In this document: piece after piece, positions 1-64,000 of the stretch | Layout: every line of letters begins with the position of its first letter | Position numbering within the stretch: position 1 is the first letter of the stretch | Source of the DNA: an uncultured Flavobacteriales bacterium | Lineage (GTDB): Bacteria; Bacteroidota; Bacteroidia; Flavobacteriales_D; Parvicellaceae | NCBI GenBank assembly: GCA_943788115.1 | Contig: CALSPA010000016.1 | Span: 6,001 to 70,000, forward strand | Direction: 5' to 3' | Length of the DNA stretch: 64,000 nucleotides | Translations under genes and position numbers: made by a program | The notes under the pieces: generated by a model | Told to the model about the DNA's origin: nothing | Database searches by the model: none | The model's input: only the letters and a program-made list of their open reading frames with translations

Positions 1-485
1 TTTTAGCTTTTCTATCTGAAAAAACTGAAGCGATTATTACTGGAAAAAAATTAAAGTTTGACCTTTATCAATTTACAAGAGATATTATAAGAGCCATTCT
101 TCTTGTAATAAGAAACATGTGTATTCAGTCCTTATGGGTTATTTTATTTTTTATTATAAGCTTTATCCCTGTTATTGGCTGGTTTGTTTCTTTCTTTGGG
201 AATTTAATAATATCGTCATATTTCTATGGTTTTTCATTCATGGATTACACTAATGAAAGGAGAAGACTCAACATTAAGCAAAGTATTCTTCACATCAAAG
301 AAAATAAAGGGCTAGCAACTGGAACTGGATCAATTTTCGTTTTATGCTTTTTAATTCCTTTTTTAGGATCTATTATCGCAAGTTTTGTCTCTGTAATTGC
401 AGTTGTTGGATCAACATTATGCATGATCAAAGAACAAAAAGACAGTGAGGTTGAAATTATTTCTCCTAAAGAAGTTAACATTTAA
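1..485 (+). CDS. EI24/CysZ-like integral membrane protein, 5' end outside window
   Basis: The frame of the 117..485 ORF stays open back to nt 3 (LAFLSEKTEAIITGKK...), so the gene enters from upstream. It has several hydrophobic helices and an SFMDYTNERRRL motif typical of EI24/CysZ-family proteins. Confidence 0.5.
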   Translation, partial: LAFLSEKTEAIITGKKLKFDLYQFTRDIIRAILLVIRNMCIQSLWVILFFIISFIPVIGWFVSFFGNLIISSYFYGFSFMDYTNERRRLNIKQSILHIKENKGLATGTGSIFVLCFLIPFLGSIIASFVSVIAVVGSTLCMIKEQKDSEVEIISPKEVNI

Positions 486-571
486 CCAAATTAAAGTATG
501 TTTCATCCCAAATAAAAAACAAATCATCCATTATTAAATAAATTTGTTAATTAAACTTTAAATATTTAAGA

Positions 572-844
572 ATGATAAAGGATAAAACAATAAAAATATT
601 ACTTGCTATTATTGCCGTAAACCTAAGTATTATCACTTTAAACCAACTCGATTTTATACCCAAAACTTATGGGAATAACATAAAAACTGAATTACTTCCT
701 CAAAATTACGGGATTATTCCCTTAAATGAAGATGGAACTATTAGTGTTAAAATTGAGAACTCAGAAGTAATGGATGTTAACATTCATTCATATAAAGGAA
801 AAGATTTTTTTGAAGCTGTTCCTGTTTTTATAATGAATAAATAA
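572..844 (+). CDS. hypothetical small membrane-anchored/exported protein
   Basis: ATG-initiated 90-codon ORF with an N-terminal hydrophobic helix (ILLAIIAVNLSIITL). No family recognised. Confidence 0.35.
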   Translation: MIKDKTIKILLAIIAVNLSIITLNQLDFIPKTYGNNIKTELLPQNYGIIPLNEDGTISVKIENSEVMDVNIHSYKGKDFFEAVPVFIMNK

Positions 845-891
845 ATTAATTTTTTAAACACCTTATATAAAAACCATTCCTCTTATTTACT

Positions 892-1482
892 TTATAAGTT
901 ATAAACTTTGTTATTGTAATAATCAAGGTTTCTACTAAATGCACTTGTTGATTCTCCACTACTTACTTGTATTTCAGTTGAAGTCCAAAAACCTATATTA
1001 CCACCAATAGAGCCAAACACATCACCATTACCAGCCCTACCTCCACCTGGCAAACAATTAAGTTTTGAATGATTTGTTCCACAACCACCATCTTTCCAAC
1101 CGTATTTACTTTTCATTGATCTTCCAGCAGAATTCTCATCACCTAAATAATCGATTAATATTTGCCAATCATTATTACTTGGAACTTTCCAATCTAGAGG
1201 AGCCAGACCTCTAGAATCATTTACAGCATACCAATTATATAGCTTACCATATTTAGAAATATTTTCATCAACATAACACCAAGCACCAGAATTAAGGCTA
1301 GACCAATTTTGAGCATCTTGAACATGTGGGATTGAATCTCCATTTTGATAAAAAACTACATCAAGATTCTTTTTCATCCAAATTTGATCACCAATCTTGA
1401 TAGACTCTTTACTTAAACTAAAAACATCCAATTCAGAAGTTAAATTTGTACAAATCAAAAATGTCAAAAACAATTCAATCAT
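892..1482 (-). CDS. FISUMP (Fibrobacter succinogenes major paralogous) domain protein
   Basis: Motifs IGDQIWMKKNLDV, YGKLYNWYAV, WKVPSNNDWQILIDYLG, LPGGGR and GFWTST match the FISUMP domain pattern. Confidence 0.7.
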   Translation of the reverse strand: MIELFLTFLICTNLTSELDVFSLSKESIKIGDQIWMKKNLDVVFYQNGDSIPHVQDAQNWSSLNSGAWCYVDENISKYGKLYNWYAVNDSRGLAPLDWKVPSNNDWQILIDYLGDENSAGRSMKSKYGWKDGGCGTNHSKLNCLPGGGRAGNGDVFGSIGGNIGFWTSTEIQVSSGESTSAFSRNLDYYNNKVYNL

Positions 1483-1514
1483 ATGAAAATAAAATATATA
1501 AAAACAGACTTATT

Positions 1515-2353
1515 CTAATTAGAATTATAATTCAAATTAGAATCACAATAACTGTCAATTAAATCGTGGTAATCGGGGATATCGAAACCAAGATCACGTG
1601 AAATCAACCAATCTCTACAAGCACCTGCTGCATCACCCATTTCCATCCTAATTTCCGCTCTATCATAATAAAAAATAGGATTTAATGAATCAATAGAAAT
1701 TGCTTTATCATAGTCTAAAACAGCACCATTGAAATCATGAATTAATTTTTTTGAAAATGCTCGATTAACATAAGCAATACTATATAATGAATCCAGCTCA
1801 ATTGCTTTATCAAAATCTTCAATAGCACCCAATCGATCATCATTAATATCCTTTAAATCACCTCTATTATTATAGAAGATTGGATTTAGAGGGTCTATAG
1901 AAATAGCTTTGTTATAATCAGCCATTGCTAGATCAATTTGAAACATTTCCAAAAAAAGTTCGCCTCTATTTAAAAATGCGATGGAGAATAAACTGTCAAG
2001 TTCTATTGCTTTATTAAAATCTTTTAATGCAGCATCTTTACCCCCAATAACTTCAAATAATTGGGCCTCTATTATTGAAGGTATATGGATTTAATGAATC
2101 ATACTCTACTGAAAGGTTGAAAAAATAAAGAGCGCTATCGTATTGATTTTGCATACGCATACAACTCAGCCATATTATTTAAAGCAAGAGGATCATGTGG
2201 GTTTTCGACTAAAGCTAGCTTATATAATTCCTTAGCTTTTGAATAATCCCCAGACATGAGTGCTTTATTGCCTTCAACTACTTGTTTGGAAATGGTTTTG
2301 TTAAAAAAGTAGTCGGCATCATTGCTGCAGCCAAAAGCAATAAATAGAATCAA
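1515..2353 (-). pseudogene. TPR-repeat lipoprotein, broken by two frame changes (or sequence errors)
   Basis: TPR sequence is readable in three frames. Frame 1 runs 2353->2135 (FGCSND lipobox-like start, ends ...AELYAYAKSIR*). Frame 2 runs ~2150->2060 (QYDSALYFFNLSVEYDSLNPYTFNNRG). Frame 3 runs 2090->1515 (...ALKDFNKAIELDSLFSIAFLNRG... into the 145-aa ORF). Each junction is most simply explained by one extra base. Confidence 0.55.
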
Positions 2354-2392
2354 AAATGATATGTATATAAAATTTATTCAATAGTATTTATT

Positions 2393-4452
2393 CTACAAAA
2401 TTAAAAAATCTGTGCGTCTATTTTTAGTTCTGTTGAATTTACTGTCATTTTTAAATTTTGGAGTTAGCTCACCATAGCCTTTGAACTTCATTCTTGATGC
2501 TAGTACATTTTGATTTATCAAAAACTCCATAACAGAAAAAGCTCTGTCTTTTGAAAGAGCTAAATTATCATCTTCACCACCAACATCATCAGTATGCCCC
2601 TGTATTTCAATTTCTATATCACGATTAAGATTCAACCAAGAGGCAAATGCTTCAAGCACAAGCTCTGAAGATGGATCTATTTTTGATGAATTTGTTTCAA
2701 AAAGAATATCTTGAATAGTATGTGTACTACCCTTTTCTATATTCTTTATTTCTAATTCTTGACCTTCAATAAAAGTGACATTAGCATCTTCTTTCTTTAT
2801 CAATTTAGACTCAAATGCTTTCCCTTCCTTTTTAACTTCTAAGACCACATCCTCTTCACCACTACCAATGTTTGCAATAGCAACATAGCTTCCATCATCT
2901 TCAATATCTATTTTTTGCTCATAAGTTTCACCCGACTTAAACCTAACCTCTAACTTAGTGTCTTCTAAAGATTGTAAATCTTCAGCATCTATTTTCCCCT
3001 TCATCAGTACAACTTTATCAGGCTTAGCTTTTTCAGGCATAGAAAAATAGAATATATCCTTTCCCTCCCGCTCCTATATCTGAACGTTCAGACGAGTAAT
3101 ATGCGTACTCACCATCAGTAGTAACAATTATTGCCTCTTCATCTCCCTCTGAATTTATTGGATGGCCAATATTTTGAGGCTCCAACCATTTACCTGTCTT
3201 TTTATCTTGCTTTGTATAAAAGATATCAAACTCTCCCGCACCTAAACGATATTCTGAAACTTTAGATACAAAATACAATGTTTTACTATCGGTATGTATA
3301 AATGGAGACTTATCACTTTCAGGAGTGTTAATTGGAAATCCTATATTCTCAGCTTTCCCCCATGATCCATCAGGTTTGCCGATTAGAAAAATATATATCT
3401 ACACTGCCTTTTCCTCCTGGTCTGGCAGATGCAAAATACAATGTTTTCCCGTCTGCAGATAATGACGGCTGAGCTTCCCATGTTTGGGGTCCATTTATGT
3501 TTGGCCCTAAATTTTTTAACTCTGACCACCGTAAAACAACAGTATCTGTAAGCTCTCCTTTTTCAACAAATTCTAAATGTGAAACAAATATATCGCAGTT
3601 ATTATACGCTCCGTTTTTACTACAAGCACATATATACAATTCTTTATTATCTAATGAAATAGTAGCACCACCATATTTTGGACCAACATTGAAAGGAGCA
3701 TCCATAACTTTTCCAGAATTAAATGATTCATTAACATTTAACCTTTCACTCAAAGTGAAATCTTGCCTGAGTTGTGTTATCACGTCTCCTTTTGCTTTAT
3801 ACATGTATTCTCTAGTAAAATAAAGTAATTCGTTATCTGGGGAAATAGTTGGAAGAAATTCATTTTTAGTAGCAGTTGAAACATTTTGAAGAAGAAACGG
3901 AGTGAAATTTACAGGGTTTGAATAAAAGTCGCAATAAAATTCAGCAACTGGAAGGGTTAGCTCAACAGACGAAACTTGATCTGAATAATTTCTGGATAAT
4001 TTATCGTAATCTTCAGTTGAGAAATCTAAAAATTTTTGAAAATATTTTTTAGACTCGCAATCATTAACTTCTGAATAATAAATTAAACTTAAATAATAAT
4101 AAACATCAGCATGATAATCTGGACATATAGACTCTATTTTATGAAAATATTTTTTTGGAACATCCATTTTAGCTCCTTTTGACGAAGCCTTTCGATAGGT
4201 TAATTTAGCTAATTCCCACATGCATTGCACACAATCTTCATCAAACTCAATTGCCTCTTTAAAGAAAGAGACTCTTTCTTTATAATCGTATTTTTTTGAA
4301 TTCTTAGCCTTTTCATAGAGTTTCAAAACTTTATCGTTAGATATGTCAGAACAAATATCATCATCCTGAGCATTAACTATAAAAGCAATAAATAAAAGAA
4401 AGAAAAAAGAATAAAATTTGCACATATCAATAGGTTTGCATTTTATCCTCAC
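2393..4452 (-). pseudogene. TPR / PD40 (TolB-like beta-propeller repeat) / OmpA-domain outer-membrane protein, split into three ORFs by two +1 frameshifts
   Basis: ORF 4452->3370 carries a signal peptide, a TPR-like N-terminus and PD40 repeats, ending ...VDIYFSNRQT*. Reading continues in another frame as PDGSWGKAENIGFPINTPESDKSPFIHTDSKTLYFVS... (3278->3033). A third frame gives GAGGK|DIFYFSMPEKAKP... into the OmpA C-terminal domain (HTDDVGGEDDNLALSKDRA, NRRTDFLIL). The likely true start is MCKFYSFFF at 4425. Confidence 0.7.
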
Positions 4453-5876
4453 CGAACAACATTTAATTTATTCTCTCCTGCTGCAATTACAGTTGCAACT
4501 GTTGTATCACCAGTTACATTTACGACAGTTCTACACATATCTAGAATTCTATCTACAGGTAATATAAGAGCAACCCATTCTGCATTTAGACCGACAGATT
4601 CCAATACAATCATAAGCATTACTACTCCTGCACCAGGAACAGCCGCTGAACCTATGGAAGCTAATGTAGCGGTTATAATAATAGTGAGTTGTTGTGAAAT
4701 ATCCAATTCTACCCCAAAGTATTGAGCTAAAAAAATAGCAGCTACAGCCTGATAAAGACTTGTCCCATCCATGTTAACAGTTGCACCAATAGGTAATACA
4801 AAACTTGATATTTCTTTTGAAACTCCTAACCTATCTCTCACACACTCAATTGTAACTGGCAATGTTGCAGCACTAGAGCTTGTAGAAAATGCTAAAAATT
4901 GAGCAGGAGAAATTCTTTTAAAAAAACTGGAGTAACTTATTTTTTTTCTTGTAAAAATAATGACAAGCATAGGGTAAAAAATAAAAGCCATAAAGAACAA
5001 ACCACCAAGAACGACTAAGCAATAAGCACCTAATGAGTAAAAGACTTCAAAAAGAATTGAAGGGTCGTCTTTAGCAATTTCAGAAAGTTTTCCAGCTAAA
5101 AGAGCAAATACAAAAAATGGAGCTGCTTTCATTATCAAGTCAACCATCTTTAAGAAAACATCATTCAACCCATCAATCAATACATTTACTGGGTCTGCTT
5201 TCTCTTTTGGGATCAATAACAACATAGCTCCAAAAAATGCCGCAAAAAATATTATTTGAAGCATTGACTTCAAATTGGTTAATGATTCAAAAATATTTGA
5301 AGGAACTATATCAACTAAAAATTGTAGCGGCCTAGCACCTTTTTGCTTATTAACATTTTCTTTTCTTGACAGCAAAGATTGATTGTTATCAAATTCAGTT
5401 TTTCGTCTATCAAATTTCTTTTTTGCATTTTCAATTAACAAACTATTATTTGGATCATTAAGAAATGATATTCCATCTTTAATTTCGTTACCAGATTCAT
5501 TACACCACAACTCATATTGAATTCTATTTTCAATTTTTTGTTGTTCAGAAATAGTGTTTCCAGGTTTAAAAATATTTACTAAAGAAAGTCCTACAGAAAC
5601 TGCGATAACGGTTGTAATGACATAAATACCCAAAGTTTTAAAACCTAACTTACCAAGCTTAGATATATCTGCTAATTCAGAAACACCTTTAATTAAAGAA
5701 AAAAGAACAATTGGAACTGCTATCATTTTTAGCAGCTTTATAAAAATTTTGCCAAAAGGATCAATCCAATCAAGTGTAAAATCACTCCAACCTAAGAAAG
5801 ATGAAGTTATTGCCCAAAAAACTCCTAGAACTAGTCCTATAATAATTTGCCAATGAATAGGTATTTTACTTTTCAT
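4449..5876 (-). CDS. dicarboxylate/amino acid:cation symporter (DAACS/GltP family)
   Basis: SSSAATLPVT, GATVNMDGTSLYQ and VDRILDMCRTVVNVTGD are hallmark DAACS motifs. The protein has multiple TM segments. Confidence 0.85.
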   Translation of the reverse strand: MKSKIPIHWQIIIGLVLGVFWAITSSFLGWSDFTLDWIDPFGKIFIKLLKMIAVPIVLFSLIKGVSELADISKLGKLGFKTLGIYVITTVIAVSVGLSLVNIFKPGNTISEQQKIENRIQYELWCNESGNEIKDGISFLNDPNNSLLIENAKKKFDRRKTEFDNNQSLLSRKENVNKQKGARPLQFLVDIVPSNIFESLTNLKSMLQIIFFAAFFGAMLLLIPKEKADPVNVLIDGLNDVFLKMVDLIMKAAPFFVFALLAGKLSEIAKDDPSILFEVFYSLGAYCLVVLGGLFFMAFIFYPMLVIIFTRKKISYSSFFKRISPAQFLAFSTSSSAATLPVTIECVRDRLGVSKEISSFVLPIGATVNMDGTSLYQAVAAIFLAQYFGVELDISQQLTIIITATLASIGSAAVPGAGVVMLMIVLESVGLNAEWVALILPVDRILDMCRTVVNVTGDTTVATVIAAGENKLNVVR

Positions 5877-5953
5877 TTTTTAGATTTTATCCATTTATTA
5901 AGTAAAAATAACATTAGTGATTAATTAAACAAATACTGTGCCTTGTTGAAAAA

Positions 5954-6670
5954 CTAATTAATTAATTTCTCACACTGAGTATCTACATGAGACTTAAGAG
6001 AATCTATGTATTTAGAATTTAAAACTAACAACTTGATAGAAAGCATTTTCTTTAGCTCGAGGTTATAAACCTCTACAGACAATGCAGATGGATTTATCAC
6101 ATATGGCGAGCATAGTATTTGTTTTTTCAAATTAAACACATCTTGTTCAGAAAGATGATTTTTAAGCTCATATTTGAGATTAATTAGCATGCTTTTTCCA
6201 ATAGTTGGAATTGAGACTTTCTGGGTAAACAAACTTACGTAAGGAAATTGAAAAATCTTCCCAGCCTCTGACTCTACTTCCATTTTTGTGTTTTTCAGTG
6301 AAACTATTAACCCTGAAAATTCATTAATGGTGATTTGCGAACCGTAAACATTTCCATTTTGAATTTTATATAATATGCCATAAATTAAATTAATTATAGA
6401 TTTCCAGAAAATCAACATTAAAAAAACAAATGTAATTGCAGCCAATATAACATTGACATTTACTAAATATGAAAAAATATAGAACGCATAAAAAAACCAA
6501 AATATATTTCTAGCTATAGGTATATAAAAAGTTAATCTTTTCTTCAATTTAAGATCTCTTAAAAACTTAACAAGATATTCCCTTGAAAACCAAAAAAAGA
6601 ATACAAAAAATGTAATCTCAAAAATTATTTTGAAAATTATAAATAGAGATATGTGTTGATAATCATTCAA
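5954..6670 (-). CDS. membrane protein with an MscS-like TM3/beta-domain signature
   Basis: Three to four N-terminal TM helices are followed by IINLIYGILYKIQNGNVYGSQITINEFSGLIVSLKNTKMEVESEAGKIFQFPYVSL. This aligns by eye to the E. coli MscS segment [56 protein letters not shown]. The start overlaps the stop of the upstream giant gene by 4 nt. Confidence 0.4.
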   Translation of the reverse strand: MNDYQHISLFIIFKIIFEITFFVFFFWFSREYLVKFLRDLKLKKRLTFYIPIARNIFWFFYAFYIFSYLVNVNVILAAITFVFLMLIFWKSIINLIYGILYKIQNGNVYGSQITINEFSGLIVSLKNTKMEVESEAGKIFQFPYVSLFTQKVSIPTIGKSMLINLKYELKNHLSEQDVFNLKKQILCSPYVINPSALSVEVYNLELKKMLSIKLLVLNSKYIDSLKSHVDTQCEKLIN

Positions 6671-9600
6671 AATAATAGTTTTTTATCATATAAATATTGA
6701 ATAACAAAAGGTTGCAAATAAGGGTTAATTGTTAGAACACCATGATCAGAATCTAATAACTTTGATCTTACAAGTGAGCCAACATTTTCATTTATTTGTT
6801 CATTTGAATAGTCACTAAAAACAACAAATAAATCTTTAATATTAATTGATTTATGAATAACAACCTGCAGTAAAATTAAATCCCAATCGGTACTAAGGAC
6901 ATCAGGAATATTTTTTTGTTTAAAATATGAAATCTCAATGTTGTTATCGTTGAAATCTGTAATTGAAGCCATCCAATTTAAAGAAGCCCATTTAATATTA
7001 CCATGAGAAATACGATTAAGCTTTGAAAAAAAACGATTAAAGTGTCGCTTAGATGAATTAAAGGATGATTTATTTTTCCAGTTAAAAATTACACCACCAA
7101 TATTATTTTTTTCTATAATGTTTTTCTGGATTTCAAAAGTATTTAATGGCTGAATAAAAACAGTTGAAAAAATTAAATTACTGGATGATTTCACCTGATT
7201 AATTAATTTCAAAAAATGCAAATTACATTCAATAATGAACAATATATCTTTTGAAAAATTAGAGAAAATATTTTCCCATTCATTTAAAATATTAAATCCA
7301 TCTTCTGTTCGCATCCACCATGACTCATAATCTTCAATAAAAACTATAGGCTGATTCTCTAGAGAAGATAATATTTCAGTATTAGAGCCTTTAAGATTAG
7401 TAGCTAATTTTAAGGATTGATTAATTAAAGAAGCGCCATCACTATTAAACGAAACATTCGGTTTAATTTTATAAACTTCATGCTTGTCATTCAAGCAATT
7501 TAAAACATTATTTACTAAAAAACTTTTGCCCGAACCGGATTCACCTGCAACAAAAACAACACTTGGATTACCTTTTTTAAAATCAGCAATTACATTATTC
7601 ACCTGATTAAATTCTGAATGTCTGTTTTCTAAAGGTTCTGATGGTGAGACATGTTTACCTATAAAAAGCTGTTTGTAGTAAAATGGAAGCTGATTAATTA
7701 TTGAAGAATTAGGTAGAACCTCATCACTAAATTTTTTTAAAATAGAAATAGGGGTTTCTACAGATTTTTCTTTATTAAAATATTTAGAAAAAGTCAAATA
7801 ATCTTGAACTTGAATAAAAAGATCATCTGTTTTAGAATATTTTGATTTAACATAATCAGATAATAAATTAAATTTACGCGTGAAGAAACCTTTATTTTTT
7901 TCATTTGTAACACTAGAGTGATGGTTCTTTGCTCTTTCAATCACTACATCCTCTACAAAAACATCTTCAATTAAATCGAATATCTTATTGAATTCTATTA
8001 AAAATCGTTCATTGATAGTATCCAATTTAGACTCACAATTTAATAAAGCAATTGAAGACTTATCAACTACATCTTTAAGAAGGCTATCATCAGCCTGATT
8101 TATGATTGTGAATTTATTTAGCTCTAATGCATTTTCTAAAATTTGAAGCTCATTAATTACCTGTCGTTTTGTTTCATCAAAGAGAAGGTCTACATTTTCT
8201 AAAATTTGATTATCAAACAAATTCTCAACAACAGTCGCTAAATCTATTTTAATAGTTGGTACCTTGCTTTGAGATTGAACAAACGACCCAACACCATCAG
8301 TTGCAATTGTTTCAGAGTCAAAAGAAAGATTTTCTATTTGCGCTTTAACATGTTTCCTTAAATCAAATAATTCATCTTTAACATTAAAGCTTAAAGTTAA
8401 TTTCTCAATTTTTTTCAATGAAGATTCAAGTTTACTAACATTCAACTTATCAACATCTTTACCAATCTCTTTAATTACTCTAGCTGGCTGATTAAAATGA
8501 GCTTTAAGAAACAACTCCTCTTTGGTCTTTAAAAAAGGAACTACACCTAATCTAAAACCTTTCATGTCGACAAAAGTGATTAATTGGTTTAATATCAAGC
8601 CTTGATTAACGCCAAATAAAAAGGGATACTCTTTAACCTTATCTATTTTACTAGTCAATTTAAAGGAATAGTATTCCTCTTGCCTATATGTAATCAAAGA
8701 TTTAACATCCAATCGAACACTATCATCAACAACATTATTTACAAAATCATTTGTAAGTGAAAAAAGTTTACCTAAAAATTTAGTTTGTTCCTTCTCTAAA
8801 GAATTTTCAATTTCAGCTAACAATTCAGCAGTTGAAAAATCTTGCTTAAACTCAAAACTTGTTTCATCAGGAATATTTAATATCTCTTTTAATTTTTCAT
8901 TTAATAAGAAACCAGAAACACCTAAACTTTTAATCAATGTATTAAAATCATCTAGATAACTATTTTCAAAATGAAATGATGCCAATTCTTTCACACCTAC
9001 ATAATAAGGAGCTAATTCATTACCTTTTTTAATTCTCCTTCTGTATCTAGCTTTAATTCTTGCTATCAATCTAGAGTCTGTTTTTCTAGCTTGAATTTCA
9101 TTCTCAAAAATAGGAATTGCTATTTCAGTAGGTAATTTATCAATTAAACTTTCGACTGATTCTATATAGTCAGCAAGTGAAGCTACCAAAGCAAGTTGCA
9201 ATTTATTAATTCTATTCTCCTTAAAGTATTCTACATGCTTAGTTACATCAGAGTAGAATTTCAACAAGTCATCTTTATTTGAGCTACTTGTCATGCGATT
9301 TACCAAAAGGTTTGAGAAACTTATATAATTATCTGAAAAGGCTCCATACAACCTAGAACTAAAATCTAAGCTGTATTGGTTTAATTTTTCATCTAGATCT
9401 AGCATTAATTTATCTAAATCATAAATGCTAGTTTTTTTAATTTGTAAATCATTGTATGAAACATATTCTTTTAATTCTACAGATTCTTTATAAACCTCGC
9501 CCAACTTAGAATGTTGATAATCTTCTTCAACAAAACTACTAGATGCTTTAAGTATTAATGTAGTACCCATAACATCCATCAATGAATTTGTAGATTCAAC

Positions 9601-11682
9601 ATATTCCTTTTCAGAATGGTTATTAATCTCAGGCAAATTCATCATTATTAAATCTGCTTCATGACTATACAATTGAATTAGTTTATATAATGGCTTTTTC
9701 TCCAGTTCATTACCAATTATTTCAAATGAAATATCAATTCTTAATTTTTCTAATTTCCTAGAAATTACATCTTCGACTAAAGCTTGATTTTCGTTTAAAT
9801 CATTTACAAATAAAATTCGAATATTAGCACTAGACCATTCAGCAGAATGAAGGATTAATTTAGAGAGCTGTAAAGAAAGGTCACTTTCACTATTTATTGA
9901 GGACCACCAAATATCAATTTTCTTATAATTTCCAAACCCTCTTTTTTTGTCGTAATCTAAAAACAAAATATTGTAATCTAGCTGAGTAAGTTTCTGAGTC
10001 ATTTGTGCAAACCATAGAGGGTCAACAGTGTTCCTTGCCCAACCCATAAGAACTGTATTAGGGTCAATTCCAGAAAACCCATATGTATTGGCAATTGTCT
10101 CGATTCCTTTAAAAATATTTTGACAATAAAGTCTTCTGTGAAAAATAGATTCATCAATATCATCATCAGCAATTGTTTGATGATGTTTTGGAAAAAGAAT
10201 TGTTGCTGATTTCTCTTCAATTAAATCAAAATTTGATACCATTCCATTTCTACCACTAATAGATTTGCTCATTTCTATCAGATGAGGCCTTTCTTTAGTT
10301 GCTCCACTAAATAATAAAATATTGGGCTGCCAGTTTCTCTTGTGAGCAGATTTCTTGTATAAATTTCTAAGGCCGATCTTAACAACATTTGACCAAACAC
10401 TTAGCCATACATCACCAGACCCTAAAACTAATTCTTTACGGGTTAACCAAAAGAAAATTAAAATCATGATAACAACAGCTAATAAAGTTGCTCCTAAGTT
10501 TAATTGCACCATTAAAAGAAATGTGGTAATAGCGCCAACAAAAGATACCCATAAAGGAATTTTCAATTTCGGTCTAAAATCTGGGCTTGCCCACTGCTCT
10601 AAAAAACAAGAAATATTTATAAATAAATACGCAGCCATATAAAACATAGCTACTATTTCAGCAATTACATTTAATTCACCTATTAATATCCCTAATTCAG
10701 AAATAATAAAAGTTAGGATTAATGCATTTCTAGGCTCATTGTTAACACCATGACCAACAGCAAAAATTTTAGGCGCTATGTTATCTAAAGACATTGCTTG
10801 TAGAATTCTTGGGCCACCTAGTATACCACCTAATGCAGATGAAAGTGTAGCTCCCCAAACACCAGCAACAACCAAAAATGCAATTGAGCCAAATTCAATG
10901 AGAACATTATTGTTTGTAGTTAAAACCTCTTTATCTATAGAGGCATTAAGGAAAAATGCTAATGCTAAATAAACTATTAGCCCTGTAACAATGGCTAACA
11001 TAGTTCCCCAAGGAATAGATTTACTGGGGTTTTTAAGATCTCCGCTCATAGCTACACCAGCTGTGAAACCAGTAACCGCAGGAAAGAAAATTCCAAATAA
11101 AACAGCAAAATTTGGGTTTGTAACTAGATCTGTTCCCTTTTTAAGTCCATCACTAGAACCTGTGAAAATTGAAATTAAAGAAAGGCCAATAAGTACAAGA
11201 ATCACATATTGAATCTTAATTGCAAAACTAGTGCTTACATAAGCAACAAATAAAACCACCATTAAAGCAATTGATCCTACAATTCTAAAATGATTTGTGG
11301 TTATCTCTTGAATACCAAAAATATCTTGAATAACTGGCAACATACTTTCTGCAAAACCAATTAAATAGAGTGAAATACTTAGAGCTGTTGCTACAAAAAG
11401 AGTAATGCCAATAGCCCCACCTATAGGAAACCCAAGTGACCTAGTTAACATGTAATAAATACCACCAGCTTTTATTTTTTTGTCTGTGGCAATAGATGAA
11501 ACACTAAATCCTGTAGTAATTGAAATAACGTGGGCAAATAAAATTATAGCTACAAACATGAAAATACTTGAGGAATTCCCAATTACGGTACCTAGCCTCA
11601 TGTACATAATTACTCCTAGTATTGTAAGTACAGATGGGGTAAAGACACCACCAAACGTTCCAAATTTCTTTTGTAGATTCAT
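6667..11682 (-). CDS. SLC12-type cation-chloride cotransporter fused to a ~620-aa helical region and a C-terminal P-loop (AAA_16/ORC-like) ATPase
   Basis: Uninterrupted 1671-codon ORF. The N-terminus has FGTFGGVFTPSVLTILGVIMYMRLG plus ~12 TM segments (APC fold). The SLC12 cytoplasmic domain motifs are NWQPNILLFSG, GIDPNTVLMGWA and IDIWW. The C-terminal part has Walker A VFVAGESGSGKSFLV (nt ~7523-7549) and Walker B PIVFIEDYE. Confidence 0.8.
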   Translation of the reverse strand: MNLQKKFGTFGGVFTPSVLTILGVIMYMRLGTVIGNSSSIFMFVAIILFAHVISITTGFSVSSIATDKKIKAGGIYYMLTRSLGFPIGGAIGITLFVATALSISLYLIGFAESMLPVIQDIFGIQEITTNHFRIVGSIALMVVLFVAYVSTSFAIKIQYVILVLIGLSLISIFTGSSDGLKKGTDLVTNPNFAVLFGIFFPAVTGFTAGVAMSGDLKNPSKSIPWGTMLAIVTGLIVYLALAFFLNASIDKEVLTTNNNVLIEFGSIAFLVVAGVWGATLSSALGGILGGPRILQAMSLDNIAPKIFAVGHGVNNEPRNALILTFIISELGILIGELNVIAEIVAMFYMAAYLFINISCFLEQWASPDFRPKLKIPLWVSFVGAITTFLLMVQLNLGATLLAVVIMILIFFWLTRKELVLGSGDVWLSVWSNVVKIGLRNLYKKSAHKRNWQPNILLFSGATKERPHLIEMSKSISGRNGMVSNFDLIEEKSATILFPKHHQTIADDDIDESIFHRRLYCQNIFKGIETIANTYGFSGIDPNTVLMGWARNTVDPLWFAQMTQKLTQLDYNILFLDYDKKRGFGNYKKIDIWWSSINSESDLSLQLSKLILHSAEWSSANIRILFVNDLNENQALVEDVISRKLEKLRIDISFEIIGNELEKKPLYKLIQLYSHEADLIMMNLPEINNHSEKEYVESTNSLMDVMGTTLILKASSSFVEEDYQHSKLGEVYKESVELKEYVSYNDLQIKKTSIYDLDKLMLDLDEKLNQYSLDFSSRLYGAFSDNYISFSNLLVNRMTSSSNKDDLLKFYSDVTKHVEYFKENRINKLQLALVASLADYIESVESLIDKLPTEIAIPIFENEIQARKTDSRLIARIKARYRRRIKKGNELAPYYVGVKELASFHFENSYLDDFNTLIKSLGVSGFLLNEKLKEILNIPDETSFEFKQDFSTAELLAEIENSLEKEQTKFLGKLFSLTNDFVNNVVDDSVRLDVKSLITYRQEEYYSFKLTSKIDKVKEYPFLFGVNQGLILNQLITFVDMKGFRLGVVPFLKTKEELFLKAHFNQPARVIKEIGKDVDKLNVSKLESSLKKIEKLTLSFNVKDELFDLRKHVKAQIENLSFDSETIATDGVGSFVQSQSKVPTIKIDLATVVENLFDNQILENVDLLFDETKRQVINELQILENALELNKFTIINQADDSLLKDVVDKSSIALLNCESKLDTINERFLIEFNKIFDLIEDVFVEDVVIERAKNHHSSVTNEKNKGFFTRKFNLLSDYVKSKYSKTDDLFIQVQDYLTFSKYFNKEKSVETPISILKKFSDEVLPNSSIINQLPFYYKQLFIGKHVSPSEPLENRHSEFNQVNNVIADFKKGNPSVVFVAGESGSGKSFLVNNVLNCLNDKHEVYKIKPNVSFNSDGASLINQSLKLATNLKGSNTEILSSLENQPIVFIEDYESWWMRTEDGFNILNEWENIFSNFSKDILFIIECNLHFLKLINQVKSSSNLIFSTVFIQPLNTFEIQKNIIEKNNIGGVIFNWKNKSSFNSSKRHFNRFFSKLNRISHGNIKWASLNWMASITDFNDNNIEISYFKQKNIPDVLSTDWDLILLQVVIHKSINIKDLFVVFSDYSNEQINENVGSLVRSKLLDSDHGVLTINPYLQPFVIQYLYDKKLLF

Positions 11683-11765
11683 CTATTCAAATATATCAGA
11701 TAAAGTCAAGCATATAATAAATATGCTAAAAAGGATTTAATAATTTTGTAATAAGTTTATTAAAA

Positions 11766-12824
11766 ATGATAAAGAATCTAAAAATTATTGAAATATCTTC
11801 AGTTTTAGCTGGTCCATCAGTAGGAATGTTTTTTGCAGAGTTAGGTGCTGAGGTAATAAAAATTGAAAACAAAATTACTGATGGTGACATTACAAGAAAA
11901 TGGCATCAACCAATGGAAAATAGTGAAAAGCAATCAGCATATTTTTCAAGTGCAAATTGGGGGAAAAAACATATTTTCCTTGATTTCAACAATTCCTCGG
12001 ACAAAAAAAAACTAATTAATCTTGTAAAAGTTACAGATATTTTAATCACAAATTTCAAACATGGAGATGCTGAGAAATTTAATTTAACTTATAAATTCTG
12101 TAAGTCAATAAATGATAAAATTATATATGCCAAAATAGAAGGGTTTAAAACCGATCCAAAAAGAGTTGCTTTTGATGCCATTATACAAGCAGAGACAGGT
12201 TTCATGTCAATAAACGGAGAAAGTGGTGAGCAAGGTGTTAAAATGCCTGTCGCAATGATGGATATTTTAGCTGCTCATCAGCTAAAAGAAGGGGTTTTAA
12301 TAGCTCTATTAAAAAGAAAAGAAAACAATAAGGCATATTGTGTATCTACTACACTTGAAGAAACTGGATACGCATCATTAGCAAATCAAGCTTCAAATTA
12401 TTTAATGACTAATGTTGTTCCAAAAAAAATGGGATCGCTTCACCCAAACATTGCCCCATATGGTGAGAAAGTAATTACAAAAGATAAAGTATCATTTTTA
12501 TTAGCAATAGGAACAGATAAGCAATTTCTTAGATTCTCATCTTTTATAGGATTATCAAAAAAATCTATATCTGAGAACAAAAGCAATAAGAAAAGAGTTT
12601 TAAATAGAGCGGAACTTATTAAGAAAATTCAAAAAAGAGTATCTCAAATTTCTGCAAATGAATTTTCAACTAATTGCATAAAATTAAATATCCCTATTGG
12701 TAAAATAAATACGATAGAGAATGTTTTTGAAAACAATGTTGCTCGAAACATGATTTTAGAAGAAAACGTAAATGGCCAAATCACTAAAAGAGTTTCAGGA
12801 ATAGCCTTTAAAATCACCAATTAA
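11766..12824 (+). CDS. CoA-transferase family III (CaiB/BaiF-type)
   Basis: N-terminal IIEISSVLAGPSVGMFFAELGAEVIKIE is the family III CoA-transferase signature. A TAATTTTG -7-like box lies at 11741-11748. Confidence 0.8.
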   Translation: MIKNLKIIEISSVLAGPSVGMFFAELGAEVIKIENKITDGDITRKWHQPMENSEKQSAYFSSANWGKKHIFLDFNNSSDKKKLINLVKVTDILITNFKHGDAEKFNLTYKFCKSINDKIIYAKIEGFKTDPKRVAFDAIIQAETGFMSINGESGEQGVKMPVAMMDILAAHQLKEGVLIALLKRKENNKAYCVSTTLEETGYASLANQASNYLMTNVVPKKMGSLHPNIAPYGEKVITKDKVSFLLAIGTDKQFLRFSSFIGLSKKSISENKSNKKRVLNRAELIKKIQKRVSQISANEFSTNCIKLNIPIGKINTIENVFENNVARNMILEENVNGQITKRVSGIAFKITN

Positions 12825-12839
12825 TTTTGCTGTAATATT

Positions 12840-13397
12840 TTATTTTACAGCTACTATTCTTAGCATTTTATTCATCTCAATTGCAAGCTTTTTCGAATCC
12901 GCAGAATCAAGCTGAACTCCTACGTATAAACTATTCTTGGAAGATTTAACATTAATCACTCCATTTCCTATTAACCAAAATGAATCATTAAAAACTTTAT
13001 TTACTGAATCATCTTTTAAAGCAACAGGACTTATATCAATTATTTGATTAGAATTTAAATAATTTGCTTTTCCATATCCATTAATTGATTTTTTATGAGT
13101 AAATCGATCAGAATCAATTTTAATAAACTCGACACCAGAAACTCTCCACATATAGGCTTTAAATATTCTGATTTCCAAATAAATCCAAAATACAACAAGA
13201 ACAGCTAAAATAACTTTCTCCTGAGATGAAACACCGCCACCAAACAAATAATATAAAAATGCAGCACCACAAAACGACCAGCAAATTAACCATATTAGCA
13301 TAGCGTTTTCTTTCCATTTTTCTATTTTAGAAGAAATAATAATGGTGAAAAAATCTTCATGTTTTTCAAATGAAACACGATTACCTATTTTTTTCAT
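12840..13397 (-). CDS. hypothetical membrane protein
   Basis: 185-codon ORF with two central TM helices (MLIWLICWSFCGAAFLYYLF, VILAVLVVFWIYL). No family recognised. Confidence 0.45.
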   Translation of the reverse strand: MKKIGNRVSFEKHEDFFTIIISSKIEKWKENAMLIWLICWSFCGAAFLYYLFGGGVSSQEKVILAVLVVFWIYLEIRIFKAYMWRVSGVEFIKIDSDRFTHKKSINGYGKANYLNSNQIIDISPVALKDDSVNKVFNDSFWLIGNGVINVKSSKNSLYVGVQLDSADSKKLAIEMNKMLRIVAVK

Positions 13398-13543
13398 ATG
13401 TTACTTTTAGTTGAATACGTTTCTATTTATTTCAAAATAAATAATATTAATTGAGATAAATAAGAATTTATCTAATTTGTCTAAGCTACAATATTTTGTA
13501 TTTTAGGCATGGATTTTGAATTCGACATTGAAATGAATAGTTT

Positions 13544-14329
13544 ATGAAGCGTATTTTAAAATTTATTTCCCTTATTTTCATCTATACACATCTTATAGCT
13601 CCAACCCAAGCTACTAGTCAAGAAGATTTTATGGATTTACTATTGCTCTACGTTGACGAGAAATACGATGTTTGTTTTCACAAAGCAATAAAATACACCG
13701 AAAAAGATAAAACAAAAAAACATCCTCTTCCCTACCTATACTGCTCAATGGCTTCTTTTGAAATGAGTCAAGATCACAAGTACACAAACATGTACCCAAA
13801 AGCATTTAAAAGTTCGTTGTCTTACCTTTCGAAATATAGAAAAAAAGACAAAGGCTTTGAATACAAAGACGATTCTGAAGATTTCATTGAAAAGATTAAA
13901 ATGATAATAGCCGAAGAAATAGAAAATTACATGACTGAAGGCACCGAATCAACATATGGAAAAGCAGCAGGAATAACCAAGAAAATTTGCTCTATTGACC
14001 CTAATGATTACGGCAGTAAACTTCTCTATGGTCATTTATGTAATTTAACAAAGAATAGAGCTACTGCAAAAGAATACATTAAACCTAGTTTAATATTTAT
14101 AGATTCTATTCCAGATAAAAAATTCACTTTTAAAACCATGACTTTTTCACAGCAACATTACTTAAAGTTTGCGCTAATAGAAATGGCAAAATATCAAAAA
14201 AATAAAAATTTAATTTCGGCTCAAACTACGCTAAACTTAGGGAAAGAGCTTTTTTATATTAAAAGAGATGATTGCAAGTTGGAAGACAATGGTGATTTCA
14301 TTACTCTATATGATGAAGTTTTTAAGTAA
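13544..14329 (+). CDS. hypothetical secreted protein
   Basis: ATG start with signal-peptide-like N-terminus (ILKFISLIFIYTHLIAPTQA). No family recognised. Confidence 0.45.
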   Translation: MKRILKFISLIFIYTHLIAPTQATSQEDFMDLLLLYVDEKYDVCFHKAIKYTEKDKTKKHPLPYLYCSMASFEMSQDHKYTNMYPKAFKSSLSYLSKYRKKDKGFEYKDDSEDFIEKIKMIIAEEIENYMTEGTESTYGKAAGITKKICSIDPNDYGSKLLYGHLCNLTKNRATAKEYIKPSLIFIDSIPDKKFTFKTMTFSQQHYLKFALIEMAKYQKNKNLISAQTTLNLGKELFYIKRDDCKLEDNGDFITLYDEVFK

Positions 14330-14930
14330 GTGCTTTTCTAGCAACTAAAGCTTGAACATTAACAAAATCTGAATTTATTAACTCACTAAAAGGAATTCTA
14401 AACAGTATCTTACATCCAGAAATTTTTTCAATTACTCTTTCAGAAGAAGAAGTAACATCTCCATTAATAACTAAGCCTTTTATTTTAAAATTATTTCTTT
14501 TTAGATAATCAATTGTAAGAAGAGAATGATTAATACTTCCCAAATAATTTTTAATTACAACAATAATTTCGGCATCTGTTTTTCTAGCAATGTCAATGAC
14601 TAAATCTCCATTTTCATTTAAAGGAACCATTAAGCCACCAGCACCTTCAATTATCAAGTTTTCTTCAGAAGGTAGGTTAAAATCATATAAATTAACGTTA
14701 ACACCCGAAAGCCTTGCGGACTCGTGAGGAGATAATGGGTGCTCCAACGCATGTGTCTCTTGAAATGTTTTAACATTTTCAACTAGATTCTCGACTTTCA
14801 TAGTATCTGAATATTCTAAATCCCCACACTGAATTGGTTTCCAATACGCAGCATCAAGAGCTTTTACAATAATTGCAGATATTACAGTTTTCCCCACATT
14901 AGTATCAATGGCTGTTATAAAATATTTCAC
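14322..14930 (-). CDS. bioD: dethiobiotin synthase
   Basis: N-terminal P-loop TAIDTNVGKTVIS, matching size, and position directly after bioF with a 4-nt overlap. Confidence 0.85.
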   Translation of the reverse strand: MKYFITAIDTNVGKTVISAIIVKALDAAYWKPIQCGDLEYSDTMKVENLVENVKTFQETHALEHPLSPHESARLSGVNVNLYDFNLPSEENLIIEGAGGLMVPLNENGDLVIDIARKTDAEIIVVIKNYLGSINHSLLTIDYLKRNNFKIKGLVINGDVTSSSERVIEKISGCKILFRIPFSELINSDFVNVQALVARKALT

Positions 14931-16003
14931 TTTTTATTATTTAGAATTTTCAACAACAAGTCTAACTCATTTATTGTATTGAAAGCATGAATACATATTC
15001 TTAATCTTTCTTCACCTTTTTTAACAGTAGGATGTAAAATAGCTTTTACAAATAAACCTTTTTCAAAAAGAAGTCCTTCAATTTTTTTTAAACTAATAGT
15101 ATCTGAATAAAAAATAGAAACAATTGCACTTTCATTTCCTGAAACAACATTCAAATCACTTCTTAAGTTGAGTAAGAAATATTTTTTCAAACTTAAAATC
15201 TCAGCTCTTCTGTTAAAAGAATTTAGTTCAGATAGCTGAATATCGACTTCTTTAACGACTGTCTTAGTAGGTGCAGTTGAATAAATAAAACTTCTACAAA
15301 AATTGATTAGAAAATCTTTCATAAGATTACTTCCAGAAACAAAACAACCAGAAGAGCCAACAGCTTTTCCTAATGGATAAATAGTCGCTAAAATCTCTTT
15401 ATTGAGATTTAACTTGTTAACTAAACCTAATCCATTTTCACCAACCAGACCAAACGAATGAGCTTCATCAACGATGATTGAAGCGTTATGCTTTTTAGTA
15501 ATTTTCAGTAATTCAATAAGATCTGGAGAATCACCATCCATACTGTACACTGCTTCAACTACAACTATTTTTTTACCTTCAATTTTTGCTAATCGTTCTG
15601 AAAGATGAAGTAAATCATTGTGTTTAAAAGGGAAGTTTTTCGCATCTGACAACCTAACACCATCTCTTAGAGAAGCATGAATAAGTTCATCATAAAAAAT
15701 GGTAGTGTTTCTATCAGCAAGAGCAGGAATTAAACCAACATTTGCTTGAAAACCTGAATTAAAAAACAAAGAAGCATCAAAACAAGTAAGATTTGAGAAT
15801 TTTTTTTCTAAAGCTACTATTTGTAGATTATTCCCACTTATTAATCTAGAACCAGTACTCCCTGTTTGGTACTTTTTTGCAATTCCTAAATAATCGTTTG
15901 AAGCAAAATCTGTAAGATGGTTATAAAAAGATAACTCCCTTAAATTAAAATTCTGTTGTCTCAGTTTAATTTTGTCAAGCATGTATTGATTAAAATTTTT
16001 CAT
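14927..16003 (-). CDS. bioF: 8-amino-7-oxononanoate synthase
   Basis: Class II aminotransferase fold motifs (DEAHSFG, PLP-lysine context YPLGKAVG). Lies between bioB and bioD. Confidence 0.85.
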   Translation of the reverse strand: MKNFNQYMLDKIKLRQQNFNLRELSFYNHLTDFASNDYLGIAKKYQTGSTGSRLISGNNLQIVALEKKFSNLTCFDASLFFNSGFQANVGLIPALADRNTTIFYDELIHASLRDGVRLSDAKNFPFKHNDLLHLSERLAKIEGKKIVVVEAVYSMDGDSPDLIELLKITKKHNASIIVDEAHSFGLVGENGLGLVNKLNLNKEILATIYPLGKAVGSSGCFVSGSNLMKDFLINFCRSFIYSTAPTKTVVKEVDIQLSELNSFNRRAEILSLKKYFLLNLRSDLNVVSGNESAIVSIFYSDTISLKKIEGLLFEKGLFVKAILHPTVKKGEERLRICIHAFNTINELDLLLKILNNKK

Positions 16004-16033
16004 TTTAAATTACATTACTAATTAAAAAAACAA

Positions 16034-17161
16034 CTATTTAGCTTTACAAGCCTTCTGAGAAGCTTCTATTTTTTTTTCTTTACCAACTTGCTTAGCTTCT
16101 TCGTTTCTGGCAATTTTATGCCCTGGTCTTGACCATTTTATTTTTTCAGAAGTATTTGGTTTTTCTTTATACCTATCGTTAATTTCTGGTTTATCACCTT
16201 TTTTATACGCCTTCATAGGAACTAATCCTAGATTATTAAAAAGCTCTAAATCTCCGTTAAACTCAGGGTTAGGAGTTGTCAATAATTTATCACCAGCAAA
16301 TATTGAATTGGCGCCAGCTAAAAAGCACAATGCTTGACCTTCATCGTTCATATTGGTTCTTCCAGCAGACAAACGTACGGAAGAATGAGGCAACACTATT
16401 CTTGTTGTAGCAATCATTCTAACCATGTCCCAAATTGAAACTGGACTTTGTTCTTCCAGTGGAGTTCCCTCAACTGCAACTAAAGAATTAATTGGAACAG
16501 ACTCAGGGTGTGGCCTCATGATTGAAAATGTATGCAACATACTTATACGGTCTACATCTGATTCTCCCATTCCAATAATACCACCTGAGCAAACCGTTAA
16601 TTTAGCTTTTCGAGCATTATCAATTGTTTGAAGTCTATCTTGATAACCTCTAGTTGAAATGATTTCCTTATAATATTCTTCTGAACTATCTAAATTGTGA
16701 TTGTAAGCATAAAGTCCAGCATCAGCTAAACGATGAGCCTGATTTTCAGTAATCATCCCTAGAGTGCAACAAACTTCCATATCCATCTTATTAACAGACT
16801 TTACCATCTCAAGAACTTGATCAAAATCAGCATCATCTTTAACATTTCTCCATGCAGCTCCCATGCAAACACGACTAGATCCCATTTCTTTTGCTTGATC
16901 AGCAAGTTTAACAACCTCATCTACACTCATCAAACTATTACCTTCAATATTTGTATGATAACGAGCAGCTTGTGGGCAATAACCACAATCTTCAGGGCAA
17001 CCATCTGTCTTAATAGATAACAATTTACTTATCTGAACTTCTCTAGGATCATTGTATTTCCGATGAACTTTAGCAGCTTCGAAAATTAATTCAATTAGTG
17101 GCTTATGGTATAGCGTTGAAATTTCTTCTTTTGACCAGACTTTTAAACCTTGTTTTTCCAT
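16034..17161 (-). CDS. bioB: biotin synthase (radical SAM)
   Basis: CPEDCGYCPQ radical-SAM cluster motif, then CMGAAWR and YNHNLD. Has a Lys-rich C-terminal tail. Confidence 0.95.
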   Translation of the reverse strand: MEKQGLKVWSKEEISTLYHKPLIELIFEAAKVHRKYNDPREVQISKLLSIKTDGCPEDCGYCPQAARYHTNIEGNSLMSVDEVVKLADQAKEMGSSRVCMGAAWRNVKDDADFDQVLEMVKSVNKMDMEVCCTLGMITENQAHRLADAGLYAYNHNLDSSEEYYKEIISTRGYQDRLQTIDNARKAKLTVCSGGIIGMGESDVDRISMLHTFSIMRPHPESVPINSLVAVEGTPLEEQSPVSIWDMVRMIATTRIVLPHSSVRLSAGRTNMNDEGQALCFLAGANSIFAGDKLLTTPNPEFNGDLELFNNLGLVPMKAYKKGDKPEINDRYKEKPNTSEKIKWSRPGHKIARNEEAKQVGKEKKIEASQKACKAK

Positions 17162-17196
17162 AATTTTTGAATTTGTTGCTATAAATTTTAATTATT

Positions 17197-17204
17197 CAAA
17201 TTTA
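17197..17204 (-). promoter_or_regulatory. candidate Bacteroidota -7 box (TAAATTTG) for bioBFD
   Basis: Plus-strand CAAATTTA equals minus-strand TAAATTTG, which matches TAnnTTTG. It lies ~36 nt upstream of the bioB start. A TTTGAAT/ATTCAAA inverted repeat (17166-17172 / 17194-17200) overlaps it. Confidence 0.3.
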
Positions 17205-17279
17205 AGCACTTTCATTATATTTTGTAAATATCTACATTGTTATCTTATCTTCAATACAATGATTTAATTATTTTTGAAC

Positions 17280-17942
17280 ATGAGACTTTTACTCTTAACA
17301 TTTAGCTACTTAATCTTTAGCACATCAATTGCTCAAAATGGGACCTTTAAAATTGCTGTTTTAAAGTATAATGGTGGTGGTGATTGGTATGCAAACCCAA
17401 CTGCCCTCCCAAATCTAATTGAATTTTGTAACAGTTCGCTAAACATGAACATTAATGAAAAAACTGATGAAGTAGCAGTAGGCAGTATTGACTTATTTAA
17501 TTATCCATTTGTTCATCTTACCGGACATGGAAATATCGTTTTCAACAATCAAGAGGCAGAAAACTTGAGAAAATATTTACTTTCCGGAGGATTTATTCAC
17601 ATTTCTGATAATTATGGGTTGGATCAATTTATTCGACCGGAAATGAAAAAAGTATTTCCTGAATTAGACTTTATTGAACTCCCTTTTGATCACAAGATAT
17701 ATCATCAATCTTTCGATTTTGAAAAAGGACTACCTAAAATTCATGAACATGATGCAAAGTTTCCTCAAGGTTTTGGCATTATTCACGAAGGAAGACTAAT
17801 ATGTTTTTATGATTACGAATGTGATTTAGGTGATGGATGGGAAGATGCTGAAGTGCACAATGACAGTGAACCAACAAGAATTAAAGCAATGCAAATGGGT
17901 GCAAATATCTTACAATATGCACTAATGGGTTCGTTCGATTGA
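17280..17942 (+). CDS. DUF4159 domain protein
   Basis: Signal peptide followed by LKYNGGGDWYANPTALPNLIEF, characteristic of DUF4159. ATG at 17280 is preferred over the TTG at 17274. Confidence 0.65.
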   Translation: MRLLLLTFSYLIFSTSIAQNGTFKIAVLKYNGGGDWYANPTALPNLIEFCNSSLNMNINEKTDEVAVGSIDLFNYPFVHLTGHGNIVFNNQEAENLRKYLLSGGFIHISDNYGLDQFIRPEMKKVFPELDFIELPFDHKIYHQSFDFEKGLPKIHEHDAKFPQGFGIIHEGRLICFYDYECDLGDGWEDAEVHNDSEPTRIKAMQMGANILQYALMGSFD

Positions 17943-17959
17943 ACTCTAATACTGCTAAA

Positions 17960-20008
17960 CTAATAGCTTACTAATTTCCTTGTTAAAACTCGCCCATCTT
18001 TTAAATATACTCTCAAGCTAAGAAGGCCAACAAATTCACTAGTATTTAATTTTATTTGATTTTCATAATTAATAATTTTTAGTAATAAAAGCTTTCCACT
18101 AATATCATATAATTCAATTTTCTCTATTGGCTGATTAACGTATATATTTAATTCATTCTTTGAAGGATTGGGATAAATGACAAAATAAGGCTGTTTTTGA
18201 ATAAAACCTTCATTCAAACCAACATTAGGACAATTTCCAGGCATGTTTGAATCCAACCAACTTAGACGTTCTAAAATCCAACTTTTAAATTTCACTATCT
18301 CACCATCATAGGTTAAAGGTTGTGTCCCTATTTCTGGAGTACCTACATTTACACCTAAAATTGGCCACCTAACATAATGCCTTTCTTGAGCAAGTTCAAC
18401 TACACCACTTAATGAATCAATAAAATGAAATAAATTTGAAGTATCCAAAATCGAATTTCTTAAGTTGAAATACCTGCAAGAAAGCTCATCTGCAAATGAA
18501 GAATCTTGTAACAATCTAATGTACCAACCTGGTGGTTTAACATCAGTTGGGCCGGAGTAATCATGCCTCCAACCACTACCACCGAGCATTCCAGAGTCAT
18601 GGTCCTTATATGCCCAATCAAAATCCCAAACTGGACCTGCGTAAATTAAAGAATCTTTACTGTCTTTATCTTTATAAAAATTCCTACTTTTTTTAAATCC
18701 ATCTATATTTCTAGCAAATTCATTGACAATAAAATAGTCAATAAAAGAACGAGTATTAATAAATGGTCTGTATCCTAAAACTGGATCTGTAAAATTGGCA
18801 CCCCAAAGTGCATCTTCAAAATCTCCTACTAAATTCTGTATATATGTCTCTTGTTGTAATGTGATGTCATCAGACTTAGGATAATTATAAACATACCTCA
18901 CTTCATCGTTGGGGAAATTTGGGTTGTAATAATTGGACACCCAACTATTATCCCAATCCCAATAATCTACTCTAAAAATATATCCTCCTGTAAGACTATC
19001 ACCCAAATTATCATCTAAATCTAATTTAGAAACATCTACTCTACCATCATCTTTCTTAATTTTCTCTGTAAATACATAAATCCCATTATAAATATCATTA
19101 ATAACAACTTCACAAAGCTGAGTTCTTGGAGCATAATGACCCATTTTAGAAAAAAGATCAAAGGCAAGAATATTCCTTAGAAAAGTTTTATCATTATAAT
19201 TAGCAATAAGAATCCAATCATTTTCTATTGGCATATTAAAAATTGAAACGTTGTTATTTTCACCTAATAAATCTCTTGTCTCAATTCCAAATGGTTTTTG
19301 AGGCAATGTTGATGAATACGAACCTCTTATCTCAACCCCAGCAACACCATCATATTCACTTGCAATATCTGTAGGATGGTTAAGTAAACCAGAACCATTA
19401 TTAATAATTTTAAAGTCTGTATTAATCTTAGGTTCATCAACAATGCTCTGACCATTAGTTTGAATTAAAACCAAAGGAAGGATAGTTGAGTCTGGGGCAT
19501 CTAATCCAATAGAGACATCAACGTTTAGTTGGTAATTACCATTAGATGTAGATGAATACCCATCAACAACAATATAATAAGTAGTATTGGGCTCTAATAG
19601 CTGAGCCATTAATCTAGAATTATATGGAGCAGAATAATTAGGAGATTGACAACCATCTTCCTGGCACCCTACAGGAAAGCCGGTACAATTACTTTCAAAA
19701 AGGAATAGCTGTGAATCATAGTCTGTAATGTCTTCACACAAACTAATATCTACATAAACTTGATTTGGTCCATTTGTATATTCATAAACCAAATCATTTG
19801 CCCCTCCTTGATTCCCATAATCTGGACAATTGGCAAAATAATCATCATTAGCATTAATAGTACTTCCAGTCCCAATAAATGGAATTGAATTAATTAAAGT
19901 TGCTGTAGCACAAGTTTCACCTGTTTGAGACCAACAATTTATTAAAAGAAATAAGAGGAGAATAATAGTAAATAATTTTTTCAAAATAACAAGTTTAAAG
20001 GAAAACAC
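17960..20008 (-). CDS. CotH-family kinase-like protein with a T9SS C-terminal sorting domain
   Basis: CotH-like core (FIDYFIVNEFARNIDGFKKSRNFYKDKDS, GPVWDFDWAY). The C-terminal ~80 aa (YPNPSKNELNIYVNQPIEKIELYDISGKLL...) matches the type-A T9SS CTD pattern. A signal peptide is present. Confidence 0.7.
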   Translation of the reverse strand: MFSFKLVILKKLFTIILLLFLLINCWSQTGETCATATLINSIPFIGTGSTINANDDYFANCPDYGNQGGANDLVYEYTNGPNQVYVDISLCEDITDYDSQLFLFESNCTGFPVGCQEDGCQSPNYSAPYNSRLMAQLLEPNTTYYIVVDGYSSTSNGNYQLNVDVSIGLDAPDSTILPLVLIQTNGQSIVDEPKINTDFKIINNGSGLLNHPTDIASEYDGVAGVEIRGSYSSTLPQKPFGIETRDLLGENNNVSIFNMPIENDWILIANYNDKTFLRNILAFDLFSKMGHYAPRTQLCEVVINDIYNGIYVFTEKIKKDDGRVDVSKLDLDDNLGDSLTGGYIFRVDYWDWDNSWVSNYYNPNFPNDEVRYVYNYPKSDDITLQQETYIQNLVGDFEDALWGANFTDPVLGYRPFINTRSFIDYFIVNEFARNIDGFKKSRNFYKDKDSKDSLIYAGPVWDFDWAYKDHDSGMLGGSGWRHDYSGPTDVKPPGWYIRLLQDSSFADELSCRYFNLRNSILDTSNLFHFIDSLSGVVELAQERHYVRWPILGVNVGTPEIGTQPLTYDGEIVKFKSWILERLSWLDSNMPGNCPNVGLNEGFIQKQPYFVIYPNPSKNELNIYVNQPIEKIELYDISGKLLLLKIINYENQIKLNTSEFVGLLSLRVYLKDGRVLTRKLVSY

Positions 20009-20099
20009 CCTAAAAAATAATTAGTTGCATTAAGCATGAAATTATAGGAACTAACTGTTCCATTTCAACTAATTGAAATTACAATATAAAGATTAAGAA

Positions 20100-20858
20100 A
20101 TGAAAATATTAACATGCATTGTAACTCTTACACTATTTGCATCAACAATTAATGGGCAAAATAATTTTCTTGATAATCAAAAAAAATATAAGCGAGTACA
20201 AAACGCTTTTAAGGATAAGAAAACAACCATAGAGAATAAACTTGAAACCAACGGAATTAAGATAAATGAACTTAATATTTTATTGATAGCATATAAACAA
20301 GAAAGTCAACTTATAGTATATGCTAAAAATAAAAACGAATTAGGATATAAAAAGGTTGAAACGTATAAAATATGCTCTAAATCTGGTTTTTTGGGACCAA
20401 AAAGAGAGCAAGGAGATTATCAGGTACCTGAAGGCTATTACCATATTAATAGGTTTAATCCATTTAGCAGTTTTCACTTATCGTTAGGGATTAATTACCC
20501 AAATAAATCGGATAGAATTAAAAGTAATGCAGTTAATAGAGGAGGAGATATTTTCATACACGGTGATTGTGTCACAATCGGATGTTTACCACTAACTGAT
20601 GATAAAATAAAAGAAGTTTATTGCTACAGTGTATTGGCTAAAAACAACCTACAAGGAAATATACCAGTTTACATTTATCCTTATAAAATGACTAAAACAA
20701 ATCATTATTATAATTGTCAAATGAATAATGAAAACAACGAATTAATAAAATTCTGGAAGAATTTAAAAACTGGATATGATTTATTTCAACTAAACAAAGA
20801 AGAACTAAACTTCCAAATCAATAACCAGGGTAATTATATAATTAAAAAAAATAGTTAA
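20100..20858 (+). CDS. L,D-transpeptidase (YkuD-like) family protein
   Basis: Signal peptide and catalytic-type motif IFIHGDCVTIGCLPL (His...Gly-Cys). Confidence 0.65.
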   Translation: MKILTCIVTLTLFASTINGQNNFLDNQKKYKRVQNAFKDKKTTIENKLETNGIKINELNILLIAYKQESQLIVYAKNKNELGYKKVETYKICSKSGFLGPKREQGDYQVPEGYYHINRFNPFSSFHLSLGINYPNKSDRIKSNAVNRGGDIFIHGDCVTIGCLPLTDDKIKEVYCYSVLAKNNLQGNIPVYIYPYKMTKTNHYYNCQMNNENNELIKFWKNLKTGYDLFQLNKEELNFQINNQGNYIIKKNS

Positions 20859-20954
20859 AAAAACAACCTTTTGTTTAAATCATTGTCTTAACTTCAAATG
20901 CCTAATATAAATCATAATATATCTTAAGAAAGACATAGTTTGACCCCCCTTCAA

Positions 20955-21284
20955 ATGAAACATTCACTACCCCTATTATCATTAACAATTCTTTTATATT
21001 CTTGCAGCTTTAATGAAGAAAAAAAAGTTGATTACATAGACATTAAAACTATTTGTGATGACATTGGTTTTCAATTTAATCACGTGAAGTTCCATAATGA
21101 TTCATTAATTACATACAAACAAGAACTTATACTTATAAATGATCCTTTAGAAACAAAAAAAATAATTAACACAAGAATAAAATTCAAAAGAAGCAACAGA
21201 AAGGAGATTGAAAACCTACTATCTAATGATAATGACAGAAACCAATTGAATGATTTAAACGACCCACCAACATTAATAAACTAA
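20955..21284 (+). CDS. hypothetical lipoprotein
   Basis: ATG at 20955 gives MKHSLPLLSLTILLYSC, a lipobox-like signal peptide. No family recognised. Confidence 0.4.
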   Translation: MKHSLPLLSLTILLYSCSFNEEKKVDYIDIKTICDDIGFQFNHVKFHNDSLITYKQELILINDPLETKKIINTRIKFKRSNRKEIENLLSNDNDRNQLNDLNDPPTLIN

Positions 21285-21301
21285 ACTTTTAACAATAAAA
21301 A

Positions 21302-21326
21302 AAGCCTCTAAATAGAGGCTTTTTTG
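21302..21326. terminator. bidirectional rho-independent terminator
   Basis: Stem AAGCCTCT / AGAGGCTT with loop AAAT. It is flanked by an A-run upstream and a T-run downstream. It sits between the convergent lipoprotein gene and tRNA-Asp. Confidence 0.7.
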
Positions 21327-21327
21327 T

Positions 21328-21404
21328 TGGCGGACCGGACGGGACTCGAACCCGCGACCCCCTGCGTGACAGGCAGGTATTCTAACCAACTGAACTACCG
21401 GTCC
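21328..21404 (-). tRNA. trnD: tRNA-Asp (anticodon GTC), CCA encoded
   Basis: The reverse complement reads GGACCGGTAGTTCAGTTGGTTAGAATACCTGCCTGTCACGCAGGGGGTCGCGGGTTCGAGTCCCGTCCGGTCCGCCA. It folds as a cloverleaf with anticodon loop CTGTCAC and is near-identical to canonical bacterial tRNA-Asp. Confidence 0.95.
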
Positions 21405-21435
21405 AATAAGTTTAAAACTTATCCCTTTGGGGTGC

Positions 21436-21443
21436 CAAATTTA
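21436..21443 (-). promoter_or_regulatory. candidate -7 box (TAAATTTG) for tRNA-Asp
   Basis: Plus-strand CAAATTTA equals TAAATTTG on the minus strand. It lies ~31 nt upstream of the tRNA 5' end. No clean -33 TTTG was seen. Confidence 0.3.
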
Positions 21444-21481
21444 ATTCTTTTTCAATTAGCAACAAGAAATAATTCTTTTTT

Positions 21482-22396
21482 TTAAATCATTTTTTTTCTT
21501 TTTACTAAATATTGCATTAAAACCTTGTTAAATCCTTTATTTATATCTGCATCTACATAATCAATTTTATAAGTACCACAACAATTTTTAAGTGCAGTAT
21601 TTCTATTCTTAACTAAAGTTGTATAGTAATCTTTAACTTGAGATGGATTCAATTTTATTTGCTCACCTGTTTCCATATCTACAAAAGTATGAGGACGATT
21701 GTCATAATTCAATTGACCTTCTAATTCTGAATCTGAAACATTAAAAATAACTACTTCATGTTTATTATGCTTTAAATGCTGCAGCGCATTAAAAAGTTGT
21801 TCTTGATCGTTATCTCCCTTAAAATCTGAAAACACTACAATTAAAGATCGCTTATGGGATGCATCTGCTATTTTATGTAAAGCATTAACTATTTTTGAGG
21901 AATCATTTGTTATTGGAACGTACTTAAAAAGAAGTTTTTCCAGCTCTGAAAATAAAAAACGTTGATTTACAATAGATGCTTTAGGCTTTGTATGTAAATC
22001 TAGCTCTTGTTTAAATAAAGAAAGACCAACCGCATCTCTTTGCTTACGCATCAAATACATTAAAGCTGCTGCTGCATCTATAGAGAATGAAAGCTTATTT
22101 CGATCACTATCTGTTGGGAAATACATTGATGCAGAAGTATCTATAACTAATTGACACCTAAGATTAGTTTCTTCTTCATAGGTTTTAACATACAATTTAT
22201 CAGTTCTAGCGAATAACTTCCAATCAATGTGTTTGGTAGATTCTCCTTTATTGTATAATTTATGTTCAGAAAATTCAACTGAAAAACCATGAAATGGACT
22301 TTTATGTAACCCAGTAATAAAACCCTCTACTACTTTTTTTGCTAGCAACTCTAGGGTCCCAAATTCTCTTGCTTTTTTATGATTTATACTGCTCAT
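21482..22396 (-). CDS. DUF58 domain protein (vWA-like, MoxR/Bat-associated family)
   Basis: HKSPFHGFSVEFSEHKLY and HIDWKLFARTDKLYVKTYEEETN are the DUF58 signature. Confidence 0.8.
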   Translation of the reverse strand: MSSINHKKAREFGTLELLAKKVVEGFITGLHKSPFHGFSVEFSEHKLYNKGESTKHIDWKLFARTDKLYVKTYEEETNLRCQLVIDTSASMYFPTDSDRNKLSFSIDAAAALMYLMRKQRDAVGLSLFKQELDLHTKPKASIVNQRFLFSELEKLLFKYVPITNDSSKIVNALHKIADASHKRSLIVVFSDFKGDNDQEQLFNALQHLKHNKHEVVIFNVSDSELEGQLNYDNRPHTFVDMETGEQIKLNPSQVKDYYTTLVKNRNTALKNCCGTYKIDYVDADINKGFNKVLMQYLVKRKKMI

Positions 22397-22459
22397 TTAC
22401 AAATAATTAAACTGAAAATTAATTAGTATAAAAATAGTAAAGGTTGGTACTAAAAAAAA

Positions 22460-23794
22460 CTAAAGCAACTCATTTGCTAGATTAGCCAGCTCTGAACGCT
22501 CCCCTTTTTCTAGTGTTATGTGGGCAAATAAATCATTACCCTTCAAACGATCAATCAAATAAGACAACCCATTACTTTGTTCATCTAGATAAGGAGTATC
22601 TATCTGAAAAACATCCCCAGTGAAAACAATTTTGGTGTTTTCTCCTGCTCTAGTTATGATGGTTTTAATCTCATGAGGTGTAAGATTTTGAGCTTCATCA
22701 ACAATAAACATCACATTAGATAAACTTCTCCCCCTAATGAATGCTAAAGCAGAAATTTTAAGCTTACCATCTTCTTCCATTTCCTCAATTTTCCTGTACT
22801 TTTTTTCATTTTCACCAAATTGATTTTTAATGAATTTTAAATTATCAAAAAGTGGTTGCATGTAAGGGTTTATTTTATCTTCTGCATTCCCAGGTAAATA
22901 TCCGATATCTTTATTGCTTAAAGGAACAATCGGTCTTGCTAAAACTATTTGTTGATATAAATTATGTTGTTCAAGAGCACTAGCAAGAGCAAGTAATGTT
23001 TTACCAGTTCCTGCAACACCTTGTAAAGTAACCAATCTCACATCAGGATTCATTAACGCATGAAGTGCAAAAGTTTGTTCTGCATTTCGTGGTTTTATTC
23101 CATATACATATTGCTTTTCTACTCTTTCTATTACATTGTCAAATGAATTAAAATAACTTAAAATAGAAGTTTTTCCATTTTTAAGAATATAGAAACCATT
23201 AGGAGTAACATTGTTCCCTAAACAAGAAGTATCTTCCATTTGACCTTGCTTGTATAATTTATTTATAACATCTGAATCTACATCTTCAATAACATTTTTC
23301 CCAGCATAAAGGGCACTTTCTTTATCAATCTTTCCAGTTTCAAAATCAGCTGCTTCAATATTTAATGCTTTCGCTTTAAGCCTTAGATTAATGTCTTTAG
23401 AAACTAAAATTACTTTTGCTCCTTTTTCATTTTTAGTAAGGCACAAAGCTGCATTTAATATCTTGTGGTCATTTTTATTTCCAAATATCTTTACCGCATC
23501 GTTTTCAAGTTCATCGTTTTCCATGACAATCTTGAAATTACCCATTTCTGGACCGTTAAGAGGAATCCACTCTTGCAACGTAAATTCTTTACTAATTCTA
23601 TCGAGGATTCGAATAAACTCTCTTGCTTCAAAATTTTTAGTATCGTTCCCTCTTTTGAAATTATCTAGTTCTTCTAAAACTGTTATAGGAATAGCAATAT
23701 CATGTTCATCAAAACATTTTATGGAATTGTGATCGTGCAGAATTACCGATGTGTCTAACACAAAAATCTTTCTTACTTTTTTCTTTTTCGCCAT
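22460..23794 (-). CDS. PIN-domain / PhoH-like ATPase (YlaK-type)
   Basis: N-terminal PIN (IFVLDTSVILHD) and a PhoH P-loop (GVAGTGKTLLALA, FIVDEAQNL). ATG at 23794 (MAKKKKVRK) is preferred over the longer ORF start at 23836. Confidence 0.85.
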   Translation of the reverse strand: MAKKKKVRKIFVLDTSVILHDHNSIKCFDEHDIAIPITVLEELDNFKRGNDTKNFEAREFIRILDRISKEFTLQEWIPLNGPEMGNFKIVMENDELENDAVKIFGNKNDHKILNAALCLTKNEKGAKVILVSKDINLRLKAKALNIEAADFETGKIDKESALYAGKNVIEDVDSDVINKLYKQGQMEDTSCLGNNVTPNGFYILKNGKTSILSYFNSFDNVIERVEKQYVYGIKPRNAEQTFALHALMNPDVRLVTLQGVAGTGKTLLALASALEQHNLYQQIVLARPIVPLSNKDIGYLPGNAEDKINPYMQPLFDNLKFIKNQFGENEKKYRKIEEMEEDGKLKISALAFIRGRSLSNVMFIVDEAQNLTPHEIKTIITRAGENTKIVFTGDVFQIDTPYLDEQSNGLSYLIDRLKGNDLFAHITLEKGERSELANLANELL

Positions 23795-23880
23795 ATAGAT
23801 TTTAAGTTCAAAACTATTATTATTCAAATAAAACAATTTTAATTACTCGTGATTTATATAGTTATAAACAAATTCAATAA

Positions 23881-25593
23881 TTAATAACTAATTTCAATTT
23901 TTTCAACTGCAACATTACCTCTCTCATCTTCAATCTTAACCTTACAAACATGATTGCCTGTTTTTAAATACTCCCATTCTTTGGCATATACTTTTAAATT
24001 AGAAGATTTCGGGCTATAATTTGCAAGTATCCATCGATCATCCAAAAAAACATTATAACTTTTTATTCCGCTTAAATTATCTGAAATCTTAAAATGTAAA
24101 TACTTCAACCCCTTTATAGCTGTCCCATTTTGAAGGTTTATTGATTTAACAATGGGGTTAATTGAGTCAATTAACACAGTGAAATTTCCAAAAGATTTAA
24201 GGTTTACAGTCATCCAGCCATCATTACATGTGCCACCTTTTGACACCACTTTTTTTAGATCATCACTAACTGAAACAACAACAGCTTTTTCATTACACAA
24301 AATGGTGCTATCCTTTAATTTTAGTTTAAGAATGAATTTTTTTTGTAACGGAATATCCTGGTTCATAATAGAAATTAAAGAAGTCTGAGCCAATGGATAA
24401 TCTGAACTACTGAGTTTTATGTTTTCTTTTTCGTATAAACTCTTCTTAGGGAAAAAAGCAGCCATTTGAGCAGTAATTAAAGAATCTTGTTTTGTTACTG
24501 CATTCAATTGTTGCTTATTTATTATTGGTTTATAGAAATCTAACTGCGATGAGTCACCATGAATTTTAAAAGCTAATTCACTAACATTTCCAGCTGCATC
24601 TTTCACAACGTATTTAATATCATAATCCTTATTTTGGGAAATAATAACTTTCCCGTTATTTATCAATTTTTTATAAATCTTCAAATCATTATTTTCTGAA
24701 ACAAACGATTTATGAATACTTCTTTTATTTTTTTTATGCTCTTTATAATCTTTATAGGTATTAATATATCTATTAGTGGAAAAGTCTAATTTTTCCATTT
24801 CTTGAAAGTAATGAAGCGTATCATTTACAAATAATTCAATCGAAAATATACCACAAATGTTATTTGAGCCATTTAATTTATCAATTGTGTGTAAGCCAAG
24901 ACCTATCTCTCCAAAAGCACTTACATTATCTCTTAGAATATAACCATCTTTAGATTTAACAACTGATTTAAGTTGATTAGTCTGAGACTTATTTATTACA
25001 CTCTTTCCAAATGGATAAAACTTAACATTATATATTGATGGTGGGATGTTATCTTTCACATTAAAATCAAACAATAACGGGTTTACAGGTTGCTCTGTAA
25101 CTGTTTCCCTTAATTCAAAATGCAAATGAGGACCCATTGAACTCCCAGAATTTCCAGATAAAGCAACAACCTCACCTTTACTAACAACCATATCTAGACT
25201 GTCTAAATAAATTGTAACTACTTCGGATTGTTGTTTATACTGAGCTGTTTTAATAAGCGCTTCAATTTTTTCAGAAAACTTACTTAAATGTCCATATACA
25301 CTAGTAAATCCATTTGGATGATCGATGTAAATTGCTTTACCGTATCCCCAATGAGAAATATTAATTCTAGAAACGTAACCACTATCAACAGCATATATTC
25401 GATACCCAGAACTGCCATTTGTTTTAACATCAATTCCAGTATGGAAATGATTCGACCTTAATTCAGCAAAGTTTCCAGACAACAACAAAGGAATTCCTAA
25501 TGGAGATCTAAAATCATAGGAATTATAAGCTTGCTGAGAAACAAGACTTATTGAAAATAGAAAGTTTAAAAAAAATAAAACCGATAATTTCAT
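23881..25593 (-). CDS. M23-family metallopeptidase
   Basis: HFHTGIDV and GPHLHFELR zinc-ligand motifs, with a signal peptide. Confidence 0.85.
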   Translation of the reverse strand: MKLSVLFFLNFLFSISLVSQQAYNSYDFRSPLGIPLLLSGNFAELRSNHFHTGIDVKTNGSSGYRIYAVDSGYVSRINISHWGYGKAIYIDHPNGFTSVYGHLSKFSEKIEALIKTAQYKQQSEVVTIYLDSLDMVVSKGEVVALSGNSGSSMGPHLHFELRETVTEQPVNPLLFDFNVKDNIPPSIYNVKFYPFGKSVINKSQTNQLKSVVKSKDGYILRDNVSAFGEIGLGLHTIDKLNGSNNICGIFSIELFVNDTLHYFQEMEKLDFSTNRYINTYKDYKEHKKNKRSIHKSFVSENNDLKIYKKLINNGKVIISQNKDYDIKYVVKDAAGNVSELAFKIHGDSSQLDFYKPIINKQQLNAVTKQDSLITAQMAAFFPKKSLYEKENIKLSSSDYPLAQTSLISIMNQDIPLQKKFILKLKLKDSTILCNEKAVVVSVSDDLKKVVSKGGTCNDGWMTVNLKSFGNFTVLIDSINPIVKSINLQNGTAIKGLKYLHFKISDNLSGIKSYNVFLDDRWILANYSPKSSNLKVYAKEWEYLKTGNHVCKVKIEDERGNVAVEKIEISY

Positions 25594-25692
25594 AAGTAAT
25601 CTTCATTAAATTAAAAATTGAGTTAAAATTAAGTTACTATTCAATTTTTAAACCATAAAATTCAATAACATTTAAACAGGAGGCCGTTTAAA

Positions 25693-25723
25693 TTTGATTA
25701 ATTGAGTTTCCCTACTAACTTTG
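25693..25723 (+). promoter_or_regulatory. candidate Bacteroidota promoter (-33 TTTG, 19-nt spacer, -7 TAACTTTG)
   Basis: TTTG at 25693-25696 and TAACTTTG at 25716-25723, about 25 nt upstream of the GTG start at 25749. Confidence 0.4.
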
Positions 25724-25748
25724 TGGTAACATCTTTAAATTCATAATT

Positions 25749-26039
25749 GTGAAGGGCCTCAATGCTATTGATGAAATAAGAAAAAAATTTAATCTTTTAC
25801 TCAAGAAGAATAATGAACTCTCTATTTCAAAAAAAACATTACAAGATGAGATTAACAATCTTAAAAATAATAATCAGATGATGGCTAATGAAATAGATGA
25901 ATTAAAAGATAAATATAAAATATTGAAAATGTCAAGAAAGCTTGATGGAGATCAAAACGAAAACAGTAAAGAACTCAAGCTTAAGATTAACGAAATGGTA
26001 AAAGAAATTGATAAATGCATTGCACTACTCAATAAATAA
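25749..26039 (+). CDS. coiled-coil protein upstream of zapA (ZapB-like by position only)
   Basis: GTG start. The 96-aa product is Lys/Glu/Leu/Asn-rich with heptad character, and its stop is 3 nt before zapA. Confidence 0.45.
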   Translation: MKGLNAIDEIRKKFNLLLKKNNELSISKKTLQDEINNLKNNNQMMANEIDELKDKYKILKMSRKLDGDQNENSKELKLKINEMVKEIDKCIALLNK

Positions 26040-26042
26040 ATT

Positions 26043-26330
26043 ATGAGTTCACTCTCGATTAAAGTAAACATTGCTGGTAGAACATACCCTCTTACAATTG
26101 CAAGAGAAGAAGAAGAAATGATTAGAAAAGCAGCAGCTGAAATCAATAAAAATATTGATATTCTCAAACAAAGCTATGCAGTAAAAGATAATCAAGATTT
26201 ATTAGCGATGACTGCTCTACAGTTTGCAACAAAAAATGTTGAAGAAATAGATTCTGTAGAATATGAGAATTTAACTAAAGCTATAATTCAGTTAAATAAC
26301 GAACTCAATATTGAAGAACCATCCTCTTAA
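26043..26330 (+). CDS. zapA: cell division protein ZapA
   Basis: IKVNIAGRTYPLTIAREEEEMIRKAAAEIN matches the ZapA family pattern. Size is ~95 aa. Confidence 0.8.
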   Translation: MSSLSIKVNIAGRTYPLTIAREEEEMIRKAAAEINKNIDILKQSYAVKDNQDLLAMTALQFATKNVEEIDSVEYENLTKAIIQLNNELNIEEPSS

Positions 26331-26376
26331 TTTTTCTCATTTTCGGTGTTTTTTTTTAAACAATTTAAATTTTAAA

Positions 26377-27919
26377 ATGGACACAATAAGTATTATATCA
26401 GGGTTAACAGCAGGTTCTGTACTAGGTTTAATTCTTGCTTACATTATAATAGGCAAGGCGAATAAATCTAAGCAAAATAGTTTACTAAAAACCGCTAAAG
26501 AAGAAGGCGAAAGCATAAAAAAAGAAAAAATTCTTCAAGCAAAAGAAAAGTTCCTTGAGCTTAAAGAAAATCATGAAAAGGTCATCAATACAAGGGAAAG
26601 AAAGATGCAAGAAAAAGAAATTTCTTACAAGCAGAAAGAGAAAACCTTATCTCAAAAAATAGAAGAATACAACAGAAAAGAAAAGCAGATCAAGTTTTCA
26701 AAAGAATCTTTAGAAAGACAAATTCAACTAGCAGATAAAAAAGAACAAGAAATTCTTAAATCTTCTAAACAACAAATAGAAGAGCTTGAAAAAATGAGTA
26801 ATTATTCTGCAGAAGAAGCAAAGAAACAACTTGTGAAATCTCTAAAAGATGAAGCCAAAACTGATGCTATGGCATACATTAAAGACATTCAAGATGAAGC
26901 AAAATTAAACGCATCCAAAGAGGCTAAAAAAATAGTTATCCAAACAATTCAAAGAGTTGCCTACAGAACATGCAATAGAAAATGCAGTTTCTGTCTTCAA
27001 TATTGACAGTGATGATGTAAAGGGAAGAATTATTGGTAGAGAAGGAAGAAACATTAGAGCACTTGAAGGAGCAACAGGAGTCGAAATAATTGTAGATGAC
27101 ACCCCTGAGGCCATTATTTTATCTTGTTTTGACCCTGTAAGAAGGGAAATCGCTCGACTTGCGCTTCATCAATTAGTTACAGATGGTAGAATACACCCTG
27201 CAAGAATTGAAGAAGTAGTAGCTAAAACTAAGAAATCATTAAATGATGAAATAATTGAAACAGGTAAAAGAACTTGTATTGATTTAGGAATCCATGGGCT
27301 TCATCCAGAATTACTAAAAATGGTTGGAAGAATGAAATTTAGATCTTCATATGGTCAAAACCTACTACAGCATTCTAGAGAGGTCGCCAACCTTTGTGCT
27401 ACTTTAGCCTCTGAATTAGGCATTAACCCTAAAATAGCAAAAAGAGCCGGTTTATTACATGATATTGGGAAAGTTCCTGAAGACGAACCAGAGCTTCCTC
27501 ACGCATTACTTGGAATGAAACTAGCAGAGAAGTTTGGCGAAAAACCTGACGTTTGTAACGCTATAGGCGCGCACCATGATGAAATAGAAATGACTAACCT
27601 AATCTCTCCAATTGTTCAAGTATGTGACTCTATTTCTGGGGCTCGACCTGGTGCAAGAAGAGAAATAGTTGAATCATACATACAAAGAATCAAAGATTTA
27701 GAAAATTTAGCTTTGGATTATAAAGGTGTCACTAAAGCATATGCAATACAAGCCGGAAGGGAACTTAGAGTAATGGTTGAAAGCGAAAAAGTATCTGATC
27801 AAAAAGCGGATGAACTTTCTTTTGAAATTTCTCAAAAAATACAAACTGAAATGACTTACCCTGGACAAGTAAAAATAACGGTTATAAGAGAAAAAAGAGC
27901 TGTTTCTTTTGCCAAATAA
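26377..27919 (+). pseudogene. rny: ribonuclease Y interrupted by a +1 frameshift at ~26959-26963
   Basis: MDTISIISGLTAGSVLGLILAYII (TM anchor) and a coiled coil sit in frame 1 up to ...[10 protein letters not shown]. The KH domain ([15 protein letters not shown]) and HD domain (LLHDIGK, GAHHD) continue in frame 2 from [14 protein letters not shown]. Deleting one base in gttgccTaca restores RVATEHAIEN. Confidence 0.85.
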
Positions 27920-27928
27920 ACAAATTAA

Positions 27929-28903
27929 ATGATTAACAATAAAAATGTATTAGTTACTGGGGGTGCTGGGTTTATAGGAAGTAATTTATGTGAAGCATTA
28001 TTACAAAACAACAACACTGTTACTTGCTTAGATAATTTCATTACCGGAAACAAAAAAAACATTTCTTCTCATCTTGAAAACCCAAAGTTTAAATTGATTG
28101 AAGGAGATATTAGAGACTTAAAAGATTGTGAAGCTGCTGTTAAAGGAAATGAAATAGTACTTCATCAAGCTGCACTTGGATCTGTGCCTAGATCTATTGC
28201 TGATCCATCAACAACAAATGAAATTAACATAAATGGATTTCTTAACATGCTTATAGCAACTCAAAATGAAGGGATTAAACGTTTTGTTTATGCAGCAAGC
28301 TCATCAACTTATGGTGATTCTAAAGAGCTACCTAAAATTGAAGAGAACATCGGAATGCCTTTATCTCCGTATGCAGTTACTAAATATGTGAACGAGTTAT
28401 ATGCTCATGTATTTTCTAACCTTCATGGTTTAGAAACCATTGGACTACGATATTTCAATGTATTTGGAAGAAAACAAGACCCTAATGGAGCATATGCAGC
28501 AGCAATACCTAAATTTATTAAAGCTTTCATGAATCATGAATCACCAAAAATAAATGGAGATGGATCTCAAACAAGAGATTTCACATACATAGACAATGTA
28601 ATTCAAGCCAATTTATTAGCTGGTTCTACAAATAATAAAGAAGCATTAAATAAAGTTTACAACATAGCATGTGGAGATCAATCCATCTTAATTGAATTAG
28701 TAGAAAAATTAAGAACTTTATTATCCTCTTTTGATCCGAAAATTAAAGAAATTAAAATTAACCATGGACCAGAAAGAGTTGGTGATGTTAAATACTCTCT
28801 TGCCTCAATCGAAAAAGCAAAAACATTAATTCAATATAATCCTACTCACGATGTTAACAAAGGTTTAGAAGAAGCAATACAATGGTATTGGGATAACTTA
28901 TAA
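27929..28903 (+). CDS. NAD-dependent nucleotide-sugar epimerase (WbpP/TviC-like SDR)
   Basis: VTGGAGFIGSNL Rossmann motif, YAVTK catalytic motif (YxxxK) and RYFNVFG. Confidence 0.8.
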   Translation: MINNKNVLVTGGAGFIGSNLCEALLQNNNTVTCLDNFITGNKKNISSHLENPKFKLIEGDIRDLKDCEAAVKGNEIVLHQAALGSVPRSIADPSTTNEININGFLNMLIATQNEGIKRFVYAASSSTYGDSKELPKIEENIGMPLSPYAVTKYVNELYAHVFSNLHGLETIGLRYFNVFGRKQDPNGAYAAAIPKFIKAFMNHESPKINGDGSQTRDFTYIDNVIQANLLAGSTNNKEALNKVYNIACGDQSILIELVEKLRTLLSSFDPKIKEIKINHGPERVGDVKYSLASIEKAKTLIQYNPTHDVNKGLEEAIQWYWDNL

Positions 28904-28933
28904 AGTATTTTGAGTAATTAGTGTTAACAAATC

Positions 28934-29881
28934 ATGCACACTTCATATAAGAGATTTAAGCTTAGAGTAATTTACCCTATTGTTATATGGTTACAAAATT
29001 TAATTTTTGGTAAAAGAGCTAAATCAAATAATATTAAAAATTACAATGATCCTTTTTTTATAATTGGTTCAGGAAGAAATGGAAGCACATTGTTAGGCGG
29101 CATGCTAAACACAAATAACAATGTATTTATACCTCCTGAACAATACGTTCTAGGATATTCACTACTGAAATGGAACTTAAAACGTTATAAAAAATGGGAA
29201 GCAATATCATCTGAAATTATTAATGATTTTCAAATAGATAAAAACACGTGTAACTGGAACACTTCTTTAGAGTCTTTTAAAACTGATGTTAAAACAACTA
29301 TCGAAGAAAAAAGAAATTTCAGCAACTTAATCGGAGGCATTTTCAATTTTTATGCTTTATCAAAAAATAAGACATTTACCATTTATGGTGATCAATCTCC
29401 AATTACCACACATTTTTCTAAAAGGCTAATTAAAGAATTTAGCGAAAGTAAATTTATAATTCTAATTAGAGACCCTAGAGATGTTGTGCTCTCCTACTCT
29501 AAAATAAAAGATCATCCAGCAAGAAACATGAGCCATGCCCTATGGAAATGGAATGATAGTATTGAAACTTATGATTATTTAAAAAAATTAAATAGTGGAA
29601 ATATATTAAGTATTAAATACGAAGATTTGGTTTCCAATCCTAAAGATTCCTTAATTTTAGTTTGCGATTTTTTAAATATTCAATACAATGAACAAATGCT
29701 TGACACCTCTAAATCCGCTGAAAACCTAGGAGTTAAAAAGTTAAACATTCACGCAAATTTGAGTAAGAAAATAAATACAAGTGCTGTAGGTAAATGGAAG
29801 GAAGAATTAAATGAAAATCAAATAAAAAAAATAAACAACCTAACAAAAACTAATCGTTTACGTTTTGGTTATGATGACTAA
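28934..29881 (+). CDS. PAPS-dependent sulfotransferase family protein
   Basis: 5'-PSB-like FFIIGSGRNGSTLLGGML and 3'-PB-like FIILIRDPRDVVLSY motifs. Confidence 0.7.
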   Translation: MHTSYKRFKLRVIYPIVIWLQNLIFGKRAKSNNIKNYNDPFFIIGSGRNGSTLLGGMLNTNNNVFIPPEQYVLGYSLLKWNLKRYKKWEAISSEIINDFQIDKNTCNWNTSLESFKTDVKTTIEEKRNFSNLIGGIFNFYALSKNKTFTIYGDQSPITTHFSKRLIKEFSESKFIILIRDPRDVVLSYSKIKDHPARNMSHALWKWNDSIETYDYLKKLNSGNILSIKYEDLVSNPKDSLILVCDFLNIQYNEQMLDTSKSAENLGVKKLNIHANLSKKINTSAVGKWKEELNENQIKKINNLTKTNRLRFGYDD

Positions 29882-29904
29882 TAAATTAGCTAAAACCATT
29901 AAAC

Positions 29905-31005
29905 ATGCCTAAACTGGCTATTCTTGCAGACCCACACTCAACACATACCATAAAATGGGTGAAAAATCTATCAAGAAAAGGTTTCCAAATACTACTAATT
30001 GGAATAAGCGACAAACCAACATCTCTGTATAACGATGTTCCCAACGTCACTTGTGAATGCTACATAGTTAATAAAAAAGTCCAAAGAAAAAGAAAACTGG
30101 ATTTCATTAAACTAACTAACCTTAAACATTTTTTTAAAATCAAAAAAACAATTAAAGATTATGATCCTGATATTTTACATTCATTTTATGCAAGTAGCTA
30201 CGGCCTTATTGGTGCCTTGTGCTCAATAAAACCATTTGTTATTTCAGTATGGGGGTCAGATGTTTTTGAATTCCCAAAAAAATCAATCTTACATAAATTT
30301 ATTTTAAAATTCTCACTCAATAGAGCCACTTGTATTTGCGCTACAGGACAAGGGTTAAAAACAGAATCTGAAAAATATACATCGAATAAAATTCATGTTA
30401 TTCCATTTGGGATAGACATAGACTACTTCAAACCAGTTACCAAAACTCAGAAGAATACAATAACAATTGGCACAGTTAAACATTTCAAAAAAATTTATGG
30501 AATTGAAACCTTAATAAAATCAATTTCCTTGCTAAAACAAGATAAAAATTATTCAAACTTAAAATTGCTACTTATTGGAGATGGTGAAGAGAAAAAAAAC
30601 TACATAAAACTTGCAAATAAATTAGGAATAGTAAATGACATAAATTTTACTGGCTTCATTAGTAATGAACAATTACAACCGCAATATCAAAAAATGGACA
30701 TTGTAGTTATACCTTCTATTCGAGAAAGTTTTGGTATTTCAGTTTTGGAAGGCATGTCTTGTGAAATACCATTAATAGCATCTGATATAAGTGGATTTAA
30801 TGAAGTTGGAAATAATGAAACTATAACATTTTTTGAACCAGAAAATGAAATTGATCTTGCTAATAAAATTAAAGCTTGTATTACAGATTACAAAGCTTAT
30901 AAAGTAAAAGCAGTAAAAGCAAGGGAGAGAGTTGTAACATTATTTAGTGAGAAGGCTTGTTTAGAAAAAAAGGTGAATCTTTACAAACAATTGCTAGACA
31001 AGTAA
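29905..31005 (+). CDS. glycosyltransferase family 4 (GT-B)
   Basis: RESFGISVLEGMSCEIPLIASD (E-x7-E region). Its 3' end overlaps the convergent 30944..32281 ORF by 62 nt. Confidence 0.8.
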   Translation: MPKLAILADPHSTHTIKWVKNLSRKGFQILLIGISDKPTSLYNDVPNVTCECYIVNKKVQRKRKLDFIKLTNLKHFFKIKKTIKDYDPDILHSFYASSYGLIGALCSIKPFVISVWGSDVFEFPKKSILHKFILKFSLNRATCICATGQGLKTESEKYTSNKIHVIPFGIDIDYFKPVTKTQKNTITIGTVKHFKKIYGIETLIKSISLLKQDKNYSNLKLLLIGDGEEKKNYIKLANKLGIVNDINFTGFISNEQLQPQYQKMDIVVIPSIRESFGISVLEGMSCEIPLIASDISGFNEVGNNETITFFEPENEIDLANKIKACITDYKAYKVKAVKARERVVTLFSEKACLEKKVNLYKQLLDK

Positions 31006-32281
31006 AAAAAGTAAATATCATTACACCTGCATGCCTCTCCAACATAGATTCTAAACAAAAATTAATCAAGAAAATTAACACAAGGCCAATACTAAAATAA
31101 GAATAGTGGTGTTTGTTGAGAATAAAAAATAATAAAAATAGAGTTATTAAGGGCCCTAAAAATCCAATCATAATCCACAATTGAAAAAAAGTATTGTGAG
31201 CATTGTATTTCTTTTTTATAATGTGCCTCAAAAGATAAGGTTCTTCGTTATATGCTTTTAACAATTGAGAATTTGCATCTCCTGTACCATAACCGAAAAC
31301 AACTGACTGTCTAATTAATCCAACTGATTTCTCCCAAATCTTCCATCTTATTGCAGTACTTTCAGTTGGGTATATAGGAGTGTCTTGAAGCACAATCCTC
31401 TCAACATTTGAAACCATGTTCTGTACTCTTTTGTTAAGAATTAATAAAATTGAAAAAACGACTAAAAAAGAAAGGAAAAACAACTTAGGGTATAAACCTG
31501 AAGATGATTTAACAACCTGAATTGATTTAACAAAAAACAAGGAAATTAAAACAATTACACCAGCTTTAGATGAAATTAAAAAAATCAAAATTGAAAGGGC
31601 AACAATAAAAATATATCTTAAGATAGAAGAGAAATTAATTTTCTTATGTAAGAATAAAAACAATGCAATTGCTAAGTTCATTAACATAGAATAATATGAA
31701 GAATGATGAAACAAATCAAAATCAGCATAAAACCCATCAACAGTTAAATTGCTCTCGATTGATAAATTAATAATTGACAAAACAACCGAGCATGATAAAC
31801 CGGCTATAAATGCATTGAAAATTACGTTTATTTTAATTAGATCTTTGTTAATCAAAAACAGAAATGGAGCTACAATAAAAGGAATAGAAACTTCTATTTT
31901 ACTTACTCCCTCATTTATATTGTCTGAAATAAACAACCCACAGATCAATAACAAGTATAAAATAACGAGTAAAAATATTGCTTTTGAATCTCTCAAATAA
32001 AGAAGGAAATTGGTCCATACATAACCTCCTATTGTTAAATAAAAAATAGTGAACAACAACCAAATTGCTAATGAATAGGAAGAAGCTAGCATATGCAATG
32101 GAAGAGTAAATGCAAAAAGAGCTGCACCATTAGAAGACATCCATTTCGATAAGTTTCTAAATGTTATTTGAAAACCATTAATCACTATTTTATTCTTTGA
32201 TTTAAAAAGATAAGTACATATTTTGCTTAAAATTAGAAAAATTGAAGAGATGACTAGTAATAAACAAACTGCAAACAACAA
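30944..32281 (-). CDS. O-antigen ligase / Wzy-like polymerase family membrane protein
   Basis: About 10-12 TM segments and a Wzy_C-like loop FGYGTGDANSQLL...YNAHNTFFQLWIMIGFLG. The true start may be an internal Met (for example MSSNGAALF near 32143). Confidence 0.6.
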   Translation of the reverse strand: MLFAVCLLLVISSIFLILSKICTYLFKSKNKIVINGFQITFRNLSKWMSSNGAALFAFTLPLHMLASSYSLAIWLLFTIFYLTIGGYVWTNFLLYLRDSKAIFLLVILYLLLICGLFISDNINEGVSKIEVSIPFIVAPFLFLINKDLIKINVIFNAFIAGLSCSVVLSIINLSIESNLTVDGFYADFDLFHHSSYYSMLMNLAIALFLFLHKKINFSSILRYIFIVALSILIFLISSKAGVIVLISLFFVKSIQVVKSSSGLYPKLFFLSFLVVFSILLILNKRVQNMVSNVERIVLQDTPIYPTESTAIRWKIWEKSVGLIRQSVVFGYGTGDANSQLLKAYNEEPYLLRHIIKKKYNAHNTFFQLWIMIGFLGPLITLFLLFFILNKHHYSYFSIGLVLIFLINFCLESMLERHAGVMIFTFFTCLAIVCKDSPFFLNKPSH

Positions 32282-32960
32282 CCAATCTTCAAATGTGACA
32301 TCTCATTTTTTAAAATTCGGAAAAAATAACAAGTTAGGAATTCTAATTGTTTTTATTCTTTCTATAGCCTATGCCTTATACATTGGTTACAAATACAAAC
32401 CATTATACACCAGTACTGGAATATTAGATAGTAAGGAGGTTGTAAAAAGGGATGTTATGAAAGAAATAGTACATGATTTTTTTAAATCTAAAGAACATTT
32501 AGACATTAAAACTCATCAATTAAGAGCTGACACTTTTAAGTTAGGCACAAGATTTTATTTAGATATTTATATGTTTAGTAGTTCTACTGAAAAAATAGAA
32601 AGTGAACTTTTAAACTATATCACATCAGATTCAATAATAAAAAATTCAATTAATGATAAAGCCAATAGTACATTAAGAATTATTAAATTAATAAACAAAC
32701 AATTATTAGCGGACACATTAAATGCTAACAATGGATTTATTGGCAATGAAAACACTAAACTTAAATTAACTGAGAAATTAATTGAAAAACAACAATTACT
32801 TGTTTCTCTTGAGAATTACACCCCCTTTCAAAAAAGTTTTGGGATCCCTGTTGTGATAGAAAAAACAAGAATAAACTTTATTAAAAACTTTTTCAAATGC
32901 TTCATTTCATTAATTATTGTTCTTCTAATTTTTTCAAATTTTAAAAACAAAATCAGCTAA
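32250..32960 (+). CDS. Wzz-like chain-length-determinant (PCP) candidate
   Basis: N-terminal TM followed by PLYTSTGIL, then a helical periplasmic region and a C-terminal TM (FISLIIVLLIFSNF). ATG at 32250 is preferred over TTG at 32223. Confidence 0.4.
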   Translation: MTSNKQTANNNQSSNVTSHFLKFGKNNKLGILIVFILSIAYALYIGYKYKPLYTSTGILDSKEVVKRDVMKEIVHDFFKSKEHLDIKTHQLRADTFKLGTRFYLDIYMFSSSTEKIESELLNYITSDSIIKNSINDKANSTLRIIKLINKQLLADTLNANNGFIGNENTKLKLTEKLIEKQQLLVSLENYTPFQKSFGIPVVIEKTRINFIKNFFKCFISLIIVLLIFSNFKNKIS

Positions 32961-34233
32961 TAGCATAGTTCTTATTTACTGAAATTTTCAAAACAACAAG
33001 AGCAATAGATAACAGTATCCAAAAAGGAAAAAAATAAATTATAGAACTGCAACTTACTGCACTAATTATTAACCCTAATAAAGCGATAGCTGATGCTTTA
33101 GATACATAAATAAGAAAGGGGTCATTAGTTTGGTGGATCTTAAATAATTTATTTACTATCAAAAAATACCAACCTATAAAAATTAAGAAAAAAACAATTC
33201 CAGCATCAACTAATATCTCTAGCCAAAAATTATGAAGACTGGTTAATTTATTTGCCACCTTTCCATTTTTTTCTTGAATAAACTTTGAACTTCCTGCTCC
33301 AGCACCTAACCATAAATTATCATCTAACTCATCTAAAGCATTTTTCATAAGCTCTTGTCTTGCTCCAAGTGAATTAGAAGTTTGCTTATTTTCAAACATT
33401 CCAAATACTGCATCTATAGAATCAGAAATTCTATTACTTACTGAACTAAATGGATTTAGTTTGTTAGGAACGATAAATAAAATAAGACATAAACTCATTA
33501 TAGCTAAAAATACTTTTTTTGAAACAATAAATTCTTTTAAAAAAATAAATAAAATCATTATTAAAACAGAGAGCATTACTCCTCTAGAATTAGTTGCACC
33601 AAGAACAAAAAGCAACAATAAAGAACCCAGATATTTAATCCATTTATTAGTACTTAGCAATGTGAAAGGTAACGCTAAGCTAAGGAGTGTTGCTAAATTA
33701 TTTGGATTCCAATGAAACCCTGTAGGAACTGATAACAATAAAGACTTAACAGATGAACTAAGGTTTTGATCTATTTTATATCCATGACCAAAATAGGTGA
33801 CCAACTTTGAGTATGGAGAAATTGGATACCTAAAACTTGAATACATTTCTAATAAACAAATTAATACTTCAACCAATAAAACCGAACCTAAAACAATTAA
33901 TACATTTTTCAACTGTTTTATATTATTAACACTAAAAAATGTGATGTAAATTATAGCTACTCCAAAAAACAGGTATCCTAAATACTGAATTGAATAAAAT
34001 AAGTTTGGTGACCAAAACATAGAAAGTAAATAAAAAAGAAACATTAAAGCAGGGAAAACTGTAATAAAAGCTGGTTTGTTTAGAAAAAAATACTTTACTT
34101 TTTTAAAAGGAAAAACCAAAAGAGAAACAAAAAAAACAAGGTGAAAAGCATAAATTTTACCGAAAGAAATACCTAATCCAATAAATGCAGAAGCTAAAAA
34201 GACATAAACAATATTTTCTTTAAACTTTAACAT
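32953..34233 (-). CDS. second O-antigen ligase / Wzy-like family membrane protein
   Basis: Multi-TM protein with NSRGVMLSVLIM and LGAGAGSSKFIQ...LTSLHNFWLEILVDAGIVF (Wzy_C-like loop). Confidence 0.6.
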   Translation of the reverse strand: MLKFKENIVYVFLASAFIGLGISFGKIYAFHLVFFVSLLVFPFKKVKYFFLNKPAFITVFPALMFLFYLLSMFWSPNLFYSIQYLGYLFFGVAIIYITFFSVNNIKQLKNVLIVLGSVLLVEVLICLLEMYSSFRYPISPYSKLVTYFGHGYKIDQNLSSSVKSLLLSVPTGFHWNPNNLATLLSLALPFTLLSTNKWIKYLGSLLLLFVLGATNSRGVMLSVLIMILFIFLKEFIVSKKVFLAIMSLCLILFIVPNKLNPFSSVSNRISDSIDAVFGMFENKQTSNSLGARQELMKNALDELDDNLWLGAGAGSSKFIQEKNGKVANKLTSLHNFWLEILVDAGIVFFLIFIGWYFLIVNKLFKIHQTNDPFLIYVSKASAIALLGLIISAVSCSSIIYFFPFWILLSIALVVLKISVNKNYAIS

Positions 34234-35474
34234 TTTATTTTACTCTCAACAATTCTAACTTCTTCATCAAATCTTTCTTCCCAAGTCCAAAGATTTTTTT
34301 CAGAAAAATTCAATAATTCACTTGTTATATTTCTATTTAATTCATCATCTTTAACAAGCAGGGCTAAATCATTAGCTACTTTATCATAAAAACTATCTTT
34401 TGGTGAATAAATAAAACCAGTCTTTTTATGACGTATCCATTTAGATGTATCACCATTAGAAAGTGTCATTATTACTTTATTCATTCTCATTGCCTCTAGA
34501 AGCGGATTACCAACATTTGACAGATCATAAAATGACATAAAAACATTACAAACTTTTAAATAATTTGGAACCTTGTAATTGGGAACAGCACCAACAAATT
34601 TGATTTGATTTCTAAGCTTTAAATCATCAACAAGTAGTTCTAATCGAGGTCTATCAATGCCTTCTCCTACAATTAAATAAACCAACTTATCTTTGAAATC
34701 TGGATATTTATTGCAGAAGTGATTTACAATATTAATTACTCTATCAACTCTTTTCCATGATTCAAGTCTACTTACAGAAATAAGAGAGATTTTATCTTCA
34801 AGGTTGTAATTTATTTTAATCTCATTACATAATTCATTATTTATTGAGCTGAAATCCACACCATTAACCCAAAATCTAAAATCTGGATGTTTGGGTTGAA
34901 TTTTACCCATTATAAAATCCCCTTGAGTACCATCATCTGTCATAATACATAAATCAGACTTAAAGCGCATAGCTAAATAAAAATCTACATTTAACAGCAA
35001 CTTTAAATACCTTTTACTCTTATAATACAAAGCCATCCAAGTTCCTTGAAATCTAGAGACTGTAATACGGTTTCTTGCCTTACCAAAAAATTTTAAAAAT
35101 GATACTGTTCTTGTTCCAATATGTTCGTAACCATATAAAACAGAGTACTCATTATTTCTAATGAGTCTTATAGCGTGAAAGAGTAGTTGATAAACTCCTA
35201 TGTAGGAAATAATCTTATTTGCTATTGTTCTTAAAATTTGAAAAGGAATAACATTTAATAAATAACTGAAAAAAAAGTGATGTCTAAACACTTGAACACC
35301 TGAAGGATTTAGAGGCTCTTCATAATAATAGTTTCCTCTTTTAGATACATCTCTTAAAACAAGATAATGTACATCCCATCCTCTTTTAACGTATGCTTCT
35401 GGAGTTTTACGAATGACTTGTATAGATTTCTCTTTAAAATCTATTCCACTAATAAATAGAATCTTTTTAGTCAT
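34227..35474 (-). CDS. glycosyltransferase family 4
   Basis: GT-B C-terminal region with NVGNPLLEAMRMNKVIMT (E-x7-E-like). Confidence 0.7.
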   Translation of the reverse strand: MTKKILFISGIDFKEKSIQVIRKTPEAYVKRGWDVHYLVLRDVSKRGNYYYEEPLNPSGVQVFRHHFFFSYLLNVIPFQILRTIANKIISYIGVYQLLFHAIRLIRNNEYSVLYGYEHIGTRTVSFLKFFGKARNRITVSRFQGTWMALYYKSKRYLKLLLNVDFYLAMRFKSDLCIMTDDGTQGDFIMGKIQPKHPDFRFWVNGVDFSSINNELCNEIKINYNLEDKISLISVSRLESWKRVDRVINIVNHFCNKYPDFKDKLVYLIVGEGIDRPRLELLVDDLKLRNQIKFVGAVPNYKVPNYLKVCNVFMSFYDLSNVGNPLLEAMRMNKVIMTLSNGDTSKWIRHKKTGFIYSPKDSFYDKVANDLALLVKDDELNRNITSELLNFSEKNLWTWEERFDEEVRIVESKIKC

Positions 35475-36054
35475 CCAAAGAGGATTTTATAAGCTTAGCT
35501 GGGTTTCCTGCAATTATTGAATTTGAAGGGAAAGATTTAGTTACAACTGATCCAGCCCCAACAATTACGTTATTACCTAGCTCAACTTGTGGTAAAATTG
35601 TTACGTTAGCTCCTAACCAAACATTGTCACCTATTTTAACGGGTTTAGTTTTCGAATCCTTAAATTCGTTATTAACCCCATGATTTACAGAAATTATTGT
35701 AGTTCCAGGTGCAAACAAAAAATTAGCTCCTATTTCGATACCTTGAAGTGCTTGAATATAACAATTGTTGCTTAAACAAAAGCTTCCAACTGTATTACTA
35801 TCTCTATGAAGTTTAATGTTTTTAAACCCAATAACCCTTGAAGAATAATGGACAGGGAATTTTACTTTTGAATTGACTCTAAAAATTCGTTGAAATAAAA
35901 AATTTACCCATAAAATAGGAAAAGGAACTCTTGTTAATTTCCATTGAAAGAAAAAATTATTTATAAACGGGATAAATTTAAAAACCCTAAGAATATTTTT
36001 AATTGCTCTTCTCATTATCCAACTGAATACTCGATTTAAATAAAATTCTTCCAA
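35467..36054 (-). CDS. hexapeptide-repeat O-acetyltransferase (WcaF/LbH type)
   Basis: IGDNVWLGANVTILPQVELGNNVIVGAGSVVTKSF hexapeptide repeats. The annotated 5' end overlaps the upstream flippase by 56 nt, so an internal Met at ~36015 is possible. Confidence 0.7.
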   Translation of the reverse strand: MEEFYLNRVFSWIMRRAIKNILRVFKFIPFINNFFFQWKLTRVPFPILWVNFLFQRIFRVNSKVKFPVHYSSRVIGFKNIKLHRDSNTVGSFCLSNNCYIQALQGIEIGANFLFAPGTTIISVNHGVNNEFKDSKTKPVKIGDNVWLGANVTILPQVELGNNVIVGAGSVVTKSFPSNSIIAGNPAKLIKSSLDD

Positions 36055-37267
36055 GAATTAGAAAATGTACAAACCCTGTAAAAGACATAAAAATAAAGGA
36101 ATATATGTAATCCCCTATTTCATATCCAATTATAACAGAAAGAATTTGAAAAACAAAAAATGACACATTGAAAATCAACTCTGTCTTAAGTCTACCTGAG
36201 CTAATTAATAGTGTACTTTGGGGAGAGAATATAAATCTTAACACATAAAATAACATGAAAATTTGAGCGTAATGTCCAGATACTTCCCATACATCTCCAA
36301 AAACAAAACCAAACAATAATGGACCTGAAAATAGTAATACAAACGATGGAATTAAAATCAATATAAACAACGCTTTTGAAGTTTTTAAAAATAGATCTCG
36401 GTGACTAGTTCTATCCATCTGATTGGTCTGCTGATAAAAAACCTGAGAAACAGATTTACCAATTGTCATTAAAGGTAAATTTAAAACTCTGAGAACTAAA
36501 GCATACCAGCCCACTATGTCGTTGTTCTGAAAAAGATAACCAATCAAAAGTATAGGAACCTGATTAGCAAGTAGGTTAAAAAAAATACTAACCCCATTTT
36601 TAAGAGGGAAATCTTTGAATTCTCTCATACTTAGCAAAATATCATCTTTTGCAGGAAACTCTTTTAACACCTCTTTAAAACAACCTAACGTAAGTAGAAT
36701 CGCGGCAACAAATTGACCAACTAATGTTCCAATAATCAATCCTCCAGGCAAATACTTCATCCATCCAATAGTAATATTAGTAGCCGATGTGAAAACACTT
36801 CTTGAAACTAACGTTCCAGACATCAGTTTATACTTAGAAAGTCTATTAGAATAGAAATTAGCAGCCTGATAAACACCAATTAAAAAAATAGAAATAGGAA
36901 TCAAATAAATAAACTGTATTAATTCTTTGGCATTAAAAATTAAAGCGAATTTTTCTCCAAAAAGAAAACAAAAAAGTGTGATCAGTAAAGTGAAAATTGA
37001 AGTGAAAATTATACTAATTACATATAATGCATTTGCTTTTACATTTTCTTTGGGAAGCATTATTGCAACTTCATACCTTCCTCCAGCAATAACACTAATT
37101 ATTCCAGTAATTGTTAAAAAGTAAGCTAAAACAGCAAAATCATTGGGAGAATATAATCTTGTAAGCAAAACACTAGCCAAAATAGGAATAAGCTGTCCAA
37201 TAACATTTCCTGATAGTAAAAGGGCTACATTTTTAACAAATTGGCTATTTCTTAATCGCTGTATCAT
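35999..37267 (-). CDS. Wzx-type oligosaccharide flippase (MOP superfamily)
   Basis: VKNVALLLSGNVIGQLIPILASVLLTRLYSPNDFAV N-terminal signature and ~12 TM segments. Confidence 0.7.
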   Translation of the reverse strand: MIQRLRNSQFVKNVALLLSGNVIGQLIPILASVLLTRLYSPNDFAVLAYFLTITGIISVIAGGRYEVAIMLPKENVKANALYVISIIFTSIFTLLITLFCFLFGEKFALIFNAKELIQFIYLIPISIFLIGVYQAANFYSNRLSKYKLMSGTLVSRSVFTSATNITIGWMKYLPGGLIIGTLVGQFVAAILLTLGCFKEVLKEFPAKDDILLSMREFKDFPLKNGVSIFFNLLANQVPILLIGYLFQNNDIVGWYALVLRVLNLPLMTIGKSVSQVFYQQTNQMDRTSHRDLFLKTSKALFILILIPSFVLLFSGPLLFGFVFGDVWEVSGHYAQIFMLFYVLRFIFSPQSTLLISSGRLKTELIFNVSFFVFQILSVIIGYEIGDYIYSFIFMSFTGFVHFLILGRILFKSSIQLDNEKSN

Positions 37268-37299
37268 TAAGCACTCGAAAGTAATCTTATTTTTGTAAT

Positions 37300-38526
37300 G
37301 TGAAATTACTACTTATTACTCAATATTTCCCGCCTGAAATTGGTGCTCCTCAGAATAGATTGTCTGAACTGGCATTAAGATTAATTGAAGAGGGTGTTGA
37401 AATTACTGTTCTTACAGCAATGCCCAACTATCCTCAAATGGAAATTCATGAAGATTATATAGGTAAAAAAAATTGTGAAGAAAAATTTGGTAGTTGTACA
37501 GTTCACAGATCAGCTATTTATGTAAGTAAATCCAAAACAATTACAGCAAGGCTTAGAAATTATTTTTCATTTGTTTGGTCTTCATATAACTATGGAATTA
37601 GAAAACTAGATGGAGATTTTGATGCTGTCTTTTGCGAATCACCACCTCTTTTTCTAGGTATAAGTGCTTTTTTAATAGCTAAGAAGAAAAAAGCTAAATT
37701 CATATTTAACGTATCAGATTTGTGGCCAGAAAGTGCTGAAAAACTAGGAATTGTAAAAAACAAATTATTTCTAAAATTAGCAACTATCCTTGAGGAATTT
37801 CTTTACAAAAAAGCAGCTTTAATTACAGGACAAACTAGAGGGATAACCGCTAACATCTCTAATAGATTTCCCAATAAAAAAGTTTATTGGCTTCCCAATG
37901 GTGTAGATTTAAACTTTTATAATCCAGCAAACTTCTCAAAAGACTGGAGAGAACAAAACAACTTCGACAAAGAAGATGTACTTTTTTTTTACGGAGGAAT
38001 AATTGGACATGCACAAGGTCTAGAAATAATAATTCATACAGCAAAAGAATTACAAGACAATTCAAACATAAAATTCATCCTTTTAGGGAGTGGTCCTGAA
38101 AAAGAAAAACTAATTACACTGTCAGAAAATCTAAAATTAGAGAACCTATTTTTCTTTGATGCAGTACAAAAAACTAAAATGCCATCAATAATATCTTCAA
38201 TTGATTGCTCAATTATTCCATTAAAAAAACTAGATCTTTTTCTTGGAGCAATTCCTTCTAAAGTATTTGAATGCTTGTCTATGGAAACGCCAATTCTACT
38301 TGGGGTTGATGGAGAGGCAAAAGGTTTATTTATAGATGAGGCAAATTCAGGCTTATATTTTGAGCCTGAAAACGTTGAAGCACTTAAAAATGGTGTGTTA
38401 AAACTCGCTAAAAACAATGAGCTTAGAAAAAAACTAGGTAAAAATGGAAGAACATATGTAAACAATCACTTTAACAGGAATCAGATAGCTAAAGAATTAA
38501 AATCCTGTTTGCAAGATTTATTTTAA
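37300..38526 (+). CDS. glycosyltransferase family 4 (WbuB-like)
   Basis: MKLLLITQYFPPEIGAPQNRLSELALRL and SKVFECLSMETPILL. GTG start. Confidence 0.8.
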   Translation: MKLLLITQYFPPEIGAPQNRLSELALRLIEEGVEITVLTAMPNYPQMEIHEDYIGKKNCEEKFGSCTVHRSAIYVSKSKTITARLRNYFSFVWSSYNYGIRKLDGDFDAVFCESPPLFLGISAFLIAKKKKAKFIFNVSDLWPESAEKLGIVKNKLFLKLATILEEFLYKKAALITGQTRGITANISNRFPNKKVYWLPNGVDLNFYNPANFSKDWREQNNFDKEDVLFFYGGIIGHAQGLEIIIHTAKELQDNSNIKFILLGSGPEKEKLITLSENLKLENLFFFDAVQKTKMPSIISSIDCSIIPLKKLDLFLGAIPSKVFECLSMETPILLGVDGEAKGLFIDEANSGLYFEPENVEALKNGVLKLAKNNELRKKLGKNGRTYVNNHFNRNQIAKELKSCLQDLF

Positions 38527-38549
38527 ATTAAATATCTTAAAGCTAAGAA

Positions 38550-39842
38550 TTGAATAATACCAACAAAAAATCTTTTATTAAGAATGTTATAACTCTTATT
38601 ACTGGAAGCGTTTTAGCTCAACTAATTTCATTAATTGGGTTAATTCTTCTACAAAGATATTTCTATGGACCTGAAGATTTCGCCCCATTTAGATTGTTTT
38701 TTGAATTTACTGCAATATTTGCAGGAATAAGTGCACTGCGTTTAGAATCAGCAATCGTTCTTGAAAGTGATAATAAAAATGCTAAAGGACTGTTTATAAT
38801 TTGTCTTAAGCTTATTGTAATTATTTCAATAGTTAGTCTATTTTCATTCTTTATATTTTCTTTTTTCAACAAAGGAATAAATGATTTAGCAAAAGACTTT
38901 AGAATTGTTCTTCTAGTGCCATTAACAGTAATTTCTATAGGATTATTTCAAGTTTTTAATTCTTGGTTCACAAGACTTGAATCTTATAAGCTAATGAGTG
39001 TAAATAAAGTAATTCAAAACAGTGTAAATGTATGTAGTCAACTAATTTTTGGCTTCTTGAAACTCAATTACTTAGGACTTATATTGGGTAGATTTATAGG
39101 ATTCGTTGTTGCTAATCTGAACTTTTTATTAAATTATTTTAAAAAGGGTAATTCACCCACAATTAATACAAACGATCAAAAAAATCTTATAAAGAAACAC
39201 AAAGATTTTATATTTTTTACGACACCTGGTTTCTTCATTGGAAATCTGATTAATTTTATTTTTTTAGCTCTATTCATTGATTATTATGGAAATCATTTTG
39301 GAGGACAAATCGCTGCTTCAGTTCAGTATTTAGGAATTTCAATAGCAATAATTTCTTCTTCATTCTCTCAAGTATATTTTAAAGAAATAACCAAGATAAA
39401 AACTAAAAAAGAGCTTAAAAGCACTTACACCTATTGGTTTATTAGATTGGGTGTTTTAGGTTTAATTGGAAGTATTGGTCTTCAATTTATTCCAGATTCA
39501 TTCATTGTATTCTTTTTAGGAGAAAAATGGAGCGGTTTAATTGATATTATGCAGATAATGGCTCTTTGGATGGCTGTTATGTTTATTTCATCTTCTTTAT
39601 CATATATCTACATTAAATTAGGAAAGCAAAAGCAAACATTAATTTTAGATATTATTCACTTATTAATGGTCCTTATTGGCATGAACTGGATACACGAATC
39701 ATATAAATCGCCAATAACAACTTTATGGTTTTTCACAATAATTCAACTACTCTTTTATGTGATTGCTATCTTTGCTGCCTATTATTTCATTGCAGGATAT
39801 AAAGATGAAATTAATATTGATACTAAAAAAACTGAATTATGA
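38550..39842 (+). CDS. second Wzx-type flippase (MOP superfamily)
   Basis: IKNVITLITGSVLAQLISLIGLILLQRYFYGPEDFAPF is paralogous to the N-terminus of 35999..37267. Multi-TM protein with a TTG start. Confidence 0.65.
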   Translation: MNNTNKKSFIKNVITLITGSVLAQLISLIGLILLQRYFYGPEDFAPFRLFFEFTAIFAGISALRLESAIVLESDNKNAKGLFIICLKLIVIISIVSLFSFFIFSFFNKGINDLAKDFRIVLLVPLTVISIGLFQVFNSWFTRLESYKLMSVNKVIQNSVNVCSQLIFGFLKLNYLGLILGRFIGFVVANLNFLLNYFKKGNSPTINTNDQKNLIKKHKDFIFFTTPGFFIGNLINFIFLALFIDYYGNHFGGQIAASVQYLGISIAIISSSFSQVYFKEITKIKTKKELKSTYTYWFIRLGVLGLIGSIGLQFIPDSFIVFFLGEKWSGLIDIMQIMALWMAVMFISSSLSYIYIKLGKQKQTLILDIIHLLMVLIGMNWIHESYKSPITTLWFFTIIQLLFYVIAIFAAYYFIAGYKDEINIDTKKTEL

Positions 39843-41044
39843 TTCCATTCTCTCCTCCTCGAATAGATGATAAAACAATAGCTGAAGTTACTGATGCTCT
39901 TCAATCAGGGTGGATAACAACAGGTCCTAAAACCAAACTTTTTGAAGAAAAATTAGCAGCATTCATTGGGGTAAAACATGTTGTATGTCTTAATTCAGCA
40001 ACTGCCGGAATGCAATTAATATTAAATTGGCTAGGAATAAAAAAAGGTGATGAAGTAATAGTTCCTGCTTACACCTATTGTGCAACTGCAAATGTTGTAA
40101 TACATGCAGGAGCAAAACCTGTTATGGTTGATGTTAATGAGGATGACTTCAACATATCTATTAATGCGGTAAGAAATGCAATAACTCCTAAAACAAAAGC
40201 AATAATTGCAGTTGATATTGCTGGATACCCAGCAGATTATGATGAGCTTCATCAATTAGTTAGAGAAAATCAAATTAATTCTCTTTACAACCCTGAAAAT
40301 TCTGTACAGCAAAAATTAAATAGAATTGCAATTGTTGCTGATGCAGCGCACTCAATTGGTGCTATATATAATGGTGCTAGAACTGGAAATCAGGCAGACA
40401 TGTCTTCTTTTAGCTTTCATGCGGTTAAAAACCTTACTACTGCAGAAGGTGGAGCTGTTGCTTTTAATTTAAAAGAATTTAGTAGTCAAGAGCTACAACA
40501 AAAGTTTAAAGTAAGCTCATTGCACGGTCAAACCAAAGATGCTTTTAGTAAAAACCAAATAGGCGCTTGGAAATATGATGTTGTTGAAGCAGGTTTTAAA
40601 TGCAACATGACCGATCTTCAAGCAGCCATCGGGCTTGTGGAGCTTAAAAGGTATGAGGAAACTTTAGCAAGAAGAAAAACAATATTTGAAAAATACCAAA
40701 ATGCTTTTAGTAAAAAAGCATGGGCAAAAGTTCCTTTATTTTCAAGTAATAATAAAACTTCTTCCTACCACCTTTATATGCTAAGAATTAAAGACATATC
40801 TGAAGAAAAAAGAGATGTTATTATTGCTAAAACAAGTGAAAAAGAAGTTGCCGTTAACGTACATTACTTGCCCCTTGCTATGCTTACTTATTACAGAAAT
40901 AAAGGTTATGCTATTAATGATTACCCTCAGACATATGAAAACTACAAGGCTGAAATCACACTTCCAGTTTATTACAATTTAACAGATTCTCAAGTAGAAA
41001 CTGTAATTAATGCAGTTGTAGAATCTGTAGAAGAAGTCATTTGA
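39839..41044 (+). CDS. DegT/DnrJ/EryC1/StrS-family sugar aminotransferase
   Basis: SFHAVKNLTTAEGGAV (PLP lysine context) and the N-terminal ALQSGWITTGPK motif. Confidence 0.9.
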   Translation: MIPFSPPRIDDKTIAEVTDALQSGWITTGPKTKLFEEKLAAFIGVKHVVCLNSATAGMQLILNWLGIKKGDEVIVPAYTYCATANVVIHAGAKPVMVDVNEDDFNISINAVRNAITPKTKAIIAVDIAGYPADYDELHQLVRENQINSLYNPENSVQQKLNRIAIVADAAHSIGAIYNGARTGNQADMSSFSFHAVKNLTTAEGGAVAFNLKEFSSQELQQKFKVSSLHGQTKDAFSKNQIGAWKYDVVEAGFKCNMTDLQAAIGLVELKRYEETLARRKTIFEKYQNAFSKKAWAKVPLFSSNNKTSSYHLYMLRIKDISEEKRDVIIAKTSEKEVAVNVHYLPLAMLTYYRNKGYAINDYPQTYENYKAEITLPVYYNLTDSQVETVINAVVESVEEVI

Positions 41045-41045
41045 A

Positions 41046-41633
41046 ATGAAGCGCTTATTTGACATCATATCTTCTATTGTGGTAGTTCTATTAGGGTTTC
41101 CCTTTTTTATTACAACAGCAGTGGTTATTCTGATAGATGGAAAAGGTGGTGTTTTTTATAAGCAAGAGAGAATTGGGAGAAATAAGAAGCCTTTTTATCT
41201 TTTAAAATTTAGAACCATGAGGCCCGGTTCTGAGAATTTAGGTCAGCTCACTATTGGAAGTAAAGACAACAGAATAACTACAATAGGTTATTACTTAAGA
41301 AAATACAAGCTAGACGAATTCCCTCAACTAATTAACGTTATTCTTGGAGACATGAGTATTGTTGGTCCAAGACCAGAAGTTGTTAAATATGTTAATCTTT
41401 ATACGGAAGAGCAATTAAATGTACTTAAAGTAAGACCCGGGTTAACGGATTATGCATCCATTATCTATTTCAAAGAAAATGAACTTCTTGGAAATGCTGA
41501 AGATCCAGAAAAAGTGTATATACAAGAAATAATGCCCCAAAAACTAGCGTTAAACACTAAATACATTAGAGAAAAAGGAATGCTAACAGATCTTAAAATT
41601 ATCTTTAAAACATTTCTTAAAATAGTAAGCTAA
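41046..41633 (+). CDS. undecaprenyl-phosphate sugar phosphotransferase (small PglC/WbaP-C type)
   Basis: KRLFDI, LKFRTM and DEFPQLINVILGDMSIVGPRP motifs of the bacterial sugar transferase family. Confidence 0.9.
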   Translation: MKRLFDIISSIVVVLLGFPFFITTAVVILIDGKGGVFYKQERIGRNKKPFYLLKFRTMRPGSENLGQLTIGSKDNRITTIGYYLRKYKLDEFPQLINVILGDMSIVGPRPEVVKYVNLYTEEQLNVLKVRPGLTDYASIIYFKENELLGNAEDPEKVYIQEIMPQKLALNTKYIREKGMLTDLKIIFKTFLKIVS

Positions 41634-41732
41634 AAAATTTCATAATCTGAACACCTTAAAATTTGTAACCTAAAAGTAAAAATTAGTTATAAAGGTAAAT
41701 TCAAGATTATTCAAACAAACAACACCATATCA

Positions 41733-42308
41733 ATGCAAGGGAATAAAGGCCTTTATCATCAAACTGAGCAACAATTAAATTCTGAACAAGAAATAATTGA
41801 AGCCGCCAAAAAAGACCTTTTGCACTTTAAAAAATTGTACAACAAATATTACGAGCAAATATTTAGATATGTTTATCAGAGAATGGACGATAAAGATACT
41901 GCTCACGATGTAACCTCACAGGTGTTTTTAAAGTCAATGAATAATCTTAATAAATTCAAATACAAGGGCGTACCATTTTCTGCTTGGTTGTTTAGAATTG
42001 CCAGCAATGAAGTTATTCAGTTCTATAAAGACAAAAAGTCTGAAAGAACTGTTCAAATTCAAACCGATTATATTCAAGATATTGTAGCAAACGAATCTGA
42101 ACTTAGAAGAGAACAATTAAGCATTGTAATTGAAGAAATAGCTGAACTACCAGCAAAAGAACTGGAACTAATAGAACTAAGGTATTTTGAAAAAAGACCT
42201 TTTAAAGAAATTAGTCAGATTCTAAACATTACTGAAAGCAATGCTAAAGTTAGAATTCACCGAATAGTAGCTAAGCTAAAGCAGTCGCTTAAAAACAACA
42301 GATTATGA
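41733..42308 (+). CDS. ECF-type RNA polymerase sigma-70 factor
   Basis: Region 2 (DTAHDVTSQVFLKSM, FSAWLFRIASN) and region 4 (LIELRYFEKRPFKEISQILNITESNAKVRIHR). Confidence 0.85.
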   Translation: MQGNKGLYHQTEQQLNSEQEIIEAAKKDLLHFKKLYNKYYEQIFRYVYQRMDDKDTAHDVTSQVFLKSMNNLNKFKYKGVPFSAWLFRIASNEVIQFYKDKKSERTVQIQTDYIQDIVANESELRREQLSIVIEEIAELPAKELELIELRYFEKRPFKEISQILNITESNAKVRIHRIVAKLKQSLKNNRL

Positions 42309-44026
42309 AAAGAAAAGTAAACATTAACAGACCTTCCATTTCTGATGAAGAAATTGCTAAAGGAAAGAATTTTTCAGAATTAGCGAAAATGGCTAGTCCT
42401 GTAAATTTACCATTTTACAAAAGTAGTTGGTTTGCACCATCTATTGCTGGAGTTTCTCTTGTTGTTGCTCTAGTAGCTTTTCAATACATAAACCAAGAAA
42501 AAGAAATCTCTGAATTAAAACCAAAAATAGAAAAGGTTCAAAAGCAAGTAGAAGAGTCAACACTAATTAGCTACAATGAAGACACTCCTTGCATTAAGCC
42601 TCCATCTGAAAAGCTTTCTATAAAAGGGACTAGCTATATGGTTAATAACAGCAAAGGAAAAACCATTACACATCCTTCAGGTACAACAATAGAGATTCCT
42701 AAAAATGCTTTTATAAAAGATGGTAAATTAGTAGAAGGTGAGGTAGAAATCAGGTATAAAGAATTTAAAGATCAGATAGACATACTTCTTTCAGGAATAC
42801 CCATGCATTACGATTCTGCAAATACCGACTATGTACTGGAATCTGCTGGAATGGTTCAAATTTATGGCTTCCAAAACAACCTACCAGTAGATATTAAAAA
42901 TGGAAAATCCATTAAAATTAATTTCCCAACACAAGATCCGTCTTCTAGGTTTAACCTTTATGAGCTAGATACTACAGAAAATAAGTGGGATTTTAAAGGC
43001 AAACCTACTGTTAACAGATCTAAAGAAAAAATTAACAAATCTAAACCCACCATAAGTATTGTAGATGCATATAAAATTGATTCAATATTTACAAGCTCTA
43101 CAAAAGTCATTGAAGAACAAAAGAAACAAATAAGCTCTGCTTTAACTGTTGTTAGAGAGGACATAAAAGAATTAAGAGCTAATAAACCCATTATACCAAA
43201 TGAATCTGTTAATAAAGACAGGCAATTTAATTTAGAGGTGGATAAAAAAGAGTTTCCAGAGCTCAGTGAATTCACTGAAGTAATTTTTGAAGTACTGGAA
43301 GAAGATGAAAACTTTAACTCCAGTATTTATGAAATAGAATGGCAAAATGTAATTCTTAAAGAAAAGGTTCCTGGCCAGGTCTATTTACTTAATTTATTTG
43401 GGGATAACAGTAAAGAAAGTCTTCTTGTTAAACCAATTTTAAAAGGAGGCGATTTAGCCAAAGCAAAACAATTATTTACAGATTACTCACGAAAACTTGA
43501 TACTAAAATTGCAAAAGAAAAAGAGTTAGAACAAAAATTAGCTGATGCTAAAAAAAGGTTTCAAGAAGAACTAAAAAGACAAGAAAAAGCTAGATTAATT
43601 AGAGAAAAAATGGCTAAACAAAGAAAGAAACAAGCCAAGTTTAAAGAAATTATTGTAATGTCTTTTGACGTTGCACAATTTGGAACATGGAATTGCGACT
43701 CTCCTGTAAAACAACCTAAAGGGAAAACTGTAAATGCAACATTTACATCTTTAGCAGGAGCTCCTATTGTACTTGGAGCTGTTTATTTAATTGAGAAAAA
43801 TAGAAATTCCATTTTCACTTATGATGTTGCTCAGTTTAACAACTTAAAATTTAACCCTAAGGAAACTAACACCTTAATTGGATTTACTTTAGATGATGAA
43901 ATTGCCATTTTCAGGTCTGGTAAATTCGAGAATGTTAAAGAAAGAAAGCACGAGTTTAAAATGGAAATAAAAAATGCAGTCGATATGTCTGTTGAAAAGC
44001 TCAAAAAGATGATACTAAGTAGGTAG
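42305..44026 (+). CDS. single-pass membrane protein translationally coupled to the ECF sigma (anti-sigma candidate)
   Basis: ATGA overlap with the sigma stop. The layout is ~40 cytoplasmic residues, a TM (FAPSIAGVSLVVALVAFQYI), then ~500 extracytoplasmic residues including a KEKELEQKLADAKKRFQEELKRQEKARLIREK coiled coil. Confidence 0.4.
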   Translation: MKRKVNINRPSISDEEIAKGKNFSELAKMASPVNLPFYKSSWFAPSIAGVSLVVALVAFQYINQEKEISELKPKIEKVQKQVEESTLISYNEDTPCIKPPSEKLSIKGTSYMVNNSKGKTITHPSGTTIEIPKNAFIKDGKLVEGEVEIRYKEFKDQIDILLSGIPMHYDSANTDYVLESAGMVQIYGFQNNLPVDIKNGKSIKINFPTQDPSSRFNLYELDTTENKWDFKGKPTVNRSKEKINKSKPTISIVDAYKIDSIFTSSTKVIEEQKKQISSALTVVREDIKELRANKPIIPNESVNKDRQFNLEVDKKEFPELSEFTEVIFEVLEEDENFNSSIYEIEWQNVILKEKVPGQVYLLNLFGDNSKESLLVKPILKGGDLAKAKQLFTDYSRKLDTKIAKEKELEQKLADAKKRFQEELKRQEKARLIREKMAKQRKKQAKFKEIIVMSFDVAQFGTWNCDSPVKQPKGKTVNATFTSLAGAPIVLGAVYLIEKNRNSIFTYDVAQFNNLKFNPKETNTLIGFTLDDEIAIFRSGKFENVKERKHEFKMEIKNAVDMSVEKLKKMILSR

Positions 44027-44086
44027 GTATTGAAACTCTATACTTACTTTTTAAGTATTAAAATAAACTTTAAATAAACATCAACT

Positions 44087-44587
44087 TTGAAACTACCAAT
44101 TTCATTAATTCTATTGTTTTTAACTATTTGCTCAAAATGTTTTCTTTCTCAAAACACCATTACAGTCAAAAAAAATATACAAATTGAGGGCTTATATGTA
44201 GGAGAATCATACTTAGAAGATGACAAATCTAACGGATTTAAATATATATGGTTTAGTAAATCAGGAAATGCCTGTTTGGGTTCTTTTAAAAGGAAAAAGA
44301 AAATACATGCTTTTAAAGTTCAAGAATGTGCAGAAAATGGTAACTACTGCAATAATTTAAACATGTTTAATTATAAAATAAATGATTCCTTTGGCGACAA
44401 GGGACTTTCTCCATACCTACACATCGAATTTTATGAAATAGTAGCGAATGATTCTACAAAAATTAATTCAGAGCAAATAATTTTCAGTAGGTGTTCTGCA
44501 GAGTTAGAGGGCAAAACTCTTCACTTTAAGTGTAATGAAAGTTTTATGAATAGTGGTGTATACCAACTTTACTTTGAAGAAGATTAA
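44087..44587 (+). CDS. hypothetical secreted protein
   Basis: TTG start with signal-peptide-like LPISLILLFLTICSKCFLSQ. No family recognised. Confidence 0.35.
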   Translation: MKLPISLILLFLTICSKCFLSQNTITVKKNIQIEGLYVGESYLEDDKSNGFKYIWFSKSGNACLGSFKRKKKIHAFKVQECAENGNYCNNLNMFNYKINDSFGDKGLSPYLHIEFYEIVANDSTKINSEQIIFSRCSAELEGKTLHFKCNESFMNSGVYQLYFEED

Positions 44588-44624
44588 TTTTTTTTTACCC
44601 CCTTATTTATTTTAAATTTGATTG

Positions 44625-45500
44625 ATGTTCAATGAAGCAATAGACCAAGATCCAACAGTATTCGCAATTCCTGTTTTTATTGCCTGTATTCTCATTGAAG
44701 CATTTTTAGACTATCGTCAGCAGCTCAAACTATACCATTCTAAAGATACAGCAGCTTGTATTTCAATGGGGATAGGAGTTGTTTTCATAGGTTTAATTAC
44801 TAAAACCTTTTACTTCTTTGTTTTTCATCTAATCTATCAATTTAGAATTTTCGAATTAGAAAATATTTGGTGGATGTGGGCTTTGCTATTTTTTGCAGAC
44901 GATTTTAGTTTTTACTGGCATCATAGAATGAGCCATCAAGTACGATTTTTATGGGCTGCTCATGTTCAGCACCACTCTTCTACAAAAATGAACTTTTCCG
45001 TTGCTTTAAGGCAAAGCTGGATGGAACCTTTCTACAAATACCTTTTTTACTTATGGATTCCCCTTTTAGGGTTTAACCCACTTTATATTTTTATAATGCA
45101 AGCTTTTAGCTTAATCTATCAGTTTTTTCAACACACAGAATTAGTAAGAAGTTTAGGTCCTATTGGATGGGTATTTAACACACCATCACATCATAGGGTT
45201 CATCATGCTGTTCAACACAAATATTTGGATAGAAACCATGCGGGAATACTAATTATTTGGGATCGTTTATTTGGAACCTTCGTAAAAGAAGATCTTAAGG
45301 ATCTTCCGGTTTATGGCATCACCGAAAACATCAAATCTTACAATCCTGCTATCATAGCGACTCATGAATATGTCAATTTATGGAGAGATATAAAAAGAGC
45401 AAATAAATTATCAGATAAATTTAAATATTTGTTCTATCCGCCCGGATGGTCACATGACGGAGAAAACAGAACTTCAAATTATTTAAGACGTCAACTTTAA
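44625..45500 (+). CDS. fatty acid hydroxylase / sterol desaturase family protein
   Basis: Histidine boxes HHRMSH, HVQHH and HHRVHH in a multi-TM protein. Confidence 0.8.
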   Translation: MFNEAIDQDPTVFAIPVFIACILIEAFLDYRQQLKLYHSKDTAACISMGIGVVFIGLITKTFYFFVFHLIYQFRIFELENIWWMWALLFFADDFSFYWHHRMSHQVRFLWAAHVQHHSSTKMNFSVALRQSWMEPFYKYLFYLWIPLLGFNPLYIFIMQAFSLIYQFFQHTELVRSLGPIGWVFNTPSHHRVHHAVQHKYLDRNHAGILIIWDRLFGTFVKEDLKDLPVYGITENIKSYNPAIIATHEYVNLWRDIKRANKLSDKFKYLFYPPGWSHDGENRTSNYLRRQL

Positions 45501-46142
45501 TTAGTTTCTCGACCTTTCAGGAAAATACGTTTTAAACGAAAAGCCAGCGCAGAAGGTTTGATACAGCCCCACACTTTCAGATGGGTTCATTCCAGAGATA
45601 CTGGTCATACAAAAGTGTTCTGGAGTAAACTCAGCAAACCATAGATTATAAGAAAAAACTAATCCAAAGGATAACAAATCTGTACTTAACATATAAATAC
45701 CCAGTTCTGGTTCTAATCTCACTGCACTTTGTTTGTAAATGGTAGAGCAATTAGTAGTTTTAGTAGAGCTAAAATTATAACCTGATCTAACTCCAAAATC
45801 TATAAACACTCTTTCATTAATGTCATTAATCCAAGAAATTTTTACAAATGGAAGGTGGGATTCAAACTGACCATCAATATTGGACTGAAAAGCGACACTG
45901 TTTACATCGTAATAACCGTATTTAAAGCCGAGAGAAAATTCTAAATTGGGTATTAGTTTATAATTAAACTGGGCATCCAGGTCACCTACTCCATATATGG
46001 TTTTCTTAAAAGTTGTGTTTTGGATAGTTTTTGGAAGCTTAAAGCTCATACCAAATGAGAATTTATCTAAGAACTTATTTTCTTGAGCGTAAGACACACT
46101 CATTATTAAAAAAACAAAAATATGTAATAAGAACTTTTTCAA
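45501..46142 (-). CDS. putative outer-membrane beta-barrel protein
   Basis: Signal peptide (FLLHIFVFLIMSVSYAQ) and alternating beta-strand pattern. There is a 4-nt overlap with the upstream gene. Confidence 0.45.
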   Translation of the reverse strand: MKKFLLHIFVFLIMSVSYAQENKFLDKFSFGMSFKLPKTIQNTTFKKTIYGVGDLDAQFNYKLIPNLEFSLGFKYGYYDVNSVAFQSNIDGQFESHLPFVKISWINDINERVFIDFGVRSGYNFSSTKTTNCSTIYKQSAVRLEPELGIYMLSTDLLSFGLVFSYNLWFAEFTPEHFCMTSISGMNPSESVGLYQTFCAGFSFKTYFPERSRN

Positions 46143-46615
46143 TTTCTTACAGTGATTTTTCTGTTTATATTTTGAATTTCACTTTTAAATTGTAGAAAAT
46201 AATTTCCGTTAGCTAGTTTCTGAGAATCAAATTTAAATACATGAACTCCTTTTTCAAGCTCACCATTATACAATTCTACTAAAACTTTATCTTCACTATC
46301 AATAACAGAGAATGAAAGATGAGTTTTTATTGCCAATTCAAAACCAAACTGCACTTGATTACTTAAAACATTTGAAGGTAACTCATAAACTTTTGCATAT
46401 ATATCTTTGAGAACTCTTATTTTCCTTGAAGAGATAAGATGAACTACCTTTTTAATTGCTATGTAAATTAGAAAAACTGCAACAAGAATAGAAATACCAC
46501 CTATAACATTAATTAAAATTCTCCAAAGATTACTATCGTTCCATAAATCACTCACAGTCTTTTTTTTAGTAAAATTAAAAGAATAATGATGAAACAATAA
46601 GTATTCTAACAACAT
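46139..46615 (-). CDS. hypothetical single-pass membrane protein
   Basis: TM ILINVIGGISILVAVFLIYIAI with a C-terminal beta-rich ~90 aa (VLVELYNGELEKGVHVFKFDSQKLANGNYFLQF). The internal Met at 46615 is preferred, which avoids overlap with the divergent msrB. Confidence 0.35.
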   Translation of the reverse strand: MLLEYLLFHHYSFNFTKKKTVSDLWNDSNLWRILINVIGGISILVAVFLIYIAIKKVVHLISSRKIRVLKDIYAKVYELPSNVLSNQVQFGFELAIKTHLSFSVIDSEDKVLVELYNGELEKGVHVFKFDSQKLANGNYFLQFKSEIQNINRKITVRN

Positions 46616-46647
46616 CGTTTTATTATATTGTAAATTAATATTAAACA

Positions 46648-47148
46648 ATGAAAATTTTAATATCAACTATACTTTTAATCACACTCATTTCTTGCGTTAA
46701 CTATGCAGAAGAAAATAAATACCTAATAATTGATTTTGAAAATGTTAATCCACATGATAGTACCAAAATCAAAAAATCAAAAAAAGAGTGGAGAGAAATT
46801 TTAACTGCTCAAGCTTACAATGTACTAATCGAAAAAGGAACTGAAAGAGCTTTTACAGGCAAATATTGGAACAATAATGATAAAGGAATTTATTACTGTA
46901 AAGGTTGTCAATTGGCACTATTTAATAGTGAAACAAAATTTAAATCTGGTACAGGCTGGCCCAGCTTCTACGACAGGGTTAAAACCAATGTGAAACTAGT
47001 GAATGACAATTCTTTTGGAATGATAAGGTCAGAAGTAATATGTAAAAGATGTGATGGTCACCTTGGTCATGTATTTGATGATGGACCAAACCCAACTGGA
47101 TTAAGGTATTGTATTAATTCTGCAGCATTAGAATTTGTATCTGAATGA
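46648..47148 (+). CDS. msrB: peptide-methionine (R)-S-oxide reductase, lipoprotein form
   Basis: GTGWPSF and RCDGHLGHVFDDGP SelR motifs, with an N-terminal lipobox LISC. Confidence 0.9.
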   Translation: MKILISTILLITLISCVNYAEENKYLIIDFENVNPHDSTKIKKSKKEWREILTAQAYNVLIEKGTERAFTGKYWNNNDKGIYYCKGCQLALFNSETKFKSGTGWPSFYDRVKTNVKLVNDNSFGMIRSEVICKRCDGHLGHVFDDGPNPTGLRYCINSAALEFVSE

Positions 47149-47777
47149 TTTTAAAAGAATTTATAACTACATTATATACCAAATTGCAAGAGCCATTACC
47201 TGGTAAAAGTGCGCATTTAAAATTAGCTCCTTACAGAAAATCAACTTTTGATTTAGATCTTGAAAAGTTTAATCCAAAGCTAGCAAGTACCCTATTATTG
47301 TTCTATCAAGATAATTTAAAAATAAAATTTGCATTAATTCAGCGACCAGATTATAGCGGCACTCATGGGGGACAAATTTCTTTTCCTGGTGGAAAAAATG
47401 AAGAAGGTGAAACACTAAAAGAGACTGCACTTAGAGAAACTTTTGAAGAAATTGGAATACCCAAAGAAAAAATACAAGTGATTGGAGAGCTTAGTCAAGT
47501 TTACATTCCACCAAGTAATTTCCTTATATCTCCCTTTATAGCTTTTATGGATGAAAATCCAAGTTTTATTCCAGAATTAAAGGAAGTGAAGCAAATCTTA
47601 GAAATTGATCTAGATGAATTATTAAGAGAGGATGTAATTCAGGAAAAAGAGATGGTTGTAGGTAAAAATACTGGAAATGCAATGAAAATAAAGGTTCCTT
47701 ATATGGACCTACACCACCATACTGTTTGGGGTGCAACGGGTGTAATACTTTCCGAATTTAGAGATTTAATTATTTAG
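47145..47777 (+). CDS. NUDIX hydrolase (CoA pyrophosphatase-like)
   Basis: Nudix box GGKNEEGETLKETALRETFEEIGI. ATGA overlap with msrB. Confidence 0.8.
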   Translation: MILKEFITTLYTKLQEPLPGKSAHLKLAPYRKSTFDLDLEKFNPKLASTLLLFYQDNLKIKFALIQRPDYSGTHGGQISFPGGKNEEGETLKETALRETFEEIGIPKEKIQVIGELSQVYIPPSNFLISPFIAFMDENPSFIPELKEVKQILEIDLDELLREDVIQEKEMVVGKNTGNAMKIKVPYMDLHHHTVWGATGVILSEFRDLII

Positions 47778-48433
47778 TTTATAACCAACTCCTTTAATAG
47801 TTTTAATATAATGATCACCTATTTTTTCTCTAAGCTTTCTTATGTGAACGTCTATTGTTCGATCCCCAACTACAATATCATCACCCCAAACTTTTGCGAG
47901 TATTGTTTCTCTGGTAAAAACATTTCCGGGTTTAGAAAATAGCAAAGCTAAAAGCTCAAACTCTTTTTTTGGAAGAGTCATCTCTTTACCACTACAAATA
48001 GCAATATATTTTTCTCTATTAATCTCTAGAGACATTTTGTCGCTTTTAACAACTTGATTTAAACTAGATCGTCTTAACAAGGCTTTTACTCTACTAACTA
48101 AAACACGTGGCTTAATAGGTTTAGTAATGTAATCATCTGCTCCAGAATCTAACCCAGCAACTTGAGAATAGTCTTCTCCTCTTGCAGACAAAAAAGCAAT
48201 AATAGAACTCTTCAGCACCTTATCTTTTCTTAGCTCGATACATGTTTCAATACCATCCATTTCGGGCATCATAACATCTAATAAAATTAAATCTGGAATG
48301 AATGACTTGGCCTCTGAAAGACATTCTAACCCATTGCTTGCTGTTTTTACTAAATAACCTTCTTTTTCTAAATGGTATTTAATTATTTCAATAATATCAG
48401 GTTCATCATCTACTAGAAGAATCTTAGGCATAG
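47506..48433. repeat. direct repeat copy A1 (~0.93 kb)
   Basis: Aligns without indels to 52892..53819 at a constant offset of 5386. I see 4 substitutions in the NUDIX-derived part, none over ~570 nt of the regulator gene, then rising mismatch over the last ~85 nt. Confidence 0.9.
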
Positions 48434-48461
48434 TTTGATTTTCTTTATTTTTTGCTTCCAT
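47766..48461 (-). CDS. OmpR/PhoB-family response regulator, copy 1
   Basis: Receiver domain (LLVDDEPDI, DLILLDVMMPEMDG, GADDYITKP) and winged-helix output (DRTIDVHIRKLREKI, IKTIKGVGYKL). No histidine kinase is adjacent. Confidence 0.9.
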   Translation of the reverse strand: MEAKNKENQTMPKILLVDDEPDIIEIIKYHLEKEGYLVKTASNGLECLSEAKSFIPDLILLDVMMPEMDGIETCIELRKDKVLKSSIIAFLSARGEDYSQVAGLDSGADDYITKPIKPRVLVSRVKALLRRSSLNQVVKSDKMSLEINREKYIAICSGKEMTLPKKEFELLALLFSKPGNVFTRETILAKVWGDDIVVGDRTIDVHIRKLREKIGDHYIKTIKGVGYKLNN

Positions 48462-48530
48462 TAAAGGTATTTTTTAGAAAATAAAACAATATTAATTAAA
48501 CATTAAATTATTATTAAATAAAAAACCCTC

Positions 48531-48569
48531 TTAACACAGGGTTAACATATAAATAAAGAACAATTAACT
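48531..48569 (+). promoter_or_regulatory. phased TTAAC(A/T) hexamers (candidate response-regulator site)
   Basis: TTAACA at 48531, TTAACA at 48542 and TTAACT at 48564 give spacings of 11 and 22 nt. They lie in the divergent region between regulator copy 1 and the lipoprotein gene. Confidence 0.3.
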
Positions 48570-48652
48570 ATTAATAAAACAATCATAGCACCATGATTAT
48601 ATTTCTTTGTATCAAAAATTAATTACAACAAAAAAACAATAATAATTTAAAT

Positions 48653-49942
48653 ATGAAAATTTCAAAAATTCTATCTATTCTCTTCCTAACATCTATAACT
48701 TTTTTCAGTTGTAAAAAGGAAGGCTGCACAGACCCAACAGCTTTAAATTACAATGCCGAAGCCCAAAAAGATAATGGCAACTGTGAATACAATTCAGACG
48801 AATATACTCTTTCTGGTCAAATATCTTCTGACTTAACGTTAACTTCCGATAATATTTGGACACTTTCGGGAAGAGTTGTAGTTCCTTCCGGAGTTTCTTT
48901 AACTATTGAGGCTGGAACTATTATTAAGGCAATGCCTGGAACTGGGGCATCCGCTTCTACTTTAATCATTGCTAGAGGAGGTAAACTTTATGCAAATGGT
49001 ACCGCAGCTGCTCCAATTATCATGACATCTAATGCTGATGACATAACAATTGGTCAAACTCAAGGATCTTCATTAAACGTTAACGTTAGAGGACTATGGG
49101 GAGGGCTACTTATTTTAGGAAATGCACCATGCTCTTTTTCTGGAGACGTTACAGAGCTTCAAATTGAAGGTATTCCTGCTTCAGATGCCAATGGATTATA
49201 TGGTGGTAATGATGCTACAGATAATTCTGGAACAATTACTTTTGTTTCTATCCGTCATGGAGGTGCCGAAATTGGTGAAGGTAATGAAATCAACGGTTTA
49301 ACTCTAGGAGGAGTTGGTACAGGAACAACAATCAATAATATAGAAGTTGTTGCTAATGTAGACGATGGAATTGAATTCTTTGGTGGAACTGTGAACGCAT
49401 CTAACTTAATAGTTTGGGGCCAAGGAGATGATGGTTTGGACATTGACCAAGGATATTCTGGAACAATTGACAACTCAATGGTAATACTAAATGAAGCATC
49501 TGATCACGCTTTTGAAATTGATGGGCCTGAAGGTTCTGCAACTGGTTCATTCACTATTACAAACACTACTATAAAAGGTGCCGCTGATGGGTGTAACGCT
49601 GCTGGTGTTGATGGTGAAATGGCTGATTTCAGAAAAGGTGCTACAGGTATAACATCAAATATTTTAGCCATTGATTTCTCTTCAGGAAAAGACGTAGAAT
49701 TAGATTCACAGGAAGATGCCTTTTCATATTCAAATGGCAATCTAATATTTAATAATTGGGAGATAAAATGGATTGATGGATGCATAGGAGAAAATCTAAA
49801 TGAAATTTTTGATGACAAATCTGATTTAAGCACATTTGAAAATGATGCTTTTAATTTCGCTAATATTATAAACACTCCTTCTGTTGGGGCAGACAAATCA
49901 GTATTTTATTGGACATATACAAGTTTAAACAACAATCTTTAA
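48653..49942 (+). CDS. lipoprotein with Gly/Asp-rich beta-helix-like repeats
   Basis: Lipobox FFSC, followed by repeated GG..N/DDG motifs (VDDGIEFFGGTVNASN, GDDGLDIDQGYSG). It lies immediately upstream of a TonB-dependent receptor. Confidence 0.55.
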   Translation: MKISKILSILFLTSITFFSCKKEGCTDPTALNYNAEAQKDNGNCEYNSDEYTLSGQISSDLTLTSDNIWTLSGRVVVPSGVSLTIEAGTIIKAMPGTGASASTLIIARGGKLYANGTAAAPIIMTSNADDITIGQTQGSSLNVNVRGLWGGLLILGNAPCSFSGDVTELQIEGIPASDANGLYGGNDATDNSGTITFVSIRHGGAEIGEGNEINGLTLGGVGTGTTINNIEVVANVDDGIEFFGGTVNASNLIVWGQGDDGLDIDQGYSGTIDNSMVILNEASDHAFEIDGPEGSATGSFTITNTTIKGAADGCNAAGVDGEMADFRKGATGITSNILAIDFSSGKDVELDSQEDAFSYSNGNLIFNNWEIKWIDGCIGENLNEIFDDKSDLSTFENDAFNFANIINTPSVGADKSVFYWTYTSLNNNL

Positions 49943-49961
49943 ATTATAAATTTTAATTCGT

Positions 49962-49996
49962 AAAGCTGTCTTTTTAAAAATAGACAGCTTTTTTGT
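49962..49996 (+). terminator. rho-independent terminator-like hairpin
   Basis: Stem AAAGCTGTCT / AGACAGCTTT with a 10-nt loop and a following T-run. It ends 5 nt before the receptor start codon. Confidence 0.6.
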
Positions 49997-50000
49997 TTGT

Positions 50001-52874
50001 ATGGAAAAAAATATTCTAAACCTAATTACTATTTTATTAAGCATTAATATATATAGTCAATCATCAATTGTAGGATCTGTTATTGATGAAGAATTTAACG
50101 ACCCCATGCCCTATGCCAATGTCATAATAAAAGGCACCAGTAATGGGGTAACTACAGATTTTGATGGAAAATTTTCTTTAAATGTACAACCAGGCACCTA
50201 TACCCTGGTTTTTTCATTTGTAGGATACAACACCAAAGAAATAACAGAGATTAAAGTTAAAGAAAATGAAGTTAAAGAAGTTAATGTTAACCTATCTACA
50301 ACTTCAGTTGCAATGGATGAAGTTGTCATTTCTGTATCGGCTAAAAAGAATACCGAACAAGCTCTTCTTAAAATTCAAAAAAAATCCGCCAACTTAATGG
50401 ATGGTCTTTCCAGTGAAAATTTTAAAAAAGTTGGAGTTGGTGATTTGGCCAGTGCAGTTAAAAGAGCACCAGGAGTTTCTCTCCAAGGAGGAAAATATGT
50501 TTATGTTAGAGGTTTAGGAGACAGGTACACCAAATCCATTCTAAATGGATTAGATATTCCTGGTTTAGATCCAGACAGAAATACCATTCAAATGGATTTA
50601 TTTCCAACTAATATAATTGACAATGTACTTATTTTTAAATCTGCCACTGCAGATAAACCTGCAGACTTCACAGGAGGTATTGTAGATATTATTACTAAAG
50701 ACTTTCCAACTAAAAAAACAACCAGTATTTCCTTAAGTGCAGGGTACAATCCATCAATGCATTTTAATAGTGATTACCTTTCTTATGAGGGTGGTAAGAC
50801 AGACTTTTTAGGATTTGATGACGGTTCTAGAGCATTACCTTTAAATTATAATCTAAATGCCTATGTTGGTAACACATTGCAAGATTTAAATACTACAAAT
50901 AACTTAAACGCCAATCTTCCAAATGTTACACCTTCAGATTACGAAGCCATAAATACTTTATCTTCTAGTTTTAATCCCAACATGTCTGCATTAAGAACCA
51001 CAAGCTTAATAAATGGAGGGTTTGGATTTTCTTCTGGTAATCAATATGATATAGGCGAAAATAAATTGGGTGTACTTGGCTCAATTTCTTATAAAAACTC
51101 AACTGAATTTTATAAAGATGCACAAAACAACTTTTTTAACAGAAGCACCAACACTGCCGTTTATGAGCTAGACACCAATAGAGCTCAAAAAGGTGATCTT
51201 GGAATAAACAATGTAATAATTAGTGGTCTTCTTGGTGTGTCTTACAAAACCGAAAAATCAAAATATAAAATTAATCTTCTTCATATTCAAAATGGAGAAA
51301 GCAAAGCTGGTAACTTTAGACAACAAACTAGATTTTCTGATTTTATTGATTTAAACAAAGATAATCTGGAATACACAGAACGTTCCATTTCTAATATATT
51401 ATTTGCTGGAACACATAAAAACAAAGACAATAGCTTAACAACGGAATGGAAATTCGCTCCTACCCTTTCTAGAATTCACGATAAAGACATAAGAACCTCT
51501 ACTTTCCAAGATGAAGATGGAATCTACAGTTTTCAAGAAAACACGGAGCCTAAAAGAATATGGAGATACCTCAATGAGATTAATCTTGTTTCTAGGATAG
51601 ATTTCACTAAAACCTATAAATTATTTGATGAAAAATCTAAATTTAAATTTGGGGCATTAGGGTCATACAAATCAAGAGATTTTTCTATTGCTCAGTTTTC
51701 TGTTAGTTCCACATATACTTCAGTAAATGATTGGAGCAACTACAATGGTGTTGCCGACAACATATTCTCTTCAACGAATTTAGTTTCTGCTAATTCATCA
51801 AATGGAACATTCATAAACCCCAACACAACCATCATTGAAGGCTCAAGAAAATTTGAATCTCAAAAAACCAATTTCGCTGGATATGTCTCTAATGAGGTGA
51901 AACTTTTTGGAGTACTAAGAACAGTAATGGGACTTAGAACCGAACTGTTTGACATGTACTACACTGGAAAAAATACTGCTGGAACAGAAACATATAATAG
52001 TGAAAATGTAATTAGAAAAATAGACTTATTTCCTTCTCTAAATTTAATTTATCAGCTATCTGAAGATGCGAATTTAAGAACATCTTATTCAAGAACAACA
52101 GCAAGACCTTCTTTCAAAGAGGCTTCAATAGCAGAAATTTATGATCCACTATCTAACATGACCTTCATTGGAAATATTGATATTAAACCTTCTTACATTC
52201 AAAATTTAGATCTTAGATATGAATTTTTTGGTGAAAGTGCTCAAATGATTGCACTAAGTGGATTCTATAAGTTTTTTAAAGATCCTATTGAAATGACCTA
52301 TTTTGAATCCGCACCTACTAACTTAACTCCAAAAAATTTAGGTGAAGCATCAGTATATGGGATAGAGCTAGAAGTACGGAAAAACTTTGGATTTATTTCT
52401 AAAAAATTAGAAAACATCGAGCTTAATGTAAATGGTTCACTTATAGAATCTGCATTGAAATTTAGTGAAATTGAATACAACCTTAGATTTGCTGGTTTAA
52501 GAGAAGGAGAAACTTTAGGAAACACCAGGCCGCTACAAGGTCAATCTCCATTTCTAGTTAATATTGGATTAAACTATGGTAATTCGCTAAAAGGGCTTCA
52601 ATTTGGATTATTTTACAATGTTCAAGGGAAAACACTTCAAGTTGTTGGTACAGGATTCTATCCCGATGTGTATACAATGCCTTTTCATAGCTTGAATTTC
52701 AATCTGAATAAAACACTTGGAAAGGAAAGAAGATCAACCATAAACTTTAGAATAAATAATTTACTTGATGACGAAAAAGAAAGTCGTTTTCAATCTTATT
52801 TAGCATCTGATCAATTCTTTACTTTAAGGAAACCAGGAAGATTAATTTCAATAGGTTATAATTACAAGTTTTAA
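50001..52874 (+). CDS. TonB-dependent receptor with CarboxypepD_reg N-terminal domain
   Basis: GSVIDEEFNDPMPYANVIIKGTSNGVTTDFDGKFSL, plug motifs, a long beta-barrel and a terminal ...GYNYKF. Confidence 0.9.
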   Translation: MEKNILNLITILLSINIYSQSSIVGSVIDEEFNDPMPYANVIIKGTSNGVTTDFDGKFSLNVQPGTYTLVFSFVGYNTKEITEIKVKENEVKEVNVNLSTTSVAMDEVVISVSAKKNTEQALLKIQKKSANLMDGLSSENFKKVGVGDLASAVKRAPGVSLQGGKYVYVRGLGDRYTKSILNGLDIPGLDPDRNTIQMDLFPTNIIDNVLIFKSATADKPADFTGGIVDIITKDFPTKKTTSISLSAGYNPSMHFNSDYLSYEGGKTDFLGFDDGSRALPLNYNLNAYVGNTLQDLNTTNNLNANLPNVTPSDYEAINTLSSSFNPNMSALRTTSLINGGFGFSSGNQYDIGENKLGVLGSISYKNSTEFYKDAQNNFFNRSTNTAVYELDTNRAQKGDLGINNVIISGLLGVSYKTEKSKYKINLLHIQNGESKAGNFRQQTRFSDFIDLNKDNLEYTERSISNILFAGTHKNKDNSLTTEWKFAPTLSRIHDKDIRTSTFQDEDGIYSFQENTEPKRIWRYLNEINLVSRIDFTKTYKLFDEKSKFKFGALGSYKSRDFSIAQFSVSSTYTSVNDWSNYNGVADNIFSSTNLVSANSSNGTFINPNTTIIEGSRKFESQKTNFAGYVSNEVKLFGVLRTVMGLRTELFDMYYTGKNTAGTETYNSENVIRKIDLFPSLNLIYQLSEDANLRTSYSRTTARPSFKEASIAEIYDPLSNMTFIGNIDIKPSYIQNLDLRYEFFGESAQMIALSGFYKFFKDPIEMTYFESAPTNLTPKNLGEASVYGIELEVRKNFGFISKKLENIELNVNGSLIESALKFSEIEYNLRFAGLREGETLGNTRPLQGQSPFLVNIGLNYGNSLKGLQFGLFYNVQGKTLQVVGTGFYPDVYTMPFHSLNFNLNKTLGKERRSTINFRINNLLDDEKESRFQSYLASDQFFTLRKPGRLISIGYNYKF

Positions 52875-52891
52875 ACTTTTATTGTTTTTTG

Positions 52892-53163
52892 TTCCACCAA
52901 GTAATTTCCTTATATCTCCCTTTATAGCTTTTATGGATGAAAATCCAAGTTTTACTCCAGAATTAAAGGAAGTGAAGCAAATCTTAGAAATTGATCTAGA
53001 TGAATTATTAAGAGAGGATGTAATTCAGGAAAAAGAGATGGTTGTAGGTAAAAATACTGGAAATGCAATGAAAATAAAGGTTCCCTATATGGATCTACAC
53101 CACCATACAGTTTGGGGTGCAACGGGTGTAATACTTTCCGAATTTAGAGATTTAATTATTTAG
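52892..53163 (+). pseudogene. 3' fragment of a NUDIX hydrolase gene (duplicate of residues ~121-210 of 47145..47777)
   Basis: PPSNFLISPFIAFMDENPSFTPELKEV...SEFRDLII matches the full-length copy, with one amino-acid difference noted (I->T). It has no Nudix box and no plausible start. Confidence 0.85.
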
Positions 53164-53819
53164 TTTATAACCAACTCCTTTAATAGTTTTAATATAATGA
53201 TCACCTATTTTTTCTCTAAGCTTTCTTATGTGAACGTCTATTGTTCGATCCCCAACTACAATATCATCACCCCAAACTTTTGCGAGTATTGTTTCTCTGG
53301 TAAAAACATTTCCGGGTTTAGAAAATAGCAAAGCTAAAAGCTCAAACTCTTTTTTTGGAAGAGTCATCTCTTTACCACTACAAATAGCAATATATTTTTC
53401 TCTATTAATCTCTAGAGACATTTTGTCGCTTTTAACAACTTGATTTAAACTAGATCGTCTTAACAAGGCTTTTACTCTACTAACTAAAACACGTGGCTTA
53501 ATAGGTTTAGTAATGTAATCATCTGCTCCAGAATCTAACCCAGCAACTTGAGAATAGTCTTCTCCTCTTGCAGACAAAAAAGCAATAATAGAACTCTTCA
53601 GCACCTTATCTTTTCTTAGCTCGATACATGTTTCAATACCATCCATTTCGGGCATCATAACATCTAATAAAATTAAATCTGGAATGAATGACTTGGCCTC
53701 TGAAAGACATTCTAACCCATTGCTTGCTGTTTTAACTAAATAACCTTCTTTTTCTAAATGGTATTTAATTATTTCAATAATATCAGGCTCATCATCTACC
53801 AATAGAATTTTAGGAATAT
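52892..53819. repeat. direct repeat copy A2 (~0.93 kb)
   Basis: See copy A1. Same orientation, beginning 18 nt after the TonB receptor stop. Confidence 0.9.
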
Positions 53820-53844
53820 ATTTTTCTTGTTGTTGTTTACTCAT
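53152..53844 (-). CDS. OmpR/PhoB-family response regulator, copy 2
   Basis: Amino-acid sequence is identical to copy 1 from PKILLVDDEP to the C-terminus. Only the first ~11 residues differ (MSKQQQEKYI vs MEAKNKENQTM). The start is 4 nt after the stop of the Fur-family gene. Confidence 0.9.
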   Translation of the reverse strand: MSKQQQEKYIPKILLVDDEPDIIEIIKYHLEKEGYLVKTASNGLECLSEAKSFIPDLILLDVMMPEMDGIETCIELRKDKVLKSSIIAFLSARGEDYSQVAGLDSGADDYITKPIKPRVLVSRVKALLRRSSLNQVVKSDKMSLEINREKYIAICSGKEMTLPKKEFELLALLFSKPGNVFTRETILAKVWGDDIVVGDRTIDVHIRKLREKIGDHYIKTIKGVGYKLNN

Positions 53845-53848
53845 CTAA

Positions 53849-54289
53849 TTAACTAACACTAGAATTTGAAATAGTTTTACAACAGCCATCACATACTCCC
53901 TCAATGTTAATAGAAACTTTATGAATTTCGTGGTTAGGCAATGAAATTTGAGATGAATTGTTTACTTCTTTACAAGAAATAATATTGCACTTTAAACATT
54001 TAAAATGGATGTGTTCATGATGATGCTGATGTTCTTCACATGTTACCCCACAAATAGCGTAATATATTTCGTTGTTTTCTTGAAAAGCCTTATGAATAAT
54101 CCCTTTTTCTTTTAATATTTCTAAAGTTCTATATAAGGTAACCCTATCAATTGGATTCAATTGATTTTGAATTGTAGAATGACTCATAGCAGAGCCATAC
54201 TTATCCATTTCACTTAATAAATTAAGTCTAGTAGGTGTAACTTTTAGCTTTCTTTTTTGAAGTAATTCTCTAATTTGAGTAGTATTCAT
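53849..54289 (-). CDS. Fur-family metalloregulator (Zur/Fur-like)
   Basis: LKVTPTRLNLL, VTLYRTLEILKEKGII, CEEHQHHHEHIHFKCLKCN and C-terminal CDGCC metal-site motifs. Confidence 0.8.
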   Translation of the reverse strand: MNTTQIRELLQKRKLKVTPTRLNLLSEMDKYGSAMSHSTIQNQLNPIDRVTLYRTLEILKEKGIIHKAFQENNEIYYAICGVTCEEHQHHHEHIHFKCLKCNIISCKEVNNSSQISLPNHEIHKVSINIEGVCDGCCKTISNSSVS

Positions 54290-54338
54290 ATAAACAAAGA
54301 AATTAAAATTTAAGAAAAAGTCAAGCTAAATTTTAAAG

Positions 54339-54379
54339 TAAAAAAAAGTCACCTCAACAATTAAAGCTAAGGTGACTTT
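54339..54379 (-). terminator. rho-independent terminator after the 80-aa gene
   Basis: The minus strand reads AAAGTCACCT, a 15-nt loop, AGGTGACTTT, then a run of T. Confidence 0.65.
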
Positions 54380-54396
54380 ATTAATCATTGAAATAT

Positions 54397-54639
54397 TTAA
54401 TGATCTTCACCACAGTGAACAGTACGTACTGTTCCAGTTGAATCTGATGGTATCACGTAACCGTTAGCTTCAATTGCTTCAAGTTCATCTCCACAATATT
54501 CTCCAAGTTCTACTTCACCACCATTATAATCATAATGACATTCATGACATTTATTACAAGAAATAAATCCAAAAAGTGAAACTGCTGCAAATAAAATTCC
54601 TAATTTTTTCATTGTATTTATTTTTTTATTTAGGTTCAT
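54397..54639 (-). CDS. small Cys/His-rich lipoprotein
   Basis: The likely start is the internal MKKLGILFAAVSLFGFISC (54612) with a lipobox. The mature ~50 aa contains CHECH and ends VHCGEDH. It lies directly downstream of a His-rich TonB receptor. Confidence 0.55.
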   Translation of the reverse strand: MNLNKKINTMKKLGILFAAVSLFGFISCNKCHECHYDYNGGEVELGEYCGDELEAIEANGYVIPSDSTGTVRTVHCGEDH

Positions 54640-54719
54640 ATTAATTAAGGTTTAATTTGAAGAGAATCATTGAACCCTTTTGAGATTCTTTTCAAACAAT
54701 ATTTTTTTAAAGAATAAGA

Positions 54720-56948
54720 TTAACTTTTTGAAATCATAAAGTTTAATTTTATGTAAAAGTTTCTATCAGGATTAGCTATTTCATAGGGCTTAAGTCTAGA
54801 TAGATGGTCAATGTATTTTGCATTTAGTAAATTATTAACACCAAATGAAAAGTCAATTTTATGTTTAGTTAATAAAGAACCGTTGCAACCTAAGTTTATC
54901 AATTGATATGCATCACTTGTTTGTTCGTAAATAGCAACTTTATTTTGCTCAAAGAAGTATACATACTGAGCAGATAAGCTGTTAATCTTTAGATTTTTAT
55001 CACTATTAAAGTCCACTTTTACAATGTTGTTTATCCTGTTTTGAGGAGTAAACGGAAGAGAATTATTAGAAATATCTTGTGCAGATAATAGAGAAAAATT
55101 ACTTTCTAGATGTAGCCAATGTGCTATGTGTGGATGATAATGTATGGCAATGTCACCTCCTGAGAGAAGGGCATCAGTTTGTTTAATATTAAATAATGGT
55201 AGACCTGATGTTGAATCTGTATTCCCTGTTGGATCTTTAAATACGAAATTATTTATTTGGTTAATGAAAGGATTAATGACAATTTCTAGGTGGTCAAAGT
55301 GGCTACCAAAATAAAAATCAATTTGGTTGGCTCTTTCAGAATCTAAATTAACATCTCCAATTAAATACTGCATTGTTGCATGGTGAACACCATTTGCAAG
55401 TAATTCAGAAACATGAGGGGGTCTAAAGCCAGAAGAAGCATTTAACCTGGTTGTAAAATTTTTGGAGGACCTAGATATACCAGCAGAATAGTTAACTCCA
55501 CTAAAAGTTTTTGCAAATGGATCAACTGATTCTAGCGTAGTAACACTTCGTTGGTCGTATCGAGCTCCTGCCTGAATGTTCCAAATATTAAAAGTTCCTT
55601 TAAGTAAAGAAAATGCACCTAAATCAACAAAGTCTGCATTGGGAACTAAAACTTCTTCAGCATAACGCCCATTGGTGTTGCTTTGAAACATACCTTGAGA
55701 TCCTGAAACAAGCTCAAAATGTTTGTTGAATTGATGTTTCCATCGAAGATTGTACGAATAGTTTTGTAGGGTCATATCAATACCTGCAACAGAAACTTTT
55801 TCTCCATATTCTTTCAACTCATTGGAAGTGAAACCAAGCTGAGCGACCAACTCATCATTTTTAAAGTAAATTTTATTTTCCCACTGAGCTAAATGATTGG
55901 TGATTTTTTGAGCAGGAATATTGTAAGATCTAGATTGATTATCGTTAAGAAAGCTTGAAACATCCGGATTTGCATCATGAGTATGTCCAGGAAGGCCATT
56001 TTGAAAATATAATAGTTGGTATCTAAAATTGGTAATCCAGTTTTTTTTATTGTAACCAATTGCAGTTTTTACAGAGCCACCACTATTTTTTGAATTGGTA
56101 ACAAATTGATTGCCTGGAATACCGTAGTCAGCTCTATTAAAATAGCCTCCGTAAACAGCAAATCGCAGTTTGTTTTTTGAAGATTTATAGGAAATATTAT
56201 TTACAGTAGCCAAGGAGTTAGTTTCAAACTTCGAATTCATTTTAAACTCTGATTCGTTGGCATTAGCATAGGGTTCGTCTCCAACATAAATCACACCCCC
56301 AAGAGCATCAGCACCATATATTAGGGAGCTAGGGCCTTTAATCACTTCTACCCTATCAATCCCTAAGTTAAATAACGCAAAGCCATGATCTGCACCCCAT
56401 TGTTGATTTTCTATACGTAATCCGTTTAATGAAGTAAGTACACGCATTCCTGAAAGTCCTCTAATAACGGGTTTTGCTATTCCATTTCCGGTAGACTGAT
56501 TGTAAATTCCAGGCATGTTGGATAACGCATCAACTAGGTTAGTATTTTCAATCTTGTTCAAATCAGCAATCTTTCTAGAGTCTATTGGAAAAGTACTGTA
56601 ACGTTGCAGTTTGGAATCTGAAGTAGATATTATAACTTCATCTAAATGAATGTGCGCAAGCTCTAATTCAACAATGATATCAGTGTTAGGGTTATCTACT
56701 TCTATCATTTTACTTTCGTATTCAGAAGCAGATATTTGCAATGTCATTTGATTATTTATAACATTTTCCAGCTCCCAGTTACCGTTACTATCAGCAATTG
56801 CTCCGTTTTGTGTTTCTATACAATATATTTTAGCAAAGGGTAGTCCTTCACAAGAATTTAAATCTAGAATAGAACCTTTAATATTTTGGGCATTTCCGTA
56901 ATGAAAAACAAATAAAGTAAAAAAGATAAATAATAAATTTTTGGTCAT
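54720..56948 (-). CDS. TonB-dependent receptor with CarboxypepD_reg domain and His-rich loops
   Basis: GSILDLNSCEGLPFAKIY, plug motif VEVIKGPSSLIYGADALGGVI and His-rich segments (LPGHTHD, IAIHYHPHIAHWLHLE). Confidence 0.9.
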   Translation of the reverse strand: MTKNLLFIFFTLFVFHYGNAQNIKGSILDLNSCEGLPFAKIYCIETQNGAIADSNGNWELENVINNQMTLQISASEYESKMIEVDNPNTDIIVELELAHIHLDEVIISTSDSKLQRYSTFPIDSRKIADLNKIENTNLVDALSNMPGIYNQSTGNGIAKPVIRGLSGMRVLTSLNGLRIENQQWGADHGFALFNLGIDRVEVIKGPSSLIYGADALGGVIYVGDEPYANANESEFKMNSKFETNSLATVNNISYKSSKNKLRFAVYGGYFNRADYGIPGNQFVTNSKNSGGSVKTAIGYNKKNWITNFRYQLLYFQNGLPGHTHDANPDVSSFLNDNQSRSYNIPAQKITNHLAQWENKIYFKNDELVAQLGFTSNELKEYGEKVSVAGIDMTLQNYSYNLRWKHQFNKHFELVSGSQGMFQSNTNGRYAEEVLVPNADFVDLGAFSLLKGTFNIWNIQAGARYDQRSVTTLESVDPFAKTFSGVNYSAGISRSSKNFTTRLNASSGFRPPHVSELLANGVHHATMQYLIGDVNLDSERANQIDFYFGSHFDHLEIVINPFINQINNFVFKDPTGNTDSTSGLPLFNIKQTDALLSGGDIAIHYHPHIAHWLHLESNFSLLSAQDISNNSLPFTPQNRINNIVKVDFNSDKNLKINSLSAQYVYFFEQNKVAIYEQTSDAYQLINLGCNGSLLTKHKIDFSFGVNNLLNAKYIDHLSRLKPYEIANPDRNFYIKLNFMISKS

Positions 56949-56980
56949 TATAATTGCTTTTAAATCAATAACGCTGCAAA

Positions 56981-57021
56981 TATATAATTTAAATGCAACA
57001 ATGATGCATTTAAATTATATA
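56981..57021. promoter_or_regulatory. perfect 17-bp inverted repeat (candidate metalloregulator operator)
   Basis: TATATAATTTAAATGCA, a 7-nt spacer (acaatga), then TGCATTTAAATTATATA. It lies 33-73 nt upstream of the receptor start at 56948. Confidence 0.45.
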
Positions 57022-57076
57022 ACAAAAAAAAGAATCTTAAACAAAGACCCTTTTTAATTTGAAATATTTTTTGTAA

Positions 57077-58225
57077 TTAAAAATTAAACTCTGTTTGTAA
57101 TCTAAATAAAACTACATTATCCTTAGTTTCTTCTTGAGATAAACTAACGTCTCCTTGGACCTTTAGGTTATGACCAACTACGTATCTAGAAAAACCTAGA
57201 GTATACTGGTTTATATTGTTATTAAGGGTGATTGCTTCTGGCGTTACTTGAGTAAATCTACCAGCTACCTCCCAGTTATTCTTCATTAAATAACCCATTT
57301 GAAGATTAATAGCCGAACCTGTATAGTAACTTTCATTTACATCAATAATTTCACCATTTAAGTTATACAATGCATCAACAACAGCAGAACCAGTTGTTGA
57401 TCTTCTAGTAACATACTCTCCAAAGAATGAAAAGCCTTTAATTTTGAAATGCGCATCTACAAAAACAGTTTCTAAATCTCTCAAATCACCTTGTATATAA
57501 TCTCCTTTTTGCCCTCTACTACGCATGGCATTTTGATTGTAATCGTATGTCGCACTTAACATTAACTTGGGCGATTTTTCACGTTTCAAATCCGAAGCAA
57601 AATAATCTCCCTTTTTAGTGAATTTCCCAAAGGGTAATAGCTCTATTCTACCTGTATATCCATGTCCAGAAGATGAAGCAGTTTGATTTAAACCCTCTCC
57701 CTGAGAAATGGCAAAAATTTCTCTAACTAAAAAATTTTCTCCAATTGTAAAATGATGTCTTAATTGAGCGCCAGCATCACGATCTAAAGTAAATCTAGAA
57801 TTTAATAAAGAACGGTCAACCAATTGTAATTTTTGAGAAGAAAACACACGTTCAATGTTTCCAGGTAATTTGGTTTGTCCAAACCATACTGTCCAATTAC
57901 CAGCAAAATTCCATTTAATAACAGCATCTAAAACAAAACCGTTATGTACATCATATTCAAATTTATATTTCAATCTAGGACTAAAAGCAAAACCACTTCC
58001 TTTAATCCTTGCTCTTCTTACAAATGCTTTATCTGAGAATGTAGTATCAGAAAAATCATATGTTCCTTCATACCTTGTTTGAAACCTAAAAGCTACTTTA
58101 GTCGCCCAAGAAGAATCTTTAGACATTACATTTATTAATCCTTTTCCAAAACGATTATTTGTTATATCCTGTGAAAACACATTTGCTATAAAGCAGATAA
58201 AAAATAGAGTTATTAGCTTTTTCAT
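57077..58225 (-). CDS. phosphate-selective porin O/P family protein
   Basis: Signal peptide, FVRRARIKGSG, LDAVIKWNF, WFGQTKLPGNIERV and a terminal aromatic ...EFNF, typical of the Porin_O_P pattern. Confidence 0.7.
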   Translation of the reverse strand: MKKLITLFFICFIANVFSQDITNNRFGKGLINVMSKDSSWATKVAFRFQTRYEGTYDFSDTTFSDKAFVRRARIKGSGFAFSPRLKYKFEYDVHNGFVLDAVIKWNFAGNWTVWFGQTKLPGNIERVFSSQKLQLVDRSLLNSRFTLDRDAGAQLRHHFTIGENFLVREIFAISQGEGLNQTASSSGHGYTGRIELLPFGKFTKKGDYFASDLKREKSPKLMLSATYDYNQNAMRSRGQKGDYIQGDLRDLETVFVDAHFKIKGFSFFGEYVTRRSTTGSAVVDALYNLNGEIIDVNESYYTGSAINLQMGYLMKNNWEVAGRFTQVTPEAITLNNNINQYTLGFSRYVVGHNLKVQGDVSLSQEETKDNVVLFRLQTEFNF

Positions 58226-58271
58226 TACTTGTATTTTTAGTTAAATTTTAAGCAAAGGAGCTAATAAAATT

Positions 58272-58316
58272 TCAATATTAACATACCATAGTTCTAATCT
58301 TAACAATTAATTAATA
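58272..58316. promoter_or_regulatory. TCAATATTAAC element plus phased TTAACA/TTAATA hexamers
   Basis: TCAATATTAAC at 58272-58282. TTAACA at 58278, TTAACA at 58300 and TTAATA at 58311 give spacings of 22 and 11 nt. The region lies 47-90 nt upstream of the porin start. Confidence 0.35.
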
Positions 58317-58400
58317 TTAAATCAAAATTGTCTTCATTAATAGTGTTGATAACTATATAAAATGATGTAATCAACTGTAAAACAACTACTTGACCAATCT

Positions 58401-58423
58401 TCAATGTTAACTCAATATTAACT
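58401..58423 (+). promoter_or_regulatory. tandem 11-nt direct repeat TCAATGTTAAC-TCAATATTAAC (Pho-box-like architecture)
   Basis: Two abutting 11-mers differ at one position. The second is identical to the 11-mer at 58272-58282. They lie ~36 nt upstream of a TAGATTTG -7-like box. Confidence 0.4.
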
Positions 58424-58459
58424 TTTTATCCTTACAATAAAATCTATCAAATTCATAAT

Positions 58460-58467
58460 TAGATTTG
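58460..58467 (+). promoter_or_regulatory. candidate -7 box TAGATTTG for the Na/Pi cotransporter gene
   Basis: Matches TAnnTTTG and lies 30 nt upstream of the ATG at 58497. No TTTG -33 element was seen at the expected distance. Confidence 0.35.
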
Positions 58468-58496
58468 CGCAAACAAATTATTATAAAAAATAAACC

Positions 58497-60650
58497 ATGC
58501 GTAATTTAATTCTAACCATTACCCTGTTTTTAAGTATCAACACAATTTTTGCTCAAGATTCAATTTTCACAGATACTACAGTAAATGATATTGTAAGTTC
58601 TTCGAGTTCAATTGTCTTAGATGAATCTACTTTTAATAACCTATCTGCAAGCTCTAAAAGTGAAGGGTTTAAGCTTACATGGAGTGTAGATTACAATTCA
58701 TACAATGAAATTTCTGACAAAAAATTCATTGTTAAATACAACACTAAAATTGGTTCTAAAAGAAACAAGAAGGGCTTCGAAGGAAGTGATTGGAAATATT
58801 CAGAAGTTTTCAATACTGACAAAACAAGTTTTGAAATAAAAGATCTTCTTGGTGGAGAAAAATATGAAGCCTATTTGGGAATCATCAATAATGGTGATGC
58901 AAACAACATTGAAAATGCAGATATTATATGGTCCAAAAAAGTTAAAATCAAAACTGAAAGAGGTTGGGGATTAATGAAATTTTTAATACTCATTGGTTCT
59001 TTAGGATTGTTTATTTTCGGAATGAAAATTATGAGTGATGGACTTCAACGAACAGCTGGAGAGAAACTTAGAAAAATGCTTGGCTCAATAACTTCAAATA
59101 GATTTAAAGGTGTTTTTACTGGTTTTATGTCTACATCTATTGTGCAATCATCATCTGTAACAACTGTAATGACTGTAAGTCTAGTTAATGCCGGTCTAAT
59201 TAACCTTAGGCAGTCTGCTGGAGTAATGATGGGAGCTAATATAGGAACTACAATTACAGCATGGTTAGTTTTATTATTAGGTTTCAAAGTAAGTATTTCA
59301 TCTTATGCATTGGTTCTTATTGCTTTAGGAGCACCATTATTGTTTATGACTTTTAGGAGATCTAAAGACTTAGCTAATTCTATTATTGGTTTTGCCATTC
59401 TTTTTATTGGTTTACAATTCCTTAAAGATGCAGTTCCAAACTTAGATAAGGATTCAGCTTTAGTGCAATTTTTTGTAGACTACAAAGACATTCCATTTTT
59501 AAGCAACCTAATGTTTGTAGCATTAGGAGCACTTGTAACAATAGTTATTCAATCATCAAGTGCAGCAATGGCTTTAACTCTTACGATGGTTTCCAAAGGA
59601 ATTATTCCATTTGAAGTTGCCTGCGCAATGGTTCTTGGAGAAAATATAGGTACTACTATAACTGCCGAAATAGCTTCAATGATAGGAAATGTTCATGCTA
59701 AAAGATCTGCAAGAATTCACTCACTATTTAATATTGTTGGAGTCACATGGATGCTTATAGTTATTCCTTTTTTCCTTGACGGAATTGGATTCTTAGTGGG
59801 CGAGTCTCATGGAATTGCTTTTGACCCAAATAATACAGGGATGGCAAACGAAGGAATAGCACTATTCCATACCTTATTCAATGCTGCAAATGTTCTATTA
59901 CTAATAGGTTTTGTTCCATCTCTAGTTAGAATAGCTGAAAGAACAGTTAAATCTAAAGGAGATGCAGATGAAGAGTTTAAGCTAGACTACATTAGTGCTG
60001 GAGGAATTGCATTACCAGAAGTAGCAATTTTAGAAGCTAAAAAAGAAGTAGCGAAATTTGGAGAGGTAACTACAAGAATGAATGGTTTTGTTAAAACATT
60101 AATTAATGATCAAGATAAAAAGACTAGAAATAAAATGTTTAATAAGATTAAAAAATATGAGGAAATTACTGATAGAGTTGAAGTTGAAGTAGCTAACTAC
60201 CTTGACAAAGTTTCAACACAAGAAATTAGTCCAGAAGCCTCATCACAAATTAGAAGCATGCTTAGCATTACCAATGATTTAGAAAGAATTGGAGATATCT
60301 ACTATCAAATGTCTAAGACAATTGAAAGAAAAGACGACAATAAAATATATTTCCTTCCTGAACAAAGAGATAATCTTAATTCTATATTAGATAAGGTTGA
60401 AAAAGCATTTACTGTAATGAATACCAATCTAAATGCAGAATATGGGCATATTATTATTGATGATGCTAAAAAAGTTGAACTTGAAATTAATCGTAAAAGA
60501 AACGATCTAAGAAAGTCCTACTTAGAGCAAGCTGAAAAAGGTGAATTCAAATTTCAACCTGGAATAATGTACAACGATTTATTTTCTTCTTGTGAAAAAA
60601 TTGGTGATCACATTATTAATGTTTCTGAAGCTGTATCCGGAGAAATTTAA
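58497..60650 (+). CDS. Na/Pi cotransporter (NptA-type) with PhoU-like C-terminus and a ~160-aa N-terminal extension
   Basis: FIFGMKIMSDGLQRTAGEKLRKML, VQSSSVTTVMTV and IQSSSAAMALTL repeats, with a helical PhoU-like tail. A canonical-looking start (MKFLILIGSLG) lies in frame at 58974. Confidence 0.85.
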   Translation: MRNLILTITLFLSINTIFAQDSIFTDTTVNDIVSSSSSIVLDESTFNNLSASSKSEGFKLTWSVDYNSYNEISDKKFIVKYNTKIGSKRNKKGFEGSDWKYSEVFNTDKTSFEIKDLLGGEKYEAYLGIINNGDANNIENADIIWSKKVKIKTERGWGLMKFLILIGSLGLFIFGMKIMSDGLQRTAGEKLRKMLGSITSNRFKGVFTGFMSTSIVQSSSVTTVMTVSLVNAGLINLRQSAGVMMGANIGTTITAWLVLLLGFKVSISSYALVLIALGAPLLFMTFRRSKDLANSIIGFAILFIGLQFLKDAVPNLDKDSALVQFFVDYKDIPFLSNLMFVALGALVTIVIQSSSAAMALTLTMVSKGIIPFEVACAMVLGENIGTTITAEIASMIGNVHAKRSARIHSLFNIVGVTWMLIVIPFFLDGIGFLVGESHGIAFDPNNTGMANEGIALFHTLFNAANVLLLIGFVPSLVRIAERTVKSKGDADEEFKLDYISAGGIALPEVAILEAKKEVAKFGEVTTRMNGFVKTLINDQDKKTRNKMFNKIKKYEEITDRVEVEVANYLDKVSTQEISPEASSQIRSMLSITNDLERIGDIYYQMSKTIERKDDNKIYFLPEQRDNLNSILDKVEKAFTVMNTNLNAEYGHIIIDDAKKVELEINRKRNDLRKSYLEQAEKGEFKFQPGIMYNDLFSSCEKIGDHIINVSEAVSGEI

Positions 60651-60655
60651 AGACT

Positions 60656-61126
60656 ATGAAACTATCAGAATTTAAAAATATAATCTCATCAACTGAAACA
60701 ATACGATTTCAACTAGAGAATAAAGAAACTATTCCAGAACATTTTCATATTACTGAAATGGGAATTGTTTCAAAAGAATTTATAGACTGTGGGGGAACCT
60801 TAAGAAATGAAAAAGTTATAAATTTTCAACTTTGGTATGCTAATGATTTTGATCATAGACTATCTACACAAAAAGTAATTGATATTATTTATATAGCTGA
60901 AAAAAAATTACCAATTGAAGATTTAGAAATAGAAGTAGAATACCAAAAATCCACAATAGGTAAATATAGTTTAGAATTTAATGGAAATTATTTTGTTTTA
61001 AAATCGAAATCTACCGCTTGTTTAGATGAAGATAAATGTGGAATACCTAATGAAAAATTAAATGTTTCTTTATCTAATTTAAATAACAATTCACCTTCTT
61101 GCTCTCGAGAAAGTGGGTGTTGCTAA
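60656..61126 (+). CDS. DUF6428-like small protein with a Cys-rich tail
   Basis: MKLSEFKNIISS...IPEHFHITEMG resembles DUF6428 proteins that I recall from arsenic-resistance loci. The C-terminus is SCSRESGCC. Confidence 0.4.
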   Translation: MKLSEFKNIISSTETIRFQLENKETIPEHFHITEMGIVSKEFIDCGGTLRNEKVINFQLWYANDFDHRLSTQKVIDIIYIAEKKLPIEDLEIEVEYQKSTIGKYSLEFNGNYFVLKSKSTACLDEDKCGIPNEKLNVSLSNLNNNSPSCSRESGCC

Positions 61127-61179
61127 TTTAGAGAGAATTCTCAATTAAAATAAATTAACATCTCTATAAATCCAATATA

Positions 61180-62292
61180 ATGTTAGAAATAATTTCTGTT
61201 TTCTTCAAACTAGGATGTATTGCTTTTGGAGGACCTGCAGCTCATATTGCAATGATGGAAAAAGAAATCATTGAAAAAAGAAAATGGATGTCTCATGAAG
61301 ACTTCCTGGATTTAATTGGGATTACAAATATTATTCCAGGACCTAATTCTACTCAAATGACTATGCAATGTGGTTATGTTAGAGGTGGAAATATAGGTCT
61401 TATTCTAGCGGGAGTTTCTTTTATATTACCTGCAGTTTTAATCACATTATTATTTGCTATTGTTTTTGTTGAGTATGGAAGTATTCCAAGTATTGAGCCA
61501 ATATTCTCAGGTATTAAACCTGCTGTAATTGGCATCATACTTATGGCCACAATAAAACTATCAAAAAAAGGATTCAAAAACACTACGCTTATTATTTCAG
61601 GATTATTAGTTGCAGCATTATCTATTTATGGAATAAATGAATTTATTTTAATTATTGGAATGGCTGTTACAGGGTTTATTATTCATGTTTTAAAAAACAA
61701 CAAAAACAAAATTAATTCCATTTTTCCTGCGTTGCTTTTATTTGCCAAGCCAACTACGTTAAGTATCTCAAGTGCATCCATTTTTTGGGCTTTTGTTAAA
61801 ATAGCCGTTATCCTTTATGGAAGTGGTTACGTGTTAATTGCATATGTAGATTCAGAACTAGTAGAAAGATTGGCATGGTTAACAAAAGAAGAACTACTAG
61901 ATGCTATAGCTGTAGGTCAATTTACACCTGGACCTGTATTAACAACAGCGACTTTCATTGGTTATCAATTACAAGGTCTAAGTGGAGCATTGTTTGCAAG
62001 TATTGGAATGTTTTTGCCTTCATTTATTTTTGTAGCTATTTTGGTTAGAATTATACCTTTCATAAAAAAATCTAAGGTGTTAAACTACATTTTAGGGTTT
62101 ATAAATGCTGGAGCTGTAGGAATAATGATTGCCGTTACTTTAAAATTATCTTATAATTTTATCTTAGAATGGAAGTACTGTACAATAATGATATTAAGTA
62201 TTGTAGTTGCTTATTTCTTTAAAAAAGTAAGTAGTGTTTGGATAGTAATTGGAGGAGCTGCAATAGGATATATTTTACATATTCTAGTTTAG
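61180..62292 (+). CDS. chrA: chromate transporter (CHR family)
   Basis: FFKLGCIAFGGPAAHIAMME, and a duplicated half containing GSGYVLIAY...GQFTPGP. Confidence 0.9.
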   Translation: MLEIISVFFKLGCIAFGGPAAHIAMMEKEIIEKRKWMSHEDFLDLIGITNIIPGPNSTQMTMQCGYVRGGNIGLILAGVSFILPAVLITLLFAIVFVEYGSIPSIEPIFSGIKPAVIGIILMATIKLSKKGFKNTTLIISGLLVAALSIYGINEFILIIGMAVTGFIIHVLKNNKNKINSIFPALLLFAKPTTLSISSASIFWAFVKIAVILYGSGYVLIAYVDSELVERLAWLTKEELLDAIAVGQFTPGPVLTTATFIGYQLQGLSGALFASIGMFLPSFIFVAILVRIIPFIKKSKVLNYILGFINAGAVGIMIAVTLKLSYNFILEWKYCTIMILSIVVAYFFKKVSSVWIVIGGAAIGYILHILV

Positions 62293-62450
62293 AAGTTTAA
62301 ATGATTGGAATATTTCTTTCAATTACTTTTAAATACAGCTAAAAACTTAAATCAAGAAAAAAGGATAAAAGTTTTTATTCTTAAATAAAATATTCGATAT
62401 TCGCAGCCGAATTAACTAACCGGGTTTAGGACCCTTATAAAACTATTAAT

Positions 62451-63140
62451 ATGGCAACAAAAATTAGACTTGCAAGACACGGTAAAAAAGGAAAACCGTT
62501 TTATCACATAGTAGCAGCAGATGCTAGAGCACCAAGAGATGGAAGATACATTGAACGCATCGGAAGCTACAACCCTAACACGAATCCCGCATTTATAGAT
62601 ATCAACTTTGAAAGAGCTCTTGATTGGGTTATGAAAGGTGCACAACCTACAGACACTGTTAAAGCAATGCTTTCTTACAGAGGTGTTATGTACAAAAAGC
62701 ACTTGTTAAATGGTGTAAAAAAAGGTGCATTAACTAACGAACAAGTTGAGGAAAGATTCAATGCTTGGTTAGAAGAAAAAGAAAATAAAATTCAAGGTAA
62801 AAAAGATCAGCTAACTGCAGATGCTAAAACTGCTGCTGACAAATCATTAGCACTTGAAAAAGAGAAGAATGAAGCTAGAGCAAAAGAATTAGCAGATGCT
62901 GCTGCAGCACTAATTGCTGAAGAAACTGCTGCTGAAGTAAAAGCTGAAGAGCCTGCTGCTGAAGTAAAAGCTGAAGAGCCTGCTGCTGAAGTAAAAGCTG
63001 AAGAACCTGCTGCTGAAGTAAAAGCTGAAGAACCTGCTGCTGAAGTAAAAGCTGAAGAACCTGCTGCTGAAGTAAAAGCTGAAGAGCCTGCTGCTGAAGT
63101 AAAAGCTGAAGAAGGTGACTCGACTGAGAAAAAAGCTTAA
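62451..63140 (+). CDS. rpsP: 30S ribosomal protein S16 with a long Ala/Glu/Lys C-terminal extension
   Basis: [42 protein letters not shown] is canonical S16. The extension of ~140 aa follows it. Confidence 0.95.
62928..63116 (+). repeat. 7 x 27-nt in-frame tandem repeat (AAEVKAEEP)
   Basis: The unit is gctgctgaagtaaaagctgaagaRcct. Units differ only at the gag/gaa wobble position and at the last codon of unit 7. Confidence 0.95.
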
Positions 63141-63165
63141 TAAAGTAAAATCATTAACAAATTAT

Positions 63166-63190
63166 AAGGGCCTATATTGGCCCTTTTTTT
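63166..63190 (+). terminator. rho-independent terminator/attenuator between rpsP and rimM
   Basis: AAGGGCC, loop tatatt, GGCCCTT, followed by a T-run. Confidence 0.7.
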
Positions 63191-63200
63191 ATATTTGAAA

Positions 63201-63737
63201 ATGTCGTTAGATAATTTTTTTCAGCTTGGAACAATTTCAAAAGCGTATAGCTTTAAAGGCGAGGTTATTCTTTATATTGATGCTGATGAACCCAAACATT
63301 ACTTTAAAATAAAAGAATTGTTTATTCAGATTAATGGTAGACTGATACCCTATCTAATTCAAAAATCAGCTGTTCACAAAAAGAATCAACTTAAATTAAA
63401 AATAGAAGGGATTGAGTCTGAACAAGATGCAAATCAAATAATAAAAAAAGATGTTTTTCTCCCATTAGAAAAACTTCCCAAACTAAACGATAATCAATTT
63501 TATTTTCATGAAATAATAGATTACAAAGTTATTGACACAGTAGAAGACAAAGAAGTTGGAATTATCGTAAATGTAATAGATCATCCAGGAAACACATTAA
63601 TAGAAGTTGAACAAAATGGAATCGAAATTATACTTCCAATTAATGATAGAACATTTCAAAAAATAGACAAAGAAACCAAGCAACTTTTTTTAGATATCCC
63701 AGAAGGATTAATAGACATTTATTTAGAAAATGAGTAA
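63201..63737 (+). CDS. rimM: 16S rRNA processing protein RimM
   Basis: [14 protein letters not shown] and [13 protein letters not shown] motifs, in conserved rpsP-rimM order. ATG at 63201 is preferred because the TTG at 63177 lies inside the terminator hairpin. Confidence 0.9.
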
Positions 63738-64000
63738 TAAATATTCATGTTTCAAATTCAAAAAGTTCAGCATTCAACAAACTAATGCCGCAATGAAAAT
63801 TGGCACAGATGGCATTCTTCTTGGTGCATGGGCCGATGTTGAAGAATCAAAAATATTACTTGACATAGGAACAGGAACTGGAGTCATTGCATTAATGCAA
63901 GCACAAAAAAACAACCAAACAATAATAGATGCTGTAGAAATCGATACAAATGCCTGTATTGATGCTAAATTTAATTTCGAAAAATCACCATGGGGCAATA
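63730..64000 (+). CDS. tRNA (adenine-N6)-methyltransferase-like SAM-dependent methyltransferase (TrmN6/YfiC type), 3' end outside window
   Basis: Translation gives [55 protein letters not shown]..., with the MKIGTDG and DIGTGTG motifs. It overlaps the rimM stop by 8 nt. Confidence 0.7.

Follow-up and report, generated by a model that had tools for sequence, protein, structure and literature searches.

The window analysed here, a 64,000-nucleotide stretch of DNA from an uncultured Flavobacteriales bacterium, carries on its minus strand a 1671-aa open reading frame (6667..11682) that starts with ATG and runs without a stop through a cation-chloride cotransporter (CCC), a long helical region and an AAA+/winged-helix module. 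The GC content around this gene is 25-34%. Assuming A=T=0.36 and G=C=0.14, we estimate that a random codon would be a stop in about 8.3% of cases and that 1671 stop-free codons would arise with a probability of ~1e-63, which bears out the claim of the first-pass annotation that this 5-kb frame is real and not a product of chance. All four segments of the gene are under purifying selection; against the closest relative (locus L001), the transporter has a dN/dS of 0.02 and the tail one of 0.10-0.12, with 0.12 for the helical region. The open reading frame is genuine, and its reading as SLC12 transporter, helices and AAA+/winged helix is upheld. Directly downstream, a 238-aa gene (5954..6670, minus strand) begins with a TTG that overlaps the TGA stop of the fusion gene by 4 nt. 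This overlapping frame, missed in the first-pass annotation, is by the profile of its family an MscS-family channel gene.

Residues 1-715 are a true SLC12 cation-chloride cotransporter with its cytoplasmic domain, as had been proposed. The APC-fold membrane domain (residues 1-470; 10273..11682, minus) matches Pfam AA_permease over residues 13-414 (4e-38) and TIGR00930 over residues 5-551 (2e-109), and the structure matches of the transporter are to NKCC1 and KCC (E 1e-73 to 1e-69, with human NKCC1 at 1e-73). The cytoplasmic C-terminal domain (residues 471-715; 9538..10272, minus) matches Pfam SLC12 over residues 587-680 at 1.2e-7, over its cut-off, and alignment with the C-terminal domains of NKCC1 and KCC extends to approximately residue 700. 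Every motif quoted earlier was found in the translation: FGTFGGVFTPSVLTILGVIMYMRLG forms residues 7-31, NWQPNILLFSG, GIDPNTVLMGWA, IDIWW and DLIMMNLP all lie inside residues 450-685, and the C-terminal run LILLQVVIHKS...LVRSKLLD...INPYLQPFVIQYL is also present. Six residues (Y106, P201, T204, S281, S282 and Y352), each retained by 58-60 of the 60 full-length members of the family, align with NKCC1 Y383, P496, T499, S613, S614 and Y686, of which, going by the published NKCC1 structures, the first three belong to the K+ site, the two serines to the Na+ site and Y686 to a Cl- site. Bacteroidota CCCs, at ~723-742 aa, do stop near the end of this domain, as had been expected of a normal bacterial CCC; unfused relatives end ~10-30 residues beyond the point where the SLC12 domain of the fusion ends, and ordinary Bacteroidota CCCs are 51-52% identical to its transporter. 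With SLC12 CCCs generally (NKCC1/SLC12A2, the KCCs and the ~730-aa bacterial 'Na-K-Cl cotransporter' proteins), the fusion shares a 12-TM APC fold and, after it, an alpha/beta C-terminal domain in the cytoplasm, but it runs 956 residues longer. Eukaryotic CCCs are regulated by phosphorylation of their termini via WNK-SPAK, whereas the fusion protein has a predicted nucleotide-binding module attached instead.

The first part of this extension (residues 716-1325; 7708..9537, minus) is all-helical in AlphaFold models, which contain long helices only (pLDDT ~65). Sequence searches with this region, including Pfam, gave no significant match and a PDB fold search no match at E<=1e-3, in agreement with the earlier description of some 600 middle residues as helical and devoid of recognisable motifs. 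Directly ahead of the ATPase lies the most conserved run, LPFYYKQLF (residues 1332-1340; 7663..7689, minus), in which P, Y, L and F do not vary across 36 diverse tails and 28 ATPase modules.

Residues ~1350-1671 are, as modelled, an AAA+ base, lid and winged helix closest to archaeal Orc1/Cdc6. The fold matches of the whole-tail model, which is of medium confidence (pLDDT 66, pTM 0.38, alignment of only 9 sequences), are to Orc1/Cdc6, to ORC subunits and to archaeal AAA+ ATPases (E 3e-7 to 1e-5). These alignments run over ~390 columns and take in almost the full length of the Orc1/Cdc6 chains, which have 350-400 residues, together with the winged helix; archaeal Orc1/Cdc6 comes first (E 3e-7, probability 1.0), followed by STAND proteins. 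The earlier assignment to an AAA_16/ORC-like P-loop family thus stands at the level of the fold. It falls short at that of the AAA_16 profile, whose match on residues 1354-1401 (E 1.9e-6, 28.9 bits) is under the Pfam gathering score of 32.6; all other sequence matches of the module, TIGR02928 included, are likewise under their family thresholds, and an ORC1 profile match has E 0.015. The base and lid (residues 1352-1585; 6928..7629, minus) contain Walker A, GESGSGKS (residues 1380-1387; 7522..7545, minus), and Walker B, IVFIEDYE (residues 1446-1453; 7324..7347, minus), followed by WW. Within the tail, the ATPase module is the best-conserved portion. Among 60 sequences both Walker A glycines are present in all, the lysine in 55 and the S/T in 59, and in Walker B D1451 is retained in 59 and E1453 in 60; a sensor-1-like N is, like these glycines and acidic residues, invariant or nearly so across phyla. 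The C-terminal segment (residues 1598-1666; 6685..6891, minus), said earlier to read like a winged helix, does so in the model (helix-helix-helix-strand-strand) and in the fold alignments.

With Orc1/Cdc6, ORC and the archaeal AAA+ proteins 2fna and 2qen the module has in common the order of base, lid and winged helix, an R-x-x-E helix ahead of Walker A, a Walker B box that aligns with the DELD of ORC1 (VDELDLLW with IVFIEDYE) and a P..xELxxIxxR lid motif. Identity, however, is only 12-14%, and the module is either attached to a membrane transporter or encoded beside a channel gene, with no replication context. STAND/AAA_16 NTPases (MalT, Apaf-1, CED-4, NLRs) also place a winged helix after the P-loop NTPase, but the fusion ends at the winged helix without C-terminal sensor repeats and has its big helical region N-terminal; NB-ARC, NACHT and nSTAND profiles match the tail at E 0.03-0.17, far under cut-offs. 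At the position of the sensor-2 arginine we read GN[IV]G, where Cdc6 has GDAR. Together with the replacement of the Walker A lysine in 5 of 60 members, this means that the module may hydrolyse nucleotide only weakly or have no need to.

The profile of the partner family matches MscK at 4.7e-15 and residues 30-240 of E. coli MscS at 3.9e-13. PF00924 matches 23 of 26 family members; a Pfam search with the window's own copy gave no match. Compared with MscS, MscK and YnaI, the profile spans the membrane helices, beta domain and alpha/beta domain of E. coli MscS, but the protein is highly divergent, and its gene always comes after that for the helical-ATPase protein. In the predicted pore helix, bulky hydrophobics stand at the Gly/Ala-rich stretch of E. 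coli MscS, and so the partner may not be a conventional channel.

Use of LPFYYKQLF as a search pattern yielded 141 genome loci, of which 80 were retrieved. An uninterrupted frame of 1600-1816 aa was present in 59 of the 80, each matching the transporter domain, the SLC12 C-domain and the ATPase tail, so that orthologues above 1600 aa, about which the first-pass annotation had asked, do exist. The loci belong chiefly to Bacteroidota, and also to Myxococcota, Marinimicrobia, Calditrichia and Chlorobiota; a tail profile, at E<=1e-30, collects 550 sequence clusters built at 50% identity. The architecture had been presented as unfamiliar. It is not rare, as these counts show, but full-text literature searching found no paper describing an SLC12-helical-AAA+ fusion, and databases name the protein "amino acid permease" or "hypothetical protein". 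The fusion family is widespread, uncharacterised and assembled from known parts.

The operon link of the fusion gene to the MscS gene is near-constant. An MscS homologue is the next gene downstream in 56 of 63 loci and is present somewhere in the locus in 64 of 80, and it is the sole neighbour conserved across taxa and phyla; six or seven loci whose downstream sequence reaches 1.4 kb or more lack the gene. Two unfused ~730-aa CCC relatives that we examined, unlike the fusion, have no MscS-like neighbour. Approximately 25 of the top 150 tail-cluster representatives start with M, are 900-985 aa long and lack a CCC. Both tail-only loci examined (L042, L045) have no CCC anywhere in the locus and an MscS gene directly downstream, suggesting that the most constant partner of the tail may be the channel and not the transporter.

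We tentatively favour, at somewhat under an even chance, the reading that the locus is a two-gene osmotic and ion-homeostasis unit, a pump and a valve under a nucleotide switch. The first gene would encode an NKCC-like Na+/K+/Cl- importer, whose SLC12 cytoplasmic domain would lead through the ~600-residue helical arm into the Orc1/Cdc6-like AAA+/winged-helix module; the second, translationally coupled to it, would supply an MscS-type release channel. The AAA+ module would bind nucleotide and act as a slow conformational switch rather than a motor; the helical arm would relay its state both to the C-terminal regulatory domain of the transporter and to the MscS-like channel on its cytoplasmic side. 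Joint control of salt uptake and solute release would prevent a futile cycle. We infer the substrates and direction of transport, ATP binding, the tail-channel contact and the regulatory logic of the unit. In favour of this reading are the NKCC1 match of the transporter and its conserved ion-site residues, the Orc1/Cdc6 fold, retained Walker residues and low dN/dS of the tail, the overlapping MscS gene that recurs as neighbour across phyla and stays beside the two tail-only forms, and the housekeeping surroundings of the locus. Against it count the medium confidence of the AAA+ model and the sub-threshold sequence matches, the changes at the Walker A lysine and the sensor-2 position, the bulky pore helix of the partner and the loci that lack an MscS gene. 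In nucleotide-gated cation transport systems such as Trk/Ktr with RCK rings, and in osmoregulatory transporters gated by CBS domains such as OpuA, a cytoplasmic nucleotide-binding module governs the movement of ions or osmolytes through a transporter that ATP itself does not drive. The concept is alike, in a comparison of function only, but the regulatory fold here is AAA+/ORC-like, with a 600-residue helical arm and a link to a release channel.

It is also possible, if unlikely, that the arm and a largely vestigial ATPase form a passive scaffold, which would position the transporter and the MscS-like channel or gather them together, for instance at a pole or within a complex, with no nucleotide-dependent switching. 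A middle region made of long helices alone with no enzymatic motif, the members lacking the Walker A lysine, an alignment in which neither a conserved arginine finger nor a sensor-2 arginine is clearly visible, and a tail that diverges ~5 times faster than the transporter would all fit such a role. The near-invariance of the Walker A glycines, the Walker B D/E and the sensor-1-like N is, however, hard to account for without nucleotide binding, and it is the ATPase module that is conserved best within the tail.

We regard as improbable a role in anti-phage defence or abortive infection, in which an ORC/STAND-like NTPase would detect infection and open or misdirect the CCC and MscS-like protein, collapsing ion gradients. 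The ATPase and winged helix do match the STAND proteins CED-4, Apaf-1 and plant NLRs, there are weak Pfam matches to BrxC/D and nSTAND families and a weak PADLOC match (mads_8, E 0.004), and the tail evolves quickly. A tail-only gene with its MscS gene is, moreover, an NTPase/membrane-protein pair, and this two-gene layout is common among defence systems. Yet PADLOC gives no significant match, and the locus occupies a single conserved chromosomal site amid housekeeping genes: flanking bioD, aminotransferase, CoA-transferase, SDF transporter, PD40 and OmpA genes are syntenic in 7-11 related loci while tail identity falls from 90% to about 22%. There is no nearby conserved mobile-element or defence gene, and tail identity drops with taxonomic distance, consistent with vertical descent. 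A suicide effector would need neither the low dN/dS of the transporter nor the retention of all its ion-coupling residues.

Somewhat more doubtful still is a membrane-tethered regulator, in which the AAA+/winged helix would bind DNA and the transporter would serve as an ion or flux sensor for transcription or chromosome anchoring, an idea of the same type as the membrane-anchored sensor suggested in the first-pass annotation. The top fold matches, Orc1/Cdc6, are DNA-binding initiators, and in its winged helix the tail is similar to archaeal wHTH transcription regulators (2d1h against residues 1598-1666, E 0.002). A winged helix of this lineage could bind DNA instead, which counts against the osmotic unit. 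The constant partner is nevertheless a channel gene and no regulon, tail-only forms without a membrane sensor still retain the MscS gene, the neighbourhood has no conserved DNA-related gene, and the winged helix of ORC and Cdc6 serves protein contacts too. An artefact, in which a CCC gene of ~730 aa and an independent gene of ~950 aa have been wrongly run together by a sequencing or assembly indel, is extremely improbable: unfused CCCs and tail-only proteins both occur elsewhere and four loci (L013, L017, L018, L058) carry the two parts in differing frames, but the single uninterrupted frame recurs in 59 independent assemblies from differing projects and phyla, five metagenome proteins (1658-1672 aa, 27-91% tail identity) concur, and the junction sequence is conserved.

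In summary, a fusion of transporter, helical arm and putative ATP switch that is nearly always followed by an MscS gene suggests a new control of bacterial salt and water balance. If the two-gene osmotic unit is the correct reading, bacteria that carry it would control this balance in a new way.

The reading of the locus with the best support is that of a pump-and-valve unit serving ion and osmotic homeostasis, which we hold tentatively, as close to an even call. An NKCC-like importer would take up salt, and an MscS-type release channel would be co-translated with it. Importer and channel may be linked, presumably through physical contacts, by a helical arm and an Orc1/Cdc6-like nucleotide switch, with the switch reporting to the C-terminal regulatory domain of the cation-chloride cotransporter (CCC) and to the cytoplasmic side of the channel. 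Importer, arm and switch would be parts of a single 1671-aa protein (6667..11682, minus strand), with transporter residues 1-715 followed by a tail made up of the arm (716-1325) and the ATPase module (about 1326-1671).

The transporter half is an SLC12 family member by every sequence test. The AA_permease (residues 13-414; 4e-38, 131.6 bits against a cut-off of 24.6) and SLC12 (PF03522; residues 587-680; 1e-7, 31.6 bits against 27) models of Pfam both match above cut-off, as the first-pass annotation had expected of these segments, and TIGR00930 of NCBIfam covers residues 5-551 at 2e-109. The best matches among solved structures are human NKCC1 (E 1e-73) and KCC1-4 (E 1e-70), with NKCC1 and KCC structures together at E 1e-73 to 1e-69, and the NKCC1/KCC structure alignment spans the membrane and cytoplasmic domains, to about residue 700 of the fusion protein. 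Ordinary Bacteroidota CCCs are abundant and are named "Na-K-Cl cotransporter" or "amino acid permease" in their sources; they are 51-52% identical to the transporter domain of the fusion and 723-742 aa long, so the earlier placing of the end of a normal bacterial CCC near residue 715 was correct. Six residues, Y106, P201, T204, S281, S282 and Y352, align with NKCC1 Y383, P496, T499, S613, S614 and Y686, and are kept in 58-60 of 60 full-length family members. We take the first three of these NKCC1 residues to form the K+ site, S613 and S614 the Na+ site and Y686 a Cl- site. Na+-coupled CCCs typically have the Ser-Ser pair, which is not known from KCCs; since it is kept in the fusion family, we predict from the alignment that the transporter is a Na+/K+/Cl- symporter.

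The C-terminal module is predicted to fold and to work like an Orc1/Cdc6-type AAA+ protein. A whole-tail AlphaFold model built from nine sequences (mean pLDDT 65.7, pTM 0.38) has long helices at tail-model residues ~39-607, followed by an alpha/beta P-loop domain, a helical lid and a winged helix modelled as helix-helix-helix-strand-strand; the P-loop, lid and winged-helix part is mostly at pLDDT 70-89. The top Foldseek matches in the PDB are archaeal Orc1/Cdc6 proteins (1w5t at 2.8e-7, 1fnn and 2qby), and Drosophila, human and yeast ORC/Cdc6 subunits and the archaeal AAA+ ATPases 2fna and 2qen come next. The top ORC/Cdc6 matches, at E 3e-7 to 1e-5 and with a target-normalised TM of 0.43-0.51 for a model of pLDDT 66, align over about 390 columns and so take in almost all of a 350-400-residue Orc1/Cdc6 chain, with base, lid and winged helix. 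The P-loop NTPase fold expected at the C-terminus was thus found. Profile searches gave weak matches, to ClpC (1.5e-3), ORC4 (0.011), ORC1 (0.015) and Cdc6 (2qby_A, 0.019), and the ORC/Cdc6 assignment therefore rests on fold comparison. The curated sequence models failed, with AAA_16 of Pfam at 1.9e-6 and 28.9 bits against a cut-off of 32.6 and the orc1/cdc6 model TIGR02928 of NCBIfam at 0.0015 and 17.5 bits against 181.3; for this reason we have not filed the module as an Orc1/Cdc6 member. The first-pass annotation had read in this region the grammar of switch-type ATPases, naming AAA_16, ORC-Cdc6 and STAND together. The ORC/Cdc6 part of that proposal is borne out by the fold, whereas AAA_16 stays below cut-off and STAND does not hold. 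STAND proteins (CED-4, Apaf-1, plant NLRs) rank in Foldseek after ORC/Cdc6 and the archaeal AAA+ proteins, the NB-ARC, NACHT and nSTAND models of Pfam are all below their cut-offs (E 0.03-0.17, 12-15 bits against 23-34), and no sensor repeats lie C-terminal to the winged helix, the fusion protein ending about five residues beyond it. A STAND protein with C-terminal sensor repeats is ruled out by the absence of the repeats and the negligible NB-ARC and NACHT scores. A transport ATPase is likewise ruled out, as there is no ABC or P-type signature, in agreement with the earlier remark that the module does not resemble one.

The motifs of the module suggest nucleotide binding. In the translation, the Walker A sequence GESGSGKS occupies residues 1380-1387 and the Walker B sequence IVFIED residues 1446-1451; the Walker A lysine is kept in 55 of 60 full-length members, D1451 in 59 and E1453 in all 60. 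A 28-sequence alignment of the ATPase module has an invariant LPFYYxQLF shortly upstream of the ATPase, an R-x-x-E helix preceding Walker A (GExxSGK[ST]), a Walker B consensus hhhhDDLELWW that aligns with VDELDLLW of ORC1, a sensor-1-like N, the lid motif P..A.ELK..I..RH.SGG and then GN[IV]G.AL..W. The GN[IV]G sits at what we take to be the position of the sensor-2 GDAR in Cdc6, and no invariant arginine, a candidate arginine finger, lies between the sensor-1-like N and the lid in this alignment; these two features may fit a slow switch better than a motor. Five of the 60 members have L, R, Y or M in place of the Walker A lysine in an otherwise conserved module (GEPLSGLT in L009, GEQNSGRT in L024, GNALSGYN in L026, and two further members), which hints that hydrolysis may be dispensable in some lineages. 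That the tail is a passive scaffold carrying a vestigial ATPase is unlikely, in our judgement. Against the closest relative, dN/dS is 0.018 in the membrane domain and 0.023 in the SLC12 C-domain, and reaches 0.12 in the helical region and 0.10 in the ATPase plus winged helix; every part is therefore under purifying selection, with the tail evolving about 5-fold faster than the transporter.

The roughly 600 residues between transporter and ATPase had been described as helical and without a recognisable motif, and our searches concur. The region had no match in Pfam, NCBIfam or PADLOC scans, and profile comparison with PDB sequences gave only faint apolipoprotein-like or designed helical proteins (E 0.02-0.2). 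A separate AlphaFold model, also from nine sequences, consists entirely of helices (pLDDT 65, pTM 0.53) and had no PDB fold match at E<=1e-3 in Foldseek, only generic helical bundles.

The candidate valve is encoded directly downstream of the fusion gene by a 238-aa ORF (5954..6670, minus strand), whose TTG start overlaps the TGA of the fusion gene by 4 nt. By itself this ORF has no Pfam match, PF00924 included. A profile of 26 partner sequences matches MscK (7uw5) at 4.7e-15 and residues 30-240 of E. coli MscS at 3.9e-13, and PF00924 matches 23 of the 26; the partner is therefore an MscS-family protein. By the profile match to MscS, the membrane helices, the beta domain and the alpha/beta domain are all present. 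The Gly/Ala-rich pattern of the pore-lining TM3a is absent, the family having bulky hydrophobics at the aligned positions where E. coli MscS has GAAGLVVGLALQG. A partner homologue was found by profile search in 64 of the 80 retrieved loci, and most of the others end at a contig edge; 6-7 loci have no partner gene despite at least 1.4 kb of downstream sequence. It lies directly downstream on the same strand in 56 of the 63 loci with a downstream ORF, often overlapping the fusion gene or starting no more than 40 nt after it. When all flanking ORFs were clustered, the partner (61 loci) was the only neighbour conserved across taxa, and the next clusters reflected lineage-restricted synteny. One Bacteroidales MAG (JAOZMB01, GMC2.metabat2.30) carries two paralogous fusion genes, encoding 1669 and 1731 aa (L057 and L069), with no MscS-like gene downstream of either within a 5-9 kb flank.

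The tail also occurs in proteins that lack the transporter. In two loci, L042 (944-969 aa) and L045 (924 aa), tail-only proteins have soluble N-termini and an upstream gene on the opposite strand; no CCC is present anywhere in either locus, and an MscS-like gene lies directly downstream in both. Among the top 150 cluster representatives of the tail-profile search, 76 are full-length fusions and about 25 are proteins of 900-985 aa that start with M and lack a CCC, their matches beginning at the first tail residues. Conversely, two unfused CCCs of about 730 aa, one from a cultured Pareuzebyella and one found on many contigs, have no MscS-like neighbour. As these two tail-only loci keep the MscS gene and the two unfused CCCs do not have it, the MscS link follows the tail and not the transporter. 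The first-pass annotation, which interpreted the fusion protein on its own, was thus right on the anatomy but described an incomplete system, having missed both the conserved downstream MscS-family gene and the tail-only proteins.

Further downstream, on the minus strand, are genes for an SDF-family sodium:dicarboxylate symporter (4449..5876, directly after the MscS-like gene), a PD40-repeat protein (3370..4452) and an OmpA-family protein (2393..3040). This block (2393-5876) is syntenic only in close Flavobacteriales relatives. OmpA/PD40-type ORFs recur on either side of the fusion gene in 18 loci, probably as a generic Bacteroidota feature. Upstream lie a divergent family III CoA-transferase gene and genes for a dethiobiotin synthetase-like AAA_26 protein and a class I/II aminotransferase. 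Two ORFs with no Pfam match, one of 185 aa (minus strand) and one of 261 aa with a signal-peptide-like start (plus strand), separate the CoA-transferase gene from the biotin-related ones (12840-14329); both are conserved in the same nine related loci. Each flank is syntenic in 7-11 related loci in which tail identity ranges from 90% down to ~22%; the pattern is consistent with long vertical descent at a single chromosomal site and speaks against a mobile island. In the 83-nt divergent intergenic region between the fusion and CoA-transferase genes (11683-11765), TATATTTG lies 5 nt upstream of the ATG in the minus-strand view and fits what we take to be the Bacteroidota -7 promoter consensus, TAnnTTTG; were it a promoter, the transcript would have next to no leader or none at all. 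A scan of 5700..12000 gave fewer sigma-70-like sites than shuffled sequence and no convincing terminator; it is uninformative, as the promoter consensus of Bacteroidota is a different one. A tRNA-Asp (GTC) gene (21328-21404, minus strand) is the sole tRNA and the sole Rfam family in the 64-kb window.

An abortive-infection or defence pair is an improbable alternative. PADLOC returned nothing significant, which speaks against such a pair: its only match was to mads_8, over 40 P-loop residues (E 0.0039, 14.8 bits), and the MscS-like protein had none. The last domain matches an archaeal wHTH regulator at 0.002 in profile searches, and the 28-sequence alignment has the winged-helix motif L.Q..LHKRL. 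No replication gene lies around the fusion gene, in the window or among the neighbour clusters. We think it very improbable that the protein is a membrane-tethered DNA-binding regulator.

An assembly artefact is next to inconceivable, and for the family an artefactual fusion is ruled out by the 59 of 80 retrieved loci that carry a single uninterrupted ORF. The ORF studied here is uninterrupted from its ATG start at a local GC of 25-34%, where stops make up about 8% of random codons; by our own estimate, an open frame of 1671 codons would arise by chance at about 1e-63. The earlier argument that a 5-kb ORF of this kind is no accident thus stands, and all the motifs then quoted are present in the translation. 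Searching protein sequences with the tail gave five hits of 1658-1672 aa (27-91% identity), and when one genome per species was scanned with the tail profile, 141 loci came up; the 80 retrieved for study are from these. The 59 ORFs are of 1600-1816 aa (mostly 1650-1740), and all match the membrane domain, the SLC12 C-domain and the ATPase tail; orthologues of more than 1600 aa, about which the first-pass annotation had asked, are therefore common. In four MAG loci (L013, L017, L018 and L058) transporter and tail are in different frames or the ORF stops early, the ORF pieces being 1198, 559, 1246 and 610 aa with CCC-coding sequence just upstream; these may be sequencing frameshifts, pseudogenes or true splits.

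The main hosts are Bacteroidota (Flavobacteriales, Saprospiraceae, Bacteroidales, Prolixibacteraceae and Marinilabiliales), with the cultured Fulvivirga marina 29W222 among the 141 loci; further hosts are Myxococcota, Marinimicrobia, Calditrichia, Chlorobiota and Melioribacteraceae MAGs. A typical 1718-aa member occurs in a MAG labelled as alphaproteobacterial (uncultured Roseobacteraceae; contig CAYMYI010000020, L072), outside the Bacteroidota and allied groups to which nearly all other hosts belong, which could be a mis-binned contig or a case of horizontal transfer. An exhaustive tail-profile search over 50%-identity clusters gave 2601 clusters at E<=1e-3, 1765 at E<=1e-10 and 550 at E<=1e-30. 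To see whether the fusion arose once or several times, CCC domains (60 fused and 81 apparently unfused) were placed in a crude neighbour-joining tree; the two classes did not separate, and some of the "unfused" ones are probably truncated gene calls. The architecture was not found described in full-text literature searches or in reviews. The fusion family is widespread, uncharacterised and assembled from known parts; the prospect that it would prove to be a widespread and already characterised family was thus right as to spread but not as to characterisation.

CCCs are central to cell-volume control in animals, but hardly any work exists on those of prokaryotes. In bacteria, the textbook emergency valves are MscS channels. 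We know of no dedicated cytoplasmic ATPase regulator of MscS channels, of no nucleotide-controlled ion transport through an AAA+ module and of no link between CCCs and MscS channels. Precedents for placing ion transport under nucleotide control are the RCK rings of Trk/Ktr and CBS domains. It is possible, but on balance doubtful, that the helical arm and AAA+ module form a new cytoplasmic gatekeeper that directly controls an MscS-type channel and a Na-K-Cl transporter by nucleotide state. If so, this would be the first AAA+-regulated pair of ion channel and transporter, and would give bacteria a counterpart to the volume control that eukaryotic CCCs owe to kinases.

In summary, hundreds of bacterial lineages, mainly Bacteroidota, join an NKCC-like importer to an ORC/Cdc6-like nucleotide switch; an MscS-like channel is nearly always co-encoded, and the switch-plus-channel pair exists without the transporter too. 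Current annotation of the family as "amino acid permease" or "hypothetical protein" hides this arrangement of importer, switch and channel. If the switch does control both uptake and release, bacterial osmoregulation would gain a new principle and the Orc1/Cdc6 branch of AAA+ proteins a new role, and there would be a tractable bacterial model of how the CCC C-terminal domain passes on regulation. As at least one cultured carrier exists, F. marina 29W222, experiments are feasible, and there is a real prospect that the fusion family will bring a new regulatory principle to light.

What the first reader, a model, noticed from the sequence alone, without database searches (positions are those of the whole stretch)
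47506..53819. Near-identical 0.93-kb direct repeats (NUDIX 3' end plus response regulator) bracket a 4.5-kb lipoprotein/TonB-receptor cassette
Segments 47506..48433 and 52892..53819 align with a constant offset of 5386 nt and no indels.
- Each contains the last ~270 nt of a NUDIX gene and nearly all of an OmpR-type response regulator on the opposite strand.
- Only copy 1 is attached to a complete NUDIX gene. Copy 2 is a dead 3' fragment that begins 18 nt after the TonB-receptor stop.
- The mismatch distribution is uneven. I count 4 substitutions in the NUDIX part, none across ~570 nt of the regulator gene, 1 at 48348, then about 6 in the last ~35 nt.
- The regulator proteins therefore differ only in their first ~11 residues.

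This A-B-A architecture has no transposase or integrase. It is what a Campbell-type integration or duplicative recombination leaves behind. The central tract of perfect identity suggests ongoing gene conversion.

Functionally, the same regulator protein sits under two different promoters. One copy is divergent from the lipoprotein/receptor operon. The other is 4 nt downstream of a Fur-family gene. The repeats should also allow excision or amplification of the receptor cassette by homologous recombination.
Basis: seen in the sequence. Interest (0 to 1): 0.65.

Follow-up and report, generated by a model that had tools for sequence, protein, structure and literature searches.

The report
Duplicated regulator repeats flank receptor cassette
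An uncultured marine flavobacterium carries two near-identical 0.93-kb copies of a phosphate-type response regulator (plus a dead piece of its neighbour gene) on either side of an outer-membrane receptor cassette; this is an ordinary recombination-made duplication, and wild relatives lacking the cassette and one copy also exist.

Summary
Window 47506-48433 and 52892-53819 align at a constant offset of 5386 nt with no indels and 12 mismatches in 928.

The structure is not an assembly artefact. It recurs in at least 13 independent marine metagenome assemblies made with several assemblers.

Two conspecific contigs lack the 4.46-kb cassette and one repeat copy. So do several related lineages.

Relatives show alternative layouts of this one locus:
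- RR next to a porin gene.
- RR-lipoprotein-TBDR1.
- RR behind a Fur/Zur-like gene.

The window merges the last two. Only one junction is new (52891|52892), and there are no recombinase genes.

My best reading is a single homologous crossover plus one illegitimate join. That means a Campbell-type or homology-facilitated illegitimate insertion of the lipoprotein/TBDR1 cassette into a Fur-RR-NUDIX ancestor.

Afterwards there was patchy gene conversion, because copy 2 carries copy-1 alleles in nested tracts. Deletion between the repeats is possible.

The regulator is PhoB-like. Copy 2 sits 4 nt behind the Fur-family gene, whose 9 extra codons read into the regulator's old leader.

This is a well-documented but ordinary structural polymorphism, made by known mechanisms.

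The parts
46648..47148 (+). msrB (SelR domain) gene, part of the conserved left flank
   Evidence: Pfam SelR, E=1.6e-50. It is syntenic in L108, L110 and L112.
47145..47777 (+). Complete NUDIX hydrolase gene (210 aa). Its last 272 nt lie inside repeat copy 1.
   Evidence: Pfam NUDIX, E=6.8e-14. The best NCBIfam hit is CoA pyrophosphatase, below its cut-off.
47506..48433 (.). Repeat copy A1 (928 nt): NUDIX 3' end plus most of the RR gene
   Evidence: Invariant in the population contigs except for one SNP at 48084 in L097 and a 1-nt insertion in L083/L095.
47766..48461 (-). RR1, a PhoB-like OmpR-family response regulator (231 aa) with its own upstream region, divergent from the lipoprotein gene
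   Evidence: Pfam Response_reg plus Trans_reg_C. NCBIfam PhoB models score 203-206 bits, below their cut-offs of 270-296.
48434..52891 (.). Unique segment B (4458 nt): RR1 5' end, intergenic region, lipoprotein gene, TBDR1 gene and a 17-nt tail
   Evidence: 100% identical in all contigs that carry it. Absent from L085 and L090.
48653..49942 (+). Lipoprotein with a beta-helix domain (429 aa)
   Evidence: The precomputed Pfam family is PF28492 Beta_helix_4. The local Pfam and NCBIfam scans found nothing. At least 7,990 homologues reached E<=1e-30 among the 8,000 candidates scored.
50001..52874 (+). TonB-dependent receptor TBDR1 (957 aa)
   Evidence: Pfam CarbopepD_reg_2, Plug and TonB_dep_Rec_b-barrel. 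93% aa identity to the L108 protein.
52875..52892 (.). The only novel junction. The 17-nt TBDR1 3' tail is joined to NUDIX codon 121 (the equivalent of 47506). It is an illegitimate join or a circle-closure point.
   Evidence: The junction is crossed by contigs from independent runs and assemblers.
52892..53819 (.). Repeat copy A2 (928 nt)
   Evidence: It is polymorphic in the population, with copy-1 alleles in nested patches.
52882..53163 (+). Dead NUDIX 3' fragment (90 NUDIX codons within a 93-codon ORF). It carries I142T plus 3 synonymous differences from the live gene.
   Evidence: No Pfam hit.
53152..53844 (-). RR2 (230 aa), identical to RR1 from residue 11 onward. It starts 4 nt after the Fur-family stop codon.
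   Evidence: Its 5' end is orthologous to that of the single RR gene in L112 (78% versus 56% for RR1 over the first 27 nt).
53729..54007 (.). A 279-nt tract (RR2 5' end plus Fur 3' end) that is 100% identical to a different lineage (L105), which is otherwise 60-80% identical. This is an interspecies recombination tract.
   Evidence: The same chimeric Fur protein is found in 3 samples.
53849..54289 (-). Fur-family (Zur-like) regulator, 146 aa, with a 9-aa C-terminal extension
   Evidence: Pfam FUR. The best NCBIfam hit is Zur, far below its cut-off. Most homologues are 137 aa. The extension and stop codon align with the RR leader of L112.
54345..54379 (-). Terminator-like hairpin (14 pairs plus a T-run) between the small Cys-rich gene and the Fur-family gene
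54397..54639 (-). Small Cys/His-rich putative lipoprotein (80 aa)
   Evidence: It is conserved between TBDR2 and Fur in relatives.
54720..56948 (-). TonB-dependent receptor TBDR2 (742 aa), weakly ZnuD-like
57077..58225 (-). Porin O/P-like gene. In L112 and L113 it lies directly upstream of the single RR gene.
   Evidence: Precomputed Pfam Porin_O_P, marked weak.
58497..60650 (+). Na/Pi cotransporter with a PhoU-like domain, the conserved right flank
   Evidence: Syntenic in L108, L110 and L112.

Best explanation
The locus merges two alternative layouts of one chromosomal site.

**Ancestral layout (inferred).** The ancestor of this population had msrB-NUDIX-RR directly behind a Fur/Zur-like gene. 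The full order was porin-TBDR2-small protein-Fur-RR, which I call Type III.

**The insertion (inferred).** A 5,386-bp unit was added by one homologous crossover plus one illegitimate join.
- The unit came from a layout in which the same regulator sits divergently next to a lipoprotein/TBDR1 pair (Type II).
- It runs from the middle of NUDIX to 17 nt past TBDR1.
- The event was either a circularised fragment integrating by a single (Campbell-type) crossover within NUDIX-RR, or a linear fragment integrating by homology-facilitated illegitimate recombination.

**What that explains.**
- NUDIX-3'/RR is present twice.
- There is a single novel junction at 52891|52892.
- The copy-2 NUDIX piece is dead.
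- No recombinase genes are present.

**Since then.**
- The two copies exchange sequence by gene conversion, mostly from copy 1 to copy 2.
- Homologous recombination between them can delete the cassette again.

**Functional outcome (inferred from sequence only).** The same PhoB-like regulator protein can be made from two places. One is its own upstream region, shared with the lipoprotein/TBDR1 pair. The other is the second cistron behind the Zur-like gene.
For: **The structure is real and recurrent.**
- The layout L-A1-B-A2-R is found in at least 13 samples.
- Logan unitigs cross both junctions (X1 record 5, 48372-52921).

**Empty-site forms exist.**
- Conspecific contigs L085 (62 kb) and L090 show Fur-RR(230 aa)-NUDIX(210 aa)-msrB.
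- The sister lineage L105 has Fur-4 nt-RR-NUDIX, with at least 170 aa of NUDIX present.
- The contig carrying P0243 has porin-TBDR2-small-Fur-RR-NUDIX.

**The Fur-linked copy is in the native context.**
- L112 and L113 share both flanks with the window. They have a single RR directly downstream of the porin gene.
- The first 27 nt of RR2 are 78% identical to that RR, against 56% for RR1.
- The roughly 20 nt before the RR2 ATG, which now encode the end of Fur, align with the RR leader of L112.
- Fur homologues outside this group are 137 aa and have no RR downstream.

**Segment B comes from a Type II layout.**
- msrB-NUDIX-RR-lipoprotein-TBDR1-Na/Pi cotransporter is the synteny in L108, L109 and L110.
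- RR-TBDR-lipoprotein adjacency is widespread.
- TBDR1 is about 92% nt identical to L108, against about 70% in the flanks.

**The right end of the repeat looks like a crossover inside homologous coding sequence.** All differences from 48348 to 48423 are synonymous. There are 7 differences in the last 32 nt.

**Gene conversion.**
- A2 haplotypes at the four NUDIX sites are CCTA, CCCA, CTCT and TTCT, against TTCT in every A1 copy. All four gamete types occur.
- L097 has the 48084 C allele in both copies.

**Precedent.** Single crossover of circularised fragments experimentally produced 109-950 bp duplications of the homologous segment. [quoted passage not shown]
Against: - **No donor found.** No conspecific donor layout (RR1-lipoprotein-TBDR1 followed directly by the Na/Pi cotransporter) was found among 19 contigs carrying the exact TBDR1. 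A foreign donor at about 72% identity would require later homogenisation of copy 1.
- **The left flank does not separate the outgroups.** L108 and L112 are both about 70-72% identical there. 'Which layout is ancestral' therefore rests mainly on the right flank, the RR 5' end and the Fur read-through.
- **The cassette-less contigs could be secondary.** Their allele pattern (T at 47569, then copy-2 alleles) also fits a crossover within 47570-47698. In the short-read scaffold L090 it could be an assembler path switch.
- **Some copy-2 haplotypes may be unreliable.** Those with copy-1 alleles in L087 and L088 come from short-read SPAdes contigs, where near-identical repeats can be mixed.
- **The 624-nt tract of perfect identity is not proof of conversion.** It could reflect recency plus purifying selection on RR.
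Confidence: 0.55

Rival explanations
1. Reverse direction. The recipient genome had the Type II layout (msrB-NUDIX-RR1-lipoprotein-TBDR1-Na/Pi cotransporter). It received a fragment from a conspecific Type III strain carrying NUDIX'-RR2-Fur-small-TBDR2-porin-Na/Pi. Integration was by homologous recombination in the Na/Pi cotransporter side and an illegitimate join 17 nt after TBDR1 (classical HFIR). The 'duplication' is then just the overlap between donor and recipient.
For: - This is a topologically simple one-step HFIR (definition in PMC3240628).
- Type II synteny is conserved in L108 and L110, down to 66% lipoprotein identity.
- Type III conspecifics exist as potential donors (L085, L090).
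- The three synonymous NUDIX differences look like allelic differences between two functional genes.
Against: - The right flank of the window (717-aa Na/Pi cotransporter, DUF6428, ChrA) matches the Type I and Type III relatives at 84.5% nt. It does not match the Type II relatives, which have MORN and a shorter cotransporter.
- No conspecific Type II contig was found.
Confidence: 0.2
2. In situ duplication or ectopic gene conversion within one genome. The genome already carried RR1-lipoprotein-TBDR1 next to a diverged paralogous RR behind Fur. A copy of NUDIX-3'/RR1 then overwrote that paralogue. One end was anchored in RR 5' homology and the other joined illegitimately after TBDR1.
For: - The right repeat boundary lies inside homologous coding sequence, with only synonymous differences.
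- Copy 1 is the only copy attached to a complete NUDIX gene.
- Conversion from copy 1 to copy 2 is seen in the population.
Against: - No relative shows lipoprotein-TBDR1 next to a diverged Fur-linked RR without the NUDIX fragment.
- Related lineages with Fur-RR have a full NUDIX gene next to it, which this model explains only by repeated secondary deletions.
- The model needs an extra earlier step to bring the two blocks together.
Confidence: 0.15
3. Assembly artefact: a mis-join or duplicated consensus of a single regulator locus.
For: - Near-identical 0.9-kb repeats are hard for short-read assemblers.
- Logan unitigs break exactly at 47506 in one run (X7 record 25).
Against: - The same layout and the same fixed copy-specific differences occur in at least 13 samples.
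- It is seen with different assemblers (contig_*, SPAdes NODE_*, MEGAHIT k141_*, Logan), including contigs up to 501 kb.
- The copy-specific 5' ends are each embedded in unique flanking sequence.
Confidence: 0.02

Closest known systems
Campbell-type (single-crossover) insertion-duplication and homology-facilitated illegitimate recombination (HFIR) (PMC3240628)
   Same: - A homologous segment is present as direct repeats on both sides of the inserted DNA.
- There is one illegitimate junction.
- No site-specific recombinase is involved.
- The repeat (928 bp) falls within the 109-950 bp range of duplications reported experimentally for circularised fragments.
   Different: - Here the event is inferred from natural metagenome populations and was not observed directly.
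- The donor molecule is unknown.
- The inserted DNA is an alternative version of the same chromosomal locus, not plasmid or foreign marker DNA.
Replacement-type flexible genomic islands and cassette swapping between conserved flanking genes in marine bacteria. A related case is sequential displacement of T6SS effector/immunity genes in Vibrio cholerae, which leaves orphan remnants (PMC5361080; title and abstract seen only).
   Same: - Alternative gene cassettes occupy the same site between conserved genes (here RR and the Na/Pi cotransporter) in related strains.
- Exchange is by homologous recombination in the flanks.
- Remnants of displaced genes are left behind.
   Different: - Here two alternatives have been combined in tandem, with duplication of a regulator gene, rather than one replacing the other.
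- I did not read PMC5361080 beyond its abstract. The comparison with flexible islands rests on my general knowledge.
Phosphate-depletion-induced TonB-dependent transporters and hypothetical lipoproteins or beta-helix exoproteins of Flavobacterium (PMC8115612)
   Same: - A PhoB-like regulator lies next to a TBDR and a beta-helix lipoprotein, a porin O/P-like gene and a Na/Pi cotransporter.
- That paper reports TBDTs and hypothetical lipoproteins induced only under Pi depletion. It also reports exoproteins with weak pectate-lyase-like homology.
   Different: - No homology between the window's proteins and those specific Flavobacterium johnsoniae proteins was tested.
- No expression data exist for this organism.
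- TBDR1 is not a SusC/SusD pair.
Concerted evolution of duplicated bacterial genes by gene conversion, for example tuf or rRNA operons (general knowledge)
   Same: - Two copies are kept nearly identical over a central tract.
- The edges are sharply diverged.
- Population variants show patchy transfer of alleles between copies.
   Different: - The copies are only 5.4 kb apart and in direct orientation.
- The duplication may simply be young.
- One copy includes a non-functional gene fragment.

Membership tests
Campbell-type / HFIR insertion-duplication | Direct repeats of a chromosomal segment flank the inserted DNA | tested here: met
   Repeats of 928 nt in the same orientation, offset 5386 nt.
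Campbell-type / HFIR insertion-duplication | Exactly one novel (illegitimate or circle-closure) junction; all other adjacencies are found in uninterrupted relatives | tested here: met
   - L-A1-B adjacency is found in L108, L109 and L110.
- A-R adjacency is found in L085, L090 and L105.
- Only 52891|52892 is new.
Campbell-type / HFIR insertion-duplication | An unoccupied ('empty') site exists in the same or closely related genomes | tested here: met
   L085 and L090 are conspecific at above 99% identity. L105, L112 and L113 are related lineages.
Campbell-type / HFIR insertion-duplication | A donor layout or circular intermediate with near-identical homology is identified | tested here: not met
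   No conspecific RR1-lipoprotein-TBDR1-Na/Pi contig was found among 19 contigs. No circle junction other than the chromosomal one could be distinguished. JGI metagenome scans gave no hits.
Transposon / IS / integrative element | Transposase, integrase or recombinase gene in or next to the unit | tested here: not met
   Pfam annotation of all called genes within about 10 kb shows none.
Transposon / IS / integrative element | Terminal inverted repeats or short target-site duplication | tested here: not met
   No inverted repeats of 40 nt or more in 44000-57000. Shorter ones were not searched. The duplication is 928 nt of coding sequence, not a short target-site duplication.
PhoB (phosphate regulon response regulator, NCBIfam TIGR02154 / NF053854) | Score at or above the curated equivalog cut-off | tested here: not met
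   Scores are 205.8 bits against a cut-off of 296.2, and 203.3 against 270. These are the best hits, and JGI names homologues 'PhoP'. I therefore call it PhoB-like only.
PhoB (phosphate regulon response regulator) | Adjacent cognate histidine kinase PhoR and a Pho-box-controlled regulon | not tested
   No histidine kinase gene lies next to either copy. Pho boxes were not searched.
Zur (zinc uptake repressor) | Score at or above the NCBIfam equivalog cut-off | tested here: not met
   37.1 bits against a cut-off of 167. Pfam FUR membership is met (36.5 bits against 23.1). Zinc specificity is inferred only from the neighbours: a weakly ZnuD-like TBDR2 and a small Cys/His-rich protein.
SusC/SusD-type polysaccharide utilisation pair | SusC-family TBDR with an adjacent SusD-family lipoprotein | tested here: not met
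   TBDR1 hits the SusC model only over its N-terminal 150 aa (75.8 bits against 368). The lipoprotein is Beta_helix_4, not SusD.

The most novel reading that the evidence does not exclude
The duplication may be kept because it wires one PhoB-like regulator into two nutrient circuits. Copy 1 is autoregulated together with a phosphate-scavenging lipoprotein/TBDR pair. Copy 2 is translationally coupled to a Zur-like repressor gene beside a ZnuD-like receptor. Zinc status would then set the dose of the phosphate regulator, giving a hard-wired Zn-P co-limitation switch in an abundant marine flavobacterium. The direct repeats would let the population toggle the extra receptor cassette on and off.
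Probability: 0.1. Interest if true: 0.55.

Novelty: new member of a known kind. Interest (0 to 1): 0.3.

Why it matters
This is a clean natural example of how bacteria stack alternative versions of one locus without any mobile-element machinery. It needs one homologous crossover plus one illegitimate join. The result is a duplicated regulator, a dead gene stub and a cassette that the population can lose again.

Many independent metagenome assemblies carry it, so insertion, conversion tracts and the empty site can all be seen in wild populations rather than in the laboratory.

For marine microbiology it flags the site between a PhoB-like regulator and a Na/Pi cotransporter as a hot spot. Outer-membrane receptor cassettes, phosphate-type and zinc-type, are swapped there between lineages.

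It does not reveal a new mechanism or a new kind of element.

Tried and rejected
- **Plasmid origin.** Megablast of 46600-54700 against PLSDB gave no match.
- **Source genome in GTDB representatives.** The best RR match was 66%, so no close genome was available. Those loci only gave deep synteny.
- **My first working model: the cassette-less form is ancestral and B is the insert.** L108 and L110 overturned it by showing L-A1-B as conserved synteny. L112, the P0243 contig and the RR 5'/leader homologies then partly restored it. The final model treats the locus as a merger of both layouts.
- **A selective-sweep signature in B.** B has zero SNPs, but so does the whole 44000-52900 block and other stretches, so this is not informative.
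- **Flanking SNP haplotypes to date the cassette-less contigs.** The haplotypes are mosaic. L085 nests among A-B-A contigs and only L090 is divergent, so this was inconclusive.
- **Outgroup polarisation of the three synonymous NUDIX differences.** The sites are saturated, so this was inconclusive.
- **Read laying.** Only Logan contigs at 3-7x depth were available. They confirm the junctions but cannot phase across the 928-nt repeat. Two further calls added nothing.
- **JGI metagenome scans.** A scan for a possible variant joint and a scan for the TBDR1 3' end both returned 0 hits.
- **Sigma-70 promoter scan.** It found no more sites than in shuffled sequence, and Bacteroidota promoters differ from that consensus, so I did not use it.
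Full report
**1. The observation**

A base-by-base comparison at offset 5386 shows that window 47506-48433 and 52892-53819 are colinear. There are no indels and 12 mismatches in 928 nt. Similarity drops to background immediately outside both ends.

The mismatches fall as follows:
- 47569, 47699, 47708 and 47723 lie in the NUDIX part.
- None occur from 47724 to 48347 (624 nt).
- One lies at 48348.
- Seven lie in 48402-48433.

This clustering is non-random. Comparing 4 in 218 nt with 0 in 624 nt gives a Fisher p of 0.004.

| Gene | Coordinates | Strand |
|---|---|---|
| msrB | 46648-47148 | + |
| NUDIX, complete | 47145-47777 | + |
| RR1 (OmpR-type response regulator) | 47766-48461 | - |
| Lipoprotein | 48653-49942 | + |
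| TonB-dependent receptor TBDR1 | 50001-52874 | + |
| NUDIX 3' stub (93-codon ORF) | 52882-53163 | + |
| RR2 | 53152-53844 | - |
| Fur-family gene | 53849-54289 | - |

RR1 and RR2 are identical except for residues 1-11 versus 1-10. The Fur-family stop codon lies 4 nt before the RR2 start codon. No transposase or integrase gene is called within about 10 kb on either side.

**2. Is it an assembly artefact?**

No. The organism is an uncultured marine member of the Flavobacteriales. The nearest species representative in GTDB has an RR only 66% identical.

Exact-protein look-ups found the same region in many ENA and Logan metagenome assemblies. BLASTN of the five segments (left flank, A1, B, A2, right flank) against 20 fetched loci shows the complete order L-A1-B-A2-R in 11 samples, and a twelfth contig (L089) ends inside B. 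Contigs reach 501 kb.

Other evidence agrees:
- A MEGAHIT contig from another study (L116) spans the cassette and part of both copies.
- A 4,550-nt Logan unitig (L117, which is X1 record 5) runs from 48372 to 52921 and so crosses both junctions.
- The copy-specific differences at 48348-48433 are the same in all these contigs.

**3. Population variation**

Copy A1 is invariant, apart from one SNP in L097 and a one-base insertion in L083/L095.

Copy A2 is polymorphic. At the four NUDIX-part sites, A1 is always T-T-C-T. A2 haplotypes are:
- C-C-T-A in the window, L081/91, L082/92, L084, L093, L094, L097 and L099.
- C-C-C-A in L086/98.
- C-T-C-T in L088/100 and, on a different background with three extra variants, in L083/95.
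- T-T-C-T in L087/96.
- T-C-C-A in L089, which shares the three extra variants of L083/95.

These form nested tracts of copy-1 alleles inside copy 2. All four allele combinations of 47569 and 47699 occur. That requires recombination or conversion.

In L097 the A2-type allele 48084C is present in both copies. That fits occasional transfer in the other direction.

Two caveats apply. L087 and L088 are short-read SPAdes contigs, where near-identical repeats can be mixed. The long contigs look like long-read assemblies, judging from their names and frequent frameshifts, but that is my inference.

**4. Cassette-less variants**

Two conspecific contigs carry Fur-RR(230 aa)-NUDIX(210 aa, complete)-msrB. 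They have a single repeat copy and no segment B. They are L085 (ERZ10646638, 62 kb) and L090 (ERZ23491068, 8 kb).

Their single copy has the A1 allele at 47569 and A2 alleles at every other diagnostic site. Three readings fit:
- A homologous deletion between the repeats, with the crossover in 47570-47698.
- An ancestral, never-interrupted locus whose functional NUDIX keeps Ile142, in which case the I142T change arose later in the dead stub.
- For the short scaffold L090 only, an assembler path switch.

Flanking SNP haplotypes are mosaic and do not settle this. The zero diversity of B is uninformative, because the whole 44000-52900 block is SNP-free.

**5. Comparative layouts of the locus**

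Four layouts of the same site were found.

| Type | Layout | Where seen |
|---|---|---|
| I | porin -> RR, with convergent NUDIX-msrB. Both flanks match the window: sigma factor, 575-aa protein and FA hydroxylase on the left; 717-aa Na/Pi cotransporter, DUF6428, ChrA, S16 and RimM on the right. | L112, L113 (RR 83%) |
| II | msrB-NUDIX-RR <-> lipoprotein-TBDR1-Na/Pi cotransporter | L108, L109 (lipoprotein 80%) and L110 (66%) |
| III | porin-TBDR2-small protein-Fur-RR-NUDIX | L085 and L090; L105 (at least 170 NUDIX codons present, so not the stub); the P0243 contig |
| IV | Types II and III combined | the window |

RR next to a TBDR and this lipoprotein also occurs in much more distant Flavobacteriia, and even in a Gemmatimonadota MAG. 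More distant Fur homologues are 137 aa. They sit in a TBDR-small protein-Fur unit with no RR downstream.

**6. Which part is native?**

- The right flank of the window is 84.5% identical to Type I relative L112. The left flank is only about 72% identical to both L112 and L108.
- The first 27 nt of RR2 are 78% identical to the L112 RR. For RR1 the figure is 56%.
- The roughly 20 nt before the RR2 ATG (GTGTTAGTTAATTAGATG) align with the RR leader of L112 (TTGTTAGTTAAGAATTTAGATG). The porin terminator hairpin is also conserved.

The Fur gene has therefore been set down directly in front of the old RR leader. It reads 9 codons into that leader before reaching a stop 4 nt from the RR start. This explains the 146-aa Fur, against 137 aa in most homologues.

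RR2 is thus the regulator copy sitting in the native context of the nearest relatives. The RR1 5' end (MEAKNKENQTMPK...) and its upstream region arrive together with the lipoprotein/TBDR1 block.

The right boundary of the repeat lies inside homologous coding sequence. Every difference from 48348 to 48423 is synonymous. That is what a crossover between two diverged alleles of the same gene would leave.

**7. Mechanism**

Compared with the other layouts, Type IV has exactly one new junction. The 17-nt tail after TBDR1 is joined to NUDIX codon 121 (52891|52892).

A 5,386-bp unit (A+B), bounded by that junction, accounts for every feature in either of two ways:
- It was circularised and integrated by one crossover within A.
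- It was carried on a linear fragment that recombined homologously on the left and illegitimately at NUDIX position 47506.

No enzyme beyond the host's recombination machinery is needed. Both routes are documented experimentally. [quoted passage not shown] Single crossovers of circularised fragments gave 109-950 bp duplications of the homologous segment (PMC3240628).

The mirror-image event gives the same product, so I keep it as a rival. In that version the NUDIX'-RR2-Fur...porin block enters a Type II genome by HFIR.

The main weakness of all versions is the missing parent. No conspecific strain with the other single layout was found among 19 contigs. Two JGI metagenome scans found nothing.

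**8. Other recombination footprints**

Two further tracts show how recombinogenic this site is:
- Window 53729-54007 (RR2 5' end plus Fur 3' end) is 100% identical to L105, which is otherwise 60-80% identical. The chimeric Fur protein recurs in three samples, so it is not a chimeric contig.
- Window ~49100-52800 (lipoprotein 3' half plus TBDR1) is about 92% identical to L108, against about 70% in the flanks.

**9. Function (inferred)**

- The regulator's best NCBIfam hits are the two PhoB models, but below their equivalog cut-offs. JGI names its homologues PhoP.
- Its conserved neighbours are a porin O/P-like gene and a Na/Pi cotransporter with a PhoU-like domain.
- In Flavobacterium, several TonB-dependent transporters, hypothetical lipoproteins and beta-helix-like exoproteins are induced specifically by phosphate depletion (PMC8115612). 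The lipoprotein/TBDR1 pair is therefore plausibly a Pho-regulated uptake system. This was not tested.
- The Fur-family protein hits Zur weakly and TBDR2 hits ZnuD weakly. The small protein between them is rich in Cys and His.
- A strong terminator-like hairpin separates the small gene from Fur. Fur-RR2 is therefore probably a two-gene unit.

Whether that matters physiologically is unknown.

**10. Verdict**

The feature is a recombination-made segmental duplication and a structural polymorphism in a wild population. It is well documented here but made by known mechanisms, so I class it as a new member of a known kind, of modest interest.

Noticed in passing
window 53729-54007 (versus L105): A 279-nt tract spanning the RR2 5' end and the Fur 3' end is 100% identical to another lineage, whose flanking sequence is only 60-80% identical. 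This is a recent interspecies recombination tract. It coincides with the right edge of repeat copy 2.
   Followed up: partly
window ~49100-52800 (versus L108): The 3' half of the lipoprotein gene and all of TBDR1 are about 92% nt identical (93% aa) to a relative whose msrB, NUDIX and RR are only about 70% identical. The receptor gene has been exchanged between lineages separately from its flanks.
   Followed up: partly
window 53849-53875 and L112 9980-10000: The Fur-family protein is 146 aa, against 137 aa in most homologues. Its last 9 codons and stop codon align with the 5' leader of the regulator gene in a relative that lacks Fur. The extension is read-through created when the Fur block was placed in front of the regulator.
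   Followed up: yes
window 62451-63140 (repeat at 62916-63113): Ribosomal protein S16 carries a long C-terminal extension with a 27-nt tandem repeat (AEEPAAEVK, 7.3 copies). The called protein length varies from 170 to 242 aa among population contigs. This region is also a SNP hot spot.
   Followed up: partly
window 38000-44000 and 62000-63800 versus 44000-52900: Population SNPs are strongly patchy. They are dense in the polysaccharide-synthesis, sigma-factor and 573-aa protein region and around S16. They are virtually absent across a 9-kb block that includes the left flank, copy 1 and the cassette.
   Followed up: partly
window 54396 and 48470 (run X7): One Logan contig (depth 4.4) was reported as joining 54396 (just below the small Cys-rich gene) to 48470 (upstream of RR1), with 22 unmatched letters (AATCTAAATTTAGATATATATT) between them. 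It could be another layout or a chance AT-rich match. It was not reproduced in two further read-laying runs or in a JGI scan.
   Followed up: partly
window 48524-48543 (minus strand): A terminator-like hairpin with a T-run lies upstream of RR1 on its own strand, inside the RR1-lipoprotein intergenic region. It may be a leftover from the context this 5' end came from.
   Followed up: no
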